From IMG/VR virus record IMGVR_UViG_3300028805_002025, positions 1 through 64,000 of that record: DNA of 64,000 bases; one strand, given 5' to 3'. The stretch comes from a virus. Taxonomy: Duplodnaviria; Caudoviricetes. Positions 1 through 64,000 of this stretch are shown piece after piece. Both the position numbers and the translations under genes were made by a program. Numbering within the stretch: the stretch's first letter is position 1; every line of letters starts with the position of its first letter. Under the pieces are notes generated by a model. The model ran no database searches. It was not told where the DNA came from and saw nothing but the letters and a program-made list of their open reading frames with translations.

Positions 1-125
1 CCAATGAGGAACTTAGGACGAACTTTATCGTCGATTGGCTTTTCAACCACCGTTGCCTCTACTACCTTAGTGCCGGATTTATAGATAACTTTATCGCCCG
101 GCTTTGCATCTGCTACCTTTTTCAT
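1..125 (-). CDS. hypothetical protein, runs off the window edge
   Basis: ATG at 125-123, open frame MKKVADAKPGDKVIYKSG..., TATCTTTG promoter directly upstream. Confidence 0.45.
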   Translation of the reverse strand, partial: MKKVADAKPGDKVIYKSGTKVVEATVVEKPIDDKVRPKFLI

Positions 126-129
126 GGTG

Positions 130-165
130 CAAAGATATAGAAAAAATTTGTAATATACAAGTAAA
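130..165 (-). promoter_or_regulatory. Bacteroidetes sigma-A type promoter (-7 TAnnTTTG, -33 TTG), representative of ~25 copies
   Basis: + strand gtgcaaagatat recurs near 3902, 4236, 6821, 13582, 14444, 14819, 20454, 21168, 23537, 24066, 27624, 28462, 36181, 39253, 44926, 48532, 52497, 54893, 58570, 60907; usually followed ~20 nt later by (c)caaa, upstream of minus-strand units. Confidence 0.85.
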
Positions 166-180
166 TTAAGATTTTTTATA

Positions 181-217
181 AAAAAAAGCACCACAAACGC
201 TAGGCTTGTAGTGCTTT
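181..217 (-). terminator. intrinsic terminator
   Basis: AAGCACTACAAG...TTTGTGGTGCTT hairpin followed by a T run. Confidence 0.7.
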
Positions 218-223
218 ATATTG

Positions 224-526
224 TTAGTCTTCGGTAACAGTTCTAAGGCTGCTAAAGACATGATCGTGACCGTGAACAGCGATTGCTGTGGTCTTATTAT
301 CGAGATCCGGCTCGTTGAATTCAGAGTAGTCAATGTCAAGGGCATTGAGCCTCATCTTCCATTTACGAACATCAGCACTCAAGTAAATAAGGTACTGGTT
401 ATCCCAAGTCTGGCATGGGTGCTCAAGCAACCACTGTGCCACTGCGTGTCCACCTTGTACACATCCGTAAACTGGTCTCAAGCTTTTGTCCACCAGGACA
501 TACAGCTTATTCTTTTTCTTCTCCAT
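224..526 (-). CDS. peptidyl-tRNA hydrolase 2-like protein
   Basis: LYVLVD..L...GCVQGGHA and EPDL...TAIA motifs of the PTH2 family; likely start is MEKKKNK at 526. Confidence 0.65.
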   Translation of the reverse strand: MEKKKNKLYVLVDKSLRPVYGCVQGGHAVAQWLLEHPCQTWDNQYLIYLSADVRKWKMRLNALDIDYSEFNEPDLDNKTTAIAVHGHDHVFSSLRTVTED

Positions 527-830
527 CTGTCGTTGCAAATTGGTTATACTTGTTAATGACTGCATTTTTGAACGAAGGTGCTGCCACCTTGTCAGTCCAA
601 TCACCGCCAGACATACCATACCAACGACCACTAAAGAGCATCTTACGGCAACGAGTCTTAACTTCGTCCTCCAGGTAATTATCACGCTCTTCCCCGGTTA
701 GCCTGTGCTTGAAGATGTAGTACGCCACATAGTCAGCGTGATCCTTCTCACGATCTGACTTAATATACTCCTTAAACTTGAGGTATTGTTCCCTCGTCGT
801 AGTCTCACTTGTAAAAATTTTCTTTTCCAT
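507..830 (-). CDS. hypothetical protein
   Basis: 107-aa ORF overlapping the PTH2-like gene. Confidence 0.7.
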   Translation of the reverse strand: MEKKIFTSETTTREQYLKFKEYIKSDREKDHADYVAYYIFKHRLTGEERDNYLEDEVKTRCRKMLFSGRWYGMSGGDWTDKVAAPSFKNAVINKYNQFATTDGEEKE

Positions 831-895
831 TTTGATGTAATTTTAATTGTTTGTTATTGATTTGTTTTAACTCTCGACTCTCACTAATCTCCCAT

Positions 896-979
896 TCAAG
901 TTAAAATCACATCCGGACCACGAATCTGTCTCAGCTACCAGAACTGGTCAGATACCTACCAAAAACTGTTCTTTTTCAT
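896..979 (-). promoter_or_regulatory. putative leader ORF with two in-frame TAG codons and an IRGP motif
   Basis: reads MKKNSFW*VSDQFW*LRQIRGPDVILT*. Confidence 0.45.
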
Positions 980-1015
980 TGCTGTTTACTTTTTAAATTA
1001 TTATTACTAAAAATC

Positions 1016-1072
1016 GGAATCTGCTTGTCTTCGGCTATTTTCGGTGCTGAATATAAATTGCTGTAAGATTCC
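1016..1072 (-). ncRNA. ACAGCA-stem RNA 1
   Basis: GGAATCT-T-ACAGCAA...AGATTCC terminal stem. Confidence 0.65.
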
Positions 1073-1077
1073 TAGTG

Positions 1078-1150
1078 TAGCGAAAATGGGAGTTGAACCC
1101 ATTGTTGTCACCTTATGAGAGTGCCGTAAGAACCGTTCTACGCTTTCGCT
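1078..1150 (-). tRNA. tRNA-Met/Ile2 (CAT)
   Basis: cloverleaf, anticodon loop CTCATAA. Confidence 0.8.
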
Positions 1151-1159
1151 ATGTTGCAA

Positions 1160-1244
1160 GGGAACTACGATTTGTTGGAATCGAACCAACTGTTCTGTTT
1201 TCAAGACAAAATTACTACCCAAGAGAAACTTGCTGTGAGTTCCC
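1160..1244 (-). ncRNA. ACAGCA-stem RNA 2, with Ser(TGA)-like anticodon arm and T arm
   Basis: GGGAACT-C-ACAGCAA...TTTGT CTTGAAA ACAGA...GTTGG TTCGATT CCAAC...AGTTCCC. Confidence 0.7.
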
Positions 1245-1249
1245 ATAAG

Positions 1250-1322
1250 TGGAGCTGAAGAGAATCGAACTCTCCCACGAACCTTGCAAAGGTCCATCGC
1301 CAGCCTTGGAACATGCAACCCC
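1250..1322 (-). tRNA. tRNA-Ala (TGC)
   Basis: cloverleaf, loop TTTGCAA. Confidence 0.85.
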
Positions 1323-1375
1323 AAATTGTCAGTCAGAAGGAATCGAACCTTCATCATACATCCGTCATGTTGACC

Positions 1376-1702
1376 TTAAAGAATTTCGACGACTTTGCCG
1401 TAGATCTGATTCCTGGATACCCAGCCGTTCATATGTCCGTGATTGTTTCCTATCAGATACTCCTTGTCATTTCTGATCGCATGGATCAAATGCAGGTAGT
1501 GATGTCCTCTCACCTTACATAGAACAATGTCTTTCTTCTTTAGCGTCGTCTCGTCAGTTACAGGCTCACAGATCACTGGTTGCCTGGACTTCAAAATAGG
1601 TGTCATGGAATTACCAATCCCAGTCACCTTACACGTCTCACCTCCTCTGAGGTGATTGCAGGTTTCTTGATTCTCGAACCCGCTGTAACTAAAATCTCTC
1701 AT
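1376..1702 (-). CDS. S24/S26 peptidase-like protein
   Basis: GNSMTP motif followed by DIVLCK...H. Confidence 0.6.
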   Translation of the reverse strand: MRDFSYSGFENQETCNHLRGGETCKVTGIGNSMTPILKSRQPVICEPVTDETTLKKKDIVLCKVRGHHYLHLIHAIRNDKEYLIGNNHGHMNGWVSRNQIYGKVVEIL

Positions 1703-1872
1703 ATGTTATATAAATTAGGTTCGCTTACCTAAAGCAATCGAGACTCTTGCAAGTTACATAGTAGTATCTCCTCATTTCTGGGCGGGGAACTCACTTGTCC
1801 AAGGGATTTATTTTACCCGCTTACCTCCGATTCACACGTGCTCCGCTTTTCTACTATATAAGTCTCAATGTG

Positions 1873-2007
1873 CAGGGCCAGAAGGATTCGAACCTCCGTC
1901 GTTTATCATTTCCTGGATACGTGCTTTGAAGCGTCAACGCTTTCCGAAGTCAGCGTGTATAGTACCAGGTCGTAACAAATTGTTTTAGACCGCTAAACTA
2001 CAACCCT
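1873..2007 (-). ncRNA. tRNA body with a ~80-nt structured insert replacing the anticodon arm
   Basis: acceptor AGGGTTG/TGGCCCT, D arm and T arm intact; insert CCTGG...GCTGACTTCGGAAAGC...CCAGG. Confidence 0.6.
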
Positions 2008-2019
2008 ATAAAAATACAA

Positions 2020-2990
2020 AAAGGCTGAGAATTTGACCTTAATGTTGATGCCTTTATACAACGGTTGGACGTTGCTCTTCACACGCCACCTTACGATGGA
2101 CGTAGACACCATGCACGATAGTTTTGCGAAAACCACCAAACTCTTACTGATTTAAACCTTCCGGTACAGAATCATAACATTCAGTTCACCACCACGCTCT
2201 TGCGGACTCACAGGATGCCTCCTGTTAACGCAGATGACTACTTTTACTCGTTCATCGGATTCCTTGCAAGTCCCCGATGCCTCCATTTTGCAGGAGAGAT
2301 AAGTGCATTTTATCTGCTCAGTGTCGCACACTTTCGCTTTTAATCTTTATTTTAAAAGACGACAGGATTCGAACCTGTAACACTCGGCTTTTGAGGCCAA
2401 TGCTCTACCGTTGAGCTACACTTTCCCAACTAGTGGAAGACGAGGTGCGACCCTTAGCATCCGTGCCTTTTGAGCACAGCCCACTAAATCGCCTTCCTAT
2501 GCCAAGACCACCACAGTCCTGTAGCACTAATACCCATCCTCAGCCTTACGGTTCTTAACGCTTATAGGCTACGCCCTTTCACGTTAAGACGGATGTTTAT
2601 CTGAACCCAACCCGCCAACTGGTGACTATTGAATCGGGAACAACAAGATGATCTATTGTATCGCTACTCAACCAAAGCGGTTAACCTTGGTAGTACGTCG
2701 CACCGTTTTACCTACGGAACTCCGTACCGCATCCTGTTCTTTTCAGTGAAATACCCCGGTTTCCCGGAACATCTGAGTCGGGCTAGTTGACAATCTCCAA
2801 CTCATTTATCCCATCACTGGATTATCCTTATGGCTACGAAAGCTAGCCAGTCTCCTCGTTTTCAGCCGAAGCCTACAACGTGGGAGGTCTTTATGCCAAT
2901 CAGATACTTAGGAAGCCTCGTCACCGTAAGGGTATCTTTTAGTCAACGGACAACTCCCTATCCGTCTATCCCCTAGCCAGTGTGACTGAC
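2020..2990 (-). ncRNA. GOLLD-like large ncRNA with an embedded tRNA-like element
   Basis: ~970 nt without a long ORF, hairpin-rich, inside a tRNA array; CTCAAAAGG and 3' AATTCTCAGCC resemble GOLLD as I recall it; not model-verified. Confidence 0.55.
2354..2425 (-). tRNA. tRNA-like element (CAA loop, weak acceptor stem) inside the GOLLD-like RNA
   Basis: D, anticodon and T arms present; acceptor stem degenerate. Confidence 0.5.
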
Positions 2991-2996
2991 ATGTTG

Positions 2997-3111
2997 TTGA
3001 GAGTGCAGAATTTGCATCTGCGAAGCTTCCGAAGAAGCACATTACTCACGAAAGCAATGCCCAGTTGTCTACATCTGGTACGTGTACCAGTTCTCCTTTG
3101 GTAACTCTCAA
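2997..3111 (-). ncRNA. novel tRNA-shaped RNA, copy A
   Basis: 8-bp acceptor, AGGAGAA-hairpin-ATGTAGACAA D region, long variable arm, TGCAAAT T loop. Confidence 0.75.
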
Positions 3112-3272
3112 ATGTTCTTTTACGCTAAAGAATAACGTATCGATGGCACGATTTGTTTTTTTGTATACAAAGAGTCAATTGCCTCTAAGTAAACTCAATT
3201 CTGTAATTTTAGGAACATTGGCCACTGTTTCCCAAGCATTAACGTGCCCTTCAGCCTTACAGAATAATTTAG

Positions 3273-3384
3273 TTGAAGGAGGTGGATTTGCACACACCGA
3301 AGCTCCGAAGAGCACACTAAGCACGAACTTAGTGCCCATTTGTCTACATCGTCATTACTGACGTTCTCCTCTGGTATCCTTCAA
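3273..3384 (-). ncRNA. novel tRNA-shaped RNA, copy B
   Basis: same architecture with covarying stems. Confidence 0.75.
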
Positions 3385-3388
3385 ATGG

Positions 3389-3501
3389 TTGGAAGAGGCA
3401 GATTTGCACTGCCGAAGCCTCCTTAGAGGCACATTAAGCACGAACTTAATGCCGATTTGTCTACATCCGGATCTCTCCGGTTCTCCTCTCGTATCTTCCA
3501 A
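3389..3501 (-). ncRNA. novel tRNA-shaped RNA, copy C
   Basis: same architecture. Confidence 0.75.
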
Positions 3502-3505
3502 ATTG

Positions 3506-3619
3506 TTGAGAGAGTGGGATTTGCAAACCACGAAGCTACGTTAAGTAGCACAGTATTTACCATACTGCCCATTTGTCTACATCTATCATTGCTGATAGTT
3601 CTCCTCTGGTATCTCTCAA
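3506..3619 (-). ncRNA. novel tRNA-shaped RNA, copy D
   Basis: same architecture; anticodon-position loop GGTAA. Confidence 0.75.
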
Positions 3620-3624
3620 ATGTG

Positions 3625-3698
3625 TAGCGGCACACAGGAGTCGCACCTGGTGTTTTTTGCTTATGAGACAAACGTGTAAACTGTTTCACTCTGCCGCT
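3625..3698 (-). tRNA. tRNA-Met/Ile2 (CAT)
   Basis: TTTGT CTCATAA GCAAA arm. Confidence 0.75.
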
Positions 3699-3808
3699 AT
3701 GTTTAAAACATGTTGTTCGTCCGTATGAAGCTTCATCAACACTCTGCAATCGTTTCAGCAGTCATAGCTTAACAGTGGTACTTGTTATCAACATGTTTAT
3801 ATTTTTAA

Positions 3809-3882
3809 GGAAACGTGCTCCGAATGCGACTTTTTATACAACTTAAAATATTCAAGTAATTTGTATATTGCTGTCCGTTTCC
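3809..3882 (-). ncRNA. ACAGCA-stem RNA 3
   Basis: GGAAACG-G-ACAGCAA...CGTTTCC. Confidence 0.65.
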
Positions 3883-3957
3883 ACTAGTTTTATTTCTTAC
3901 GGTGCAAAGATATATATTTTTTTTCGTAATTCCAAATTTCTGAGGAACTTTTTTTTG

Positions 3958-4215
3958 TTAATCTTCGCTAATTACGCCTTTGACCTTTTTCAACTCGGCT
4001 AGCATTCCATTAAGTTTATCCCCATCGAAAGTGATGTCGTATGACTCCTCCTCGATAACCTGGAGATTGTCCCTCAAGATGCTAACCAGATCTGCCTTCA
4101 GTGCTGCATGATATTTCACACCGACGATCTTCTGAGCTTCTTTCTTGTCGTAACCCGCATCGACCAAGTTCTTATACAAGGTCTGTCTAAATTCACTATC
4201 TAATATCTTGTCCAT
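3958..4215 (-). CDS. hypothetical protein
   Basis: likely start MDKIL, just downstream of a host-type promoter. Confidence 0.65.
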   Translation of the reverse strand: MDKILDSEFRQTLYKNLVDAGYDKKEAQKIVGVKYHAALKADLVSILRDNLQVIEEESYDITFDGDKLNGMLAELKKVKGVISED

Positions 4216-4314
4216 TTTACTTGTTTTGTTTAACAGTGCAAAGATATATATTTTTTTTCGTATTTCCAAATTTCTAAGGAACTTTTTTTTCGAAAAAGTG
4301 AATTTTTTTTATCT

Positions 4315-4675
4315 TGGTGGACCTGGTGGGAGTCGAACCCACGTCCAAACTACCATCCCATAAGAGATTATACAAGCTTTTCAATTTTTGGCAAGAGGTT
4401 TTCTTCCTCAGAACGTTTTATATGTGTCGCCGTCACAGGGGGATGACTGGAAAGGTCATCTTGACCACCACCTCATTTTGAGAAAACGAGGAAAACAAAT
4501 TACCAGGATGTTCTGTTCCTAAGAGCCTGGCCTCTCGGCTTCGCTTACGCTGCTACAGCGTATGCATAAGCAGGAGAGAAATCTATCTCGCCGTTTATAT
4601 TTTTTCGCTATTTCTAGTGTATGCCCACTGCTTGTCTCTTACCAAACGCATAGCTGTCTATTCCGTTTCAAGCCC
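4315..4675 (-). ncRNA. ssrA: tmRNA
   Basis: acceptor GGGCTTG/CAGGTCC with G3.U70, T arm, ACCA end; tag frame GEIDFSPAYAYAVAA* at 4592-4545. Confidence 0.92.
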
Positions 4676-4737
4676 ATTTGTGTAAGATAAATATAATAAT
4701 GTATCAGAATATTCAAAGATCACTTCTTTTTTAAGTG

Positions 4738-4850
4738 TTGAAGGAGCTAGATTTGCACTAGCGAAGCTTCCGAAGAAGCACATCAAGCACGAACTTGATG
4801 CCGATTTGTCTACATCTGGATTGCTCCAGTTCTCCTCTCGTATCCTTCAA
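4738..4850 (-). ncRNA. novel tRNA-shaped RNA, copy E
   Basis: same architecture as copies A-D. Confidence 0.75.
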
Positions 4851-4851
4851 A

Positions 4852-4929
4852 TGGTGTTGGTGGAGGGACTTGAACCCCCGACCTCCTCGGTATCAGCGAG
4901 GTGCTGCTAACCAGCTGAGCTACACCAAC
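4852..4929 (-). tRNA. tRNA-Ile (GAT)
   Basis: loop CTGATAC, encoded CCA. Confidence 0.9.
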
Positions 4930-5038
4930 ATGTTATAGGATCGATTACCCTGTTTGCCGGATTAGGCTATCACCAGCGTTTCAGAAACTTAGGTCTGCGT
5001 TCTCACTCTTAAACTATCGCAGAGCAATCTCCTATTTT

Positions 5039-5602
5039 CTATGTATCATAAGCAGCAATGAACTGCCTCAGTATATCCTTCCTCTTCATAACGCCCGTTG
5101 GGATGCAACGCTTCAACGCTTCTTCGTCGTTGTTCATAATCATATGCCTCACCTTCGTGGCTGAGATATTGTCAGCAATTGTTCCCCTGGCATTCAGTTT
5201 AAAGGAAACAAAGTTCCTTGTGATGAATGGTGGAAACCAGAGCATGATAATCTCGAATCCATCTGAGTAATAGATGGTAAACTCCGGGGATCTGGTGATA
5301 CCGACAATCTTACTATAGAGGTAGAAACCCCAATCGTGAGAGTTGTCAGATTCATCCGTAAGATCATCAAGAGGACGAATGTCTATTCTTCCGGCATCGT
5401 CGCCGAACTTCTCGGTAACAGCCTCCATAGCCATTTCCAACCTCATATTGATGGGGATTGGATTCCTCTTGTTGAGTTTGTCTGCTGATCCTACCAGGAC
5501 GAGTACCTTGTCGTTCTCGTTGAGTGCCTGGTTAATCAACTCCAGATGCCCATTATGTATGGGCTGTAATCTTGCGATTATTACGCCTACTTTTTCTGCC
5601 AT
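5039..5602 (-). CDS. nicotinamide/nicotinate mononucleotide adenylyltransferase (NadM-like)
   Basis: RLQPIHNGH, GSA, NP and ISATKVR motifs; start MAEKVG. Confidence 0.8.
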   Translation of the reverse strand: MAEKVGVIIARLQPIHNGHLELINQALNENDKVLVLVGSADKLNKRNPIPINMRLEMAMEAVTEKFGDDAGRIDIRPLDDLTDESDNSHDWGFYLYSKIVGITRSPEFTIYYSDGFEIIMLWFPPFITRNFVSFKLNARGTIADNISATKVRHMIMNNDEEALKRCIPTGVMKRKDILRQFIAAYDT

Positions 5603-5627
5603 CTTACTTACTTCTTTTTTAAAAATC

Positions 5628-5692
5628 GGAAGCTGTTTTTTTGGATAAATGTTTACAAAAGTCATGTCCTATTACAATTGCTGTAAGCTTCC
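5628..5692 (-). ncRNA. ACAGCA-stem RNA 4
   Basis: GGAAGCT-T-ACAGCAA...AGCTTCC. Confidence 0.65.
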
Positions 5693-5722
5693 TGGTGTGG
5701 GATTCGAACCCACTGTTTCCAG

Positions 5723-5800
5723 TGTATGGTGATGGATTCGAACCATCGTGTAAATACTAGTTTGTAGGACTAGCCCCTTCAACCGCTTGGATAACCATAC
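5723..5800 (-). tRNA. tRNA-Val (TAC)
   Basis: CTAGT CCTACAA ACTAG arm. Confidence 0.8.
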
Positions 5801-5837
5801 ATGGTGCAAGATAGACCTTATAGAATAAATCATCTTG

Positions 5838-6730
5838 CGCTGAGAATTTTAATATGTTTTCTCAAACATCCCACGTTTACTGAACTTGTGGTTCTAAACT
5901 GACCGATTTCCAACAAACCGATGAAAGCTCCGTCTCTTCCGAAGTGCCATCTATGGATCTGTACAAGTCACGTGACCCTTCCGGATGTCTTTTGGACATT
6001 CCTGTGCAGATCTTTCTACGGTTTTCATCCTCCTTCCGAAGTCAGAGTCCTATATTACCCGTATTGTGGGCGTAGTAGGATTTGAACCTACACATTTGCT
6101 CTCCCAAGGAGGAAAGCCCATACCCTCGTATGCGTTACATAACACCCATTTAAAAACTAGGCATCTTCGAAGTGAGCTTATCTGGAATAACTCTATCGGT
6201 AACAGTACATGAGAAAGGCGTGTACAGGGTGTCTTAGCGTTTACCCAGCCAATCTACTTTCGGTGATACCGACTTATCTCTCTATCCATTGAAGGCGGGT
6301 GGAGTAAATCTTGCTACCACGCCAATAAGCAATGCCTAGCTAGTGCTTGCGGAGAGGATTTGAACCTTCTGTTTCAGTTCAGCTGTTGTCAGCCTCTATC
6401 TGCGTTTATACCTATTAAACTTCTCAAGCATTTGGGACCGTTTGTTATTGAAAGTGTGACTCGGCCTTTCAAGGAGACCCGAAGGTTTCTTATGACACGC
6501 TGCTCGTTGGTATCAATGATTCCTACTATTACGGTTCTCTCCTCCCACTTGTAACGTTGGCATGAACTTCCTGTCCACAAATTACTTTCTTTGAACTATT
6601 CTATCTCCCGCCGTATATCGCAGTTGCTTCTATTCCGGTAAAATGTGTCACCGACAGGCTCGATGCCAAGATGCCTTTGTTGGTTATTTCTTAAACCAGC
6701 CACTCACAGTGTCCACGATGGGATCTTTGT
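5838..6730 (-). ncRNA. cluster of unidentified structured RNAs and degenerate tRNA-like elements
   Basis: no convincing ORF; T arms at ~6067-6147 and ~6344-6430; stem-closed unit 6156-6339; repeated ACTTCGGAAG motif. Confidence 0.4.
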
Positions 6731-7378
6731 ATTTGTGACCAAACCAACCGATTGCTATGCAAACTATTGTCTCAATCATTGTCTTTAATTTTAATGTTAA
6801 ACTTCCGTTTCTGAATTACAGTGCAAAGATATATATTTTATTTCGTAATTCCAAATTTTTGAGGAACTTTTTTTGTTAAAAAGTGTTTACTCATCTTCCA
6901 ACTGTTTCATCATATCCCTTTTCAACGTTCTCCTCAACATTGTTTGACCAGCCTTTTTAATCACATGTCCGCAATGCCCAAGACTCTTATGCTTCTTGTT
7001 GCCAGAATGTGTGTTATGGTCTTTCGTTGGATAAGTAAACCCCTGCCTGTATGTCCAAGGCATAACCATATTAAGTAATTTCCATCCAGTCATATCTTCT
7101 GTTCAACTTTCTAATTAATTTCCTCACCATCCTTTTTCCTTCTCTGGTGATTGCCTTTGCTGTCTCCTCGTCGTAAGGTAAAAAATGCGTAATCATATTC
7201 TAAATACAAATTTTTTTAAATATAACATAGAGTCCGCTGTGCTTGAATCTGACACCGTAGATGTCCATCCACCAGGCAAGTCTCTTATGATACAACTCTA
7301 TTGCTTTTTTTCTCGGTTTGACGAAAATCGTCGTACAGACCTCAAAGAGTCTGTTTCTGATAAAAGACTTCGGAACTC

Positions 7379-7591
7379 TCATATTCTCTTATGTTTTACA
7401 ATGTTTTTAATTAAATAAATAGGCCAGAATAACCACAGCCCAAGCAGGAATAAACTGGTTACCCCTCTGTCCGGGATGTCATTATCGACAAGTTCATCAT
7501 ACTCTTTCTTATAGTCCTTAGCGAACCAGTAGAACGCTAGTACGAATCCGATCACGAAATAACTGACCCCAATAATAGTACTAATTTCCAT
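7379..7591 (-). CDS. small membrane protein
   Basis: two hydrophobic segments, FWP motif. Confidence 0.6.
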   Translation of the reverse strand: MEISTIIGVSYFVIGFVLAFYWFAKDYKKEYDELVDNDIPDRGVTSLFLLGLWLFWPIYLIKNIVKHKRI

Positions 7592-7610
7592 AACTCCTCT
7601 GTTTATTAGG

Positions 7611-7684
7611 CAGAGGTGGAGGGACTCGAACCCCCACTAATTCGGTTTTGGAGACCGACTGACTAACCGATTGCCGACACCTCT
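7611..7684 (-). tRNA. tRNA-Trp (CCA)
   Basis: loop CTCCAAA. Confidence 0.88.
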
Positions 7685-7691
7685 ATTACTG

Positions 7692-7779
7692 CTCGCCGGG
7701 TGCGATTCGAACACACGGTAACGTAAAACGCTACGGCAGTTTTGGAGACTGCTGGGTTAAACCACTCCCCCACCGACGA
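7692..7779 (-). tRNA. tRNA-Trp (CCA), long variable arm
   Basis: loop CTCCAAA plus variable-arm hairpin. Confidence 0.8.
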
Positions 7780-7788
7780 ATTTAAATA

Positions 7789-8490
7789 TTATGTTGCCCC
7801 TTCGTATTCAAACCCCTTGTCCTTTACATCTGATACGAACTGCTCGAAGTCACCCATATCGATAGCCAGATCACCAAGGGTACTTACCTTGTTCTTATTG
7901 TTGTTCTCATGTATAATCTGCTTGATTGGGCTACTTTCTTCCTCTGTATTAACATCAGCACAATAGTTTCTTGTTTTCGTATCAATTGCCTTGATGATGT
8001 TTGGGATTCTGAACTCACCGAACATTAGCTTTACCTCGTCAGCATAGTGCTGGGTGAAGAAGTCCTCAGTACAGGTAACGTACAGTGGCTGCTTTGACTG
8101 ACCCCTGCATACCTCTATGCAGTTTGGGATCTTTGTGTGGTATGGGTTTTTCGCTATGCCAATCACTGACAGGTGATGCTCGTATTTCTCTGCGATTGCC
8201 TCCTGTAGCCTCTTTCCAAGACCTGGGACTCTCTCACCCTCGTCGTTCACGACCCAGACGAATCCATCCACTACTATGCTAGATATTGCATCTACGTCTA
8301 TCTTCTCAAGGCACTGCATAATGCAAGGCAGTTCACGCTTATAAAGCTCACCTGGCTTGTACTCAGCATCTATTCCCTTCCTCCGGCTGCATACATAGTA
8401 TTTTACTTTCTCGGATGCCCAAGTTTCAAACACTCCTGCAACTGTATAGGAAAAACCATCGTAATAATATGTATCAAACGCTACTATCAT
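7789..8490 (-). CDS. endonuclease V-like protein
   Basis: AFDTYY, YKPGELYKRELP, VDG, IGIAK motifs. Confidence 0.8.
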   Translation of the reverse strand: MIVAFDTYYYDGFSYTVAGVFETWASEKVKYYVCSRRKGIDAEYKPGELYKRELPCIMQCLEKIDVDAISSIVVDGFVWVVNDEGERVPGLGKRLQEAIAEKYEHHLSVIGIAKNPYHTKIPNCIEVCRGQSKQPLYVTCTEDFFTQHYADEVKLMFGEFRIPNIIKAIDTKTRNYCADVNTEEESSPIKQIIHENNNKNKVSTLGDLAIDMGDFEQFVSDVKDKGFEYEGAT

Positions 8491-8963
8491 AACAGATAAC
8501 TTCTATCATATTTGTCCCACGATAAGGTGATCTTACACCTCTTTGTACACCAACGGCTAATTAAGCAACAACTATCACACGAGTAGTCTGAGTTGACCTC
8601 GAACCTAATAGCGAAGCCAGTATTTGTAAAGGAGTTGTTCACCTTCTCCTGTAGCATACCGACACATTTGTCCTTTACCTTTATGGCTCTTTTCCTAAGA
8701 GGCTTAGGTAAATAGAACTTAACTCTAGTGTTTCTGCCGTCCTCGGAGATAGCATTCTGAACTTTCTCCTTATAGACGGATCTGATGTAGTCAATGATGT
8801 CATTGGCGAGTGCTTCCACACTCTTCTCCATCCTGTCTTTCTCAGCCTTTGCTAGTTTTCTAGCGGTTTCAGCCGTGAAGTCATACATACTACTTTGTTG
8901 CATATCTGAATGGATATTTACAATGTTCACACCTAAATACTTCTCCGTTCTCGTCAATAGCAC
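8487..8963 (-). CDS. hypothetical protein
   Basis: 158-aa ORF; true start may be internal. Confidence 0.6.
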   Translation of the reverse strand: MLLTRTEKYLGVNIVNIHSDMQQSSMYDFTAETARKLAKAEKDRMEKSVEALANDIIDYIRSVYKEKVQNAISEDGRNTRVKFYLPKPLRKRAIKVKDKCVGMLQEKVNNSFTNTGFAIRFEVNSDYSCDSCCLISRWCTKRCKITLSWDKYDRSYLL

Positions 8964-9100
8964 GGGCGATGTTAATCTCCGTGTCCTGGTGACATTTTGG
9001 GCATTTTACTATCATATTTCAAACGTTTTTAGTTACTACTGCGCAAAGATACTGAAAATATTTCAAATATCAAAGGATTTGCTTATTCTTTTAACGTCTT

Positions 9101-9307
9101 TTAATCCTTTTCTCTAGTGAACCACCAGAACCCTACAGAGATCCAAGATCCAAGCGAATCTATCACGATCATAAGCAGGACATTGTAATCACTCGTAGCC
9201 GTATTCGGGTCGATCCTGTTCTTTAAGCACCACTTCTTGAACTCGTCTGTTATCAGAAACAGGGCTACCACAACTCCAACGACGTATATGTACCAAAACA
9301 CATTCAT
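9101..9307 (-). CDS. small membrane protein
   Basis: two hydrophobic segments. Confidence 0.55.
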   Translation of the reverse strand: MNVFWYIYVVGVVVALFLITDEFKKWCLKNRIDPNTATSDYNVLLMIVIDSLGSWISVGFWWFTREKD

Positions 9308-9330
9308 AACACTCTACTTTAATTAATATG

Positions 9331-9402
9331 AGGCTCTAATGAGAATCGGACTCATGCCTAAGCTTTACGAGGGCCTCGTTCTACCACTAAAACTATAGAG
9401 CC
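9331..9402 (-). tRNA. tRNA-Thr (CGT)
   Basis: loop CTCGTAA. Confidence 0.8.
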
Positions 9403-9407
9403 AAATC

Positions 9408-9492
9408 TGGAGCTGGGGACAGGATTCGAACCTGCGCTGTCTTTCGAACATGATTACAAATCAAGTGCCTTCAACCTCTCAGCCACCCCAGC
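9408..9492 (-). tRNA. tRNA-Thr (TGT), long variable arm
   Basis: loop TTTGTAA, variable-arm hairpin, encoded CCA. Confidence 0.8.
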
Positions 9493-9522
9493 ATTATTTA
9501 ATTCCATCCAGCTCATTTGATG

Positions 9523-9593
9523 AGGCTAAGCCCAGAATCGAACTGAGGCTGCATCTATACCACAGATGCGTTCTACCATTAAACTACAAAGCC
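9523..9593 (-). tRNA. tRNA-Thr (GGT)
   Basis: CATCT GTGGTAT AGATG arm. Confidence 0.75.
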
Positions 9594-9597
9594 ATTA

Positions 9598-10020
9598 TTA
9601 CTCATACGTCGTTTTCTCTCCTCCAAGCATTATATACTCGTCTTCAAGTTTATCATATTCACTCATAAGGTCATATAACTCATCCTTTCGTTTATCATAC
9701 TCCTTAGAACATTCTTCATGATGCGCTGGATGGTCACAACCAAATAATGCATCCCTCATTTTAAGTGCTGCATTTGCAATCTTAATCTTCATATCCGTGA
9801 GATTATGCTTAAATTCAGCAGCCTTATTGATTATCTCATGCTCTTTTACGCCTTGATATAGAATGTCACCAACTCTTATCGAATAAGAATTCTTTTCTTC
9901 ATCATATGATTCTATCTTACCAGTAAGGCGTTCAGTACCTTCGTACTGTAAATCAGTATTACAATAGTACTCCCATATCTCCCAATTGAAGTCTACTGTT
10001 TTCCCAATCTCGTATTTCAT
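9598..10020 (-). CDS. hypothetical protein
   Basis: likely start MKYEIG. Confidence 0.65.
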   Translation of the reverse strand: MKYEIGKTVDFNWEIWEYYCNTDLQYEGTERLTGKIESYDEEKNSYSIRVGDILYQGVKEHEIINKAAEFKHNLTDMKIKIANAALKMRDALFGCDHPAHHEECSKEYDKRKDELYDLMSEYDKLEDEYIMLGGEKTTYE

Positions 10021-10038
10021 AACATTCTCCTTTTTTTG

Positions 10039-10111
10039 AGCCTCCAGTCGGGGTCGAACCAACAACCTGCGGTTTACAAAACCGCTGCTCTGCCAATTGA
10101 GCTATGGAGGC
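10039..10111 (-). tRNA. tRNA-Thr (TGT)
   Basis: canonical cloverleaf. Confidence 0.92.
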
Positions 10112-10117
10112 ATATAA

Positions 10118-10245
10118 GGGTACACAATTCCGTCATTTCAACCCCTCCAGATTTGATTTATATTTGCGGAGGGGGTGGGAGTCGAACCCACGTTACACAA
10201 ATTAACCGTTTGTTGTATGTAATCTTATACTTGCTGTCTGTACCC
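10118..10245 (-). ncRNA. ACAGCA-stem RNA 5, permuted tRNA-like with GTT arm
   Basis: order: stem, ACAGCAA, ACAAA CGGTTAA TTTGT arm, T arm, CCCCTCC/GGAGGGG closed acceptor, stem. Confidence 0.75.
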
Positions 10246-10252
10246 ACAATTT

Positions 10253-10747
10253 TTATCTTCTCATTCTGTCTCCGAATACTCTCTCGTATTCGTCTTCAAC
10301 CATTTTTGACCAGTGCATAGCCTCTCCTTCTGGGGTTTCTTTGCAGCCCTTTTCCCATAACTTTTCGAGTCTATTCTCGCCAAGAGCCATGAGTTTACAG
10401 GCATATTCCGGTGTGATCTTGTGTACTCCGCAATGTTCACTTGAACAGCAGCTACCACCATAGTATTCACCTGCACAGGCGTATTTCCTGGTTGGATCTA
10501 GTGCGTAATGGGGATAGAAGATTTCGACGTTATCGTGGAAATAGTCGCCTTCCTTGTCGAAGCATATATCTATCTTCTGAACGATGCCTGGGAGCATATT
10601 ACAGGTCTCAACCCAATCTCCAACCTTATAGTCTACCTTAGACAGCATATCTTTCAGAATGTCGTCAATCTCCTTCTGTGTAAACCTCGACTTTTCTTTC
10701 TCTTCAAAGTCGAGTATTTCACAGAAACCCTTATCGCAATCATCCAT
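10253..10747 (-). CDS. hypothetical Cys-rich protein
   Basis: likely start MDDCDK. Confidence 0.65.
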   Translation of the reverse strand: MDDCDKGFCEILDFEEKEKSRFTQKEIDDILKDMLSKVDYKVGDWVETCNMLPGIVQKIDICFDKEGDYFHDNVEIFYPHYALDPTRKYACAGEYYGGSCCSSEHCGVHKITPEYACKLMALGENRLEKLWEKGCKETPEGEAMHWSKMVEDEYERVFGDRMRR

Positions 10748-10769
10748 TATCGTAACATTTAAAAATTCG

Positions 10770-10851
10770 TGCATCGTGTAGGACTCGAACCCACGTCGTG
10801 ATTACTCACACAGATTAAGAGTCTGTTGCATAACCTCTCTGCCAACGATGC
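10770..10851 (-). tRNA. tRNA-Lys (CTT), long variable arm
   Basis: loop CTCTTAA, variable arm GTGAGTAATCAC. Confidence 0.8.
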
Positions 10852-10862
10852 ATATGAAAATG

Positions 10863-10953
10863 TGCTTCCACAGGGAGTCGAACCCTGCTATTCGGTTTAA
10901 AAGACCGATGTAATCCGTCTGTCTCCAGGCACTTACCGATATACGATGGAAGC
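10863..10953 (-). tRNA. tRNA-Lys (TTT), expanded D loop
   Basis: loop CTTTTAA; roughly 18 extra nt in the D loop. Confidence 0.75.
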
Positions 10954-10957
10954 GTAT

Positions 10958-11033
10958 TGGTATGCCCAGAGGGACTCGAACCCTCGACCCCGTGATTAAA
11001 AGTCACGTGCTCTACCAACTGAGCTATGGGCAC
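10958..11033 (-). tRNA. tRNA-Lys (TTT)
   Basis: canonical, encoded CCA. Confidence 0.92.
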
Positions 11034-11057
11034 ATATTGCGATACAGAATATCTTTG

Positions 11058-11130
11058 TGCGCCTGGAGGGATTCGAACCCTCGACCCCATGTTTAAGAGA
11101 CACGTGCTCTACCAGCTAAGCTACAAGCGC
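11058..11130 (-). tRNA. tRNA-Lys (CTT)
   Basis: canonical. Confidence 0.92.
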
Positions 11131-11260
11131 ATTTGTTTGTATCCTTCCTATGACACTCATAGCTTCAACCTAGTTGACCATCCGTAGAGCGTCACTTTCG
11201 CTTTTTACGTTTATAAACCATTACAGTTCTCATATGCTTATTATTTTTTAAAATTTGTTT

Positions 11261-11506
11261 TTACTTTATCTCAATTAATGAATCGTTCTCATTTGCCTTT
11301 CTAATCCACCTCATAAGAAGCAGAGCTTTCTCAGTTGGTTTGAATGCGGCTGTCTCACCGACATCATGCTTGTCTGACAAGTCAATCTCAAGCTGGTACT
11401 TCGTACCGTCCACTGCCATGATGTGATAGACTGCTATACCACCAGACATAATGTACTGGAGCTGTGCTGTCCCCTTCACAAGAGGCTTAATATCGTTAAC
11501 TACCAT
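11261..11506 (-). CDS. hypothetical protein
   Basis: 81-aa ORF. Confidence 0.65.
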   Translation of the reverse strand: MVVNDIKPLVKGTAQLQYIMSGGIAVYHIMAVDGTKYQLEIDLSDKHDVGETAAFKPTEKALLLMRWIRKANENDSLIEIK

Positions 11507-11801
11507 ATCTCTTTTTTATTTCATTCAAAAATTTATCTCTATTGCTGACCTTAGCTGTCTTCTTACCCTTTTTCTCTTCAAGATACATACGTGTGTATAT
11601 TCCAACAAGTACCGCATTAATGACGGATAACACCAGGAACAAAATATATAATAACGTAACACCTGTTCCATAATCCTTTATGGCTAACATAGACATAAGA
11701 GAAAAATTGATAATTGAATTAAACAATTTACCCTTAATACTGTCAGTAAACATTGTAGCTATTGAAAAGCCAATAAGAATTAAAACCACTAATCCAAACA
11801 T
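11496..11801 (-). CDS. membrane protein
   Basis: three hydrophobic segments. Confidence 0.6.
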   Translation of the reverse strand: MFGLVVLILIGFSIATMFTDSIKGKLFNSIINFSLMSMLAIKDYGTGVTLLYILFLVLSVINAVLVGIYTRMYLEEKKGKKTAKVSNRDKFLNEIKKRYGS

Positions 11802-11825
11802 AACACTATTCTTTTAAAATTACTG

Positions 11826-11910
11826 CGGAGGGCAGTGGAGTCGAACCACACCCCTAGTGGAGCGAAACAACTTAGCAGGTTGCCCCTATCACCGTCAAGG
11901 CTTACCCTCC
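11826..11910 (-). tRNA. tRNA-Ser (GCT)
   Basis: loop CTGCTAA, long variable arm. Confidence 0.9.
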
Positions 11911-12405
11911 ATTTTTATAACGTTTATCTCTACTACTTTTACCCCTATTCAATGCCATATAGTTTTCTGTCATTGCATGACAGTTGGGACAAAGCAGCTT
12001 AAGGTTCTCGATTGAGTTATTACCGCTATCACCATCAATGTGATGAATTTGTAATATCGAATTACCAGTAGCTTTATTATATCCCTCAAATCCACATTCT
12101 TGACATTTATTGTTATACTTTTCTAATAAGTATTTTCTAATGCTGATTGGAAATGATACATTTGGGTTTATCTTATGTTCCCCTTTTAACCATTTTTCAA
12201 TATATAATGATATCCCATATTTTGAAGAGCAACTAGGAGAACAGAATTTAGCGTTTTTATACCCAATGAACTTCTTTCCACAAACCCCACAAACATGTTC
12301 ATATTTTGCGTGAGTTCCTTCAGAGGTACATTTCACTGAGCAATATTTTTGCTGTTTACCAGTCAGCTCTTTTCCGCATACTATACAATACTTTTTTTCC
12401 TCCAT
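11902..12405 (-). CDS. HNH homing endonuclease
   Basis: CxxC repeats; LQIHHIDG..NN..ENLKLLCPNCH; low GC; overlaps the 5' end of tRNA-Ser. Confidence 0.9.
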   Translation of the reverse strand: MEEKKYCIVCGKELTGKQQKYCSVKCTSEGTHAKYEHVCGVCGKKFIGYKNAKFCSPSCSSKYGISLYIEKWLKGEHKINPNVSFPISIRKYLLEKYNNKCQECGFEGYNKATGNSILQIHHIDGDSGNNSIENLKLLCPNCHAMTENYMALNRGKSSRDKRYKNGG

Positions 12406-12518
12406 TCAATAATAATTTATAAATTAGATACTTTACATTCCACCATCCCGTACAACTGTAATGCTTCGCCTTGATTGAATGATACTACGCATTCGTTGCC
12501 GACGGTTACTTCTCCAGG

Positions 12519-12800
12519 TTATTTCCCCTGGTATGTCCTTCTGTATCTTAGTTCTCTTACATTTCTGTAATGTATCTTAAACCTAGCATGATGTTGAACA
12601 AAGTTCTTACCATTCCACGTATGATACGTTCCACTAAATATGAAGTACTCACCCCTAATCTCCATTTCTATTTTATTAGGATGTAAATGGTGATACTCTT
12701 TTGGTTCTTTACCTTCGTAAGGTCTGAAGTACCCGACTTCAATTGGCTGATGTTCTCTTAACCATTCAAATTGCTTTCTAGTCATTTTATCAACCGCCAC
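12519..12800 (-). CDS. hypothetical protein
   Basis: 93-aa ORF. Confidence 0.55.
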   Translation of the reverse strand: MAVDKMTRKQFEWLREHQPIEVGYFRPYEGKEPKEYHHLHPNKIEMEIRGEYFIFSGTYHTWNGKNFVQHHARFKIHYRNVRELRYRRTYQGK

Positions 12801-12832
12801 CCTGTGATATTGTCGCCCCCAACAGGGAAGGG

Positions 12833-13237
12833 CTATCTTGCCTTTCTGACCATCGTCCTCTGTAGTTCTCCAGTCCTCACAAATCCGAATTTGCTATAGA
12901 ACTCTTGAAGCTGGTCTCCACTCATTGCCATATGTGCGCATGGGCATACCAGCAATACAAAGTTGTAGTCCTTATGTATTTCCAGAGCTTTCTGGATTAG
13001 GGCTGTTGCAATTCCATTGCCTGCATACTTCTCGTGTACCAGTACCAATTTCATTACCATCAACTTACCATTTCCGTTGCAGTACTCTGCAAATCGGTTG
13101 TAGTACTTAGAAGACCCATCTTGGATTACCAAAGACCCAAGACTATGACCGTCTTCTTTCCTCTTCGGAACAATACATTTTTGACTAAACCGTTCGTCAT
13201 TAACTACTACGATGTCGTAATCTATCATTATTCTCAA
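12833..13237 (-). CDS. GNAT acetyltransferase
   Basis: VHEKYAGNGIATALI and FYSKFGF motifs. Confidence 0.8.
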   Translation of the reverse strand: MRIMIDYDIVVVNDERFSQKCIVPKRKEDGHSLGSLVIQDGSSKYYNRFAEYCNGNGKLMVMKLVLVHEKYAGNGIATALIQKALEIHKDYNFVLLVCPCAHMAMSGDQLQEFYSKFGFVRTGELQRTMVRKAR

Positions 13238-13256
13238 TTATATGAGTTAAACAATG

Positions 13257-13348
13257 CGGAGGTGGAGGGATTCGAACCCCCACGCCAGCTCATCACCGAC
13301 CTACTTGTTTTCAAGACAAGCCTCTTCAGCCATTTTGAGTACACCTCC
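13257..13348 (-). tRNA. tRNA-Ser (TGA)
   Basis: loop CTTGAAA, long variable arm. Confidence 0.9.
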
Positions 13349-13502
13349 AATTTAGTGATTAAATGACTCGCTTCTCTGGCGCATATCATTCTGCAACTTT
13401 TTTACTTATCAAGCCCCAGCCATAGGCAGCGATACCTTTACTCCTCACAGTATTCATGACTACATATGATTCTTCAAGGGTTGCATTATTAATCACTTTT
13501 TG

Positions 13503-13575
13503 TGGAGAAGGAGGGACTCGAACCCTCTAATATAGCTTGCAAAGCTATCAGTTTAGCCAGTTAGCCTACAACCCC
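13503..13575 (-). tRNA. tRNA-Ala (TGC)
   Basis: loop TTTGCAA. Confidence 0.85.
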
Positions 13576-13636
13576 ATTATGGTGCAAAGATATATAAAAT
13601 ATCTGAGAAATCCAAATTTTCAAAGAACTTTTTTCG

Positions 13637-13709
13637 CTGGGGAGGTGGGGTTCGAACCCACGACCAATAGATTAACAGTCTACTGCGCTAACCACTGCGC
13701 TACTCCCCA
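13637..13709 (-). tRNA. tRNA-Asn (GTT)
   Basis: loop CTGTTAA. Confidence 0.9.
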
Positions 13710-13831
13710 GAATTACAAGTAAGTCTTAGTCGTGATAAAGGGCAATTTCATCCCTAACGCTGCTCTTAAGCCTTGCACTTCCATTTGATTGGAAGCATGT
13801 CTGTCTTCCATCATACCACTCTTACTTGTTG

Positions 13832-13907
13832 CGGGCACAGAAGGATTCGAACCTCCAACCCTCGGCTTAACAGGCCGTCGCTCTAACCATTAAAAAGCTA
13901 TGCGCCC
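13832..13907 (-). tRNA. tRNA-Asn (GTT)
   Basis: loop CTGTTAA. Confidence 0.9.
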
Positions 13908-13919
13908 ATATATTAACTT

Positions 13920-13997
13920 TGGCGGTGCATACGGGACTCGAACCCGTGAATCTCCTCCGTGACAGGGAGGCATCCTAACCTACTGAACGAATGCACC
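13920..13997 (-). tRNA. tRNA-Asp (GTC)
   Basis: loop CTGTCAC, encoded CCA. Confidence 0.92.
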
Positions 13998-14005
13998 AAA
14001 TTCTG

Positions 14006-14082
14006 TGGGGCGGGGCAGAATCGAACTGCCGCTAACGACCTGGATTTTCAGTCCAGCGCTCTACCTACTGAGCTACCGCCCC
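14006..14082 (-). tRNA. tRNA-Phe (GAA)
   Basis: loop CTGAAAA. Confidence 0.92.
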
Positions 14083-14087
14083 CTATG

Positions 14088-14420
14088 TCATACGAAAATG
14101 TAATCCATTAGCTTATCCCACCATGTTTCATCTTCGCCATTCTCTTCATAACCATCAAGCCATCCTGGTGTTATGTCTGGCTCTGGATAACTTACCAACC
14201 TATGTGTAAGTTCATTCACTCCTCTCTCTGCCTCCTCCTGGGTAAGAACCTCCTGGATGTCCTCCTCTATCACCTCGAAGTGAAGCAAGAAGTCCTCTGT
14301 CTCAACCCCTATCGAGTCTACTACGTACCAGTGTTCGTTTATCTCGTTGGCTGTGTATTCCTCACCAGTCCTAAACGTTGACCTGTTGGTCTGCAACTGC
14401 TCTGTACATATCACCTTCAT
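14088..14420 (-). CDS. acidic hypothetical protein
   Basis: 110-aa ORF after a host-type promoter. Confidence 0.65.
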   Translation of the reverse strand: MKVICTEQLQTNRSTFRTGEEYTANEINEHWYVVDSIGVETEDFLLHFEVIEEDIQEVLTQEEAERGVNELTHRLVSYPEPDITPGWLDGYEENGEDETWWDKLMDYIFV

Positions 14421-14507
14421 ATAAACCCGATTTTGATTTTATGGTGCAAAGATATACAAAATTTTTGAGAATTCCAAATTTCTGATTATCTTTTAACACA
14501 TATTTAC

Positions 14508-14551
14508 AAAAAAAAGCTGCTGAATACTTTTTTGGAGTTCTTCAACAGCTT
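14508..14551 (-). terminator. intrinsic terminator (attenuator of tRNA array A)
   Basis: AAGCTGTTGAA/TTCAGCAGCTT 11-bp stem plus T run. Confidence 0.8.
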
Positions 14552-14594
14552 GGGAAATATATATATATAGTGAAGTAAGTGACTTTTTTACATA

Positions 14595-14726
14595 TTATAT
14601 CTCAGTATAACCATACAGCTGTTGTCCTCCCCCTGCATCAAAATTAGACGCAACAGAATCACTCCATTTACTTGATGTAGCAAATGTAGCATTGGTCTTG
14701 ACAATATTATTAACTGTTGTAATCAT
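14595..14726 (-). CDS. leader peptide A (43 aa)
   Basis: MITTVNNIVKTNATFATSSKWSDSVASNFDAGGGQQLYGYTEI*; contains CAACAGCT, complementary to the terminator 5' arm. Confidence 0.7.
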   Translation of the reverse strand: MITTVNNIVKTNATFATSSKWSDSVASNFDAGGGQQLYGYTEI

Positions 14727-14854
14727 AATTTAAATGAGTTTAATTTTTCTATAATTATATACTAATTTTCAAAAAGTACCTATTGTACCAAAATTTTTTT
14801 TACTTTTTTCTATTTCTAGTGCAAAGATATATATTTTTTTCGACAATTCCAAAT

Positions 14855-15280
14855 TTATAGCAGATTATTTCCGCATTTTTTGCAATTTTCTTTCAGAGAA
14901 GCCACATAAGCCAGTGCATCAGCCTCGGTATCAAACGTCAAAACCCTACTACCATCCTTAACGTTGGTTTCAACATCCACACGTGCCTTAGTATGAAGTT
15001 CGCCATCAATGATAAGGTAATTATGACGTTTAGCATAATCGCTTATCTTGTAATAGTAGTAACCATCCCAACCAGTCTCTCTGATGATGTCTTCCTGGAC
15101 TACCTCCTTCACCTTCTTCCTAAACAAGGTGAACAAATTTCTCTTATACACCACATCACCCTTCTTACGGTACACCTTTATCCATGTAACTTTCTTGATG
15201 GGTGTGTATGTGATTCTAAGGATAGACCTGTAGAAGCCCTCACTATCCAGGGAGAACTGTTTATTAGTCTCGTAGTTCAT
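14855..15280 (-). CDS. hypothetical protein
   Basis: 141-aa ORF. Confidence 0.65.
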   Translation of the reverse strand: MNYETNKQFSLDSEGFYRSILRITYTPIKKVTWIKVYRKKGDVVYKRNLFTLFRKKVKEVVQEDIIRETGWDGYYYYKISDYAKRHNYLIIDGELHTKARVDVETNVKDGSRVLTFDTEADALAYVASLKENCKKCGNNLL

Positions 15281-15612
15281 AATGCCTCAGTTGCTGCCTG
15301 TAGTTCTTTCTGTTCAAAAGTAAGACCTTCTGGGTCTGATACTGTAGAGATATGCTCAATCTTCTTGTAGGTGATGTTATGATATTCCGAACGGTCAACA
15401 CCTCTGAAAGGTATCTTATCACCGTAGGTATAGCCATCGACATAACCACGATGCCATCTTCTGACACCATCCTTCTCAGTAATGAACTCCACGATGTCAC
15501 CATCAGCAGCCTCAAACTTCTTTGTAGTGAGGTTATAGAGTTTCTTATCCTTTACGATAATATCCTCTTCTTTGATACGGACTTCGTAGTCACCATTAAT
15601 TTTTACTACCAT
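15277..15612 (-). CDS. hypothetical protein
   Basis: 111-aa ORF coupled to the next gene by ATGA overlap. Confidence 0.65.
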   Translation of the reverse strand: MVVKINGDYEVRIKEEDIIVKDKKLYNLTTKKFEAADGDIVEFITEKDGVRRWHRGYVDGYTYGDKIPFRGVDRSEYHNITYKKIEHISTVSDPEGLTFEQKELQAATEAL

Positions 15613-15639
15613 ATTATTCTCCTTTTAACTTAAAATTTG

Positions 15640-15727
15640 TATAGGGGGTGGGATTCGAACCCACAACTACCTCTCGATAGACTGGTTTCGTAGACCAGGA
15701 CGGTCATCCATTACGTTTTACCCCTAC
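15640..15727 (-). tRNA. tRNA-Arg (ACG), long variable arm
   Basis: loop CTACGAA. Confidence 0.8.
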
Positions 15728-15736
15728 ATATTAAAA

Positions 15737-15877
15737 AGGGACGACCAGTTTAAAGTCCTGGCAGACTGTTAACTGATGCCTCACGCCCCTTGCGGGATTA
15801 ACGCTTCTTCAGTCCGTCTTCAGAATAATTAACAAAATGGAAATTTTACAAGAGAATTTACATTGCTGTACGTCCCT
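15737..15877 (-). ncRNA. ACAGCA-stem RNA 6, with a 3' pseudoknot
   Basis: AGGGACG-T-ACAGCAA...CTTGTAA loop...AGTC/GACT crossing CCAG/CTGG...CGTCCCT. Confidence 0.65.
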
Positions 15878-15973
15878 ATAAAGTATCCCTGCGTCGTGCT
15901 CGGAGTTTAACCTTGCGACGGTGTACTGTGTTTTATGTTCTCCCGTTCCAAATCGATTCCAACACAGGGAATG

Positions 15974-16062
15974 TGATGGTGAAGGGATTCGAACCCCCAA
16001 CTGTCTCTCGACAGAACAGTTTAGAAGACTGTGACGGTCATCCAGTTACGTTTTACACCACC
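15974..16062 (-). tRNA. tRNA-Arg (TCT), long variable arm
   Basis: loop CTTCTAA, variable arm CTGTCGAGAGACAG. Confidence 0.8.
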
Positions 16063-16063
16063 A

Positions 16064-16324
16064 TTATTCAAATATAACGTTGTTAGTCCACTCTCTGAAC
16101 AATAGGTATTGACCATGTGGCTTACCTAGTCTTGAGACGTGTACAATAGCCCTTTCCTCTTTACCAAAAGTTTCAAATTCTACCTTATCTACCTTATCAC
16201 CTGCTTTGGTATCAAGTAGTTGCAGAACCTTATACTCGAACTTCTGGTTGTCCCAGGTCTTGTAGACTATCTGCTTAACCTCACGGAGTGATTTCTGCCA
16301 CTCTCTCCAACGCTTCTTTATCAT
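16064..16324 (-). CDS. hypothetical protein
   Basis: likely start MIKKRW. Confidence 0.55.
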   Translation of the reverse strand: MIKKRWREWQKSLREVKQIVYKTWDNQKFEYKVLQLLDTKAGDKVDKVEFETFGKEERAIVHVSRLGKPHGQYLLFREWTNNVIFE

Positions 16325-16339
16325 ACTCTTATTAAGTGA

Positions 16340-16845
16340 TACACCCAGCAGGATTCGAACCTGCGACCTACTTGCTTTACCATATTGAAATTCTTGCAAG
16401 TAATACTCAAATAGACTCTCTCCACTGTGACATTTTGAAAGAATTACTGAATTAACGTCAATTGCAGCACGACTTCCCACGAATAACAAGACCACTGTTG
16501 ACTTGTCTAATTAATTCTCTACTATCTTTGTATAATTTCAACTTAGGCATTCTTATCCGATACATCGGAATAGAATGTGAGGGTATTCAATGTATTTCCC
16601 TCATATCTCCTATATATTTTCTACACATTTATGATACTTTTAATGTTGGCATCACAGAGGCAAACTTAATGCTTGTGAAGTTTCCTCGGACATTAATTTC
16701 TCAACTTAGTACGGTATTATCCTCTAGTGTTATTGTTTAACTAATCACACGCGGTTGTGATTCTGTGGACTAAAAAGTCTCTGCGAGAGGATTTCCACCG
16801 TTTTAGGGAGATTCTACATAGGGATTTTTCGCCTATGCATCCAAG
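16340..16845 (-). pseudogene. orphan tRNA 3' half with a decayed group I intron-like segment
   Basis: T arm and acceptor 3' strand only at ~16340-16375; upstream GTAGAATCTCCCTAAAACGGTGGAAATCC and GCAGAGACT resemble group I core pieces. Confidence 0.4.
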
Positions 16846-16889
16846 CACAATCACAGGTAATCTTACGAATAATCGTACATTTTACTTTG

Positions 16890-16963
16890 TACACCCGCTG
16901 GGACTCGAACCCAGGACCCACGGCTTAGAAGGCCGTTGCTCTAATCCACTGAGCTACGGGTGC
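16890..16963 (-). tRNA. tRNA-Arg (TCT)
   Basis: canonical. Confidence 0.92.
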
Positions 16964-16969
16964 ATCATC

Positions 16970-17248
16970 TTATTTAGGTACAAACATACTTGTTGCCTTA
17001 CAATGTGCTACCCTAGCATCTGTAACCTCAGACATTGGCTCTGCTAAACAAATGTTAATCCCATCGAAGAACTGACAATTATTGCAGAATACCTTCTGAT
17101 GTTTCAGTGTTGGGTCCTTCCTGTAGTCGTAGTCATCATGTAGGAATGGCTTATTCTGGTCAACCGTAATTGAATGTAAAGCCTCATACTTGAATAGAAC
17201 TGCTGTTATCAACAGGAGACTAACCAATATGATACAGACTATCCACAT
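16970..17248 (-). CDS. membrane-anchored Cys-rich protein
   Basis: N-terminal TM segment, CNNC. Confidence 0.55.
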   Translation of the reverse strand: MWIVCIILVSLLLITAVLFKYEALHSITVDQNKPFLHDDYDYRKDPTLKHQKVFCNNCQFFDGINICLAEPMSEVTDARVAHCKATSMFVPK

Positions 17249-17497
17249 AGTTTCTTATTTTAAGTCCTTAACTCGTTTAGACACCTCCTCGATTTCATCC
17301 AGGAAGTCCTTCTTATTCCTTTCCTCGCCTTTTGCTATGTTTTTAGCAGCTACTATAATCACTGCAAGCAGCACAAGGCACGTAACCAATATAGCTATTA
17401 AACGTACTAACATTTCATTATCATTTTAGTTTTACCCTGCAAAGATATACAAAATCTAATTAATAACCAAATTTTTTAAATCTTTTTAAGGAAAAAG

Positions 17498-17575
17498 TGC
17501 GCCTGGTGAGACTCGAACTCACAGAATAACCTACATCCTAAGTGTAGTGACTTTACCAGATTTGCCCACAGGCGC
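17498..17575 (-). tRNA. tRNA-Leu (TAG), short variable arm
   Basis: CTACA CTTAGGA TGTAG arm. Confidence 0.85.
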
Positions 17576-17586
17576 AAAAAAAAAAC

Positions 17587-17722
17587 AGGAAACAATGTTT
17601 GTCTAAAGCCGTGTTTACCACTTTCACCAATGAATCGCTTTATTAGAGCGACCCATGAGGGAGTCGAACCCCCATACCGTTTAGGTAGCATTATTTTAGC
17701 CCAATACTGCTGTTTGTTTCCT
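17587..17722 (-). ncRNA. ACAGCA-stem RNA 7, YrlA-type permuted tRNA mimic
   Basis: order: T arm, closed acceptor ATGGGTCGCT/AGCGATTCAT, D arm. Confidence 0.8.
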
Positions 17723-17807
17723 TGGAGTACTGAGGGTGGGACTCGAACCCACATACACCAATTACGTGGTTAATGTCAGTGTATAAGACTGCGACGATAC
17801 CTCAGTA
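17723..17807 (-). tRNA. D-armless tRNA with TAT anticodon (Ile-AUA-like)
   Basis: CAGT CTTATAC ACTG arm, T arm, extended acceptor, CCA; D arm replaced by ~8 nt. Confidence 0.6.
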
Positions 17808-18020
17808 TTAAACCTCAATGGAATCATCATTCCAGTATGGATAGTTAGACTTCTCTGACTCTGGTGTATCTGTGACTTCATAAAAAGCGCCACAGAAGGG
17901 ACATGTCATATTTGTTACCATTGCATCATCCTCATCACAATCAGCGACTCCTATGTCACTAAGCATAACATTTCCTCCTATTATGAGGTCATGACCACAA
18001 CGCATACATTTTAATTCCAT
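17808..18020 (-). CDS. small zinc-ribbon protein
   Basis: CMRC...CPFC; likely start MELKC. Confidence 0.65.
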   Translation of the reverse strand: MELKCMRCGHDLIIGGNVMLSDIGVADCDEDDAMVTNMTCPFCGAFYEVTDTPESEKSNYPYWNDDSIEV

Positions 18021-18057
18021 AATGATAATATTAAAAGTCGTATTTTTCAACTAAAAA

Positions 18058-18327
18058 ACTGAGTGTGCTGTTACGCCAAAGGAGTCCCGTGTGTCCTACC
18101 GAAACCTAGGTTCATAACCCCGCCATACTGCCAGTACCTACTCTCTAAGGGTGGACTTTTACCCAAATGTAGGCAGCAGGCCATTGAGTTTACAATGTCA
18201 TGTTGTTGATTACCCCTCACAGTCAATATCTCCCAGGCTACTTTCTAACTCCTGGTTGCTTAAGGCTCACAGGGAACTTTATGCCCACTCCTTAGAAGAT
18301 TGCTGCTCTCAAGCCAACTTCCTCAGT
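18058..18327 (-). ncRNA. 23S rRNA-mimic RNA (GTPase centre with a PTC-like insert)
   Basis: GAGGAAGTTGGCTTGAGAGCAGCAATCTTCTAAGGAG...GCGTAACAGCACACTCAG matches 23S H43/H44. Confidence 0.7.
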
Positions 18328-18338
18328 GTGTCTACTTG

Positions 18339-18412
18339 AGCGATTGCTGGGAATTGAACCCAGTACCCCTCGTCTGGACGACGAATGCTCTCCCGAATGA
18401 GCTACTAACCGC
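18339..18412 (-). tRNA. tRNA-Gly (TCC), atypical anticodon loop
   Basis: TCGT CGTCCAG ACGA arm. Confidence 0.7.
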
Positions 18413-18422
18413 AAAAAAAAAA

Positions 18423-18568
18423 GGAAACGGTTGTTGTTTATTTTTAGTGCTCTAAACCAGCTGAGCTACCGCCACATGTAGTTTGAAAAAGTGTGGCGGG
18501 CAGGATTCGAACCTACGACCCCTAGCTTGGATTGCTTTTCTAAACGATAACACTTGCTGTACGTTTCC
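18423..18568 (-). ncRNA. ACAGCA-stem RNA 8, YrlA-type permuted tRNA mimic
   Basis: order: T arm, CCGCCACA/TGTGGCGG closed acceptor, D arm. Confidence 0.8.
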
Positions 18569-18574
18569 ACATTG

Positions 18575-18646
18575 AGCGGGTAATGGGAATCGAACCCACA
18601 TCAGAAGATTGGAAATCTCCTACACTAACCGTTGTGCTATACCCGC
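18575..18646 (-). tRNA. tRNA-Gly (TCC)
   Basis: loop TTTCCAA. Confidence 0.88.
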
Positions 18647-18652
18647 ATGGTG

Positions 18653-18733
18653 AGCGAATGAAGGGAGTCGAACCCTCGTCCCCTGCTTGGAAGGCAGGTA
18701 TAATACGCTGACGCACCGTTATACGACACTCGC
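18653..18733 (-). tRNA. tRNA-Gly (TCC), enlarged D loop
   Basis: loop CTTCCAA. Confidence 0.82.
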
Positions 18734-18920
18734 ATGAAGTGGGTTGTAACCGTTACCACTATACCTACACATACGTTTAGGCAGCTAGTTTGGAAGGGCG
18801 TGGCTTCCAGGGACTACCGACGTTACGTTGAGCCTCAAATCTCTTTTGATGTCACTGGTGACGGATTCGAACCGCCACGCTAAGCCTAGGACATAGCACC
18901 AATCCAGTGAAGTGTTTTTG

Positions 18921-19001
18921 AGTGAATGAAGGGAGTCGAACCCTCGTCTCCTGCATGGCAAGCAGGTATAATGCGCAAATGCTCCGTTATACGACACTCG
19001 C
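18921..19001 (-). tRNA. tRNA-Gly (GCC), enlarged D loop
   Basis: loop TTGCCAT; near-duplicate of the 18653 gene. Confidence 0.82.
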
Positions 19002-19090
19002 AAATATGAGGGTTTCTATCAACCCTCTAAGTCATCCGTGAACTATTATTTCCCCTAGTTACAGTCGCATTCACGGTTACTCGACTCGTG

Positions 19091-19162
19091 AGCGGGTAAA
19101 GGGATTCGAACCCTCGACCTTCTGCATGGCAAGCAGACGCACTACCCCTGTGCTATACCCGC
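19091..19162 (-). tRNA. tRNA-Gly (GCC)
   Basis: canonical. Confidence 0.9.
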
Positions 19163-19375
19163 AAGAATGAACTAGCTTTATGACAGTTACTCCAGGACTG
19201 GAGGATGTGCTGTCTGGTTTGGTACTAGTTCTGAGCTGTTTACCTTTTGCAGCAACCGTTTATCTAATCATCTGGTTAAAAGGAGAATGTAGACAGATTT
19301 GATGACTGATAAACCTGCGGTTTTTTTTGCGTGTACCGCCAAAGCATAGACTAAATTCTCCTAATGTTACACTCT

Positions 19376-20401
19376 TTACTGGAGCGTCTTAACAATTGCA
19401 GCGCGACCAGTAACTGGATTTACGCCCTGTCCTTCCCAACTGTTAACCTTAACGCCACGATTTGTGAGGTAATCAGCAACGACTGCTGCTCTCTTCTCGG
19501 ACAACTGCTTGTTAAAATCATCTGTGCCCTCTGGTGAAGCTGTTCCAATCACGTCAACGATGGCATCATTGCCAATCTGATTGAGGATGTTCTTAGCCTC
19601 TAGTGAGAGTTCAGCCTTGCCCTGCTCAAACTGGACAATCCAAGCACTGTTGTCAATTACAGTGACTGTGTTGTCAACAATCTTTACCACAGTTGGTTTA
19701 CCGTCAATACAGGTCTTAAGGTCTTTCTCCAACTGAGCGTTCTCGCTGTTGAGACGGTCAATCTCACTAATCATTGCCCCAACATCCCAAGTCTTGAAAC
19801 TGTGAGTTCCATTGGAGTTCTTGAAGTGATAGATATAACTACCCATCAAGGCAATCAGCGCGTTGTTGTGGTTGAACTGAATGTGACCATTGTTTCTAAG
19901 ACCCCAGTACACTGCTGGACTGAATACCAATGAATGTGCTCTCTTCTTACCAATATTGAATGTGAAATCAATACCAGTCTTTGCGACTACATCATTGCCA
20001 CCGTTGTTAAGGACGTGCTTTAGACCCAAACCTACGATTGCAGATGTCTCGAACACACGAGGCTTTCCGTTGTAGCCAAGGAACATGTTCTGGATGTTCA
20101 AACTACCATTCAAACCAAGGTTGATAGCCTTGAACGCTGTCTTAGCATCAGCGAAATGATTGTCAGCAAGGCTTGTGGTTGCCTCGAACTGTAAGCCAAG
20201 AACTGGAGTGATACCCTTTGTAGCAACAAGACCCAAGGTCGTGTTAACAGGGAATGCTGAGTTAAGGTCAAGTGGTGTGGTTACACCAGCCGTTGCTCCC
20301 AATCCAATGTTGTCAAGAGCGTTACTGTTCTCAGTCGCAATCTGTGCTTGCGCACATACTACAGCACTAAAGAGTGCCAACATTAAAATTACTTTCTTCA
20401 T
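19376..20401 (-). CDS. OmpA-family outer membrane protein
   Basis: signal peptide, beta-barrel region, coiled coil, OmpA_C motif GTASPEG..FNKQLSEKRA..V..YL. Confidence 0.9.
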   Translation of the reverse strand: MKKVILMLALFSAVVCAQAQIATENSNALDNIGLGATAGVTTPLDLNSAFPVNTTLGLVATKGITPVLGLQFEATTSLADNHFADAKTAFKAINLGLNGSLNIQNMFLGYNGKPRVFETSAIVGLGLKHVLNNGGNDVVAKTGIDFTFNIGKKRAHSLVFSPAVYWGLRNNGHIQFNHNNALIALMGSYIYHFKNSNGTHSFKTWDVGAMISEIDRLNSENAQLEKDLKTCIDGKPTVVKIVDNTVTVIDNSAWIVQFEQGKAELSLEAKNILNQIGNDAIVDVIGTASPEGTDDFNKQLSEKRAAVVADYLTNRGVKVNSWEGQGVNPVTGRAAIVKTLQ

Positions 20402-20498
20402 TTTTTTCTGTTTAAAACTTTTATTAAAAAATTATTACTTCAAGGTATAACTAGTGCAAAGATATAAAAATTTTTTCAAAAAACCAAATTTTTTCCAA

Positions 20499-20813
20499 TT
20501 AAAATGGCAAATCATCCAACTTTTTAGCTTTCTTAATCGTCCATTTATATTGAAATACGTCTGGTTTCCCGACAACCTTTTCTCTCTTGAAACCAGGTAT
20601 CCTCGTTGTATAACCTTTCCTCTCAAGCGTTCTCACTACTAGTTCAAACGCATCGTAACAATATGGGTGCTCTGAAGTATCAATACGTAACGTCAGAGTT
20701 GTGTCCTCATCCAACCCAGCCTCCTCTATGTTAACAAGCAACCTCTTGATGAAGAAGAAGCAATATGCTGGGAAGTTGACATCATCCTTTGTTATCTTCT
20801 TATACTCTCCCAT
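20499..20813 (-). CDS. hypothetical protein
   Basis: 104 aa, ends in DDLPF (SSB-like tail). Confidence 0.65.
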   Translation of the reverse strand: MGEYKKITKDDVNFPAYCFFFIKRLLVNIEEAGLDEDTTLTLRIDTSEHPYCYDAFELVVRTLERKGYTTRIPGFKREKVVGKPDVFQYKWTIKKAKKLDDLPF

Positions 20814-20833
20814 TAGTTTAATTTTAAATGTCG

Positions 20834-20906
20834 TCGGGGCGACACGGCTCGAACGTGCGACCTCAGCATCCCAAATGCCGTGCTCTACCTACTGAGCTAC
20901 ACCCCG
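20834..20906 (-). tRNA. tRNA-Pro (TGG)
   Basis: loop TTTGGGA. Confidence 0.9.
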
Positions 20907-20938
20907 ATTTGCCCATTTAAGGTATGGGCTACCATAAC

Positions 20939-21082
20939 AGGAAACCTTTGTTGTTTACTAAAAGCTCTACCAACTAAGCTACCCCGCCATTTTCTGTGTG
21001 CCTAGTGGCGGGGGTGGGACTCGAACCCACGACCTCTCGCTTATGATGCAAAATGAAACTAAATCATTGCTGCAAGTTTCCT
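20939..21082 (-). ncRNA. ACAGCA-stem RNA 9, permuted tRNA mimic with a CAT loop
   Basis: GCAGCAA variant; TTTGC ATCATAA GCGAG arm, T arm, CCCCGCCA/TGGCGGGG, D arm. Confidence 0.8.
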
Positions 21083-21084
21083 TG

Positions 21085-21157
21085 TCGGGAAAACTGGACT
21101 CGAACCAGCGACCACAGCATCCCAAATGCCGCATTCTACCTACTGAACTACTCCCCG
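21085..21157 (-). tRNA. tRNA-Pro (TGG)
   Basis: loop TTTGGGA. Confidence 0.9.
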
Positions 21158-21330
21158 ATTAATTACTGTGCAAAGATATATATTTTTTTTCACAATTCCA
21201 AATTTTTCGTAACTTTTTTAAGCATTATTCAGCATGCCACCGACACTGCATTATCATTAGGGCACGGTGAAATATGCCGATTGCTCCTATACTACGCCCT
21301 TTAGCCATCATATAGTCCTCTTAAACGCTT

Positions 21331-21411
21331 TGGGTGTTTGACAGGATTCGAACCTGCGGTGATAAACATGTGCCACAAACATGCGCCTTCAGCCACTCGG
21401 CCACAAACACC
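21331..21411 (-). tRNA. tRNA-His (GTG)
   Basis: loop TTGTGGC. Confidence 0.85.
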
Positions 21412-21419
21412 ATATTCTT

Positions 21420-21497
21420 TGGGTGAAAGGTGGGGACTCGAACCCACAGCCTCCTGGTTCACAGCCAGGCACTCTAACCAACTGAGCTACAATCACC
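21420..21497 (-). tRNA. tRNA-His (GTG)
   Basis: loop CTGTGAA. Confidence 0.9.
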
Positions 21498-21505
21498 ATG
21501 TAAAC

Positions 21506-21621
21506 AGGAATCGTTTCAACTAAGATGAGGCAGGATTCGAACCTACGTCTCCTGGTAAAATCCAGGGCTTTAGTCCACTAAGCTACTCGCCTGGAGTCTC
21601 TTAATCTGCTGTTAGATTCCT
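21506..21621 (-). ncRNA. ACAGCA-stem RNA 10, with a nested non-permuted tRNA-like body
   Basis: D arm, CCTGG ATTTTA CCAGG arm and T arm inside the AGGAATC/GATTCCT stem. Confidence 0.75.
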
Positions 21622-21623
21622 TG

Positions 21624-21704
21624 TCTGGAGGGTTGGATTCAAACCAACGAACTCTGCTATCTCATCACGGCTACTTTGCAGAACTATGTTGCCGTTTCCT
21701 CCAG
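21624..21704 (-). ncRNA. D-armless tRNA-like RNA
   Basis: CTGGAGG/CCTCCAG acceptor, T arm, no canonical anticodon loop. Confidence 0.55.
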
Positions 21705-21710
21705 GATTTG

Positions 21711-21784
21711 TCTAGGTAGAGGGACTCGAACCCCCACTTCCTACGCTCCAAACGTAGAGGCTTAACCAATTAGCTGACACCTAG
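21711..21784 (-). tRNA. tRNA-Pro (TGG)
   Basis: loop TTTGGAG. Confidence 0.85.
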
Positions 21785-21793
21785 ATATTTTTG

Positions 21794-21887
21794 TCGGAGG
21801 GGAGGGATTCGAACCCCCCTACTGCAAGACCAGTACGACAATTTGTTAAAGCAGGGCAGATTTACAGTCTGCTGCCGTTACCCTCCG
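21794..21887 (-). tRNA. D-armless tRNA with Tyr (GTA) anticodon and C1:G72
   Basis: GCAGA CTGTAAA TCTGC arm; D arm replaced by TAACGGCA; ~36-nt variable region. Confidence 0.65.
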
Positions 21888-21893
21888 ATTGAC

Positions 21894-21958
21894 GGGAACT
21901 CTTTTTAAACGGATTTTGAAGTTGCAGTTCAATGTTTAAACACTTGCTGTTAGTTCCC
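21894..21958 (-). ncRNA. ACAGCA-stem RNA 11, displaying a Cys (GCA) anticodon stem-loop
   Basis: TTGAA CTGCAAC TTCAA inside GGGAACT/AGTTCCC. Confidence 0.75.
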
Positions 21959-22094
21959 TTATTTTTTCGTTTAATTCTTCTATCTCTGATTCGACATATC
22001 CAAGATTCCTACTGAACCATTCTTTTCTACCATTGAGGTAATCTATTCTCTCCTTAAGCAATTTAATGCTACTTTCAACACTCATCATATTATA

Positions 22095-22535
22095 TTATTT
22101 AAATTTCCCAAGCCGTATTGCATCAACCAGATATGTGTACACTCCGTACCAATCGGTCTCAGCATCGAATCCAAACTTATCGTCTATACCGACATTAAAG
22201 TAAGTCTTCTCGTCAAAGCATGACAGGTCATTGTTCTTGGTCTCTGGATTAATGTTGATGTAGTCGAACTTGATATGGTTCTCCTCGAACACCTTACCAT
22301 ACACCTCCTCAATTGTCTCCCTGTAGGATGAAGACCATAGTATGAGGCTGATGTTACTGGCGTAACTCATGAGTTCCAATGCTTCCTTCGCAAAGGGATA
22401 CCACTTGTGTTCCTCCTTGTTATGGTAACAAGCCTTGAAGATTGTATCATGGATGTCAACCAGTACATATATCTTCTCCCAATTGCGTTGGCGCATTCTC
22501 TCAAATGCCCTATCGAAACTTTTTCTTATATCCAT
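22095..22535 (-). CDS. HAD-superfamily hydrolase-like protein
   Basis: VLVDIHDTI, LWSS, IDDK motifs; start MDIRKS. Confidence 0.65.
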   Translation of the reverse strand: MDIRKSFDRAFERMRQRNWEKIYVLVDIHDTIFKACYHNKEEHKWYPFAKEALELMSYASNISLILWSSSYRETIEEVYGKVFEENHIKFDYININPETKNNDLSCFDEKTYFNVGIDDKFGFDAETDWYGVYTYLVDAIRLGKFK

Positions 22536-22538
22536 AGC

Positions 22539-22609
22539 CACACTAAGATGGACTCGAACCACCTACCACAGAACGCTGGTTCTGCATGCTACCGTTACAC
22601 CACAGGTGA
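22539..22609 (-). pseudogene. degenerate tRNA
   Basis: D and T arms present; 6-nt anticodon loop; poor acceptor stem. Confidence 0.5.
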
Positions 22610-22615
22610 AATATC

Positions 22616-22703
22616 GTTGGGTGAGCAGGATTCGAACCTGCGGTGGATGTAACACCACAATAGCTTCAGAGACTACCGCCTTAAACCACTCGGCCATCGC
22701 CCA
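22616..22703 (-). tRNA. tRNA-Gln (CTG), long variable arm
   Basis: loop CTCTGAA, U1:A72. Confidence 0.8.
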
Positions 22704-22815
22704 ATAAAAATTTTAACCTCAACTTACCCTCTACCTAAGAATAGGAAGGGGATTCGAACCCCTTTGTTGCATTTACCACAATCTCGGTCAGCGAGGTGGA
22801 GTCGAACCACCATTC

Positions 22816-22887
22816 GTTGGGGTACTCGGATTCGAACCAAGAATGACAGGACCAGAATCTGTAGTGTTACCATTACACCATACCCCA
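22816..22887 (-). tRNA. tRNA-Gln (CTG)
   Basis: loop TTCTGGT. Confidence 0.9.
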
Positions 22888-22987
22888 AAGTAAATAGAGA
22901 CGTGCGCAATGTAGACATGGATTCATCCTTTCGGCAATCCCTAGTACGGCAATTATCCGTAAATCCACCGTCTCTACTTATAATAAA

Positions 22988-23051
22988 GGGAACATTTTTT
23001 TTGTTTTCCTAAATACACATTCTAGTAACTTAATACTTGCTGTATGTTCCC
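22988..23051 (-). ncRNA. ACAGCA-stem RNA 12
   Basis: GGGAACA-T-ACAGCAA...TGTTCCC. Confidence 0.65.
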
Positions 23052-23057
23052 ACTCTG

Positions 23058-23128
23058 TAGCCCAGCTAGGAATCGAACCTAGTTTCTCTGTGTGAAAGGC
23101 AGTGCTCCTACCAATAGAGGACAGGGCC
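23058..23128 (-). tRNA. tRNA-Glu (TTC)
   Basis: loop CTTTCAC. Confidence 0.8.
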
Positions 23129-23226
23129 AAGTTTGTCCACTACGAACTACGAGAGCGTGTCTCATGGACTATGACGGTCAACCGAAGTCTTATTAAGTAT
23201 CACGTGCTACACCGTCAAGACTTTTG

Positions 23227-23299
23227 TAGTCCCAGGGGGACTCGAACCCCCATTATCTGCGTGAGAGGCAGGCCTCCTAACCTGTTAGAGGATGGGACC
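23227..23299 (-). tRNA. tRNA-Glu (CTC)
   Basis: loop CTCTCAC. Confidence 0.88.
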
Positions 23300-23446
23300 A
23301 AATAAAGATGCTGTGTTGGAGGCGTGAATCTCTCGCCCACTTTAGCCCAAACGAGGCGTGGAAAACACGACTGCTTGGAAGGGTACGACTTTCCACATTT
23401 AATCTACTTCAGTGCATTTCGAACTACACCTTTTCGAACATCTTTG

Positions 23447-23517
23447 TAGCGCATAGGGGAATCGAACCCCTGTTCTCACATCGAAAGTGTGGTGTCCTAC
23501 CACTAGACGAATGCGCC
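23447..23517 (-). tRNA. tRNA-Glu (TTC)
   Basis: loop CTTTCGA. Confidence 0.9.
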
Positions 23518-23736
23518 ATCCTTTTAAAGTTTCACAGTGCAAAGATATACAAATTTTTTAAAATCCCATTTCTTCTTTGGTGGGTTCTTCTAAACCACCT
23601 CTTCTAATACCTTCTGCTAGAATTTTCAAAATTTTCCTATCTTTTTCTTTTGGGAATCTTTTCTCAGCAATTCTATAACATTTTCTTTTTTTCATATTGA
23701 ATACTCTAGAATTCTTGCATTATTACCTCTATAGTC

Positions 23737-24045
23737 TTATTTCTCCTTCTTATCGAAGCCATCCAGAATCTCTTGAGCCAGACTTATCATTTCATCCAAT
23801 GACTTATGAAGCTCAGTAGGTTCATAGCAACGAGGCTCTACATAATCCTCGTCTGTACTGCACTTGTGGCTGTTATCCTTCCACCACTTCTTAAAGTAGC
23901 GTGGGTGAACATCACAGTGGTGAGGAATCTCCTTGTACACTGGAACTGAAAGCATTCCACCACACTCCAGCTTTCTTCCGACTACCTTGGTCTCCTTCCG
24001 TCTGTAGTTCTTACAGTCTAAACAACTATTCTTGCACATAAACAA
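23737..24045 (-). CDS. Cys-rich hypothetical protein
   Basis: 102-aa ORF. Confidence 0.6.
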   Translation of the reverse strand: MFMCKNSCLDCKNYRRKETKVVGRKLECGGMLSVPVYKEIPHHCDVHPRYFKKWWKDNSHKCSTDEDYVEPRCYEPTELHKSLDEMISLAQEILDGFDKKEK

Positions 24046-24128
24046 GTCATTTTAAAGTTTCACGGTGCAAAGATATAGAAAATTTTCGAGAATTCCAAAT
24101 TTTGAACCAATTTTTTTCATTTTTTAAC

Positions 24129-24162
24129 AAAAAAGGCAGATAATCATAGTAGATTACCTGCC
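24129..24162 (-). terminator. intrinsic terminator (attenuator of tRNA array B)
   Basis: GGCAGGTAATC/GATTATCTGCC stem plus T6. Confidence 0.85.
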
Positions 24163-24221
24163 CAAAAATAAAAGCCTATGTTTAACTAAAATCCTTTTCA
24201 CTGGAATTTCCAACTAATCTA

Positions 24222-24320
24222 CTACACAAAAATACACGCACGACGGCCTTCGCCTGGATACTGCTCATACCCATGCTGTCTAGGCTCTTCTATTCCGTGT
24301 AGTATAATTGATAAGTTCAT
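24222..24320 (-). CDS. leader peptide B (32 aa)
   Basis: MNLSIILHGIEEPRQHGYEQYPGEGRRACIFV* followed by a second TAG; TAGTAGATTA is complementary to the terminator's TAATCTACTA. Confidence 0.7.
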   Translation of the reverse strand: MNLSIILHGIEEPRQHGYEQYPGEGRRACIFV

Positions 24321-24339
24321 AATTGAAATATTCGTTTAT

Positions 24340-24347
24340 TATAAATA
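24340..24347 (-). promoter_or_regulatory. putative phage-specific promoter motif TATTTAT(A), representative copy
   Basis: on the coding strand upstream of genes on both strands: ~4689, 33906, 56281, 57211, 58914 (-); ~28497, 36373, 39317, 52545 (+). Confidence 0.55.
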
Positions 24348-24389
24348 TAATGATATTCTTAAAAAAAACAAGTCTTTTCCGTAATTTTT

Positions 24390-24836
24390 TTATTCTGCTG
24401 GATGACGTGCTTCCCACTCGGCTTGCCAAGTAGCCTCAATCTCTGGAGTAACCTCCTGGTAGATGTCAGTACCGTAGGCTTTACCAAGAATCTCGCAAGA
24501 CCAACCGAATACGGTAGTACCTGTGCTTCCAATCTTGTACCATGTCCTTCCATCATGTCCACAGTTTGCAATCTCCCATACCTGGTGTACCATATAGTAA
24601 TCACCCTGCTCACTGGTCATCTTGCAGAATACTGCATCACCCCTTGAAGGAGGAGTATCAGCCCGTCTTAATGGTACAATCTTGCAATACTCCATGTGGT
24701 TGATAAGTGGTCTCATGGAATCTCCAGCCTCCCAGTGGTAGACTGTCTCACCATGTCTAAGTGCCTCAGCGATTTCCTCGCTGTCCTGGACTACCCTTAT
24801 TCCATCGATAGTCTCTGGTTCATTTACTATTCTCAT
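24390..24836 (-). CDS. S24/S26 peptidase-like protein
   Basis: GDSMRP...RGDAVFCK...H; related to the 1376-1702 ORF. Confidence 0.55.
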   Translation of the reverse strand: MRIVNEPETIDGIRVVQDSEEIAEALRHGETVYHWEAGDSMRPLINHMEYCKIVPLRRADTPPSRGDAVFCKMTSEQGDYYMVHQVWEIANCGHDGRTWYKIGSTGTTVFGWSCEILGKAYGTDIYQEVTPEIEATWQAEWEARHPAE

Positions 24837-24839
24837 GTT

Positions 24840-26246
24840 TTATCTTTCGTCTAAAAAATCTACTAAACTACCCCTTCTGTATGGGTTTATATTAGCAACT
24901 CTAAGAAGTGCTTCGTCAATGGTAATCAACTGAGCATCAACAGCCTTGAAATAGTTATCAAGGTCATCGATATACTTCTCAATACCAACGATTGGTTCGA
25001 GTTCCATATTGAAACGAGGTATCTTAACATCCGATGGCTGGTTGATTTTGAATTTCTTCATCCTCTCGATAGCCAACTCTTCGAGTCTCCTCTTCTCAGC
25101 CTCTGCCTTTTCAGCCTCTTCAATTTGACGCTTTCTAGCCTCCTCTTCCTGTCTGATTCTCTCAGCCTCTGCCTCAGCTTTCTTGCGCTTAATCTCCTCG
25201 TATTCCTCTACGGTTAAACCACCAAGCTCATCCCATGTGATAGTGAAGAACTCGTTAGGGTTAACGCCATCAAGGTACTTAGGGTCAACACCATAGCAAT
25301 TATCAAAAGAGCCATAGTCTACATCATGCTTTTTCAACTGAATGTAGATGAATACCTCGTCCTCAGAAGAAATGAAGTTACCATGAGTAAACAGCTTGGT
25401 CGATGGATGAACTATGCAGGCATCCAGAGGCTTGTGGTCTGGCACAACGACACCGTTACCGTATACGATAGGTTCGTTGCTCTCAACCATGATAGACCTC
25501 TCAAACTGCTCTTCCTTAATCAGCTTACCGCTAGGAGACAGTACGTAACCGTCTGAGTAGTCACTGAATCCTTCTAGCTTAAGAACTATATGCCTTATGG
25601 TGTTGTCTACATCACTTCTAGGTGTGGTAGCAAGGTTGTGTTCGTCAAAGTCGATTACATCCTTTACATGCACCCAGGACATCGTTTTTGGGAAGAGCTG
25701 TAGACCAGCCTCATACTCAATACCGATGTGCTCACAGTCATTCTTAGACAGGGTGTAGATATTACCGACCTCTCCAGAAATCTGCTTCACAATCAATGAG
25801 TCAACCTTTACACCACCGTATTCGTCATGGATACCGATAAGCTTATATATCTTCTCAGAACCAGCGAAACCATCACATCCAGGAGTAGTAAGGGCATACT
25901 TCTCACCAACGATGAACCTAGGCATTGAGTCATAATTATCCTCAGCCTCTACAATTCCCATTTCGGTGAAATCGATAGCCTTGAAGAGGTTATTAGGCAT
26001 AGTGAATCTCTTCTCTACCTTTTTCTCCTCTCTCTTAGGATACCCGTATCTTATTTGTGGTACAATAAACTGTGTTGACTTACTTCTATAGTTCATATCT
26101 TCTGTGTAAACCAGTTGACTAACTGGGATTTTGATTTGACAATCTCTCGAAAACTGTAAAACTACGTTACCCTCGGAGTCAGTGACTGCTGAGTGGAGTA
26201 TGGTCTCCTTGGGCAACGTGAAGTTCATATTTTTTATCTTAGCCAT
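24840..26246 (-). CDS. hypothetical protein with a C-terminal coiled coil
   Basis: 468 aa, coupled to the telA-like gene. Confidence 0.8.
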   Translation of the reverse strand: MAKIKNMNFTLPKETILHSAVTDSEGNVVLQFSRDCQIKIPVSQLVYTEDMNYRSKSTQFIVPQIRYGYPKREEKKVEKRFTMPNNLFKAIDFTEMGIVEAEDNYDSMPRFIVGEKYALTTPGCDGFAGSEKIYKLIGIHDEYGGVKVDSLIVKQISGEVGNIYTLSKNDCEHIGIEYEAGLQLFPKTMSWVHVKDVIDFDEHNLATTPRSDVDNTIRHIVLKLEGFSDYSDGYVLSPSGKLIKEEQFERSIMVESNEPIVYGNGVVVPDHKPLDACIVHPSTKLFTHGNFISSEDEVFIYIQLKKHDVDYGSFDNCYGVDPKYLDGVNPNEFFTITWDELGGLTVEEYEEIKRKKAEAEAERIRQEEEARKRQIEEAEKAEAEKRRLEELAIERMKKFKINQPSDVKIPRFNMELEPIVGIEKYIDDLDNYFKAVDAQLITIDEALLRVANINPYRRGSLVDFLDER

Positions 26247-27588
26247 TATCTAACGAGAGCAAGTTTTGACCACGCTTGCCCTGGAGTTCTCTGGCTACAA
26301 TCTTCTGGGTTGAATCGGCAATGCCAATAGCCTTCATTGACATTTCCTTCTCCAACTTGACAAGCTCTGCCTCGGCAGCAGCACGTTTCTGAGCACCCTC
26401 CTGCTGAGCCTTCTGAACGCCCTCTACTGTAGCAAGCAGCTCCTGTGTGGTCTTACGAAGGGTCTCAATGTCAAGCACTGAACGCTGAGCCTGCTTAGCG
26501 ACCTCAATAGCTTGGGTCTTCATCATTTCAGCATTCTTCTTGAACATTTCATTGGTAGCCTCAGTCACCTTGTTACTAATCTCGATACTCTGCTTCTGGT
26601 TGTACAGAGCCACAGCAAGTGACATCTGGTTCTTCCACAGAGGGATAGTCATGGTAATCTGCTGCTCGGTGTTCTGAGCGTCCATCTGGTTGGTACGCTG
26701 GATAATACGAATCTGAGTCAGCGACTGCTTGAATGCGTAGCGCAACATAATAAGGTCTGTGATACGCTTGTCGAGAGCATTCTTATACTCCTCGATGTCG
26801 CTAATCTGATAGTCCTCGAACTCGGCTGCATTAGCCTTCATGTTCTCCAGAACCTGCTCCAGCTCCTGTGACTTCATCTTACCAGCGATGATAAGGTCTT
26901 CCAACTGGTCTACGTAGTCACAGTTATTCTGGAACTGCTTCTCCAAGTTGTTATTGTCACGGATAGCAATCTGACGAGTTGCCTCCAGCTTCTTCACGAT
27001 ACCGTCGATATTCTTCTGAATGGTGTTGTACTTAGCCTTCACCTGCTCAACGGAAATAACAAGTCTCTTGAGACCAGGAATTTTGCGGAGGAATTTCTTG
27101 ACAGCACCAGGTGCTTCAAGGTCATCGATATCAACCTCATGAAGCTCACCAAGCAGGTTAGCAATAAGGTCAGCCGACTCCAGGCTGTTCTCACGACTGA
27201 ATGACTGTGTGAGGAAGTCGCTGGAATAGGTATCCATTGCATGCTGCAAGTCAGAACCATAGGTAGAGATACTGGTCAAATCCTTCTCATTGAGGGATGA
27301 TGCAATATCCTTGTAGTACGCAAGGCTCTGAGGAGAGAGGTTCGCAATATTCACCTCACCGTTCTCATTGATGCGCTTCTGAGGGACGGATGGAGTGCCA
27401 CCCTTCAACTCAGCCTCAGCCTCTGCTGCAATCTCATCAGCAGCCTTTCTGGTTCTTTCAACCTTTGGTTTTGGGGCTGGTGTGGTAGTTCTCCTAGCTC
27501 TTCTTGTTCTTGTGGTTGTTGTGGTGGTTGCACCCTCCACTACCTCAGCATCAACAACTGTGGTTTGCTTTTTACTTCTTGTTGCCAT
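26239..27588 (-). CDS. telA: toxic anion/tellurite resistance protein TelA
   Basis: helical protein with QIRIIQ..N...IPLWKNQ motif. Confidence 0.85.
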   Translation of the reverse strand: MATRSKKQTTVVDAEVVEGATTTTTTRTRRARRTTTPAPKPKVERTRKAADEIAAEAEAELKGGTPSVPQKRINENGEVNIANLSPQSLAYYKDIASSLNEKDLTSISTYGSDLQHAMDTYSSDFLTQSFSRENSLESADLIANLLGELHEVDIDDLEAPGAVKKFLRKIPGLKRLVISVEQVKAKYNTIQKNIDGIVKKLEATRQIAIRDNNNLEKQFQNNCDYVDQLEDLIIAGKMKSQELEQVLENMKANAAEFEDYQISDIEEYKNALDKRITDLIMLRYAFKQSLTQIRIIQRTNQMDAQNTEQQITMTIPLWKNQMSLAVALYNQKQSIEISNKVTEATNEMFKKNAEMMKTQAIEVAKQAQRSVLDIETLRKTTQELLATVEGVQKAQQEGAQKRAAAEAELVKLEKEMSMKAIGIADSTQKIVARELQGKRGQNLLSLDNG

Positions 27589-27719
27589 TATTCTATTAAT
27601 TTAAAGTTATAATACTCAATTTGGTGCAAAGATATATTTTTTTTATGTGAATTCAAAATTTCCCGTGTTAAAAAAAGTAAATCAACAAAAAACTACCCAT
27701 GCTGTGGGTAGTTAATTGT

Positions 27720-28160
27720 TTAGAATGGGAGGTCATCTGCTGCGTCGCTTGCTGCTCCTGCGGCTGCTACTGCTGCTTGTTCGTCCTGCTTCTTCAGCTT
27801 TCCGAAGTCAGCTCCAGTCGTTGTTGCGGCTTCGCTTACCTGTGTTGTTCCAGAACCACTTGATACGAAATCAACTCTGTCTGCAAACACATCGTGTGAG
27901 ATAGCACTCTCTCCAGCCTTAGTCTTATAAATAGAAGTGCGAAGCACACCACGAACATCTACGTGACTACCCTTCTTCAAATGCTCCTGCATCTTGATGG
28001 CTCTGTCACTCGTCCACATTACATTTACCCACGTGGTGGTTCTCTCACCACCGTTAAAATCGTCAGTTGCTACCCTAAAGGATACCATCTTCTTTCCGTT
28101 CTTGGTTTCTCTGATTTCCGAATCAGCACCAAGCCTTCCTATCAGTTCTACATTCAACAT
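27720..28160 (-). CDS. ssb: single-stranded DNA-binding protein
   Basis: LIGRLGAD OB fold, DDLPF tail. Confidence 0.95.
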   Translation of the reverse strand: MLNVELIGRLGADSEIRETKNGKKMVSFRVATDDFNGGERTTTWVNVMWTSDRAIKMQEHLKKGSHVDVRGVLRTSIYKTKAGESAISHDVFADRVDFVSSGSGTTQVSEAATTTGADFGKLKKQDEQAAVAAAGAASDAADDLPF

Positions 28161-28187
28161 AATGAATAAAGTTAAGTTAAAAATAAA

Positions 28188-28445
28188 TTAGATATATAAA
28201 ATTAAATCTTTATCATTTTGAGTCAGAGACCAGCCCTGCTTCTTGAGGTCTTCAAGGTCTTCCACTGGCATATTTGAAGCAAGCAACTCATTGACATCTA
28301 TTGAGTAATAGTAGTCAAGAGTACCCCTGTCCATTTCCAACGATGGGTTGACATACACCTGTATGTTATACAACTCAGCAGCTGATATCTGATACTTGGT
28401 AGTATTGTTATCTCCAAGTGCATTCTTTAACTCTCCTAAAGTCAT
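28188..28445 (-). CDS. hypothetical protein
   Basis: 85-aa ORF. Confidence 0.6.
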   Translation of the reverse strand: MTLGELKNALGDNNTTKYQISAAELYNIQVYVNPSLEMDRGTLDYYYSIDVNELLASNMPVEDLEDLKKQGWSLTQNDKDLILYI

Positions 28446-28515
28446 ATTTTCTAATTTTACAGTGCAAAGATATATTAAAAATTTGAAAAAAACAAATATT
28501 TATAGAAAAAAAATT

Positions 28516-29022
28516 ATGAAACCAAGTAAATTTGTTACAGTTAAGGGTAAAAAAGCATGGTTAATGCTCCCTGGATTCAGTTGTTTTACCTGGAAGGGTT
28601 ATGCTTATTGCAAGTCACAGAAGGAGGCTGACAAGATTAACGCAACCGACAAAATTGACAGCCAGATGGAATCACACGAGACTATCCACATCAGACAAGC
28701 AGAGTCAATGAAAGATTCATGGTTCAGATTCTACACCAGATATGTCTGGGAATGGCTTCGTAACTTCTCTCTCATATTCGTTAACTTCTATGCCCCATAC
28801 AAGTTTATGGAAATTGAAATCGAGGCTTACCTAAACCAGGATGACTGGGACTACTGCATGCAAGGAACTAGATATCAGTGGTTTAAACTTGAGAAGTGTC
28901 TTACACTTAAGGAAAAACGTACTATGGCTAAGGAATATTATAAGAATAAAACCTATTACACAGCATTCCTTCGTAAAAAACTGAAAAAGATTGGATGTCT
29001 ATATGAAAAAAATGAGGACTAG
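28516..29022 (+). CDS. HExxH-containing hypothetical protein
   Basis: HETIH...EIEAY zincin-like motif; start MKPSK. Confidence 0.65.
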   Translation: MKPSKFVTVKGKKAWLMLPGFSCFTWKGYAYCKSQKEADKINATDKIDSQMESHETIHIRQAESMKDSWFRFYTRYVWEWLRNFSLIFVNFYAPYKFMEIEIEAYLNQDDWDYCMQGTRYQWFKLEKCLTLKEKRTMAKEYYKNKTYYTAFLRKKLKKIGCLYEKNED

Positions 29023-29044
29023 TCTCCTAGTCCTCATTTTTTTA

Positions 29045-30409
29045 TTAGAAGAATTTAATCTTATCCTCCTGTGCCTTGATGTTCATCTTTGGCTTCATAA
29101 AGAACTCAATGTTGACTGTTGGCTCAATGAGCTTCACTATCTCCTCCATTGGCTTGTAAGCGTCTGGAGCTTCGTCAAGGGTCTTCTCGTCGGCAGTGGT
29201 GGTGTAAATCCCAGCATCAGCCATCTGCTTCTTGAAAGCCTCTGCATCAAGTGTGTCGAAAGCCTTTGAACGGGACATAATACGTCCAGCACCATGAGGA
29301 GCTGTGTAGTTCCAGTCCTCGTTCGACTTACCTGTGCAGATTGAGATACCATCCCTCATATTGAATGGGATAATCACTCTCTCACCCTCGTAGGCACGGA
29401 TAGAACCCTTACGAATCATCATGTTTGGCTTTCCAGTCAGAGCCTTGAAGTCGTAGTCGATATAGTTGTGTGTGGTAGTGATGAAGTCAACTGGCTTTCC
29501 ACCGTCAGACATCTTCCTATATATATCCACAACCTGCTCGTTGATGACCTCGTGGTTCAGCTGCGCATAGACCTGGGCGATAAGCACATCAACCAAGTAG
29601 CCCATAAGGTGCTCACCAGAGAGGTAGCCTGGAATCCTATGGGAAAGGTACTCCTCCCTTGCAGCCTTCAGCTCCTCCTTTATCTTGGACTTGTCGGTAT
29701 TCTTAGCCTTGACGTTGTTCTCAAGCATCTTCATTTCCTCCTTGGAAACGGTCATACTCTTGGCAATCTTATTCCAGTAGTTGAACACAGCCAGACCCAG
29801 CTTACGTGACCCACAGTGTACGCATACGCAGTACTTACCCAACTCCTCGTTGACATCGTACTCCAGGAAGTGGTTACCACCCCCAACGCTACCGATAGAC
29901 TTCAAGAACACGCCATAGTCAATACGAACTCTGGTACACCACTTCTCCAAGTCCATCTCACTGTTGAAACGGATTGCGTAGTCAGCGAACTGAGGATACA
30001 ATGCGCACAGTCTATCCATAGCAGCATTCACTGCCTTAGTGATACGCTTCCACTCAATCTTAGACTTGTCGTTGATTGAGAAGCCGAAAGGTATCTCCTT
30101 ACGAATCTTGTGCTCGAACTCCTTCATGTTCTCATCCAGAATTGGCTTGTCAAAGAAGGTGGCTGATATGGTACAGCCTATGTCACAGCCAACGTGCTCT
30201 GGGTTAACATGGTCTTTCTCGATGTCAACAGGGCATGAGAAACCAACAACGATACCCTTACCATCATGGCAGTCTGGCATAATACGTATCTTTCTGTCCT
30301 TGAATGCGATACAATCCGCAATCCTGTATATTGTTGAGAATGCCGACTCCTCAACATTGTCTGTAAAGACCTTTACATCCTTACAATACTGTCCTTTAAT
30401 CTCTAACAT
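29045..30409 (-). CDS. rtcB: RNA ligase RtcB
   Basis: MPDCH, VGCDIGC, GGGNHF, HCGSR, HN, HGAGR, DEAPDAYK motifs. Confidence 0.95.
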   Translation of the reverse strand: MLEIKGQYCKDVKVFTDNVEESAFSTIYRIADCIAFKDRKIRIMPDCHDGKGIVVGFSCPVDIEKDHVNPEHVGCDIGCTISATFFDKPILDENMKEFEHKIRKEIPFGFSINDKSKIEWKRITKAVNAAMDRLCALYPQFADYAIRFNSEMDLEKWCTRVRIDYGVFLKSIGSVGGGNHFLEYDVNEELGKYCVCVHCGSRKLGLAVFNYWNKIAKSMTVSKEEMKMLENNVKAKNTDKSKIKEELKAAREEYLSHRIPGYLSGEHLMGYLVDVLIAQVYAQLNHEVINEQVVDIYRKMSDGGKPVDFITTTHNYIDYDFKALTGKPNMMIRKGSIRAYEGERVIIPFNMRDGISICTGKSNEDWNYTAPHGAGRIMSRSKAFDTLDAEAFKKQMADAGIYTTTADEKTLDEAPDAYKPMEEIVKLIEPTVNIEFFMKPKMNIKAQEDKIKFF

Positions 30410-30412
30410 AAT

Positions 30413-30952
30413 TTATTCCTCCGTTTTTTCTTCGTTTTGGTTAATATAAAGCATAATCTGCTTGAGCTGACCAGGCGTGAAACTATCCATTGGAAGACCA
30501 AGGATTGTCTTGCCCTTTGTGTTAGCCTTCTTCTTGTACTCTTCCATTTTCTGGAACTCCTTCATCATCTTGTCGATAGCTTTCTTTTCAGTAAGCTTCT
30601 CCTCAAGACCAGTTACGTCAATTCTGTTAGCACCGACCTCACTAAAGATGCTTGACAAATAGAAGAATGAACGCACAATCTCCTTCGCTTTCTCATAGTC
30701 AACAACTGATATCTGACCGCCATTATGGGCATGCAGTATATAGTTGTCACCAGTATTGAAAGAGGGTACAATAATCGATAAGTATGCGTCATTATGTACA
30801 CCAACATGGTCTGATATTCTCAGAACCTTTCCCTGTATTGTGTAATACCTTGACTTCAAACCAGCGGAAAACTCACACTTCCCATATTTCTTAATAAGGG
30901 AGTCAACGTAACGCTCTATTTTGTCCTTTGGACGAATGTATACTTTTGCCAT
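30413..30952 (-). CDS. hypothetical protein
   Basis: 179 aa, LRISDH motif. Confidence 0.7.
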   Translation of the reverse strand: MAKVYIRPKDKIERYVDSLIKKYGKCEFSAGLKSRYYTIQGKVLRISDHVGVHNDAYLSIIVPSFNTGDNYILHAHNGGQISVVDYEKAKEIVRSFFYLSSIFSEVGANRIDVTGLEEKLTEKKAIDKMMKEFQKMEEYKKKANTKGKTILGLPMDSFTPGQLKQIMLYINQNEEKTEE

Positions 30953-30955
30953 AAT

Positions 30956-31468
30956 TTACCCAAGACACGTTATTTTATTACCAATAAGGTTTTTTCTGTA
31001 AGTCTCAGCATCCTCTTTGCTTGAGAACATATTGTCAACAAGACTTCTCCAGTGGTCGGCTACCCTATCCTTACCATGATATGTCATCTGGACAATACCT
31101 CTTGAGTCGATGAAGTAGTACAACTCAGCTACATGGAAATCAGTAGCCTTAAGACGCTCACTCCTACTCCTGTCATTTGCAGACGTTACGGTATATTTGT
31201 TGAACTTCACTGAGAAATCAGTAATAACATACAGTCCACCAGGGAACTTTGAAGGAAGCTTGCCTGGATTAGGCACTACCAGAGTACCATTTGGGAACTT
31301 TCTAAGGCCAAGCTCCTCCTTGAGGATGCTCTCATCAAGCTTGAGATATGGTGGCAGAATCTTGCCAGATATTTCAAGAGAAAACACACCATTCTCAAGG
31401 GCTACAATGTCACCCTTCTTGATTCCGAACTCTGGGATGTTAATCTTAAAAGAAAAATAAGCCTTCAT
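30956..31468 (-). CDS. hypothetical protein
   Basis: 170-aa ORF. Confidence 0.7.
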   Translation of the reverse strand: MKAYFSFKINIPEFGIKKGDIVALENGVFSLEISGKILPPYLKLDESILKEELGLRKFPNGTLVVPNPGKLPSKFPGGLYVITDFSVKFNKYTVTSANDRSRSERLKATDFHVAELYYFIDSRGIVQMTYHGKDRVADHWRSLVDNMFSSKEDAETYRKNLIGNKITCLG

Positions 31469-31500
31469 ATTCTAATATAAATTAGTCATTAATAATCTTG

Positions 31501-32034
31501 TTACTTTATCGCATTGTTGAGTACCTTGCTCACCTGTCCACGTCTGAATCTCTCAACTCCAGCGTTGTAGTTATCCTTCTTGCACTCCTCAACGAAGTTG
31601 TCGAACTCCTCAATCGTCATGGAGTGTGGCAGGTATCTCTTAACCTTTTCAGCGTTGTCGAACGCTATGGTTGTTGGGCAAATAATAACCCTGTAGTCAA
31701 GGTTCTCCGTTATTAGTATATAGAACTGAGCGTTGAAGTGGTAATCTCTCATGGGTATTCCATAAGCTTCCAATGGTTTCAAAAACTCAAGCTTGTTAGA
31801 TTTGACCAGTTCATGAATTGCATCATCTATATCCTGTAAGTGGGACATTGAAGCATTAAACTTGGTTGTATACTTCCTAACACCCTCTTTGCTTTTCTTG
31901 AGTCCATTCAACATATTTTTCTTCATTTCACTCTCAGCCTCTCGTACACCAATATAGTACGGTAGTACGATTACCAGCAGAAAGATGAGAAAACCAATTC
32001 CAAATACTACTAAAATCTCATTCATTGTAACCAT
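31501..32034 (-). CDS. membrane-anchored hypothetical protein
   Basis: N-terminal TM segment. Confidence 0.7.
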   Translation of the reverse strand: MVTMNEILVVFGIGFLIFLLVIVLPYYIGVREAESEMKKNMLNGLKKSKEGVRKYTTKFNASMSHLQDIDDAIHELVKSNKLEFLKPLEAYGIPMRDYHFNAQFYILITENLDYRVIICPTTIAFDNAEKVKRYLPHSMTIEEFDNFVEECKKDNYNAGVERFRRGQVSKVLNNAIK

Positions 32035-32132
32035 GACCTTATCTTTTTATTTTTCTGCTTGCAAAATTAGACAAAAAATCTGAGATTACCAAATATAATC
32101 CCAGATTTTTAATTTCTTTAACGTTATAGGTG

Positions 32133-33074
32133 TTACATCACCTTGCCGTTCTTCTCAGTAATCAGACCTCGGAAGATGTCGATGATGAACGGACGCTGCT
32201 TGCGCTTGAACTCCGACTTGATGGAACGCTCGATGACCATTTCAACAGTAGCCTTTCCGTGCTTATTGCACAGGTCTTTAAACACTCCGTAGTCATAGTC
32301 CTTGGCAACCACCATAGTCTTAATTCGTGGGTCAAGACCAACCCATGCACATAGAATCTCGTCCACGTCATCGTAGGTCTTTCCTGGGGCAATCTGAGCA
32401 AGGTCTCCACCTTCTTTCACACCGTTACCATCGGTAGGCATAAGTGCAATGGATGCCTCAAGTGCCTTGGAATCCTTAAACACGTTCTTCTTCATCCACT
32501 TAGCTAGACCGTACACCTCGTGCTTCCACAAACCACCGATTGGGTTGAAATCACCATCATCACCATGAATTGTCCAAAAGCCCAGGAAGTGCTCTGTGAG
32601 GTTGTCAGTGTCCACCACCAGACCACGTGTCCTTGATGCAATGTCATACAGGGTGAGCATACGCAGACGTGCCTTAATGTTACCCTTTGAGATAGGAGTG
32701 TCTGGAATTGTAGAAATGGTATTCTTGCAGAATTCACTCATAACTTCAAATGGCTTCTGGAGGTTAATCTCGTCAAAGGTGGTACAGAACTCATTACCAG
32801 CCAGTGATGCAGCACTAATCTCGTCTTCCTTATTAGTTGAGCAAGGTAGACTGAATCCAGCAAGAACAGGTGCTTCACCACCCATGAACTTTGCCTGGTA
32901 TCTTACCAGTGCTCTGTTGCACAATGCTGCGGTTACTGTGGAATCAATACCACCACTGATGCCCAATACAAGGCACTTAATGTTATTATCTGATACGTAC
33001 TGAACGATACCGTCTACGATGTTGTCAAACACCTTCTTGTAATTCAACGGTTCTGTTCTAAATGTCTCTACCAT
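32133..33074 (-). CDS. nadE: NH3-dependent NAD+ synthetase
   Basis: LGISGGIDS, GNIKARLRM, GFWTIHGD motifs. Confidence 0.92.
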   Translation of the reverse strand: MVETFRTEPLNYKKVFDNIVDGIVQYVSDNNIKCLVLGISGGIDSTVTAALCNRALVRYQAKFMGGEAPVLAGFSLPCSTNKEDEISAASLAGNEFCTTFDEINLQKPFEVMSEFCKNTISTIPDTPISKGNIKARLRMLTLYDIASRTRGLVVDTDNLTEHFLGFWTIHGDDGDFNPIGGLWKHEVYGLAKWMKKNVFKDSKALEASIALMPTDGNGVKEGGDLAQIAPGKTYDDVDEILCAWVGLDPRIKTMVVAKDYDYGVFKDLCNKHGKATVEMVIERSIKSEFKRKQRPFIIDIFRGLITEKNGKVM

Positions 33075-33075
33075 A

Positions 33076-33888
33076 TTATTTCAATATTTTTAATTTTTGT
33101 TTATCTCTATATTCTTTATTATACTTTCTTATCTCCTCTTTATGGGTTTCACGATACTTTTTTTTCTTAGCCTTAAGTTCTTCTTTATGAGTCTCACGAT
33201 AAGATTTTATTTCTTGCTTATGGGCTTCACGCCATTCCCTAAGTTTTTTACTTATCTCTTCCCTATTAGCTTCACGATACTTTTTTTTATATTCTTTTTT
33301 TTCTTCCTTATGGGTTTCATAATACTCTTTATATTTTTCTTTATGATTATCATTATATGTTTTAAAATAGTCTTTTCTTTTTTCTTTTATTTCTTCTTTA
33401 TGAGAATGATAATAAACTCTTTGCAAAGCTAATAACCATTCTTTATTCTCTTCATAATATTTTTTAGTTATATTGTTAAGATGCTCTTTGTGCTCCCTAT
33501 AGTAACGTCTAGATTTTTCGTTGAAATATTCTTTATTAGCTTCATAATATTCTTTCTTGCGTTTCTTTTTTTCTCCATCAGTCAGTAGTGGCTTTTTACC
33601 TAGTTCACCACCTTTAGTCTTATTAAGAACAAAATAAGGACTATTATTACGATATTCACTTATCCAGTATTTTTCACGTTCAGCACCTTCTTCAACAGTC
33701 AAATCATTCTCAATGATTATCATTTTAGGATGCTCAACATGATGTTCGCTGCTGAATTTATATGTTGTTTCAGTTGAAATATGTTTATGCCTATAATGCC
33801 TTGACTTTGGATTAATGGTTCTACCAACATAAATGGTATTTAGTTCCTCCCATAGATAAACGTAAATATTATCTTTTTTCTCACTCAT
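33076..33888 (-). CDS. GIY-YIG homing endonuclease with basic helical repeats
   Basis: YVY...IYVGRT, LNKTKGGE, YRETHKEE repeats, low GC. Confidence 0.8.
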   Translation of the reverse strand: MSEKKDNIYVYLWEELNTIYVGRTINPKSRHYRHKHISTETTYKFSSEHHVEHPKMIIIENDLTVEEGAEREKYWISEYRNNSPYFVLNKTKGGELGKKPLLTDGEKKKRKKEYYEANKEYFNEKSRRYYREHKEHLNNITKKYYEENKEWLLALQRVYYHSHKEEIKEKRKDYFKTYNDNHKEKYKEYYETHKEEKKEYKKKYREANREEISKKLREWREAHKQEIKSYRETHKEELKAKKKKYRETHKEEIRKYNKEYRDKQKLKILK

Positions 33889-33941
33889 AGTAATATCTGT
33901 TTACTATAAATATTACTACAAGTGAGAAAAAGTCGATTTTT

Positions 33942-35231
33942 TTAAGAATTTTTCACAACTACAAGTGTATAATCTTTCTTACCCTTCTGGAGAAGCAGGT
34001 ATTTTCCGTTGATAAGGCTGCTCATGTCAATTACTGTCTTCTCGTCATTTACCTTCTCCTTGTTAATGGAGAAACCGTTAGCCTTGATGAGCTTACGAGC
34101 CTCTGACTTAGAAGGCACTTTATCGTGCATAGTAGCCAGGTCGATTACGGTCACACCACTGGAAAGCTGTTCCTTTGGAATCTGGGCAGTAGCAACCTCT
34201 CCCTTTATGAACTTCCATCCGTTCTCGTCTACGTCTTTGATATCAATGCCACCGAACAGGAATGCGGTAGCCTGTTCAACACCATCCAAGGCATCCTTGC
34301 CGTGAATCATGTCAGTCATGTACTCAGCCAGTCTTCTCTGCAATAAACGCTTGCTTGGGTTCTCACGGTGCTTGCTGATAAGCTCGGCAATCTCGTCTAA
34401 TGGGATAAGTGTGAAGAGCTTGATGTAACGCTCTGAGTCCTCGTCAGACTGATTCAGCCAGAACTGGAAGAACTCGTATGGGCTTGTCTTCTCTGGGTCA
34501 AGCCAAATGTTACCCTTCTCTGACTTACCGAACTTCGTACCATCAGCCTTCGTCACCAACGGCCAAGTCAACATACAGGCATCATCCTTACCAAGCATCT
34601 TACGAATCAGCTCAATACCAGTAGTACCGTTTCCGAACTGGTCACTACCACCAATCTGAAGCTTACAATCGTAATTCTTATACAGCTCAACAAAGTCGTA
34701 ACCCTGGAGAAGCTGATAGGTAAACTCAGTGAATGACATACCACTACCCTCACGTTCCAGACGCTTTTTAACAGAGTCCTTTGCCATCATGTAGTTAACG
34801 GTGATACACTTACCAACCTCACGTGCGAAATCGATAAATGAGAAGTTCTTCATCCAGTTGTAGTTATTGACCAGGATAGCAGCCTTGGGGTCATCGTTAT
34901 CAAAGTGAAGCAGCTTGCTCACCTGCTTGCGGATACCCTCGATGTTGTGCTCAACGGTCTCAGCACTCAGAAGCTTACGCTCCTCTGACTTAAATGATGG
35001 GTCTCCGATAAATGCCGTAGCACCACCCAAAAGAACAATAGGCTTGTGACCGTAGGACTGGAGCAACTTAGCGGTTGTAAACGCCAGCAAATGCCCAAGG
35101 TGAAGACTGTCCGCTGTGGGGTCAGTACCTACATAGAATACGGTTGGTTTACTAAGCAACTCTTCGAGGTTGCCAGAGAGACTTGCAATCAGTCCTCTCT
35201 CTTTCAATTCTTTAAGTAATGGATTATTCAT
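33942..35231 (-). CDS. tyrS: tyrosyl-tRNA synthetase
   Basis: DPTADSLHLGH, QIGGSDQ, KFGKS motifs, C-terminal S4 domain. Confidence 0.96.
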   Translation of the reverse strand: MNNPLLKELKERGLIASLSGNLEELLSKPTVFYVGTDPTADSLHLGHLLAFTTAKLLQSYGHKPIVLLGGATAFIGDPSFKSEERKLLSAETVEHNIEGIRKQVSKLLHFDNDDPKAAILVNNYNWMKNFSFIDFAREVGKCITVNYMMAKDSVKKRLEREGSGMSFTEFTYQLLQGYDFVELYKNYDCKLQIGGSDQFGNGTTGIELIRKMLGKDDACMLTWPLVTKADGTKFGKSEKGNIWLDPEKTSPYEFFQFWLNQSDEDSERYIKLFTLIPLDEIAELISKHRENPSKRLLQRRLAEYMTDMIHGKDALDGVEQATAFLFGGIDIKDVDENGWKFIKGEVATAQIPKEQLSSGVTVIDLATMHDKVPSKSEARKLIKANGFSINKEKVNDEKTVIDMSSLINGKYLLLQKGKKDYTLVVVKNS

Positions 35232-35538
35232 AAAATATTATCTAATGTTACAAACTATCTGTGTAAACTAGCAGTCTCCTTTTACTGAGTACAGCATTGA
35301 CGATTGAAAGCCTCTGCGCCTCCGTAATGGTTTCCTTCCTGGCTTTTCTCTTCTGCCTGGAGTTAGGGTTTCCATGCTCCTTTCTTCTAGAGCTGCTATT
35401 ACCCTTGTTTTTATTCTTGCCTCGCTTGAAAAAATACATAATCAATATAACAATCAATCCAATAACTAAATTTCTATTAGTCATTACGGGTGCAAAGTTA
35501 TAAAAAAAATCTGAAATAACAAAATTGTTTAACAAGTT

Positions 35539-36165
35539 TTAACCTGGCTGCTTAGGAATTAAGATTCTATACAGGTTACAACCTATTAAATTACCTAAAA
35601 GCTCAGATGCCCATATTGCCATTACACTGCCACTCAATATAATATGACTCTTGGTAAATACGAACTCCTGGCTACACAGGAAATAGAATGCATCTGCAAT
35701 ACTATGGGTGAAACCACACATGATAAAGAGAGGTACACCGAATAGCAATGGGGTGAGGTGTTTCTTTCTGGCAAAGTTAACTGCCGTTGTCATGATGAAT
35801 CCGCAACAGATGGCTGCAAGGAAGCAGTTGAAACAACCTGCACTAAGCCTCTTCTGGACTATCTGAGTAGACGTTTCGATAAGCTCTGGTGATGTACTCC
35901 ATAGAAGCATTGACATAAACCCACAGCCAATGGCATTGCCGAATATGATTATCATCAGCTCCATCCATTCCTTCGGACTCTTTGGATTGAAGAATCCTGC
36001 TGTACCAGTATAGAGTTTCAATGCATAGTGAACAACTGTGAGTAGTCCGAATGAGAAGAGTACAGCACCCCACAGACCGCCTACCTTCATAAACGCAGTA
36101 CCACCCATAGCGATACAAATACCAGCCAGGGCTGATGAATTAAACAATCTTACAAATTCCTTCAT
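35539..36165 (-). CDS. formate/nitrite transporter family protein
   Basis: LYTG, GNAIG, FTHSIAD, GNLIG motifs. Confidence 0.85.
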   Translation of the reverse strand: MKEFVRLFNSSALAGICIAMGGTAFMKVGGLWGAVLFSFGLLTVVHYALKLYTGTAGFFNPKSPKEWMELMIIIFGNAIGCGFMSMLLWSTSPELIETSTQIVQKRLSAGCFNCFLAAICCGFIMTTAVNFARKKHLTPLLFGVPLFIMCGFTHSIADAFYFLCSQEFVFTKSHIILSGSVMAIWASELLGNLIGCNLYRILIPKQPG

Positions 36166-36395
36166 AATTAATATCTTTTCTGCAAAGATATAAAAAATAA
36201 ACGAATTATCAAAATTACTTAACTCTATTTAACAAAAATGACCATCAACTCTCATCAATGGTCATTTAATTTATGGTAGAAATTAATCTAACTATAGTCT
36301 CGATTTTTTAATATTTTTTTAATAAAAATACTTGTTTTAATTACCCAAATGTTATTTTTTATGTGAGAGAGATATTTATTATAAAGATTTTAATT

Positions 36396-37523
36396 ATGGA
36401 AAAGATTACAGTTGAATGCATTAAAAAACTAGTTGGTAATAAGTATGATGTCATTTCATATAATGGAAGTAAAAAACCAGTTATATTATCTTGCCCCATT
36501 CACAGAGAATTTAAACTTAGGTTAGACCACATTAAAGAACACTTAAATGGAGACTTGTGCCCATACTGTATAAAAGAAAAAGAAGTCCACGAAAAGTTTC
36601 TTGAATTTGTGCGCAAGGGAAATGATACGCATAATGGGAAATATGTTTATCACGAAGAATGCTTCACCAATATGTCCACCAAAACAATAATAACCTGTCC
36701 GATACATGGAGACTTTGAACAAATTGCGAATAATCACGTCTGGGCTAAACAAGGATGCCCAAAATGCGCTAATGAACGTAAATTAGGGAAATACAAGTAT
36801 ACTAGAGAAAAGATTATTGAAATGTGTAAAAAAACTCATGGCGACAAATATATCTATGACGATATTGTGTTCCAAGGGATGAAGAAAAAAATACTCAACA
36901 TAAAATGTCCTAAACATGGGTATTTTGACCAAATTGCATATGACCATATAAAAGGATTTGGATGTGAACAATGCAAATTTGAAAATCAAACTATGGCAAA
37001 GGACGAATTTATTTCAAGGGCAACTGAGCTACATAATGGATTTTATAAGTATAATTCTGAAAATATGATATATGTTAACAACAATATTAAAGTTCCAATA
37101 ATCTGCCCAATTCACGGTGAATTCTGGCAAAGACCAGCATATCACTTAATGGGCGGTGGGTGTCCACATTGTCAAAGCTCAAAGCTAGAGTCAGAACTAA
37201 TGGACTTCTTTAAAGATAACGGCATCAACTTCATACATAAGTTCCATACAGACTGGCTTGGTAAACAGGAAATAGATTTATATCTGCCCAATTACAATGT
37301 CGGTATAGAATGCCAAGGGTTGCAGCACTTTGAAGAAGTAAAACAGTTTAAGGGTAAAGATGGACTTAAAGAAAGGCTAGAAAGGGACAGACGGAAGTTA
37401 ATATTATGTGGTGAAAATAATCTTAAACTACTATACTATAGTAATTTAGGGATTGAATATCCTTATCAAGTATTTGAGGATAAAGAAGAATTATTAAAAG
37501 AAATAAGAGGGACTAATGGTTAA
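36396..37523 (+). CDS. putative homing endonuclease (CPxHG zinc repeats plus a C-terminal nuclease domain)
   Basis: CP(I/K)H repeats, DLYLP..VGIECQGLQH, low GC, opposite strand. Confidence 0.8.
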   Translation: MEKITVECIKKLVGNKYDVISYNGSKKPVILSCPIHREFKLRLDHIKEHLNGDLCPYCIKEKEVHEKFLEFVRKGNDTHNGKYVYHEECFTNMSTKTIITCPIHGDFEQIANNHVWAKQGCPKCANERKLGKYKYTREKIIEMCKKTHGDKYIYDDIVFQGMKKKILNIKCPKHGYFDQIAYDHIKGFGCEQCKFENQTMAKDEFISRATELHNGFYKYNSENMIYVNNNIKVPIICPIHGEFWQRPAYHLMGGGCPHCQSSKLESELMDFFKDNGINFIHKFHTDWLGKQEIDLYLPNYNVGIECQGLQHFEEVKQFKGKDGLKERLERDRRKLILCGENNLKLLYYSNLGIEYPYQVFEDKEELLKEIRGTNG

Positions 37524-37543
37524 TCCCTCTTATTTTATTGCTA

Positions 37544-39214
37544 CTACAACTTAATGTAATTGAGTATTTCCTGGCTAAGCGCACTCATTACTAGTTCCTC
37601 AGCTGTTGGTCTACGGACTTGTCCAGTCTTCTCGTCTTTTACCATATCGTCTCCGACAAGCATACTGATAATACTTCCGTCAAATCCACTAAAGAAATGA
37701 CATCCTGGGTCATGGGCATTACCTTCATAATCGGTATTGCCATATCTAGCGGCAACATCCCACCAAATAAAGGTCATATTATCGACAAACTCAGCTGGGA
37801 ATACCTGCTTAAGAGTGTTCTTTGAGTACTCGTAATTGGTTGGCTGGGTACGCTCACGTGACCAGTAGCTTCCAGCAGGATTAAACTGCATATCCGATAC
37901 CGTTATAATGGTGGTAGGCCAGTCCTCCAGAGGAATCTCTGGGTGCTGCTTACGAATCTTCACAATCTCCTCGACGATTGACTGGAAGTTAGTTCCACCA
38001 GCAGGTACGCCTGGAAGCTGTGCAACTCTGTCGCAGAAGCCCTCACCCTTGATATCATATGGGTATGAAGTGTTATCGAACATGATAATCTTGTTGTGGA
38101 ATGCACCAGTGTTCAGCTCACCGAAGAACAGTGCGAGTGAGTTAGCAACATCACTGCAAGTAACACCGTTCAAGCCACGAACCTGTGAACCCATAGAGCC
38201 ACTGGTGTCAAGTGCGCACCACACATTACCAGTAATCTTACCGTTCTTACGTGCGGTATCCACCAGACCCATGAACTGAGCGTCGATGGTGTGCTTAACC
38301 TCTGGAGAGATTCTTGAAACACCGTAACCCCTGTACAGGCCAGCCTCACGAGCCTTCTTAGCAAGCTCGAACACGTAGCCAGTGAACTTAGCCACAGGCT
38401 TACCCATAATCCACTGAGTGTACGCATCCTTCAAGTTGTGATTTGCAAGGAACTTGCTGGTCACAAGAAGGTTCAATGCACGACCTGGGATATGATTCCA
38501 GTTCAGCTCACCATAGTTACGTGAACAGATAAGCTTCTGGAAGTCATGTGCATTACCACTGGTCTTGAGCTTGTTGTACTCCTTATATGAAAGGTTCATA
38601 AAGGAAGCAAACTCCTTAGCCAGCTTGTTGGTGGTTTTAGTCCACTCAGTCTTGCACTTGCTCTCGCTCTTGATACGAGGCATATACTTCTTCACCAGGT
38701 CAACATGGGTATCACAAAGAAGACCCTGGGCGATGATTTCGAACATTGCCTCATGCTTCAATGTGTTAAGACCCTCATGGATGTCGTAGAACAACATTGT
38801 CCAGATGTCCTTCCATGAACCAACAACAGGGAGTGCCCATAGGTTGTTGTAGAAGGTTGCAGGGTGTTCCTTTGCAATCCAAAGGAAACGCTTGAATGAC
38901 TCATCACGAGCACCCTGTCCGTTCTGAACCTTGTCGGTCTCGTTCTCCTTATTGACCTTGACCTTACGTGTAACCATACGAAGGTAGAATGGGAAACGCA
39001 GAGCTGCCTCAGCATTCTCATCCCAGATTCTAGACTGGTCGGTGAAGACATCTGCCAGAGGACGACCTCTGAAGTTACCTGCCTTACCGAACTGGTCAAC
39101 TATCTGGCTACCAGTTGTCACGTTTGTCACTGCACCATTCTCTGTGAGAGTGGTTGCTCTGAAACCTACTGTTTCAACGAACTTGTTCGTCTGTGTTCTT
39201 GTCTTCGTGTTCAT
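37544..39214 (-). CDS. DUF2828-type TROVE/Ro60-like protein with a vWA domain
   Basis: TENGA, GQGARD, GSWKD, DTSGSM, GGTNF, SDMQF, SGFD motifs. Confidence 0.8.
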   Translation of the reverse strand: MNTKTRTQTNKFVETVGFRATTLTENGAVTNVTTGSQIVDQFGKAGNFRGRPLADVFTDQSRIWDENAEAALRFPFYLRMVTRKVKVNKENETDKVQNGQGARDESFKRFLWIAKEHPATFYNNLWALPVVGSWKDIWTMLFYDIHEGLNTLKHEAMFEIIAQGLLCDTHVDLVKKYMPRIKSESKCKTEWTKTTNKLAKEFASFMNLSYKEYNKLKTSGNAHDFQKLICSRNYGELNWNHIPGRALNLLVTSKFLANHNLKDAYTQWIMGKPVAKFTGYVFELAKKAREAGLYRGYGVSRISPEVKHTIDAQFMGLVDTARKNGKITGNVWCALDTSGSMGSQVRGLNGVTCSDVANSLALFFGELNTGAFHNKIIMFDNTSYPYDIKGEGFCDRVAQLPGVPAGGTNFQSIVEEIVKIRKQHPEIPLEDWPTTIITVSDMQFNPAGSYWSRERTQPTNYEYSKNTLKQVFPAEFVDNMTFIWWDVAARYGNTDYEGNAHDPGCHFFSGFDGSIISMLVGDDMVKDEKTGQVRRPTAEELVMSALSQEILNYIKL

Positions 39215-39356
39215 AATATATTTGACTTGTGTTTATCAATCTTTAATTCGTGGTGCAAAGATATATATTTTTTTTGAGATATCCAAATTTTTCGAGAACT
39301 TTTTTCGGAAAAAGTGTATTTATAGGTATATTATAACGTTTATTAACTAAATTGAT

Positions 39357-39857
39357 ATGGACTATATAGCACAAATTATACGTGAAGAGGTGGAGAAGGT
39401 TATGCTTGACGAAAGGGTATATAAAAACCCAGAGGAGGAAAAGCATTTCAAGAACATAAGAAGACTACAACTCAAATACAAGAACAAGGGATACAGTGAT
39501 AAGGAAGCCCATGACCTTGCGGTTAAGAAGTACAAGGAAAAGATGAAGAAGAAAAAGGAAGCTGAGTACAGAATGCGTAAGAAAAAGGGCGGTGGTAGCG
39601 AGAAGTATGACTTCAAGAGGTATAAGGAAATGAACAAAGACGTGTCTTATGGAGACTGGAGACAGCTTGCAGACCGTATTGACCAGGAGAAGACAGATAT
39701 CGCAGCAGTAGCAAGAGAAGTGTTCCCAGACCATACTGATGAAGGCGGTCAGTCACAGCTTAGGAAGATTCTTAACGGTGAAAGACCTATGACCAACAGA
39801 GTTGCACAGAAACTCATGGATATGATTTCAAGTGGACAGATTGCAGTTAAGGCATAA
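39357..39857 (+). CDS. hypothetical protein, possible C-terminal HTH
   Basis: SQLRKILNGERPMT. Confidence 0.65.
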   Translation: MDYIAQIIREEVEKVMLDERVYKNPEEEKHFKNIRRLQLKYKNKGYSDKEAHDLAVKKYKEKMKKKKEAEYRMRKKKGGGSEKYDFKRYKEMNKDVSYGDWRQLADRIDQEKTDIAAVAREVFPDHTDEGGQSQLRKILNGERPMTNRVAQKLMDMISSGQIAVKA

Positions 39858-39901
39858 ATATAAAAAATGGACTATTACAGATTGTAGTAGTCCATTTATT
39901 T

Positions 39902-40864
39902 TTAGAGTGGGGCAGAGAAAAGTCTTTCCTGGTACTCCTTCCTCAGCTTTGCGAGGATTGTTGTCTCCATCTGTCTGATTCTCTCAGACGTAAGACCAAC
40001 TTCCTCAGCAACCTCAGAGAGTTCGAACTCTCTCTTGATTCCATTGACCTCTATGAGACCGAAACGCATCTGGATGACCTTCTGCTCACGTGGTGTCAGC
40101 ACTTCAAGCAGAGAAGAAACAAGTGCCTTCTGGAACTCTTCCTCAGACTTTGCCTCGAACTCGTTCTCACTTGCACTGGCACGGTTATAGTCCATGATTT
40201 CAGAGTGTCCTGCCGCATTCTCGTCAGTAACCTGGTAATCGTCAACCATTGTAACCTGTATGTCAAGAAGGTCGCTCTTGTCCTTGATGCCTTTCTTGAG
40301 TTTCTGGTTGACAATCTCCTTAAGCTCCTCTGAGCTTGGCATTCTCTCATTCTCCTGCATGAAGTCGCTTGTAGCCTTCGCAACGATACTCCAGGTCTTG
40401 GAGTTGTTGGTCCTATGTACAATGGGCTTTGTATTGTGATGGTATTCCTCAATAGCCCTCTTCACATACCACATGGCGTAGCTTGCAAACTTGAAACCCT
40501 TTCTGTAGTCGAACTTGTCAAGTGCCTCAGACAGACCGATGTTAGCCTCATTCACATAATCCAGAAGCGTGTCTGTTGTAGCCCAGTTCTTGGCTGCTGC
40601 TACACACAGTCTCTGGTTTGAATTGATAATGAGGTTACGAACCTCTTCTATCTTACCTTCAAGATAGATGCAGAGTTCCTTGTCGTTGTCATGCTTTGCA
40701 AGGGCAAGGGTATCCTTGTAGCCTTGCAGTTCTTCAAACATTTTGGTTTCCTCCTCCTTGGTAGGAACATCGAACTTTCGTATGTCGTTGTAGAAACGCT
40801 TGGTGTTCTCACTACGACATACAAGACCCGTGTCCGTTTGCTTCAGATTGATAACTAATGGCAT
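39902..40864 (-). CDS. sigma-70 family RNA polymerase sigma factor
   Basis: region 2 NIGLSEALDKFD...FASYAMWY; region 4 LSEVAEEVGLTSERIRQ. Confidence 0.92.
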   Translation of the reverse strand: MPLVINLKQTDTGLVCRSENTKRFYNDIRKFDVPTKEEETKMFEELQGYKDTLALAKHDNDKELCIYLEGKIEEVRNLIINSNQRLCVAAAKNWATTDTLLDYVNEANIGLSEALDKFDYRKGFKFASYAMWYVKRAIEEYHHNTKPIVHRTNNSKTWSIVAKATSDFMQENERMPSSEELKEIVNQKLKKGIKDKSDLLDIQVTMVDDYQVTDENAAGHSEIMDYNRASASENEFEAKSEEEFQKALVSSLLEVLTPREQKVIQMRFGLIEVNGIKREFELSEVAEEVGLTSERIRQMETTILAKLRKEYQERLFSAPL

Positions 40865-40897
40865 TGTTAATAAATTTTTATCGTTTGTAACTATTGT

Positions 40898-41425
40898 TTA
40901 ATTTTTCTTCTTTAATATCACAGATGTCCTGTTGCCCTCATCACGTGGAACTGTCTCTGGAACAGCGACATCCTCCAGCATAACGATGAACTCCAGTAAG
41001 GATTTCTTATTTTCCTCTCGCCTGGATAATTCCCTACCCTTCATGGTAAGTACCACTCTAACTCTGCTACCTTCCTCAATAAATCTCCTTGCGTTATTTG
41101 CCTTTGTTTCGAGGTCATGTTTAGCAATACTAACGCTAAGTTGTATCTCTTTAAGAGGTTTCGCATTCTGTTTAGTCTTCTTTGCGATTTTCTTAAGCTC
41201 ATATAACATCTTTTCGTAGTTGCATATCTTGAGTATAGGTATCTCCAGTTTACCCTGTATCTCCACCAGGTCTAACTCCATACCCTCTGCAATTCTACGT
41301 GCCTCCATTATTGGCACAACTTTGGACTCAATACCATCACCGACAATTCTTACATTGCCAGAGAAGTGAATATCATCATTAACCCTAAACCTTTGGGCTA
41401 AGTCATTTTTCTTTGGTTTCACCAT
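40898..41425 (-). CDS. infC: translation initiation factor IF-3
   Basis: LDLVEI, KICNYEK, KEIQL...HDLETK, KGRE motifs. Confidence 0.92.
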   Translation of the reverse strand: MVKPKKNDLAQRFRVNDDIHFSGNVRIVGDGIESKVVPIMEARRIAEGMELDLVEIQGKLEIPILKICNYEKMLYELKKIAKKTKQNAKPLKEIQLSVSIAKHDLETKANNARRFIEEGSRVRVVLTMKGRELSRREENKKSLLEFIVMLEDVAVPETVPRDEGNRTSVILKKKN

Positions 41426-41705
41426 CTATTTGTTCTAGTCTCTTTATTTGCTCTTCTAATTCTTTTATTTCTTTTTCTTTCTCTTCCAACTGCCTTTTAT
41501 CGAAATCATAGACAATTTTCATACAGCTGAGTCTGCGCTCCAGTTCCTCCTTGGTGGGGGGTATCTTGGCTCGTTCCTCGGCTTTTCTTTCATTTTCTTC
41601 CATGATGCGGAGGAAACGTTCAGCATCCTCCCCTTCGAGAACTATTGGTCCTTTTCCAGAATCAGTAGCTAACGCACCTACTGGGTCATCTGGGTCGTAT
41701 TCCAT
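41403..41705 (-). CDS. hypothetical coiled-coil protein
   Basis: likely start MEYDP after a host-type promoter. Confidence 0.6.
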   Translation of the reverse strand: MEYDPDDPVGALATDSGKGPIVLEGEDAERFLRIMEENERKAEERAKIPPTKEELERRLSCMKIVYDFDKRQLEEKEKEIKELEEQIKRLEQIDGETKEK

Positions 41706-41770
41706 AGCAGTTTCTGGTGCAAAAGTAGACAAATTTTTTGACTTAGCCAAAAATTTCCTCTTAAAAAATC

Positions 41771-42139
41771 TTAATCTTCCACTTTTTGCCATAGCAAATC
41801 CCTGTCTAGTGCCTTATAGTGACCAGGAACAACGCCCTCAGTACACTTCTGATGAATAAGAGTCTCTATATAATACAGATTGTCTGACACATAGTGATAG
41901 GTGTCCAGCAGGTATTTCTCCACATCGTCTGGGTATGCAGCACCGTCTGGGTCTTCCTCAGTACCCTTTATCGCCTTATCCCTGTATCCAAGGACTGTAG
42001 CCACATCATCCAAGATGTGCGTCTGCAACGTCAGCATGACGTTTTTGTTGATGGCGATTATGTCGTCATCCTTGTCCTCGATGTTGAGGAACTTGACCAA
42101 TTTCAAGTGGTCTTCTGTTAAATGCAAATGTATTACCAT
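41771..42139 (-). CDS. hypothetical protein
   Basis: 122-aa ORF. Confidence 0.7.
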   Translation of the reverse strand: MVIHLHLTEDHLKLVKFLNIEDKDDDIIAINKNVMLTLQTHILDDVATVLGYRDKAIKGTEEDPDGAAYPDDVEKYLLDTYHYVSDNLYYIETLIHQKCTEGVVPGHYKALDRDLLWQKVED

Positions 42140-42142
42140 ATT

Positions 42143-42748
42143 CTAATATCTCCTATGTCCGTTTTTCTTAAATCTTTCGTCAGCTTCTTTCTTTCTCTTA
42201 GCCACCATTTCGTAGTAAGCTTTCCTATCCTTTTCCTTCACCTTGAGTTCCTTCACCCTAATTTCCTTCATTTCCTCTGCTCTACTCTTCTGATAGTAGT
42301 CATAAATAGTGAGGTCTACGTCTGTAATGGTATCCTCGAATATCTTAAGTATCCTGTTCCTATCCCCATTACCATCAAATCGGCTTTCACCAAGAAGGGT
42401 GCATGCTACATGCTTCCCCTTATATAAAACATTAATGAGTTTAAGGCATTTTTCAAGTGATTCGTATGACAAATAATCCTTTTGCAGGTCTGGTCTGAAA
42501 TTGTAGCCATTCGTTATGAAGCATAGACAGAAGGTAGGCTCTCCATCAGATGCACATTCAAGAACAGTACCAAGTTTCTCTGGGTCTCCATACTTGGACT
42601 CCAGATTCTTCTCGTATACATAAGGATAATTAAGCATTACTTTCAACTGTATGCCCTGCGACATGGTGCAGTAGGTATTAGTACCTATCAACACCACATC
42701 ATATTCCTTAACATGTCCAAAAATGTCTTCATCCTTGATTATCTTCAT
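42143..42748 (-). CDS. macrodomain-like protein
   Basis: N..CTMSQGI, KLGT, SYESLEKCL pattern. Confidence 0.6.
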   Translation of the reverse strand: MKIIKDEDIFGHVKEYDVVLIGTNTYCTMSQGIQLKVMLNYPYVYEKNLESKYGDPEKLGTVLECASDGEPTFCLCFITNGYNFRPDLQKDYLSYESLEKCLKLINVLYKGKHVACTLLGESRFDGNGDRNRILKIFEDTITDVDLTIYDYYQKSRAEEMKEIRVKELKVKEKDRKAYYEMVAKRKKEADERFKKNGHRRY

Positions 42749-43814
42749 CTGCTAATCTAAATCCCTTTACTATTGTATTATCACATTTAGCACCACATTC
42801 ACTCTTTTTAGGATAATCGGTATAACTTTCATCCCCGTCGTATTCCATTGGGTCAATTGGTACTGAGCAATCTTCTTCCGTCAATTGTTCCTCTGGCACT
42901 TTCTCTTTAACTTTAAAGCCAATTTGTTTAACCTCTTCCTCAGTAACTGTCACCTTACCATTTTTCTTGATGATATCATTAAGTCTATCAAAAAGCGCAA
43001 CTTCTGGAATCTGGTCTACATAGATACCCTGTATTACTTCCTTCAAGAAGTCAAAGGTGAAACCCTCTGTCTTTATGGTGTACCTCTCGATATCCTTCTT
43101 TACCTTCTCATCCTCAATGTCTATACCAGCATCCTTTAATTTCATTGTGATATAAGCCCTTCTTACATTCTCGTCTGGTTTCTTATACTCAATGACAAGG
43201 TTGAATCTGCTTGGTCTACAAGTAAACCTCTTCTCAAGTATCTGAGGGTAGTTTGTGGTTGCTATAGTGACAACGTTGTCAAACTGGGTATTGCCATCCA
43301 ATAACTGCAATAACATAGCAGTGTAGTGGTCATCCCTTGAAAGACGCTCGAAATCCTCTATAATGGTGACAATCTTCCTATTAGGCTCAATGTCCCTAAG
43401 CCTTTCCATACAGATATGGTAGGAACTGAGTGCCGATGTGTTGTCGATAAATATTACAACACCGTCATATTCATCTATCAGCTTGTGAGCCAATATGTTA
43501 ATCAACGATGTCTTACCATTACCTGGTAATGAATATAGAAGTATATTCCTTTTATATACATTACCAAACTGCCTATACCTTTCTTCTGAATCCCAGAACC
43601 TCTTAATGTCATTGAGTATATTCATCTGGATTTCATTAGGCAGTACATACAACTTAGGCATAATTATCTCCTTTTGTCTAAAGAACGCCTTTCCATGATA
43701 GGAATCAAATACAGGTTCATAGAACCCAGAAGGAAGAATGTCCCTTGTCTCGCCTATTGGCTGGAAGGTGTTGTCACTCTTCACGTAACGTGTGAAACTC
43801 TTTTCTCTTTCCAT
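42729..43814 (-). CDS. AAA+ ATPase
   Basis: PGNGKT, IIEDFE, ATTN, RPSRF motifs. Confidence 0.9.
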   Translation of the reverse strand: MEREKSFTRYVKSDNTFQPIGETRDILPSGFYEPVFDSYHGKAFFRQKEIIMPKLYVLPNEIQMNILNDIKRFWDSEERYRQFGNVYKRNILLYSLPGNGKTSLINILAHKLIDEYDGVVIFIDNTSALSSYHICMERLRDIEPNRKIVTIIEDFERLSRDDHYTAMLLQLLDGNTQFDNVVTIATTNYPQILEKRFTCRPSRFNLVIEYKKPDENVRRAYITMKLKDAGIDIEDEKVKKDIERYTIKTEGFTFDFLKEVIQGIYVDQIPEVALFDRLNDIIKKNGKVTVTEEEVKQIGFKVKEKVPEEQLTEEDCSVPIDPMEYDGDESYTDYPKKSECGAKCDNTIVKGFRLADEDNQG

Positions 43815-43825
43815 AAATTATATTG

Positions 43826-44902
43826 TTACTTAAAATTGTCCTTTTCACAAAGTTCTCCTAAAAGCTTTTTGTCGTTGTCGTCTAATTTCTTAGGCATTAC
43901 GAGTTTCACAACTCCAATCATATTACCCCTGGTATCTGAATTGAAAAGTGGCATACCATAGCCCTTGAATCTGAGCTGAGTACCATCTTCAGTACCCTGT
44001 GGTATCTTTGCCGTTATCGTCTTACCGTCTATGGTTTCAATTGTTGTCTCACCTCCAAGAATACCCTTCAGCACAGGTATATCAATAGTAAAATACAGGT
44101 CATCACCATTTCTTTCAAACTTCTCGTCTGGCTTCTGTACAACCCTAACAAGAAGGCTTCCTGGTGTACCATTTCCGTGAGGTGGGAAATTACCCAATCC
44201 TACAAACTGGAATATCTGTCCGTCAGCAGCACCTTTATTGATTTTAATTTCAACCTCTGTAGATGCCTGTACAACGCCATGACCGTTACACTTCTTACAT
44301 GGGTTCTCAATGACATAGCCCTTTCCACCACACTGAGGACAGGTGCTTGTCATTCTCATGTTGAATCCACCAAATCCACCAGACTGGAACACCGTACCAG
44401 TACCACCGCATGACTTACAGGTTCTCTTGCGACTATTGGATGTTAAGCCACTTCCACCACATTCGTCACACAGCTCAAAACGGTTGTATTTAATCTTCTT
44501 GGTAACACCATTGAACAACTCTTCGAGAGTAAGTGGGAAAGTAATCTGTATGTTAGTACCCACTACCTGCCTTGGTTTTCTTTCCTCACCAAAGTCGAAA
44601 TCACCAAAGCCACCGAAACCGCCAAAGTGTTTCATTATTTCATCGATGTTCATGCCACCGAAATCTGGACCACCGCTAGCATAGAAATCAAAGTTGGATG
44701 CTGGGTTGTCGTATTGCTTACGTTTCTCGTCATCACCAAGTACCTCATAGGCTTCTGCAACCTCCTTAAACTTTTCCTCGGCTTTCTTATCGCCCTGGTT
44801 ACGGTCTGGATGATACTTGATACTGAGCTTTCTGAAAGCTTTCTTGATATCGTCCTTTGATGCGTCCTTGGATACCCCAAGAATCTTATAGTAATCTTTC
44901 AT
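43826..44902 (-). CDS. dnaJ: chaperone DnaJ
   Basis: J domain HPD, G/F region, four CxxCxGxG. Confidence 0.96.
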
Positions 44903-44942
44903 TATTAAAAAAAGTTATAATTCTTATGCAAAGATATATATT

Positions 44943-45377
44943 TTATTTGAGATAACCAAATTTTTCATCAATTATTTCAAATTTATTTTGTAGAACCAGA
45001 TTAAATTTATTCCTGCTCTCCCTAGAAATAATCTCGTAGAAATCAACTTCTGGTATTTGTTTTCCATTGAGTTCAAAGAATGAACTGCATTTCAAATCCG
45101 CTGGATTTGGCAGTTCTTCCATCTTGCAAAGGAACAAGTGAATATCCTTTTTCTTGTTATGATGGTAAACGCCAATGTCAACCAGATTTTCCTCATGGAG
45201 AATATATCCAGTTTCCTCACGCAATTCACGAATGGCTGCGTCGATATCAGTCTCTCCCTCGTCAACCTCACCCTTTGGAAAATCAAATCCATAGTCCTTT
45301 GGCTTACCAGTTCCGTGACAACCAAGGATATTTCCATCGTTGTCAATCATCACTACTGCTGCTGTTACTTTCTTCAT
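44943..45377 (-). CDS. NUDIX hydrolase
   Basis: GEVDEGETDIDAAIRELREETG. Confidence 0.92.
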   Translation of the reverse strand: MKKVTAAVVMIDNDGNILGCHGTGKPKDYGFDFPKGEVDEGETDIDAAIRELREETGYILHEENLVDIGVYHHNKKKDIHLFLCKMEELPNPADLKCSSFFELNGKQIPEVDFYEIISRESRNKFNLVLQNKFEIIDEKFGYLK

Positions 45378-45467
45378 ACTCTATTAACGTCAAAAATCTG
45401 AGGAAGTTGTTGGGTAACTCCCTCAGACAAATACGAAATTATGTTTACAAACCTTGCCAAGTCATAA

Positions 45468-45638
45468 CTATGCTGTCTGTGCTGTGAACACTGAGTGACA
45501 ATGAGGACACGTTGCCTCTACATGCCCGTGACCTCCAGAACGATGCGGAGGAGTAGTTACGTCCTCGTAAAAACTACCCCCGCAATGTGGACAATGGACA
45601 TAGAAATGCCCAATGTAGAGATTGCTCTTGTACTTCAT
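45468..45638 (-). CDS. 56-aa zinc-ribbon protein missing from the ORF track
   Basis: [19 protein letters not shown]...TCPHCHSVFTAQTA*; TAATG overlap with the dnaK stop. Confidence 0.65.
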   Translation of the reverse strand: MKYKSNLYIGHFYVHCPHCGGSFYEDVTTPPHRSGGHGHVEATCPHCHSVFTAQTA

Positions 45639-47542
45639 TAGCTGACCTCCTCGAACTCAGCATCCTGTACCTCTGGTTGCTCAGAAGCTGGCTCTGATGC
45701 AGCTGCCTCCTCAGTTGCCTGTGAAGTCTGTTGGGTCTGCTGCGAAGCATAGATTCTCTGGGAGATTCCATTCCACGTGTCGTTGATGGTCTTCTCCAGT
45801 TCTCCAATCTTGTTGGCATCCTTAGCTGCCACAGCGTCTTTAAGGCTGCTTACAAGCCCATCAAGCTTCGATTTCTCGTCAGTGGTAAGATTACCCTTCT
45901 GCTCCTCGATAAGCTTCTCCTGGGCAAAAATAAGCTGGTCGCCCTTGTTGATGGCATCAGCCACCTCACGCTCCTTCTTGTCAGCCTCAGCATTAGCCTC
46001 AGCCTCAGCCTTCATGCGCTCGATTTCCTCCTTGCTAAGACCAGAGGAAGCCTCGATACGGATAGCCTGCTCCTTGCCTGTAGCCTTGTCCTTTGCAGTA
46101 ACCTTAAGGATACCGTTGGCATCAATATCGAATGATACCTCAATCTGAGGAATACCACGCTTTGCTGGCATGATACCAGTAAGATTGAACTTACCGATGC
46201 TCTTGTTCTGAGCTGCCATAGGACGCTCACCCTGGAGCACGTGGATTGTCACCTCAGTCTGGTTGTCTGCTGCGGTAGAGAACACCTCGCTCTTCTTGCA
46301 TGGAATTGTGGTATTAGCATCAATCAGCTTGGTCATCACACCACCAAGGGTCTCAATACCCAGTGTCAATGGGGTAACGTCAAGCAGCACAATGTCGCCT
46401 ACTCCACCTTCCTTGTTGAGCACAGCACCCTGTACGCAAGCACCAAGTGATACTGCCTCGTCTGGGTTCACTGCCTTAGATGGCTCACGTCCGAAGACAT
46501 CCTTCACAATCTGCTGCAATGCAGGGATACGTGTAGAACCACCCACAAGGATAACCTCGTCAATGTCAGCTGCTGTCAACTTAGCATCCTCCAGTGCCTT
46601 CTTACAAGGCTCGATGTGACGCTTAAGCAGAGAATCACACAACTGCTCGAACTTAGCACGGCTAAGGGTCTTATCCATGTGCTTAGGCTGTCCGTTCACA
46701 GGCATGATATAAGGAAGGTTGATGTCTGTGCTGTTAGATGAAGACAGCTCAATCTTAGCCTTCTCAGCAGCCTCCTTAAGACGCTGCATTGCCATTGGGT
46801 CAGTAGTAAGGTCTGCACCCTCGTCGTTCTTGAACTCCTGTACCAGCCAGTCGATAATAGCCTGGTCGAAGTCATCACCACCAAGGTGGGTATCACCATT
46901 GGTAGAAAGCACCTCGAACACACCGCCACCGAACTCCAAGATGGAGATATCGAATGTACCACCACCAGCATCGAATACAGCAATCTTCATGTCCTTGTCA
47001 GCCTTGTCGATACCGTAGGCAAGGGCAGCAGCCGTAGGCTCGTTCACAATACGCTTAACCTCCAGACCAGCAATCTGTCCAGCCTCCTTGGTGGCTTGAC
47101 GCTGTGAGTCAGAGAAGTAGGCAGGTACTGTGATGACAGCCTCTGTAACCTCCTGTCCAAGGTAATCCTCAGCGGTCTTCTTCATCTTCTGGAGAATCAT
47201 TGCTGAAATCTCCTGTGGCGTATACTTACGTCCATCGATGTCAACACGAGGATAACCACCCTCGTTCACAACATTGAAAGGAACACGGTCAATCTCCTTC
47301 TTACACTGCTCATAGGTCTCACCCATGAAACGCTTGATTGAGTAGACAGTGTTCTTAGGATTGGTAACAGCCTGTCTCTTAGCTGGCTCACCAATCTTAC
47401 GTTCACCATTCTCAGCGAAACCCACAACTGATGGGGTTGTACGCTTACCTTCACTGTTTACAATAACAGTTGGTTCATTTCCTTCATACACCGAAACACA
47501 TGAGTTTGATGTTCCAAGGTCAATTCCAATAATTTTTCCCAT
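45638..47542 (-). CDS. dnaK: chaperone DnaK
   Basis: GIDLGT, TVPAYF, GGGTFD, full-length Hsp70. Confidence 0.97.
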
Positions 47543-47566
47543 TTCTTTAAAACTTTTATATCAATG

Positions 47567-47812
47567 TTATTTTATTTTCGTCCACCTTTCGTCGAGAGTA
47601 CCATCTGAATATTTGCTGAATGGAATTGATGACTTAACCTTGGCATTTGGGTTGCCATACTCAATCCTCAAACCCTTTCCTGCGGTTGTAAACCTAGGGG
47701 ATTCCTCATCAACCACTCTGTCACCGCAATACCAGGTAAGCTTCAGCGTACCATCGTCGTATATGATTAAGAGGTATTTTGCGCCCTGCATGACACACTC
47801 ACCCTCGTACAT
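47567..47812 (-). CDS. hypothetical protein
   Basis: short ORF upstream of dnaK. Confidence 0.5.
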   Translation of the reverse strand: MYEGECVMQGAKYLLIIYDDGTLKLTWYCGDRVVDEESPRFTTAGKGLRIEYGNPNAKVKSSIPFSKYSDGTLDERWTKIK

Positions 47813-47832
47813 TTCTCTTACACTCTTATCCA

Positions 47833-47849
47833 TGCAAAAACTATGCCAA
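47833..47849 (-). promoter_or_regulatory. sigma-54 (-24/-12) promoter upstream of dnaK
   Basis: TTGGCATAGTTTTTGCA, with GG-N10-GC spacing. Confidence 0.75.
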
Positions 47850-47874
47850 ACTCTATATTATAACAATTTTTTTT

Positions 47875-48210
47875 TCAATATCCTACTGGTAACGCTGGGG
47901 CAACTTCCTTACCATCTACAATGAATGATTCAAACATTAGTCCCATGTTGTCTATATAGTCTTGCCTATGGAATGTCTTACCATCATAGTAGATAAAGTA
48001 ACACTTAGTAGTCTCACCCCAAGGATTTTGTCTTATCACCCTGTAGAGGATACCGTCACAAACATTCTTCTCATACAGTTCCTTGGCTTTGTTGCGTATT
48101 TCGCTCATTGACCAAGAACCACCGATGAATGAGAATATGTATGGGCTTTCACCTCTATGGTCTTTCGCTACCTTGCCTTCTACTTTCCAATAGTTGATAT
48201 AAGCACTCAT
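47875..48210 (-). CDS. hypothetical protein
   Basis: 111-aa ORF. Confidence 0.6.
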   Translation of the reverse strand: MSAYINYWKVEGKVAKDHRGESPYIFSFIGGSWSMSEIRNKAKELYEKNVCDGILYRVIRQNPWGETTKCYFIYYDGKTFHRQDYIDNMGLMFESFIVDGKEVAPALPVGY

Positions 48211-48325
48211 ATTAATCTCGTGAGATTATCTTTCTAATGCGGTAACGTGACACACCTTCCATTAATGCTGCCAACGCAATCACCGCTGTTCCAATTAATA
48301 TAATCTTATTCATATTTCTTTTATA

Positions 48326-48517
48326 TTACCACCAGAATATTCCTCCCCAAATGAGGATAAGTAAAACAGTCACTACAGTCAACGCCAGGTATTTGATAGC
48401 ATCATATAGTCCAGCAAAAAAGTCTTTTTCCTCTTCCACAAACAGTTTGAACAGGAAATAAGCCAGAGCTATAATCAGCACTATACCTACAATGTTATAC
48501 CACGCAATCGTAATCAT
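48326..48517 (-). CDS. small membrane protein
   Basis: two TM segments, ends WGGIFWW. Confidence 0.65.
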   Translation of the reverse strand: MITIAWYNIVGIVLIIALAYFLFKLFVEEEKDFFAGLYDAIKYLALTVVTVLLILIWGGIFWW

Positions 48518-48610
48518 GTTGTTTTAATTTTGGTGCAAAGATATAAAAAAAGACTGAGATAACCAAATATCTCAGCCCTTTTTAATTTTTTTTAACTATT
48601 CTCCAGCTTA

Positions 48611-49027
48611 TTATTCTGGAAGGTAGTCGTCAATGTTCTCTGTCATGTAGTTCAACTTAACAAATAACTCGGCCATAATTGCATCGTCAGTAAGCATGGT
48701 GACACTGTTTGTCTCAAGGACACCAAGGTTATCGCCAGCAGCGATTCTAGCCTTTGCCACTTCAATACCCTTCTCCTCGTCAAATTCATCCAATGGGTGA
48801 CAAATTGACGCACCGATTGTCAGCTTTCTCTTGAAGAACTTTCGAGCATATTTCAGCTCGCCATTAACGAATGAACCAGGCTTAACTTCAACTGGAATTG
48901 GGTCGTTGAACTCCTTCTTCTCAGTTCCCTGCTCCAACTTTCCTACCACCGTAACTACGTGGTTCTTTCCATCCAGACCCTGTGCATTTCCGTAAAGATG
49001 GAAAAATCTAGTTTTTAATCTACTCAT
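48611..49027 (-). CDS. hypothetical phage protein
   Basis: SICHPLDEFDEEKG motif. Confidence 0.7.
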   Translation of the reverse strand: MSRLKTRFFHLYGNAQGLDGKNHVVTVVGKLEQGTEKKEFNDPIPVEVKPGSFVNGELKYARKFFKRKLTIGASICHPLDEFDEEKGIEVAKARIAAGDNLGVLETNSVTMLTDDAIMAELFVKLNYMTENIDDYLPE

Positions 49028-49044
49028 AACTATATAGTTTTAAA

Positions 49045-49374
49045 TCAATTATTTTTCATTTCTGCTTCATACACTTTATCCCTTCTCTCAATCTCATCAA
49101 ATGGAGATACACCAGGATTAAGTGTAGTTATTTTATCAAATCCGTTTGCCTCTGTAATTAAAGATTCCTTCTCTGGAACACACCCATCGTATCTCTCACC
49201 ATACGACCCTGTAATTTTACCTGTTGCTGGGTCTATATCACCCCAATCAGCAGCACGTGGTGTTCCTATTACCTCAACAAAATACTTCTTTCCTGTGACC
49301 TTGGACGTTACTATAAACCTTCCTGTATGGTCACTATCCTTTAAAAATCTACTACTATCCATATTAGAATTCAT
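49045..49374 (-). CDS. hypothetical phage protein
   Basis: 109 aa, WGDIDPATGK. Confidence 0.7.
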   Translation of the reverse strand: MNSNMDSSRFLKDSDHTGRFIVTSKVTGKKYFVEVIGTPRAADWGDIDPATGKITGSYGERYDGCVPEKESLITEANGFDKITTLNPGVSPFDEIERRDKVYEAEMKNN

Positions 49375-49560
49375 TCTTTTGTATTGTTACCTTTCTTGTG
49401 TATTCCTTATCATCACAAATTTTTTTAAATAGGGAGTTCCACACTGGTGGAATAGGTCCTCCATTCAAATAGTACTGTCCTCTAAAGAATCTTATGTCAC
49501 TACCCTCTGGCAGTGTTCCATAGTTACATACGTAAGGTTTGATTAACACATATTTCTCAT

Positions 49561-50046
49561 TCATAGTCTAACTTTATTTAATGTGGCACTTATCTCTTCG
49601 AGAATCGGTGTCATTATTTCATCTACCTTATCCCAATCAACTGATGGTCTATTACAACCTTCTGCCATAATGACAGGTGTTCCTATGTTACGGTCATCAA
49701 TCGAGAAGACAGCCCAAGCCTTCGTAACCTCATTACCGTCCTTATCCTGCTGTGGGTTCTTCCTAATACCATACAGCTCTATGCCGTTTTCCATCAATAT
49801 CTTCAATGGTTCTTCTAGTATTCCGTCATGCCTCATGGTGTCAAGGATAAATCCTACGTTATAATCCTTAATCCAACGCTTCATAACCTTGAAAGCCTTG
49901 TAATTGATTTCCATAGTTCCATCCTTCCATGATGAACAACTTGTGATGGTGAAATCCCAGTCAACTGTAATAGGGATTATCCACCTTCCGTCCTTACTTC
50001 TCTCCCCGTAATAGAGGATTTCATCTATAATTCCCTCGTATTTCAT
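49561..50046 (-). CDS. HAD-like hydrolase
   Basis: VDWDFTI, TMR, IDDRN motifs. Confidence 0.7.
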   Translation of the reverse strand: MKYEGIIDEILYYGERSKDGRWIIPITVDWDFTITSCSSWKDGTMEINYKAFKVMKRWIKDYNVGFILDTMRHDGILEEPLKILMENGIELYGIRKNPQQDKDGNEVTKAWAVFSIDDRNIGTPVIMAEGCNRPSVDWDKVDEIMTPILEEISATLNKVRL

Positions 50047-50090
50047 AACTATTTAAAATATAATAAGAATAACAATAAAAACCAATATAA

Positions 50091-50705
50091 TTACAATCTC
50101 TTTTGATTATTTAATTTCCAAGCCTCACTAGTTCTCTGCCTGTTTATCTCCCTAACTGGTGTGTTAACAAGCTCTTCTGGATACTCCGTATCCTTCTTTT
50201 CATACATACCAAGTCCGTGTTTCTTCCAGTAGGCGTGGTTAAGCCTTGATAGAACACCATAATTATACATCGTTGTATAGTCGTTTCTGTCCTCATAGTC
50301 AAGAGGTATGTCATGTTCCCTACAGAACCTATATATGAACTCCGCGAACGCTCTAGACCTGCTCATTCCAGCCCTACAGTGTATAAATACCTTCTCTGGA
50401 TGCTTTTCTATCATTGATTCAATGAAATCCACTGCCTTCTCAGCCTGCTCCATAGTTATCGTCTTGAACAGATGACCATTGTATAACACATCGTCCCCTA
50501 TGTCGTCGAAATCGAGATTTAAGACGTTCTGGTGGTCTTTGAAGTAGTGCTTGGTGTCTCCTTCATCCAAGTAGTAATTAAGACATTCTGGAGTACCTAT
50601 GATGGATATGTAAAAGTTTCCTGTGTCCTCTACATTATTATCATTGATTCCAAGCTTCTTCATATTCTCATCAAACCAGTAATGAGACAATACTATTATT
50701 TTCAT
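50091..50705 (-). CDS. protein tyrosine/dual-specificity phosphatase-like protein
   Basis: HCRAGMSRS (CX5R), FDD. Confidence 0.85.
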   Translation of the reverse strand: MKIIVLSHYWFDENMKKLGINDNNVEDTGNFYISIIGTPECLNYYLDEGDTKHYFKDHQNVLNLDFDDIGDDVLYNGHLFKTITMEQAEKAVDFIESMIEKHPEKVFIHCRAGMSRSRAFAEFIYRFCREHDIPLDYEDRNDYTTMYNYGVLSRLNHAYWKKHGLGMYEKKDTEYPEELVNTPVREINRQRTSEAWKLNNQKRL

Positions 50706-50708
50706 TTC

Positions 50709-51149
50709 TTATCTATTTAATATTGTAGTTGTTATCCACCCATCATAGAAATTATAAGCATTGGTAGTCGTAGTGGTAGAATAATTGGAATTTATTGCAC
50801 TATTAGAAGCCGATGAACCAATGGAATACGTTCCATATAATCCATTTATTGTCCACGACCAATCATCCCAATCATCAACATCCCAATAAGGAGAATAATA
50901 CCCAATTTTCTTTTTCTTCGGTACATATCCTACTTTCTTTGGCTTCCCGAATGAACTCCTCTTTATTTTGCAATATTTATCCTTCAACTCGTAATATGCA
51001 ATATACAATGCATCAACTTCATTTTCTGTCTTCGTGTTAGCGTCATCTATTGCCAAATCCACAAGCCCTGGGCTTATAACCTTCTTAAGGTTTTCTAGGC
51101 GTTTCTCCATGACCTCCTTGCTCCATCGCTTCTCTATATAATCACTCAT
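50709..51149 (-). CDS. hypothetical protein
   Basis: 146-aa ORF. Confidence 0.55.
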   Translation of the reverse strand: MSDYIEKRWSKEVMEKRLENLKKVISPGLVDLAIDDANTKTENEVDALYIAYYELKDKYCKIKRSSFGKPKKVGYVPKKKKIGYYSPYWDVDDWDDWSWTINGLYGTYSIGSSASNSAINSNYSTTTTTNAYNFYDGWITTTILNR

Positions 51150-51297
51150 ACAAATTAGTACTTAAAATCCCACACTTGAAGCCCATTATCAAGCTTTCTT
51201 ATAACCTTTTTCACAAACCTGTAGAAATAGGTAGATGATATGAAGCTGGTAAGCAACACACCTATTACACTACCTAATACAATTTTCTTTGTTGTTG

Positions 51298-51597
51298 TCA
51301 TAAAACACTCCTTAATCTATTAACTAATTCATCATCAATATCTTTAAAAAAAATATAATTTTTATCAATATAAAATTCTTTAAATACGTTTGTATTTCTA
51401 TATCTGTAAGGAATAATGTAAATTACATTGATTCCATTATCCTTGCATTGCATATATTTCAGATTATCCCTATCCAGTCTTATTTTTAAATCATCTTCTC
51501 CTCCATATTTTTTTACTGGTACAAAATGCTGTCCTCCTTGACACTCTATTGCTGTTTTACCACATAAAAAATCCAATAAATATATACAAATAACCAA
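51298..51597 (-). pseudogene. truncated homing endonuclease nuclease domain
   Basis: LDF...AIECQGGQH resembles the C-terminus of the 36396 ORF; N-terminal domains absent. Confidence 0.55.
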
Positions 51598-51626
51598 AAA
51601 ATTACTATTGGTAACAGTTTTTTTGC

Positions 51627-52502
51627 TTAAAAAGCGTTTTTAAACCACTCTTCTTTATAAAGTAAATTAATCGGTATTAGTTCATAAGTACCGTCATCCT
51701 TTAGCCATATAACTCTAGCCGCTATCGGTGGAAGTCCTATTCCAGCCAAGCATAAACTATATAAATTTAACTGGAGTGTGTAGTAAGACAGAGGTTCTTC
51801 AAAATAATTGGAAAATGGAGGCAAAAGCATTTTTTCGTGTTCCCTACTAAAATCTTTTTTCAGTTCTTTATTAGTCTTCCAATCAAGCACAACTAACCCA
51901 CTTTTTGATTTGTCATCTGGATTATCATAATACATCAACAAATCAAAAGTACCACAAAAAGGTTTTTTTACTTCTGAAACCTCACTTTTATTCGAATATA
52001 CCTTAGTCTCAGCCAATACGAAGTGAAGGTTAGGGTTCAGTTCATTGTAGAACTTTAACACAGCCTCTTCCTTTGGTCTGGTAGGTATCAACCAGTTCTT
52101 CCCCTTCACATACTTTGGCTTACATGAATCTGGTAGAAACTCTGGGTGTCCGTTCTTTAACCATCCAAGACCTTCCCCATACTCGTGCGTTAGTGTACCA
52201 GACGTTGTTGCCACCAGGTTGGTGAATTTCCACTTGTCAAGCCAGTACTGGGCAGTCTCTCCGTGAGTCTCTGCGTATCTCTCTGCCTGTTCCTTCTCAT
52301 TGAATGGGTAGGCACAGAAATGGTGCGTTACCTCTGATACTGATGGTAGCTGGACTCCATCAAGGAAATACTTGTGTCCTTCCTCTATGAAGACCAGCCC
52401 ATCAAACTCCCTCAATATCTTATTCCTTATCTCTGTAACTTCCTTGGGTTCTCCCTTAACTTTTATTGTCTTTGAAGCCATTATATCACAAATTTTATGC
52501 AA
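51627..52502 (-). CDS. PD-(D/E)XK exonuclease-like protein
   Basis: GTLTH, GTFDLL, DWKT, YTLQLNLY motifs. Confidence 0.85.
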   Translation of the reverse strand: MHKICDIMASKTIKVKGEPKEVTEIRNKILREFDGLVFIEEGHKYFLDGVQLPSVSEVTHHFCAYPFNEKEQAERYAETHGETAQYWLDKWKFTNLVATTSGTLTHEYGEGLGWLKNGHPEFLPDSCKPKYVKGKNWLIPTRPKEEAVLKFYNELNPNLHFVLAETKVYSNKSEVSEVKKPFCGTFDLLMYYDNPDDKSKSGLVVLDWKTNKELKKDFSREHEKMLLPPFSNYFEEPLSYYTLQLNLYSLCLAGIGLPPIAARVIWLKDDGTYELIPINLLYKEEWFKNAF

Positions 52503-53166
52503 AGATATATAAAAAATATTAAAAAAACAAATTTTTATTAAAAAATATTTATTAATATGAAGATATTATATAAATCGATTATCGTATTAATATTAGCTAT
52601 ATTATTAGTATCTTGTAAAACAGCTAATACTGTTGTAGTAATGGATAATAATGTATACTACGACTATGATGCTGTGATTGCTAATGACCTGTATAACGAG
52701 TTATATAATAATGGAGTAATCAAGAATAAACCAATAGTGATAAAATAAAAATAGTAACCAAGGTGTGGTTACTATTTTTATTTTATTGATATACTTCCAA
52801 TATCTGTATTATTTCACTTCCCTATTTATAAGTAGGGTTATAATACATTGTTACTCTATAAGTACCTATAGCTACTATTTCCTCTGAATAGTGAGGATGA
52901 AGTTCTCCTCCAGAGCTTCTATCTACATTATACATTCTCACTTTAGCACGTGTTGCACAATTACCTCCATCTCTTATTTGCACGCTAGTATACATCAGTA
53001 TCAATGTCGGCAATACTATCAACCTTACGACCTTTCTTCTTGGTGCTTACTGGTTGTGTTGGTTTTTCGCCCTGTTTTACAATATAGATAAAAGAATCAT
53101 GCTCCATAATATAAATATTTTTTTATAAATACTTGTGTTTTCATATTTTTTCATTATATTTTATAC

Positions 53167-53637
53167 ATGGGACATGTTTATTTAATAGGCGCACGTGACC
53201 TACCAGGTAGATACAAGATAGGGTCTACCAGGGGTAAGAACGTTAACAAGAGACTGAAGCAGCTCCAGACTGGAAGCTCCTCAGAACTATACATAAAAGA
53301 ATCATATGAAACAGAGCATCCTTTCAAACTTGAAAAAATGCTCCACAATCACTTTGAATCATCAAACCTTATAGGGGAATGGTTCGAGCTGCCCGAAGCC
53401 GATACAAGGGACTTTAGGAGGCTCTGCGAGGACAAATCGAAGGTGATTGAGTCACTAAAAGACAATCCGTTCTATTTTAATGCAAGAATTGTACCCATGA
53501 AGATTGATTTTGAGAAGAAAAACAGCAACGGCAGGGTGTATAGCCAGGAAATGATGAAATCACTGATTGAAGACTTTAATACAAGATTAAGGGAATTTGG
53601 TGATGTGTTAGGAGAGCTTAATCATCCTGTGGAATAA
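53167..53637 (+). CDS. T5orf172/GIY-YIG domain fused to a prohead-protease-like N-terminal fragment
   Basis: VYLI...YKIGST...RLKQLQTG...GEWF; tail KNSNGRVY...LGELNHP. Confidence 0.75.
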   Translation: MGHVYLIGARDLPGRYKIGSTRGKNVNKRLKQLQTGSSSELYIKESYETEHPFKLEKMLHNHFESSNLIGEWFELPEADTRDFRRLCEDKSKVIESLKDNPFYFNARIVPMKIDFEKKNSNGRVYSQEMMKSLIEDFNTRLREFGDVLGELNHPVE

Positions 53638-53774
53638 AAAAAGGAGAAACTTAGTCGGTTTCTCCTTTATTTATAAGCTTCTCATAGAACTTGTCTATGG
53701 CATACTTTAATTCTCTTTCCGTATCACGGGACGATATGAATGGTAGCGTTCTCATCATGTCGGCTACCACCTCG

Positions 53775-54182
53775 TCACGTATCCTGTTCTTTTCTTGCTC
53801 GTCTTGCATTCCTCATTTCCTCCATCTTCTCCTTCAAGAGCTTCTTCTGTAGCTCCTCAGCTATCACATCACCATGACAAGGCTCTGGTTTACAGAAGCA
53901 TGCAAGCCAGATGTCCTCACCGTTCTTGTAATGCTCGTATATCTCGTCGAATACCTTGGTAAGCTCTGTATCCTTACCATAAGCTTTCTCAAAATATATC
54001 CTGTAGGCATTAATGGCTTCCTCACGTGTCTTGAATGATAGCTTCGCCAGATTACTTCTCTTGCCGTTGTGGGTGAATGGATTTCCAAGAGGATTACCAT
54101 GCTTAGACCTACCTATGTACCAGTTATTATCTTCTGAGGTGTGGTCTTCTTGGTGAAGATTGTAAACGTGTATTTGTCCCAT
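53775..54182 (-). CDS. DUF4326-like protein
   Basis: YIGR, LGNPF, LACFCKPEPCHGDVI. Confidence 0.8.
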   Translation of the reverse strand: MGQIHVYNLHQEDHTSEDNNWYIGRSKHGNPLGNPFTHNGKRSNLAKLSFKTREEAINAYRIYFEKAYGKDTELTKVFDEIYEHYKNGEDIWLACFCKPEPCHGDVIAEELQKKLLKEKMEEMRNARRARKEQDT

Positions 54183-54660
54183 TCTTCTTATCCTTTAGTA
54201 CAAACTGATTATCTTCTCCTTTTTTAAAACAACTGCAAGCTTTCTTATTGCTTTTATCCCAATCGACCCTATATTCAAGAAAGTGATGCCAACGGTCAAC
54301 GTAGTATTTGACATACACACCAGTACCCTTTTTATTCATTACTCCCATCCACCAGTGCCTCCAGTATCTTTCATCAAAATCCTCTTCGTCCTTGTATCTG
54401 TCATAGAGCATTTGCCACCTTGGGTTTGAGTTTCTTCTCTTCACAAGGTTTGGTGCTAATATGAATAACCTAGTTACAAAGCATCTAAGCTGTCTGTTAT
54501 TCCTGGACAGATACCCTTCAACAAAGTCCTTCTTGAAGAGGGGTCTTGTTTTGAAGTATCTGTTTCCTGGATTATGTGATATGATTTCCCTAAAGAACAG
54601 ATACTCACCCAAGGTACAATTCTCCCGTAGGAACTGCAAGAATAGTTGGGTGGCTGTCAT
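54127..54660 (-). CDS. hypothetical protein
   Basis: 177-aa ORF. Confidence 0.6.
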   Translation of the reverse strand: MTATQLFLQFLRENCTLGEYLFFREIISHNPGNRYFKTRPLFKKDFVEGYLSRNNRQLRCFVTRLFILAPNLVKRRNSNPRWQMLYDRYKDEEDFDERYWRHWWMGVMNKKGTGVYVKYYVDRWHHFLEYRVDWDKSNKKACSCFKKGEDNQFVLKDKKNGTNTRLQSSPRRPHLRR

Positions 54661-55391
54661 GGTTAAATCATTTCATTGATAGCCTTCAGAACCTTGTTTA
54701 TCTCCTTTGGATTCTTCTTTGCCATCTTGTTGAACACCTCAATAGCCGTAGCCCTATCAATCTCATTGCTCTTGAAAGCCTCAGCAGCATTCAAGATAGC
54801 GTCAACCTGCTCCATAGGCATGTTTAACGCTGATGCCATTGTCTTCTTTACAAAAATATTCATAACAGTCTTATTTAAAATTTGTCTCTATAGTGCAAAG
54901 ATATATATTTTTCTTGAGAAATACAAGAAATTACCTAATAAATTTGTCTTTCACACTGTCAAGACCCTCATAAATCTCCCTAACGTCGTCTCTGGAAAGG
55001 GTGATTTCATCGATGTAATGACCATATACATCATACATGGCTAAAATAAACTCCATAGTATCGTCATTGTATTTCAGCTCAACCTTTTCGTTACTTATTA
55101 TATTACTCATATCCTTTAGTTTCTGAATAAATATAATGCCATTTCAAAAAGTTATTTTTCAATCCCAGAACCACAACTCGTAGTTATTCATCTTCTGATG
55201 GCTAAGTCTTTCTCCATCAAACTCTTTGAACCATTTCTTATTCCTGTAGTACCACTTGAATTTTTTATGCCTTCTCCCGAAAACATGAGGACTGGTTTTC
55301 CTCCATGACTGAACCGAATATGAAGGACGCTTGGTCTTATTGCGCATATTCTTCCAGAACCTCTTAGGTGTGTTAAATTTCTTACCTTTGC

Positions 55392-56264
55392 TCATCTTTT
55401 TTTCATTAAACTATTCCTTCTTTGGTTATACGTCATACCATATCTGTCATTAACCTCATATGCTTCCATTTCACCTTTATTAGAATAGTAGTCTTTTTCC
55501 AACTCTTCAAATCCAGGATATTTTTTCAATCTATCTTGTGCGTCTTTAATATATTCATCAATAGTATCTCCGTTTTGAACCCACAACGCAATGTCTACTA
55601 GAGAATTCCTTTCTGGAGAGTCCTTATCATATGATTTAGACATATTGTAGATTTCTTTCCAATCAAGCCCCCTAACTTTTTCTGCTAACTCCATACTTGT
55701 CTCTATTTCTTTTTTAATTTTTTCATATGTCAAAAGATTAGGGGCTGGTGCTCCACCTTCCCAATTCTCATACCATTGAATTACATGTTGTATTTCGTGC
55801 TGAATTGTTGAATTACACTGGCGTTTTAAAAAATCTAACGGTAAAGCTGTCTTATTTTCCCACCATATCAAAGAAGGAGGTATTTGAATAAAATCAGGTC
55901 CTGTTTGTGCAAAATTACCACCATCCCCATATGCTAATAATATTCGTGTATTTCTAAGGTTGGGATACCACTTGTACAAATCGTCATCATCCCACAAATC
56001 AGATAACACTCGTATACTAGAGCTAGGAACTTGTTTGACAGTACCATCAACACCTTCATATTTCCAGTTTCCATCATACCCTATCTCCCAGCCTGTGGTT
56101 TGTTTTATTTTAAGAGGGTCTTCATTTTTTTCCATCATGGTCTTAGCGTTCTGTAATGCCAGCATTTCTGGTGACTCCTCACCTAGGTTAGCAAGACCAC
56201 GCTCCCCTCTAAACGATTCTGAAAACAATCTTTTGAATTTAGATTCTGTAAGTTTAATAATCAT
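55392..56264 (-). CDS. LPD23-like/zincin metallopeptidase-like protein
   Basis: TGWEIGYDGNWKYE, HEIQH, GEMEA motifs. Confidence 0.65.
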   Translation of the reverse strand: MIIKLTESKFKRLFSESFRGERGLANLGEESPEMLALQNAKTMMEKNEDPLKIKQTTGWEIGYDGNWKYEGVDGTVKQVPSSSIRVLSDLWDDDDLYKWYPNLRNTRILLAYGDGGNFAQTGPDFIQIPPSLIWWENKTALPLDFLKRQCNSTIQHEIQHVIQWYENWEGGAPAPNLLTYEKIKKEIETSMELAEKVRGLDWKEIYNMSKSYDKDSPERNSLVDIALWVQNGDTIDEYIKDAQDRLKKYPGFEELEKDYYSNKGEMEAYEVNDRYGMTYNQRRNSLMKKR

Positions 56265-56289
56265 ATAGAAACGTTTTCTATATAAATAG

Positions 56290-56327
56290 TTGGGACAGTG
56301 GGATTCGAACCCACAATGACAGCTCCA
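56290..56327 (-). pseudogene. 3' half of a split tRNA-Gln
   Basis: T arm plus TGTCCCA acceptor strand. Confidence 0.75.
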
Positions 56328-57194
56328 TTAGTGCCTTTTTAAATATTCTGGATTTCCGTTATTAAATTTCCATTTTATTTTTTCATTAAAAATCTCTCTT
56401 ACATAATTTCTCATTTCAACGGAATAAGTTGGTAAACTATATTTTTCACACCATTTCACAACGGCTTTATCACTAACACCATATTTTCTCCCAACGCCAG
56501 TAAAAGAACCAATTTTTCTAAAATCATTCAATAGCTGTTCTTTTGAAATTATTTTATTAGATTTTGGCTGCTTATTAACTATTTTCATTTTTTTCAATTT
56601 ACGTCCACAATAGTTATCTGTTAAAGTGTGACAATTAGGGCATAATAATTGTAAATTTTCAAGCCTATTATCAGTTCTATCACCATTAATATGATGTAGC
56701 TGTAATGGGATAGGTTTGCCATACCATTCTGATAAGCCACATTCTGGATTTTCGCACTTATGTTCTTTTATTCCTTCATTTAACAACCTTTCTCTTAATC
56801 TTGGTATAGAAATTGTTGAACCTTTAACTAGATACTCTTCTATTGAAATCTTTTTTTTAATACAACCTGGTTTATATGGTTCATATTCATTAAAATGTGA
56901 TATATCAATTTTATTTTCTTCTAAAATTTTCCTTATTTGTTTATAATATTCATTTGTTCCTTTTTTACCTAATATATGTAGTATTTGGTTAATATTGGTA
57001 CATTTTTTAGCAAGTTCGCATACCATATCTACATATTTTTGGTGCGATGATTTTTTTTCATCGTATTCATCAAGATTAATCTTATTGCAGTAGCAAGCGT
57101 TTGATTTGGTAATCAAAAGTTCTTTAGCTATTTCTCCAAAGCTTTTACCAGCTTTTCTTAATTTCTGTACTTGTACTATTATTTCTCTATCCAT
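56328..57194 (-). CDS. HNH homing endonuclease with HTH regions
   Basis: LQLHHINGDRTDNRLENLQLLCPNCH; low GC. Confidence 0.9.
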   Translation of the reverse strand: MDREIIVQVQKLRKAGKSFGEIAKELLITKSNACYCNKINLDEYDEKKSSHQKYVDMVCELAKKCTNINQILHILGKKGTNEYYKQIRKILEENKIDISHFNEYEPYKPGCIKKKISIEEYLVKGSTISIPRLRERLLNEGIKEHKCENPECGLSEWYGKPIPLQLHHINGDRTDNRLENLQLLCPNCHTLTDNYCGRKLKKMKIVNKQPKSNKIISKEQLLNDFRKIGSFTGVGRKYGVSDKAVVKWCEKYSLPTYSVEMRNYVREIFNEKIKWKFNNGNPEYLKRH

Positions 57195-57262
57195 AGTATA
57201 ATCGTTTTTATATAAATATCTAAATCCTCCAAAAAAAATACGATTATACCACATTTATTTTG

Positions 57263-57334
57263 TAGGGAACAATTGAGTTGAACAATTACCTGTCGAGTCA
57301 AAGTCGCTTGTGCAGACCGCTACACCAGTTCCCC
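57263..57334 (-). tRNA. tRNA-Gln (TTG)
   Basis: loop CTTTGAC. Confidence 0.8.
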
Positions 57335-57338
57335 ATAT

Positions 57339-57363
57339 TGTGTTACCATTACACCATGTCCCA
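57339..57363 (-). pseudogene. 5' half of a split tRNA-Gln
   Basis: TGGGACA TG GTGT AATGGTA ACAC. Confidence 0.75.
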
Positions 57364-57368
57364 GTATG

Positions 57369-57440
57369 TAGGGGTGGAATGAGTCGAACATTCACCTGTT
57401 GAGTCAAAGTCACTTGTGCAGACCGCTACACCACACCCCC
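57369..57440 (-). tRNA. tRNA-Gln (TTG)
   Basis: loop CTTTGAC. Confidence 0.82.
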
Positions 57441-57560
57441 AGATACGAAAATAGGGTATTCGGATTCCTGTTACAGACCGTAATACCCTGGTGTGCCTTA
57501 CGTTCAAGGCACTAAGCAATAAGTCATTTGACAATGAAGTCAAATACCAATCGACAAAAG

Positions 57561-57655
57561 TACCCCTGGAGGCTCTCGAAACCTCACTCCTACCGTTTAT
57601 CACTTCGGAACACAGATTCTCAACCGTGCGCGTCTTCCCTTTCCACCACAGGGGT
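57561..57655 (-). tRNA. tRNA-Leu (GAG), atypical
   Basis: loop TTGAGAA, long variable arm. Confidence 0.7.
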
Positions 57656-57697
57656 ATATATTGTGGGTATTACGTTCAAGTAACACCCTGTTGTTGC

Positions 57698-57958
57698 TTA
57701 AATACCATCATACATTCCTAATATTTTCTTTATTTTATCTCTTCTTTCTTTGCTCTTAGCTTCTTTATCATCAAACGTCTTAACCCATTCATTACCTTGA
57801 CTGGTAAGCTCCCAGGTCTCGCCATCAATGCTGATACATGATAGCCCACTCAACCTTCCGACACCACTCTCCCCAATTATGGCAGTAAGTTCATCAATGT
57901 CTCCACTACCATTGGTTATAATGGGATGTTGTATCATCTGTTTAAAAGTCAGCTCCAT
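57698..57958 (-). CDS. hypothetical protein
   Basis: likely start MELTFK. Confidence 0.6.
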   Translation of the reverse strand: MELTFKQMIQHPIITNGSGDIDELTAIIGESGVGRLSGLSCISIDGETWELTSQGNEWVKTFDDKEAKSKERRDKIKKILGMYDGI

Positions 57959-57962
57959 AATG

Positions 57963-58045
57963 TACCTCCAGTGAGACTCGAACTCACACGTTTCATAACA
58001 GGGGCCTCTCGAACCCCCCTGTCTACCCGATTCCAGCATAGAGGT
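57963..58045 (-). tRNA. tRNA-Leu (GAG)
   Basis: loop TCGAGAG. Confidence 0.8.
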
Positions 58046-58056
58046 ATGTAAATATG

Positions 58057-58144
58057 TACCCTCGGTGGGACTCGAACCCACACACTACTGTTATTTCGCA
58101 CCAGATTCTTAGTCTGGCATGTCTACCAATTCCATCACAAGGGC
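58057..58144 (-). tRNA. tRNA-Leu (AAG)
   Basis: CCAGA CTAAGAA TCTGG arm. Confidence 0.85.
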
Positions 58145-58276
58145 ATGATGTATCACCTGCTGTGTGAGCCAACGCCCGTACCCGTTGACACTCCGACCCT
58201 GCTCACATCACACATACAGACTGTACTCAAAAGAAGTGCAACATTGGACTTACCTTCTCGGTCTTACAGGTGAATG

Positions 58277-58358
58277 TATCCCTGGTGGGGGTCGAACCCA
58301 CATGTCCTCTCGAACATACGGTCTGAACGTACTGCGTCTACCATTGCGCCACAGAGAT
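58277..58358 (-). tRNA. tRNA-Leu (CAG)
   Basis: loop TTCAGAC. Confidence 0.82.
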
Positions 58359-58364
58359 ATGTTG

Positions 58365-58448
58365 TAGCTCTAGAGGGACTCGAACCCTCACGCCATCGCT
58401 GACACTTGATTTTGAGTCAAGCCTGTCTACCAATTCCAGCATAAAGCC
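58365..58448 (-). tRNA. tRNA-Leu (CAA)
   Basis: loop CTCAAAA. Confidence 0.9.
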
Positions 58449-58531
58449 ATATTAGATTTCGTGACCTACACGAGACCGCTAGTCTCCGTCCTACCACACA
58501 CCATCGCCTCGGCTACTTACATTATGATAAC

Positions 58532-58572
58532 AAAAAAACACCGTGAAACAGTCACTTAACTGAATCACGGTG
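58532..58572 (-). terminator. intrinsic terminator upstream of array C
   Basis: CACCGTGA/TCACGGTG stem plus T7. Confidence 0.75.
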
Positions 58573-58618
58573 CAAAGATATGGATTTTTTTTTAAAAAAC
58601 CAAATTTTTTGTAATTTT

Positions 58619-58750
58619 TTAACGGATAATTCTTTTTTCCGTTCTTAGCCCTCTCACTCCATTTGATGTTGGCCTTGGCTTGTTGATAGCCTCATTTGTT
58701 GGCTTTGGAGCTGCTTGAGCTGCTTGATTCTTTTTACATCCGCATGCCAT
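58619..58750 (-). CDS. 43-aa CxC basic peptide
   Basis: MACGCKKNQAAQAAPKP...RIIR*. Confidence 0.6.
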   Translation of the reverse strand: MACGCKKNQAAQAAPKPTNEAINKPRPTSNGVRGLRTEKRIIR

Positions 58751-59041
58751 AGTTAGTTTAATATTTTAATAACGTTATTATTTTCCTACAGACATGATTG
58801 CATCGTGATATCATGGGTGGAAACTCTGTTCCATCCTTACCTAGCGAGTCGTTGCAATCGTAGCTGACCTGCTGATATCATTATGCTATCACTAATATTC
58901 CTCATATCTGTATTATAAATATAACAATTTATTAAAAATATCAAATAGAAACCCTAAAAAATTATCTTTTTTTCCATTCGATATACAAATTGTAGAACAG
59001 GAAGTATGCCACAAGACTTAAAAAGTCCACAAACAGCATTA

Positions 59042-59470
59042 CTAAGAATTTAACCCTAAATATGCTAAAATAGGTAGAACATTTTTTCTAACTTCTTCTA
59101 TTTCATCTTTAGTGTATTTACTATCTTTACCACTTATAATGTAGTTTGCTTCTTCAAAAGCTGTCCTTGGGGCAGAGTATTTAGTATAACGAGAAGCCTC
59201 CCAATCTATCACAGCAGCAAGCCAATCAACCTTATTCAATCCATAGTGTCTTCCAGAGAAGATATGGTGCTTGTTGTGATACTTATGCCACTTCTGGACT
59301 TTCTTGTAATCACCCCAGATAAGCTTCAGCCAAGGCTTCTCTATATCATGAAGTAAGTACTTTGGCTTCCATACACCAAGCTTCCATGCAACCCAGTTAT
59401 AAGCGAGCCAGTGCCAAAACCAATAATCGAAATTACTTCTCTCTTCCTTTGAAAATTTCTTAAATGTCAT
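59042..59470 (-). CDS. HD-like hypothetical protein
   Basis: HDIEK, HKYHNKHH, VIDW. Confidence 0.65.
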   Translation of the reverse strand: MTFKKFSKEERSNFDYWFWHWLAYNWVAWKLGVWKPKYLLHDIEKPWLKLIWGDYKKVQKWHKYHNKHHIFSGRHYGLNKVDWLAAVIDWEASRYTKYSAPRTAFEEANYIISGKDSKYTKDEIEEVRKNVLPILAYLGLNS

Positions 59471-59792
59471 TTGTTTCGTAATCTAAGTCAATCAATTCGT
59501 TATCAACCTTTTCAACACCGTTTCCGTCAAATTCAAGTGCCCTGTCAATCCTGTCTATCATGCCATTATATGCTTGCAATTTGGTAGGAGCACAAGCAAC
59601 AAGGTAATAAGTGGAATGTCCATCTGATACATTTGGTATATATCCATCTGTCTCATTACCAACATCATAGTTATCAGACTTTTCATTCCCATAATATGTG
59701 TAATTCCACCATCCCTGTAAGGTGTCGCCTGTCATGGGTTTGACTACGAGTTCAAACTCCTTGTCATTTATCTTGATTCTCTTGGGTATCAT
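59460..59792 (-). CDS. hypothetical protein
   Basis: 110-aa ORF. Confidence 0.6.
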   Translation of the reverse strand: MIPKRIKINDKEFELVVKPMTGDTLQGWWNYTYYGNEKSDNYDVGNETDGYIPNVSDGHSTYYLVACAPTKLQAYNGMIDRIDRALEFDGNGVEKVDNELIDLDYETNDI

Positions 59793-60090
59793 ATCCTGGT
59801 ATTTTATTATCCCTGTTCTTACCTACGTGGTATCCGTCACAGAAGAGACACTTGTAGAATGAGAAGTGTACACCACGCTTCTTGGTCATATTCTCAGCAG
59901 CTTTCTGTGCTGACTTCACACTATTGTACATTACTTTAGGTTGACCAGTATGCTGATTAATGTGTGAGTTGATAGAAAACGCACCCCACGCATTACCAGT
60001 GATGAAGAAATTGGTAAACCACCTCTTCCTCTTAATTTGGTCAACTAACCAAATTCTCAAGTTCCTGTATTTAATTCTTGTTCCGAACAT
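59764..60090 (-). CDS. hypothetical protein
   Basis: YKCLFCDGYHVG zinc motif. Confidence 0.6.
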   Translation of the reverse strand: MFGTRIKYRNLRIWLVDQIKRKRWFTNFFITGNAWGAFSINSHINQHTGQPKVMYNSVKSAQKAAENMTKKRGVHFSFYKCLFCDGYHVGKNRDNKIPGYDTQENQDK

Positions 60091-60746
60091 AACGGTTCTC
60101 CAAATTCTTTTTCAAAGCGTTCTTTGCTTTTTTCATATAATTCAGTATACCACTTGACAGTAGTACCATCTGGTAACTTGCAGTTTTCCTTCATTTTCAA
60201 GAGACTTTCTCTTTCACTAGCTTTACGCTTTTCTTTCTCAGCCTCTTCGTCAACACCGACATATTCACATACTTTCCTTGCAATGTATTCGATGTTGTTG
60301 GTTGTAAATAGCGGTATACCATATCTCTTGCAGACAACCCTAACATTGCCGTATCTGTAGAACGTCTTTGGACAGAACACAATAAGCTTATTGGCTCTTG
60401 CGAAGAGTCCAATCTCCATGAGTGATATTGGTGACTTGGAGTCAGCCAAGATGTTCATTACAATCAAGTCGGCTTTCTCCAAGTGGTCTAACTCCCAGTT
60501 AATTTGAATGTCAATCTCACGATAGTTGTCACTGGAAGGCCAATCCTCACGACGTGGATTATATATATGAACTGGTTTGACCAGCTCAATGTTGGACACA
60601 GCGGAAATCAGCTCCTGTTGCCAGTCAGCTGACCCCCCGTTGTCAATTGTACCACCAAGGAATATGTTGAATGGAACTTTACCATCCTCGTTATATTCCA
60701 TGTCATCAATCTTTAATGGTGGTGTGTAGATATCAACTTTGCTCAT
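60057..60746 (-). CDS. nucleoside 2-deoxyribosyltransferase-like protein
   Basis: FLGGTI, NPRR, QINWE, SPISLMEIG. Confidence 0.8.
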   Translation of the reverse strand: MSKVDIYTPPLKIDDMEYNEDGKVPFNIFLGGTIDNGGSADWQQELISAVSNIELVKPVHIYNPRREDWPSSDNYREIDIQINWELDHLEKADLIVMNILADSKSPISLMEIGLFARANKLIVFCPKTFYRYGNVRVVCKRYGIPLFTTNNIEYIARKVCEYVGVDEEAEKEKRKASERESLLKMKENCKLPDGTTVKWYTELYEKSKERFEKEFGEPLCSEQELNTGT

Positions 60747-60945
60747 CCTTTACCTCCTCTATCTTTTCTCGGTAGAATACAAACGTCTTGAGTCTCCCAG
60801 ACCCAGTAACGTGACACAGAATCCATCCCAAATCCCCCAGGTTGTTGAGGTCATTCAATGTCATGTGTTCTGCATTCTTTATCTTATATTCGTACTTCTT
60901 CATACCGTGCAAAGATATAATTTTTTTATTTAATTTACAAGTAAT

Positions 60946-61626
60946 TTACTCTTTTTTTTCTTTTATTAACACTTTATCAGCAATACCAAGGTCAACAGCC
61001 TCCTGTCCTATGAACCAGTTGTTCCTGTCACAGAGTGCTTCCATTTCCTCTAACGATTTTCCAGTGTTATCTGCAAGTATCTTATACACGTCATTCTTGC
61101 ACCTTCTCGTCTGTTCAAGCTCAATCTCAAGGTCTTTCAACACACCCTGTGCTCCGCTACTAACCTGGTGTATCATAACCCTACTGTGAGGTAATACGAA
61201 TCTCTTTCCTTTTACACCATTACTGAGTAGTACTGCACCCATTGATGCCGCCATACCAATACACAGTGTTGATACGTCACAACTAATATAGTTCATTGTG
61301 TCTATGAGTCCAAGCCCATCTATTACACTCCCACCCGCTGAGTTCACATAAAGACTAATATCTCTTTCATCAACGGATGCAAGATATAGCAATTGTGCGA
61401 CTGCTGTATTACAAGTATCATCGTTAACCGTACCCATGAAATACACAATCCTGTCATACATAAGTCTTGAGAACACGTCAAATGTAGCGACGTTCAGCTG
61501 TCTCTCCTCAAGGATATAAGGTGTCAGCAAGTTATTCTGTTTCTTAATCACATCATCCACAACAGATGCGGATGCCTTTGTCTTATCAATGGCGAAATGC
61601 CTAAAGTCCTTTGTTAAATTCTCCAT
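60946..61626 (-). CDS. clpP: Clp protease proteolytic subunit
   Basis: DVFSRL, YVNSAGG, GMAASMG, MIHQ. Confidence 0.95.
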   Translation of the reverse strand: MENLTKDFRHFAIDKTKASASVVDDVIKKQNNLLTPYILEERQLNVATFDVFSRLMYDRIVYFMGTVNDDTCNTAVAQLLYLASVDERDISLYVNSAGGSVIDGLGLIDTMNYISCDVSTLCIGMAASMGAVLLSNGVKGKRFVLPHSRVMIHQVSSGAQGVLKDLEIELEQTRRCKNDVYKILADNTGKSLEEMEALCDRNNWFIGQEAVDLGIADKVLIKEKKE

Positions 61627-61631
61627 ATCTT

Positions 61632-62162
61632 TTAAATTTTACCCATTTCTACTAATGCATTCAATATCAATCCACTTATGTGCTTCGCAGCACCCTCTAT
61701 TGGGAGAGTGGTATAGTCAATCCTATTGTCATCTAAGACCTTCTTGACAACCTTGTCAACCTCCCTGGATTCTTCCTCAGTCTGAACCCTTCCAGCCTCC
61801 TGGTACTCACTTCCCCTCTCAAGAAGGAAATTGTAGTTATCGAACTTGTCGAACTGCTCCATTATAAGCTGGTGGAATGACTGTGAGTTCTCCTTGTCAT
61901 ATACAATGGATATTGGCAGTGGTGAGTCACAGATGATGACATCTACCTTATCCTTCAACCTCCATATCCTGTGGAACTGCTTGCCGAAAATGTAAATCTG
62001 GTCATCCATAGTCCTAAAGGATTCCTCCCAAACCTTGTCCTTAGCAAACTCAAGTGCCATTTCGCAATTTACACCGTGAAGCTTAAGCTCTGCGAACACA
62101 CGAGCAGCTGTGGTGCTCTTTCCTACACCAGGTCCTGCAAACAAATTAATTACTATTGCCAT
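61632..62162 (-). CDS. NadR-like/AAA_28 P-loop kinase
   Basis: GPGVGKST, E.AK, ICDSP, GRVQT. Confidence 0.7.
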   Translation of the reverse strand: MAIVINLFAGPGVGKSTTAARVFAELKLHGVNCEMALEFAKDKVWEESFRTMDDQIYIFGKQFHRIWRLKDKVDVIICDSPLPISIVYDKENSQSFHQLIMEQFDKFDNYNFLLERGSEYQEAGRVQTEEESREVDKVVKKVLDDNRIDYTTLPIEGAAKHISGLILNALVEMGKI

Positions 62163-63055
62163 TACTTACCCCTTTCCTTTGGATATTCGTATACTTTATT
62201 TAATTCCAAGAATTTCTTCCTAAGCTGTTTTGTCTCTTTCTTATCTCTACCAAGAACAAATGCATACTTATGCTTCGATGGAAACTCTATCTTCTTGGCA
62301 TTCTTGAACATTTCCTTAGAGTAGTCCCTTAGTTTCTTCTCCACATCATCTGGTACATTTTCCCATAGCATACATTGGTCAGTGTTCCAGTTCTTCTGCC
62401 ACTCTATACCTAGGTCTTTGGCGTACCTCTTATAGAAGCTCCTAGCCCTAAACGCCCTGTCAGTAACAATCTTCTCTGGATTGTAAGGATTCACACATCT
62501 TACGTTAGTACCACTGCCCTGTCCTAGGTAGAAGAAATTGAGTCCTTGATAAATACTACCAACCTCCTTAGCTTGTGGGTCTGAATAGCAGGTAAACAGT
62601 CTGTATTGTGTATTATCAACCATCCACTTGATGCACCACATAAGGAACTTGCTACCAAGATTCATCGGACACCAGGATGCTGAAGCACCTCTAGCTATCA
62701 ATCTCTCTATCTCTCTTGTATCCTCACCAAGAAGTTTTGAGAAAGCATTTGGCATGCCCATAATGATTACACCTCCAAGTATCCCCTTATATCTTGCTGA
62801 AAACCAATGAGTAGGGAATGACCCAACAGTGCCAAGCCACTCGTATCTCTTTATGAACTCTGTGGCTTCCTCCTTTTCTTCTTTAGACTCTATGAATGTG
62901 AACTCGAAATCGTCAAGGCTTATACCAGCCACATATTCCTCAGTCCATCCATACTTGTCCATATCCTCCTGTAGGGTGTCAAGCCTTTTCTGGTACTGGT
63001 AACACCAGGGTTTATCATACTCTGCTATCTTATTGAGTAGTTTTATATCACTCAT
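62162..63055 (-). CDS. Mom-like (GNAT-fold) DNA modification protein
   Basis: YSDPQAKEVGSIYQGLNFFYLG resembles the Mom motif. Confidence 0.6.
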   Translation of the reverse strand: MSDIKLLNKIAEYDKPWCYQYQKRLDTLQEDMDKYGWTEEYVAGISLDDFEFTFIESKEEKEEATEFIKRYEWLGTVGSFPTHWFSARYKGILGGVIIMGMPNAFSKLLGEDTREIERLIARGASASWCPMNLGSKFLMWCIKWMVDNTQYRLFTCYSDPQAKEVGSIYQGLNFFYLGQGSGTNVRCVNPYNPEKIVTDRAFRARSFYKRYAKDLGIEWQKNWNTDQCMLWENVPDDVEKKLRDYSKEMFKNAKKIEFPSKHKYAFVLGRDKKETKQLRKKFLELNKVYEYPKERGK

Positions 63056-63103
63056 GATTTAAGATGTTAAAAGGGAGCTTTACCCAAGCCCCCTTGTTAT
63101 TAA

Positions 63104-63808
63104 TTAGGTGCTGCTAAGCTTGATACCAAGGTCTTTCTCATACTCAGCTGTGTTCTTTGTTGCCTCTTCATCAAGAGTTGCTGCGAATGCAAGCGTTGTG
63201 TCTGCCAACGATGCTCCTGTTGCTGCCATACTCCTATATGCGTTGGTTGCACAGTTGATAATGTTGTAATTGTTAGCGAACTTAGACCTTGAGCTGAATG
63301 TCTTGAACTTGAATCCAAGGGCATCAGCAGCCTTTGTAGTTGTGATATCAGTACCCATATAGATGAACTCCCATGAATACTTTTCAGTCTGCTCCTTAAT
63401 CTTAGCCTGTACCTGTGCCAAGGTGTACTCCTTTGAGGCATTCTCCATGCCATCAGTCATTACGACTACAAGGGTTTTACCAGGCATTTCAGCATTCACC
63501 CTGTCTTTCTCGTAAAGCCACTTTCCAACCTCATCGATTGCAGTACCGATACCGTCATTCATTGCAGTCATACCATCTGGAGAATAGTGGAACTCCTCAA
63601 TCTCATTGATGTCCTTTCCAAGATATACCTGCTTTACGTTCTCATTGAAGGTGTAGAGTGATACAGTCACCTTACCATCCTTATTTGCTTTCTGCTCCTC
63701 GATTGTCTTCTTGAAGCCTCCGATAACATCCTCCCTTGATGAGAACATGCTACCACTCTTGTCGATTACAAAGACAAGATTAATCCAATTAACATTGATG
63801 TTACCCAT
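63104..63808 (-). CDS. vWA domain protein
   Basis: DKSGSM, GMTAMND, MTDGMENAS. Confidence 0.88.
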   Translation of the reverse strand: MGNINVNWINLVFVIDKSGSMFSSREDVIGGFKKTIEEQKANKDGKVTVSLYTFNENVKQVYLGKDINEIEEFHYSPDGMTAMNDGIGTAIDEVGKWLYEKDRVNAEMPGKTLVVVMTDGMENASKEYTLAQVQAKIKEQTEKYSWEFIYMGTDITTTKAADALGFKFKTFSSRSKFANNYNIINCATNAYRSMAATGASLADTTLAFAATLDEEATKNTAEYEKDLGIKLSST

Positions 63809-64000
63809 TTAGTTTAAACTATTTAAATCCTTATTTTTGTCATACATTATTTTGACATTGCCGTTGCTGTCCACAGCAACATTTGCGTTGTCTATGAGGG
63901 CGAACGCTTTCTTCCTCTCCTCTGGACTTTCCATGAGCTTAGGATACTCCTTTAACAGCTCTCTCTTAGCCTTGAGTCTAAGTTTCTCGCTCTTCTTTCT

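Follow-up and report, generated by a model that had tools for sequence, protein, structure and literature searches.

Leader-peptide attenuation is the textbook mode of control for amino acid biosynthesis and for a few aminoacyl-tRNA synthetase operons. Among the enterobacterial multivalent attenuators, the ilvGMEDA leader senses isoleucine, leucine and valine and the thr leader senses threonine and isoleucine. The pheM leader of pheST is a leader-peptide attenuator of an aminoacyl-tRNA synthetase operon. T-box leaders, which are untranslated, bind uncharged tRNA directly. A literature search found no paper on leader-peptide attenuation of tRNA genes or of phage tRNA arrays.

The locus described here, leader B of a 242-kb phage, is read by us as a multivalent, ribosome-mediated leader-peptide transcription attenuator that is served by a late-type promoter and acts on a tRNA array (array B), a reading to which we assign a probability of about 60%. 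Leader B resembles the ilvGMEDA and thr leaders in having a short open reading frame (ORF) rich in the codons that would be sensed, in that more than one amino acid would be sensed, in a closed 1:2 state, which is predicted here, and in a region 2 at the end of the ORF that can pair with the 5′ side of the terminator. It differs from them in preceding tRNA genes rather than genes for biosynthetic enzymes and in covering nine amino acids with about 22 sensor codons and no tandem run of a single codon. It also differs in being a phage element with a late-type promoter and a constitutive host-type promoter after it, and in having an antiterminator that covers only the top of the terminator. As with pheM, a leader peptide would control a gene of the decoding machinery, and the supply of charged tRNA would feed back on its own production; however, pheM senses only phenylalanine, regulates a protein rather than tRNAs and is bacterial rather than viral. 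T-boxes are likewise cis-acting leaders that tune terminator read-through by the state of tRNA. In contrast to them, leader B has an ORF and does not match a T-box or any other Rfam family; no match to the T-box model passed the gathering threshold anywhere in the window (the whole 64-kb stretch, located at the start of the virus record), and none was found at E-values up to 10 in positions 24050-24420.

The source record is a single-contig virus of 241,681 bp with 39% G+C. ARAGORN detected 44 tRNA and tmRNA genes in the genome, all of which are located within the window on the minus strand, and the tRNA genes are grouped in isoacceptor blocks. The features described below are all on the minus strand and are numbered by window position. 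Array B, which contains the genes proposed to be regulated, extends from 15639 to 23517 and was characterized with ARAGORN, Infernal and our own scan. ARAGORN detected three Arg genes (tcg, tct, and acg), two Glu, two Gln(ctg), three Pro, two His, three Gly and one Leu(tag). Infernal and our own scan of loops added a Tyr(GUA) gene with a long variable arm (21794-21887), an Ile(UAU) gene (17728-17806) and two further Gly genes with D-loop inserts. At 18921-19001, Infernal's Gly(GCC) with a D-loop insert was preferred to the Tyr(ata) that ARAGORN called under relaxed settings. The tRNA list drawn up in an earlier note on this sequence was recovered with one exception, a third Glu gene, which was unconfirmed by ARAGORN, Infernal and our own scan; the candidate for it, at 22539-22609, is tRNA-like and its anticodon loop is odd.

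Two classes of promoter motif were found in the region. The motif TATCTTTGCAC, with TTTGG about 20 nt upstream, occurs in 24 minus-strand copies in the window where 1.5 are expected. We take this combination to be the -33/-7 promoter type of Bacteroidota and therefore call these promoters host-type. The locus has its relatives in rumen-type metagenomes, and the stretch itself is contained in DNA and RNA runs of sheep and cattle gut samples. The second class, ATATTTATA, recurs throughout the genome with an ATG within about 15-25 nt downstream, and it precedes the ATG of the tail sheath, tape-measure-like and minor head genes; it was taken as a putative late/structural promoter class because of these structural genes. 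Within the tRNA region, the ATATTTATA class is found only at leaders, namely leader B and leader C, and leader A has a close variant. Each tRNA array contains many host-type promoters and a single late-type entry that is gated by a leader and a hairpin.

The promoter-like region of leader B (24338-24371) belongs to the ATATTTATA class and consists of TTG at 24371-24369 and TATATTTATAAT at 24349-24338, which includes TATTTATA (24347-24340) and is kept in all relatives. The 32-residue ORF that had been noticed after TATTTATA is present. It occupies 24222-24320, comprises 32 codons and a TAG stop, starts with the ATG at 24320-24318 and reads MNLSIILHGIEEPRQHGYEQYPGEGRRACIFV. The stop at 24224-24222 is followed directly by a second, in-frame TAG (24221-24219). 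The ORF lacks a Shine-Dalgarno sequence, the absence of which is usual in Bacteroidota. Searches of Pfam and PHROGs detected no family for the 32-residue peptide, for leader A, for the 148- and 468-residue proteins encoded upstream or for the 102-residue protein encoded downstream. No known arrest motif of the SecM, TnaC or MifM type was recognized in the peptide.

Relatives were collected through the gene for the 148-residue protein, which lies just upstream of the leader, and the collection grew from 4 to 10 and then to 56 related loci. No GenBank phage was matched by positions 23500-27600 in a blastn search. When viral contigs were scanned with an 18-nt promoter string, the query proved too unspecific to be used; it returned at least 118 mostly unrelated loci, and the peptide was found in the known relatives only. 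The related loci gave 48 distinct sequences, all of which have the 148-residue gene upstream followed by the same leader module. In order, the module comprises TATATTTATAAT and the ORF, with a box GTAGA(T/C)T at or beside the stop codon, then 60-90 nt of AT-rich spacer and a hairpin (-15.6 to -23 kcal/mol) that has A(A/G)TCTAC in its 5′ arm and loop, and finally a host-type promoter. The relatives share ancestry, and the counts given here are of non-independent events. The two most distant relatives of the 148-residue gene (L178 and L180) have no leader; they are uninformative because their short contigs show no array either.

The ORF is 22-36 codons long in the 48 distinct relatives and its frame is open in every one. 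At least five insertion or deletion events were detected in the alignment, all of them multiples of three, and the sole single-base indel lies at the extreme end of the ORF, where it shifts the stop from TAG to a TAA just past the box. The entropies at codon positions 1, 2 and 3 are 0.62, 0.61 and 0.90, respectively, and invariant residues vary synonymously (His CAT/CAC, Gly GGG/GGA, and Arg AGA/CGT). By these comparative measures, the leader ORF evolves as coding sequence, and the signature suggests that it is really translated. The consensus peptide of the relatives is MITFNLHIEQPRELGYEYPRLGGVCVG, with the window clade as in the window. The order of its residues (LH-IE-QPR-GYE-YP) is conserved at a rate similar to that of the neighboring 148-residue protein.

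The leader ORF is also predicted to be strongly folded. From the AUG to just past the box, it forms one closed hairpin, with 20 bp and -31.7 kcal/mol in the window, in which AUG and box are each sequestered by the other's strand. Region 1, the 5′ strand of the closed hairpin (24296-24317; codons 2-9), pairs with 24238-24212. Region 2 (24212-24238), on the opposite strand, comprises the last codons of the ORF, the tandem stops and the box, the core of which is TAGTAGATTA (24224-24215). An internal hairpin (24252-24276) lies over the G-Y-E-(Q)-Y-P codons, where RNAalifold pairs columns 63-69 with columns 75-81. These codons specify the most conserved residues of the peptide, and the extra Gln codon of the window clade falls in the hairpin loop. 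Closure of the ORF is predicted in nearly all 48 relatives, and the ORF segment folds with -26 to -41 kcal/mol and a mean z-score of -4.5 against mononucleotide shuffles. The helix between region 1 and the box is 80% paired across the relatives and showed no covariation.

A fold of this stability, with the AUG buried in the closed form, is what a structured non-coding RNA would have, whether an sRNA or a 3′-UTR element, and its frame and composition would then be accidents of a purine-rich fold. The lack of a Shine-Dalgarno sequence fits such an RNA, though the lack is usual in Bacteroidota. We regard this explanation as very improbable; a frame that is open in all 48 relatives, with three-base indels only and freer third positions, argues against it, as do the use of the synonymous AGA/CGT path and the lack of an Rfam family match.

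The residues of leader B match array B in composition. The sensor core, codons 6-27 (24240-24305), specifies only I (as ATA), L (as CTA), H, G, E, P, R, Q and Y, and all of its codons are readable by array B tRNAs. The match had been proposed for codons 5-27; it held for codons 6-27, and codon 5 falls outside the matched core because it is ATT, for which the decoding tRNA, Ile(GAU), is encoded in array A. When all six frames of the whole genome were scanned for residues of {I,L,H,G,E,P,R,Q,Y}, the core stood out as the longest run, at 23 residues; the next longest have 20, 18, and 17. Leader A (14726-14595) holds the corresponding maximum for the eleven array A residues {M,I,T,V,N,K,A,F,S,W,D}, with 32 residues compared to 25 for the next. 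Both maximal runs are located a few hundred bases before their own array, a placement with a chance of about 1 in 500 for each by position alone. These two runs agree with the proposal that each leader fits the array it heads. The residue sets of leaders A and B had also been called nearly disjoint, which is true of the two runs but not of the tail of leader A, which ends in B-type residues (GGGQQLYGYTEI).

The relatives vary mostly within the same set. In their cores, 826 of 849 residues (97%) belong to the nine amino acids of the array, and so do 31 of 41 distinct minority residues, compared to an expected fraction of 0.52 under a codon-neighbor null (p about 0.002, uncorrected for relatedness). 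The free columns of the core exchange residues that are physico-chemically unlike each other and yet in the set (R/Y/I/L; L/H/R; L/E/H/Y/R/Q; and G/E/R/I). There are exceptions. Nine relatives have Ser in the core without a matching tRNA, and some relatives have arrays that include Ser, Cys or Ile(GAU) tRNAs, which go untracked by the leader.

The match extends to codons, in agreement with the codon-anticodon pairs listed in the earlier note; ATA and CTA in the core pair with the Ile(UAU) and Leu(UAG) tRNAs of array B. Core isoleucine in the relatives is ATA in 37 of 38 cases, plus 8 of 8, with an Ile(UAU) or CAU tRNA in array B. In the leader A run isoleucine is always ATT or ATC, and array A has Ile(GAU). 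Leucine at column 6 is CTA in 38 of 41 sequences and the array contains Leu(UAG); CTA is the rarest leucine codon, making up 8% of Leu codons in the long ORFs of the phage. The preference for CTA at column 6 may be due in part to the helix that contains this codon. Leader B is matched to array B in composition and in codons.

Promoter, ORF and terminator together form a complete unit, the array has promoters of its own, coding selection on the ORF is clear and the order of the peptide is conserved. An ordinary late-expressed gene for a micro-protein of 27-36 residues, with its own promoter and terminator and a function for the peptide itself, would have all of these features, and its resemblance to the tRNA set would be a by-product of a polar, disordered composition. 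The evidence at several points makes such a gene a rather unlikely explanation. The invariant residues L-H, G-Y and Y-P all lie in predicted RNA helices, with the L-H codons in the outer helix, so the conserved order of residues can be explained by RNA structure without a function of the peptide. Variable columns swap unlike residues yet remain in the set of the array, and codon choice also follows the array (ATA vs. ATT/ATC, and the rare CTA). Leader A shows the same coincidence, and both runs are maximal in their genome. The peptide has no Pfam or PHROG family. Finally, a micro-protein gene would have no use for a stop-codon box whose sequence covaries with the terminator loop.

The covariation of this box concerns the RNA that follows the ORF. 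An AT-rich and poorly conserved spacer with small local hairpins (24164-24211) separates the box from an intrinsic-terminator hairpin with TTTTTTG (24128-24163), the stem of which (24163-24134) has 12 pairs and -18.3 kcal/mol. Region 3 (24147-24156), which is TAATCTACTA, forms the upper 5′ arm and loop of the terminator and is complementary to the box. The 10-nt complementarity described in the earlier note is exact (TAGTAGATTA, 24224-24215, with TAATCTACTA, 24156-24147); a perfect 10-nt inverted pair arises in 2.7% of shuffles of the 213-nt leader. The predicted duplex of box and region 3 in the window has 10-12 bp and -12.6 kcal/mol. Among the relatives, 7-12 contiguous pairs were found in 48 of 48. 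Relative to the end of the stop codon, the box is placed at -3 to +8 nt in 45 of 48 relatives and 14 nt downstream in two; one locus (L141) was wrongly anchored by the script used for this count.

RNAalifold found the helix of box and region 3 unprompted. Columns 115-121 pair with columns 215-221 in about 100% of the sequences, and the variable pair, 120-216, is UA in 26, CG in 13 and UG in 8 sequences, with one other combination and no case of C/A. The covariation score, 0.149 compared to 0.109 in shuffles, was reached by none of 500 shuffles and exceeded those of all slid registers. The hairpin type that normally has A/T has switched to G/C in two relatives (L143 and L144), and the second hairpin type has both G/C and G/T. 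Since each of the two hairpin types has swapped pairs, there were at least two independent compensated changes. The alignment shows that the box covaries with its partner in the hairpin as RNA. A DNA-level reading, in which the two boxes are half-sites for a protein, was set aside; T/G combinations occur and C/A never does, and the G-U cases fit an RNA of the minus strand rather than a DNA site.

The leader B hairpin is the best terminator-like site between 14 and 30 kb and is present in 48 of 48 relatives, with stems that differ among clades by compensating changes. A T-run follows the hairpin in about one-third of the relatives (the window clade and a few others), and the rest have TTAAAYTGTTT. 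The transcript was folded up to region 3 with a 27-nt ribosome footprint set as unpairable. In the window, the modeled probability of pairing between box and region 3 is 0.97-1.0 with the ribosome at positions up to codon 13, 0.15-0.98 at codons 14-28 and 0 from codon 29 onward. In two relatives, the model without a ribosome gives probabilities of 0.17 and 0.36 for this pairing; a ribosome on the early codons raises the value to about 0.99, and one on the last three codons or on the stop lowers it to 0. The idea that a ribosome at the stop would cover the antiterminator agrees with the model, in which no pairing takes place there.

The alternative structures, whose folding the earlier note had proposed, follow the footprint logic of an attenuator, but the helix of the box overlaps with only a part of the terminator, namely 4 of 12 pairs in the window and 3 of 11 in a common relative, plus the loop. 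The G+C-rich lower stem beside the T-run could still form, possibly as part of a pseudoknot. The terminator is always part of the predicted equilibrium fold of the full transcript, and classical attenuators likewise favor the terminator at equilibrium; any switch must therefore be kinetic.

The lower stem left free by the pairing, which is sterically compatible with an H-type pseudoknot, also suits a translated leader that senses decoding and has an output other than antitermination. Such an output might be RNA stability or processing through a pseudoknot of box and loop, or insulation of the upstream SSB/TelA-like operon from the array by the hairpin, tuned by translation. Most relatives are without a T-run, and transcripts from the upstream host-type promoters (27634 and 28472) also meet the hairpin. 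We consider an output of this kind unlikely, given that the window and its clade have a canonical intrinsic-terminator hairpin and a pairing of 10-12 bp. In addition, no processing signal is known at the locus, and the conserved linkage is to the array and not to a particular downstream gene.

This linkage was detected wherever it could be seen. A tRNA array follows the leader in 38 of the 38 loci that have at least about 350 nt of downstream sequence; it starts 71-803 nt past the hairpin with a gene for Glu, Arg(tcg) or Gln. The arrays of the relatives contain Glu, Gln, Tyr, Pro, His, Gly, an AUA decoder, Leu(tag) and Arg. In the window, leader B and array B are on the same strand, two protein-encoding ORFs (102 and 45 residues) lie between the terminator and the first tRNA gene of array B, and no other terminator-like site was predicted before that gene. 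The intervening protein genes vary; an unrelated ORF of about 128 residues is found in L001 and one of 62 residues in L003, and many phages have none. Since these genes differ between phages, the conserved linkage is that of leader to array. The comparison of homologous loci had been set beforehand as a test, with relatives that keep the array and lack a composition-matched leader as the refuting case; the test came out in favor, with ORF, box and hairpin kept in the 48 relatives, the array kept in all 38 loci with enough downstream sequence and the variable codons largely in the set.

A caveat raised in the earlier note, a host-type promoter downstream of the terminator near 24068, also proved correct. 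This promoter (24065-24103) consists of TTTGG, a spacer and TATATCTTTGCAC, with TATCTTTGCAC at 24075-24065. It is strong, lies 60 nt past the terminator, intervenes between hairpin and array B, and is present in every relative. Further host-type promoters are found inside array B. With host-type promoters after the hairpin and in the array, the array is independent of read-through. Internal promoters also occur in classical attenuated operons, so the intervening promoter does not exclude array B from membership in an attenuated operon. A speculative division of labor would be a constitutive early supply of tRNAs from the host-type promoter past the hairpin and an on-demand supply late in infection.

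Parts of the region are contained in four rumen metatranscriptome runs, as assembled contigs of low depth. An RNA contig from a related strain spans 24362-23812 across the hairpin; it shows neither that the span is one transcript nor that read-through occurs.

The ORF is conserved and coding, its box covaries with the terminator hairpin and its linkage to the array is conserved. The relatives, the covariation of box and hairpin and the codons that remain in the set support the attenuator interpretation of leader B that was first put forward in the earlier note, as does the footprint modeling of the nascent transcript. We infer from these features that switching depends on translation, that read-through is the output and that the timing is late. 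The late-type promoter of the ATATTTATA class would start a short RNA whose 32-codon ORF would be translated during synthesis, with codons 6-27 restricted to those read by the tRNAs of the downstream array. When decoding is fast, the ribosome would reach the tandem stops and cover the box TAGTAGATTA, and the hairpin and T-run would form. When the ORF is untranslated, its 5′ part would keep the box in the closed hairpin, and the terminator would again form. The transcript would end near 24130 in both of these terminating states.

A shortage of any matched aminoacyl-tRNA would stall the ribosome in the ORF, which would keep the 5′ partner away from the box and leave the box free. As the terminator's upper 5′ arm and loop emerge, the free box would pair with them and hinder nucleation of the hairpin, and RNA polymerase would then continue into array B. 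Stalling would thus free the box, the box would hinder the terminator and read-through would feed the array. The phage probably raises its tRNA output when the matched codons are decoded slowly. Leader A would act likewise for array A.

If the attenuator reading is true, the leader is a list of the codons that the phage monitors. The 48 natural variants, with their covarying positions, are ready designs for compensatory mutations. On a larger scale, we see an even chance that giant phages run their tRNA genes as demand-controlled regulons, in which each block has a multivalent ORF that serves as a decoding test, a switchable terminator and a late promoter, and in which limiting tRNAs are replaced late in infection. 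One example of such demand would be the replacement of host tRNAs that were cut by defense nucleases or degraded. Regulons of this type would constitute a new regulatory class for tRNA genes and would provide a direct read-out of the tRNA needs of a phage. The attenuator reading itself, if real, would account for the dosing of dozens of tRNAs by large phages, for the arrangement of their tRNA genes in amino acid-specific blocks and for the small conserved ORFs at the heads of these blocks. The purpose of phage tRNAs, as compensation for codon usage or as replacement of tRNAs lost to host defenses, would then become testable.

The leader A cassette, which contains the sister leader of leader B, lies at 14595-14760 on the minus strand and carries a 43-codon ORF preceded by TATAATTATA. 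The ORF is followed in order by an 11-bp hairpin with a T8 run, a host-type promoter (the Bacteroidota-type TTTG/TAnnTTTG motif) and array A, the tRNA block of this leader. Nowhere else in the genome is there a run of array-A residues as long as residues 1-31 of leader A. Leader A was retained in seven distinct relatives, among which about 70 nt 3' of the stop codon, including the hairpin and its loop, were near-invariant; conservation of this post-stop segment exceeded that of the adjacent proteins.

A third cassette was found at 58530-58925 on the minus strand, where TATATTTATA precedes an ORF of 22 codons whose product terminates with GQLRLQRLAR; the Leu/Gln tRNA array lies downstream of it. 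A 9-bp hairpin with a T8 run lies directly 3' of the host-type promoter at 58580; it would end the transcript after about 45 nt, or would provide the Leu/Gln array with a second upstream gate.

Relatives with the homologous leader-B module that lack the T-run have a conserved near-palindrome, TTAAAYTGTTTAAAT, 3' of the hairpin (for example, at 3500-3534 of the relative's locus L146), between the leader-B hairpin and the host-type promoter. The near-palindrome could be a protein site or a portion of the upstream region of the promoter. In another relative's locus, L159, the homologous array 3' of the leader includes a tRNA with anticodon CTA, which ARAGORN assigned as the amber-reading tRNA-Pyl. 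The ORFs of the window read well with translation table 11.

The following tRNA, tRNA-like and tmRNA genes, all on the minus strand, were detected in the window. A long-armed gene at 15975-16062 received no ARAGORN call and matched tRNA-Sec at 38.5 bits, under the gathering score of 47. Two tRNA-shaped genes (21522-21592 and 22539-22609) have a 6-nt anticodon loop; the former, reported by ARAGORN as '???(tt)', is kept between Pro and His at the same array position in most relatives. Two tRNA-Gly genes with anticodons GCC and UCC (18921-19001 and about 18700-18780) have D-loop inserts of about 12-19 nt and were overlooked or misread by ARAGORN at default settings. A phage-encoded tmRNA (4315-4675; 78 bits; tag GEIDFSPAYAYAVAA) sits amid the array A tRNA genes.

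The region 16005-17006, which contains tRNA-Arg(tct) and unannotated sequence, had word depths of hundreds to thousands in all four rumen metatranscriptome runs. Depth in the bin 16506-17006 ranged from 583 to 16,022, and most other bins were at tens or less. This signal could come from an abundant structured RNA or from cross-matching by other organisms. About 125-137 nt, within 16396-16534, are absent from some contig variants.

Across the whole phage genome, ATATTTATA occurs 15-25 nt upstream of the ATG of about 40 genes, including tail sheath, tape-measure-like and minor head genes. ATATTTATA is a likely late-promoter consensus of this phage group, and it differs from the TTTG/TAnnTTTG motif of the host-type promoters found in the early and tRNA region.
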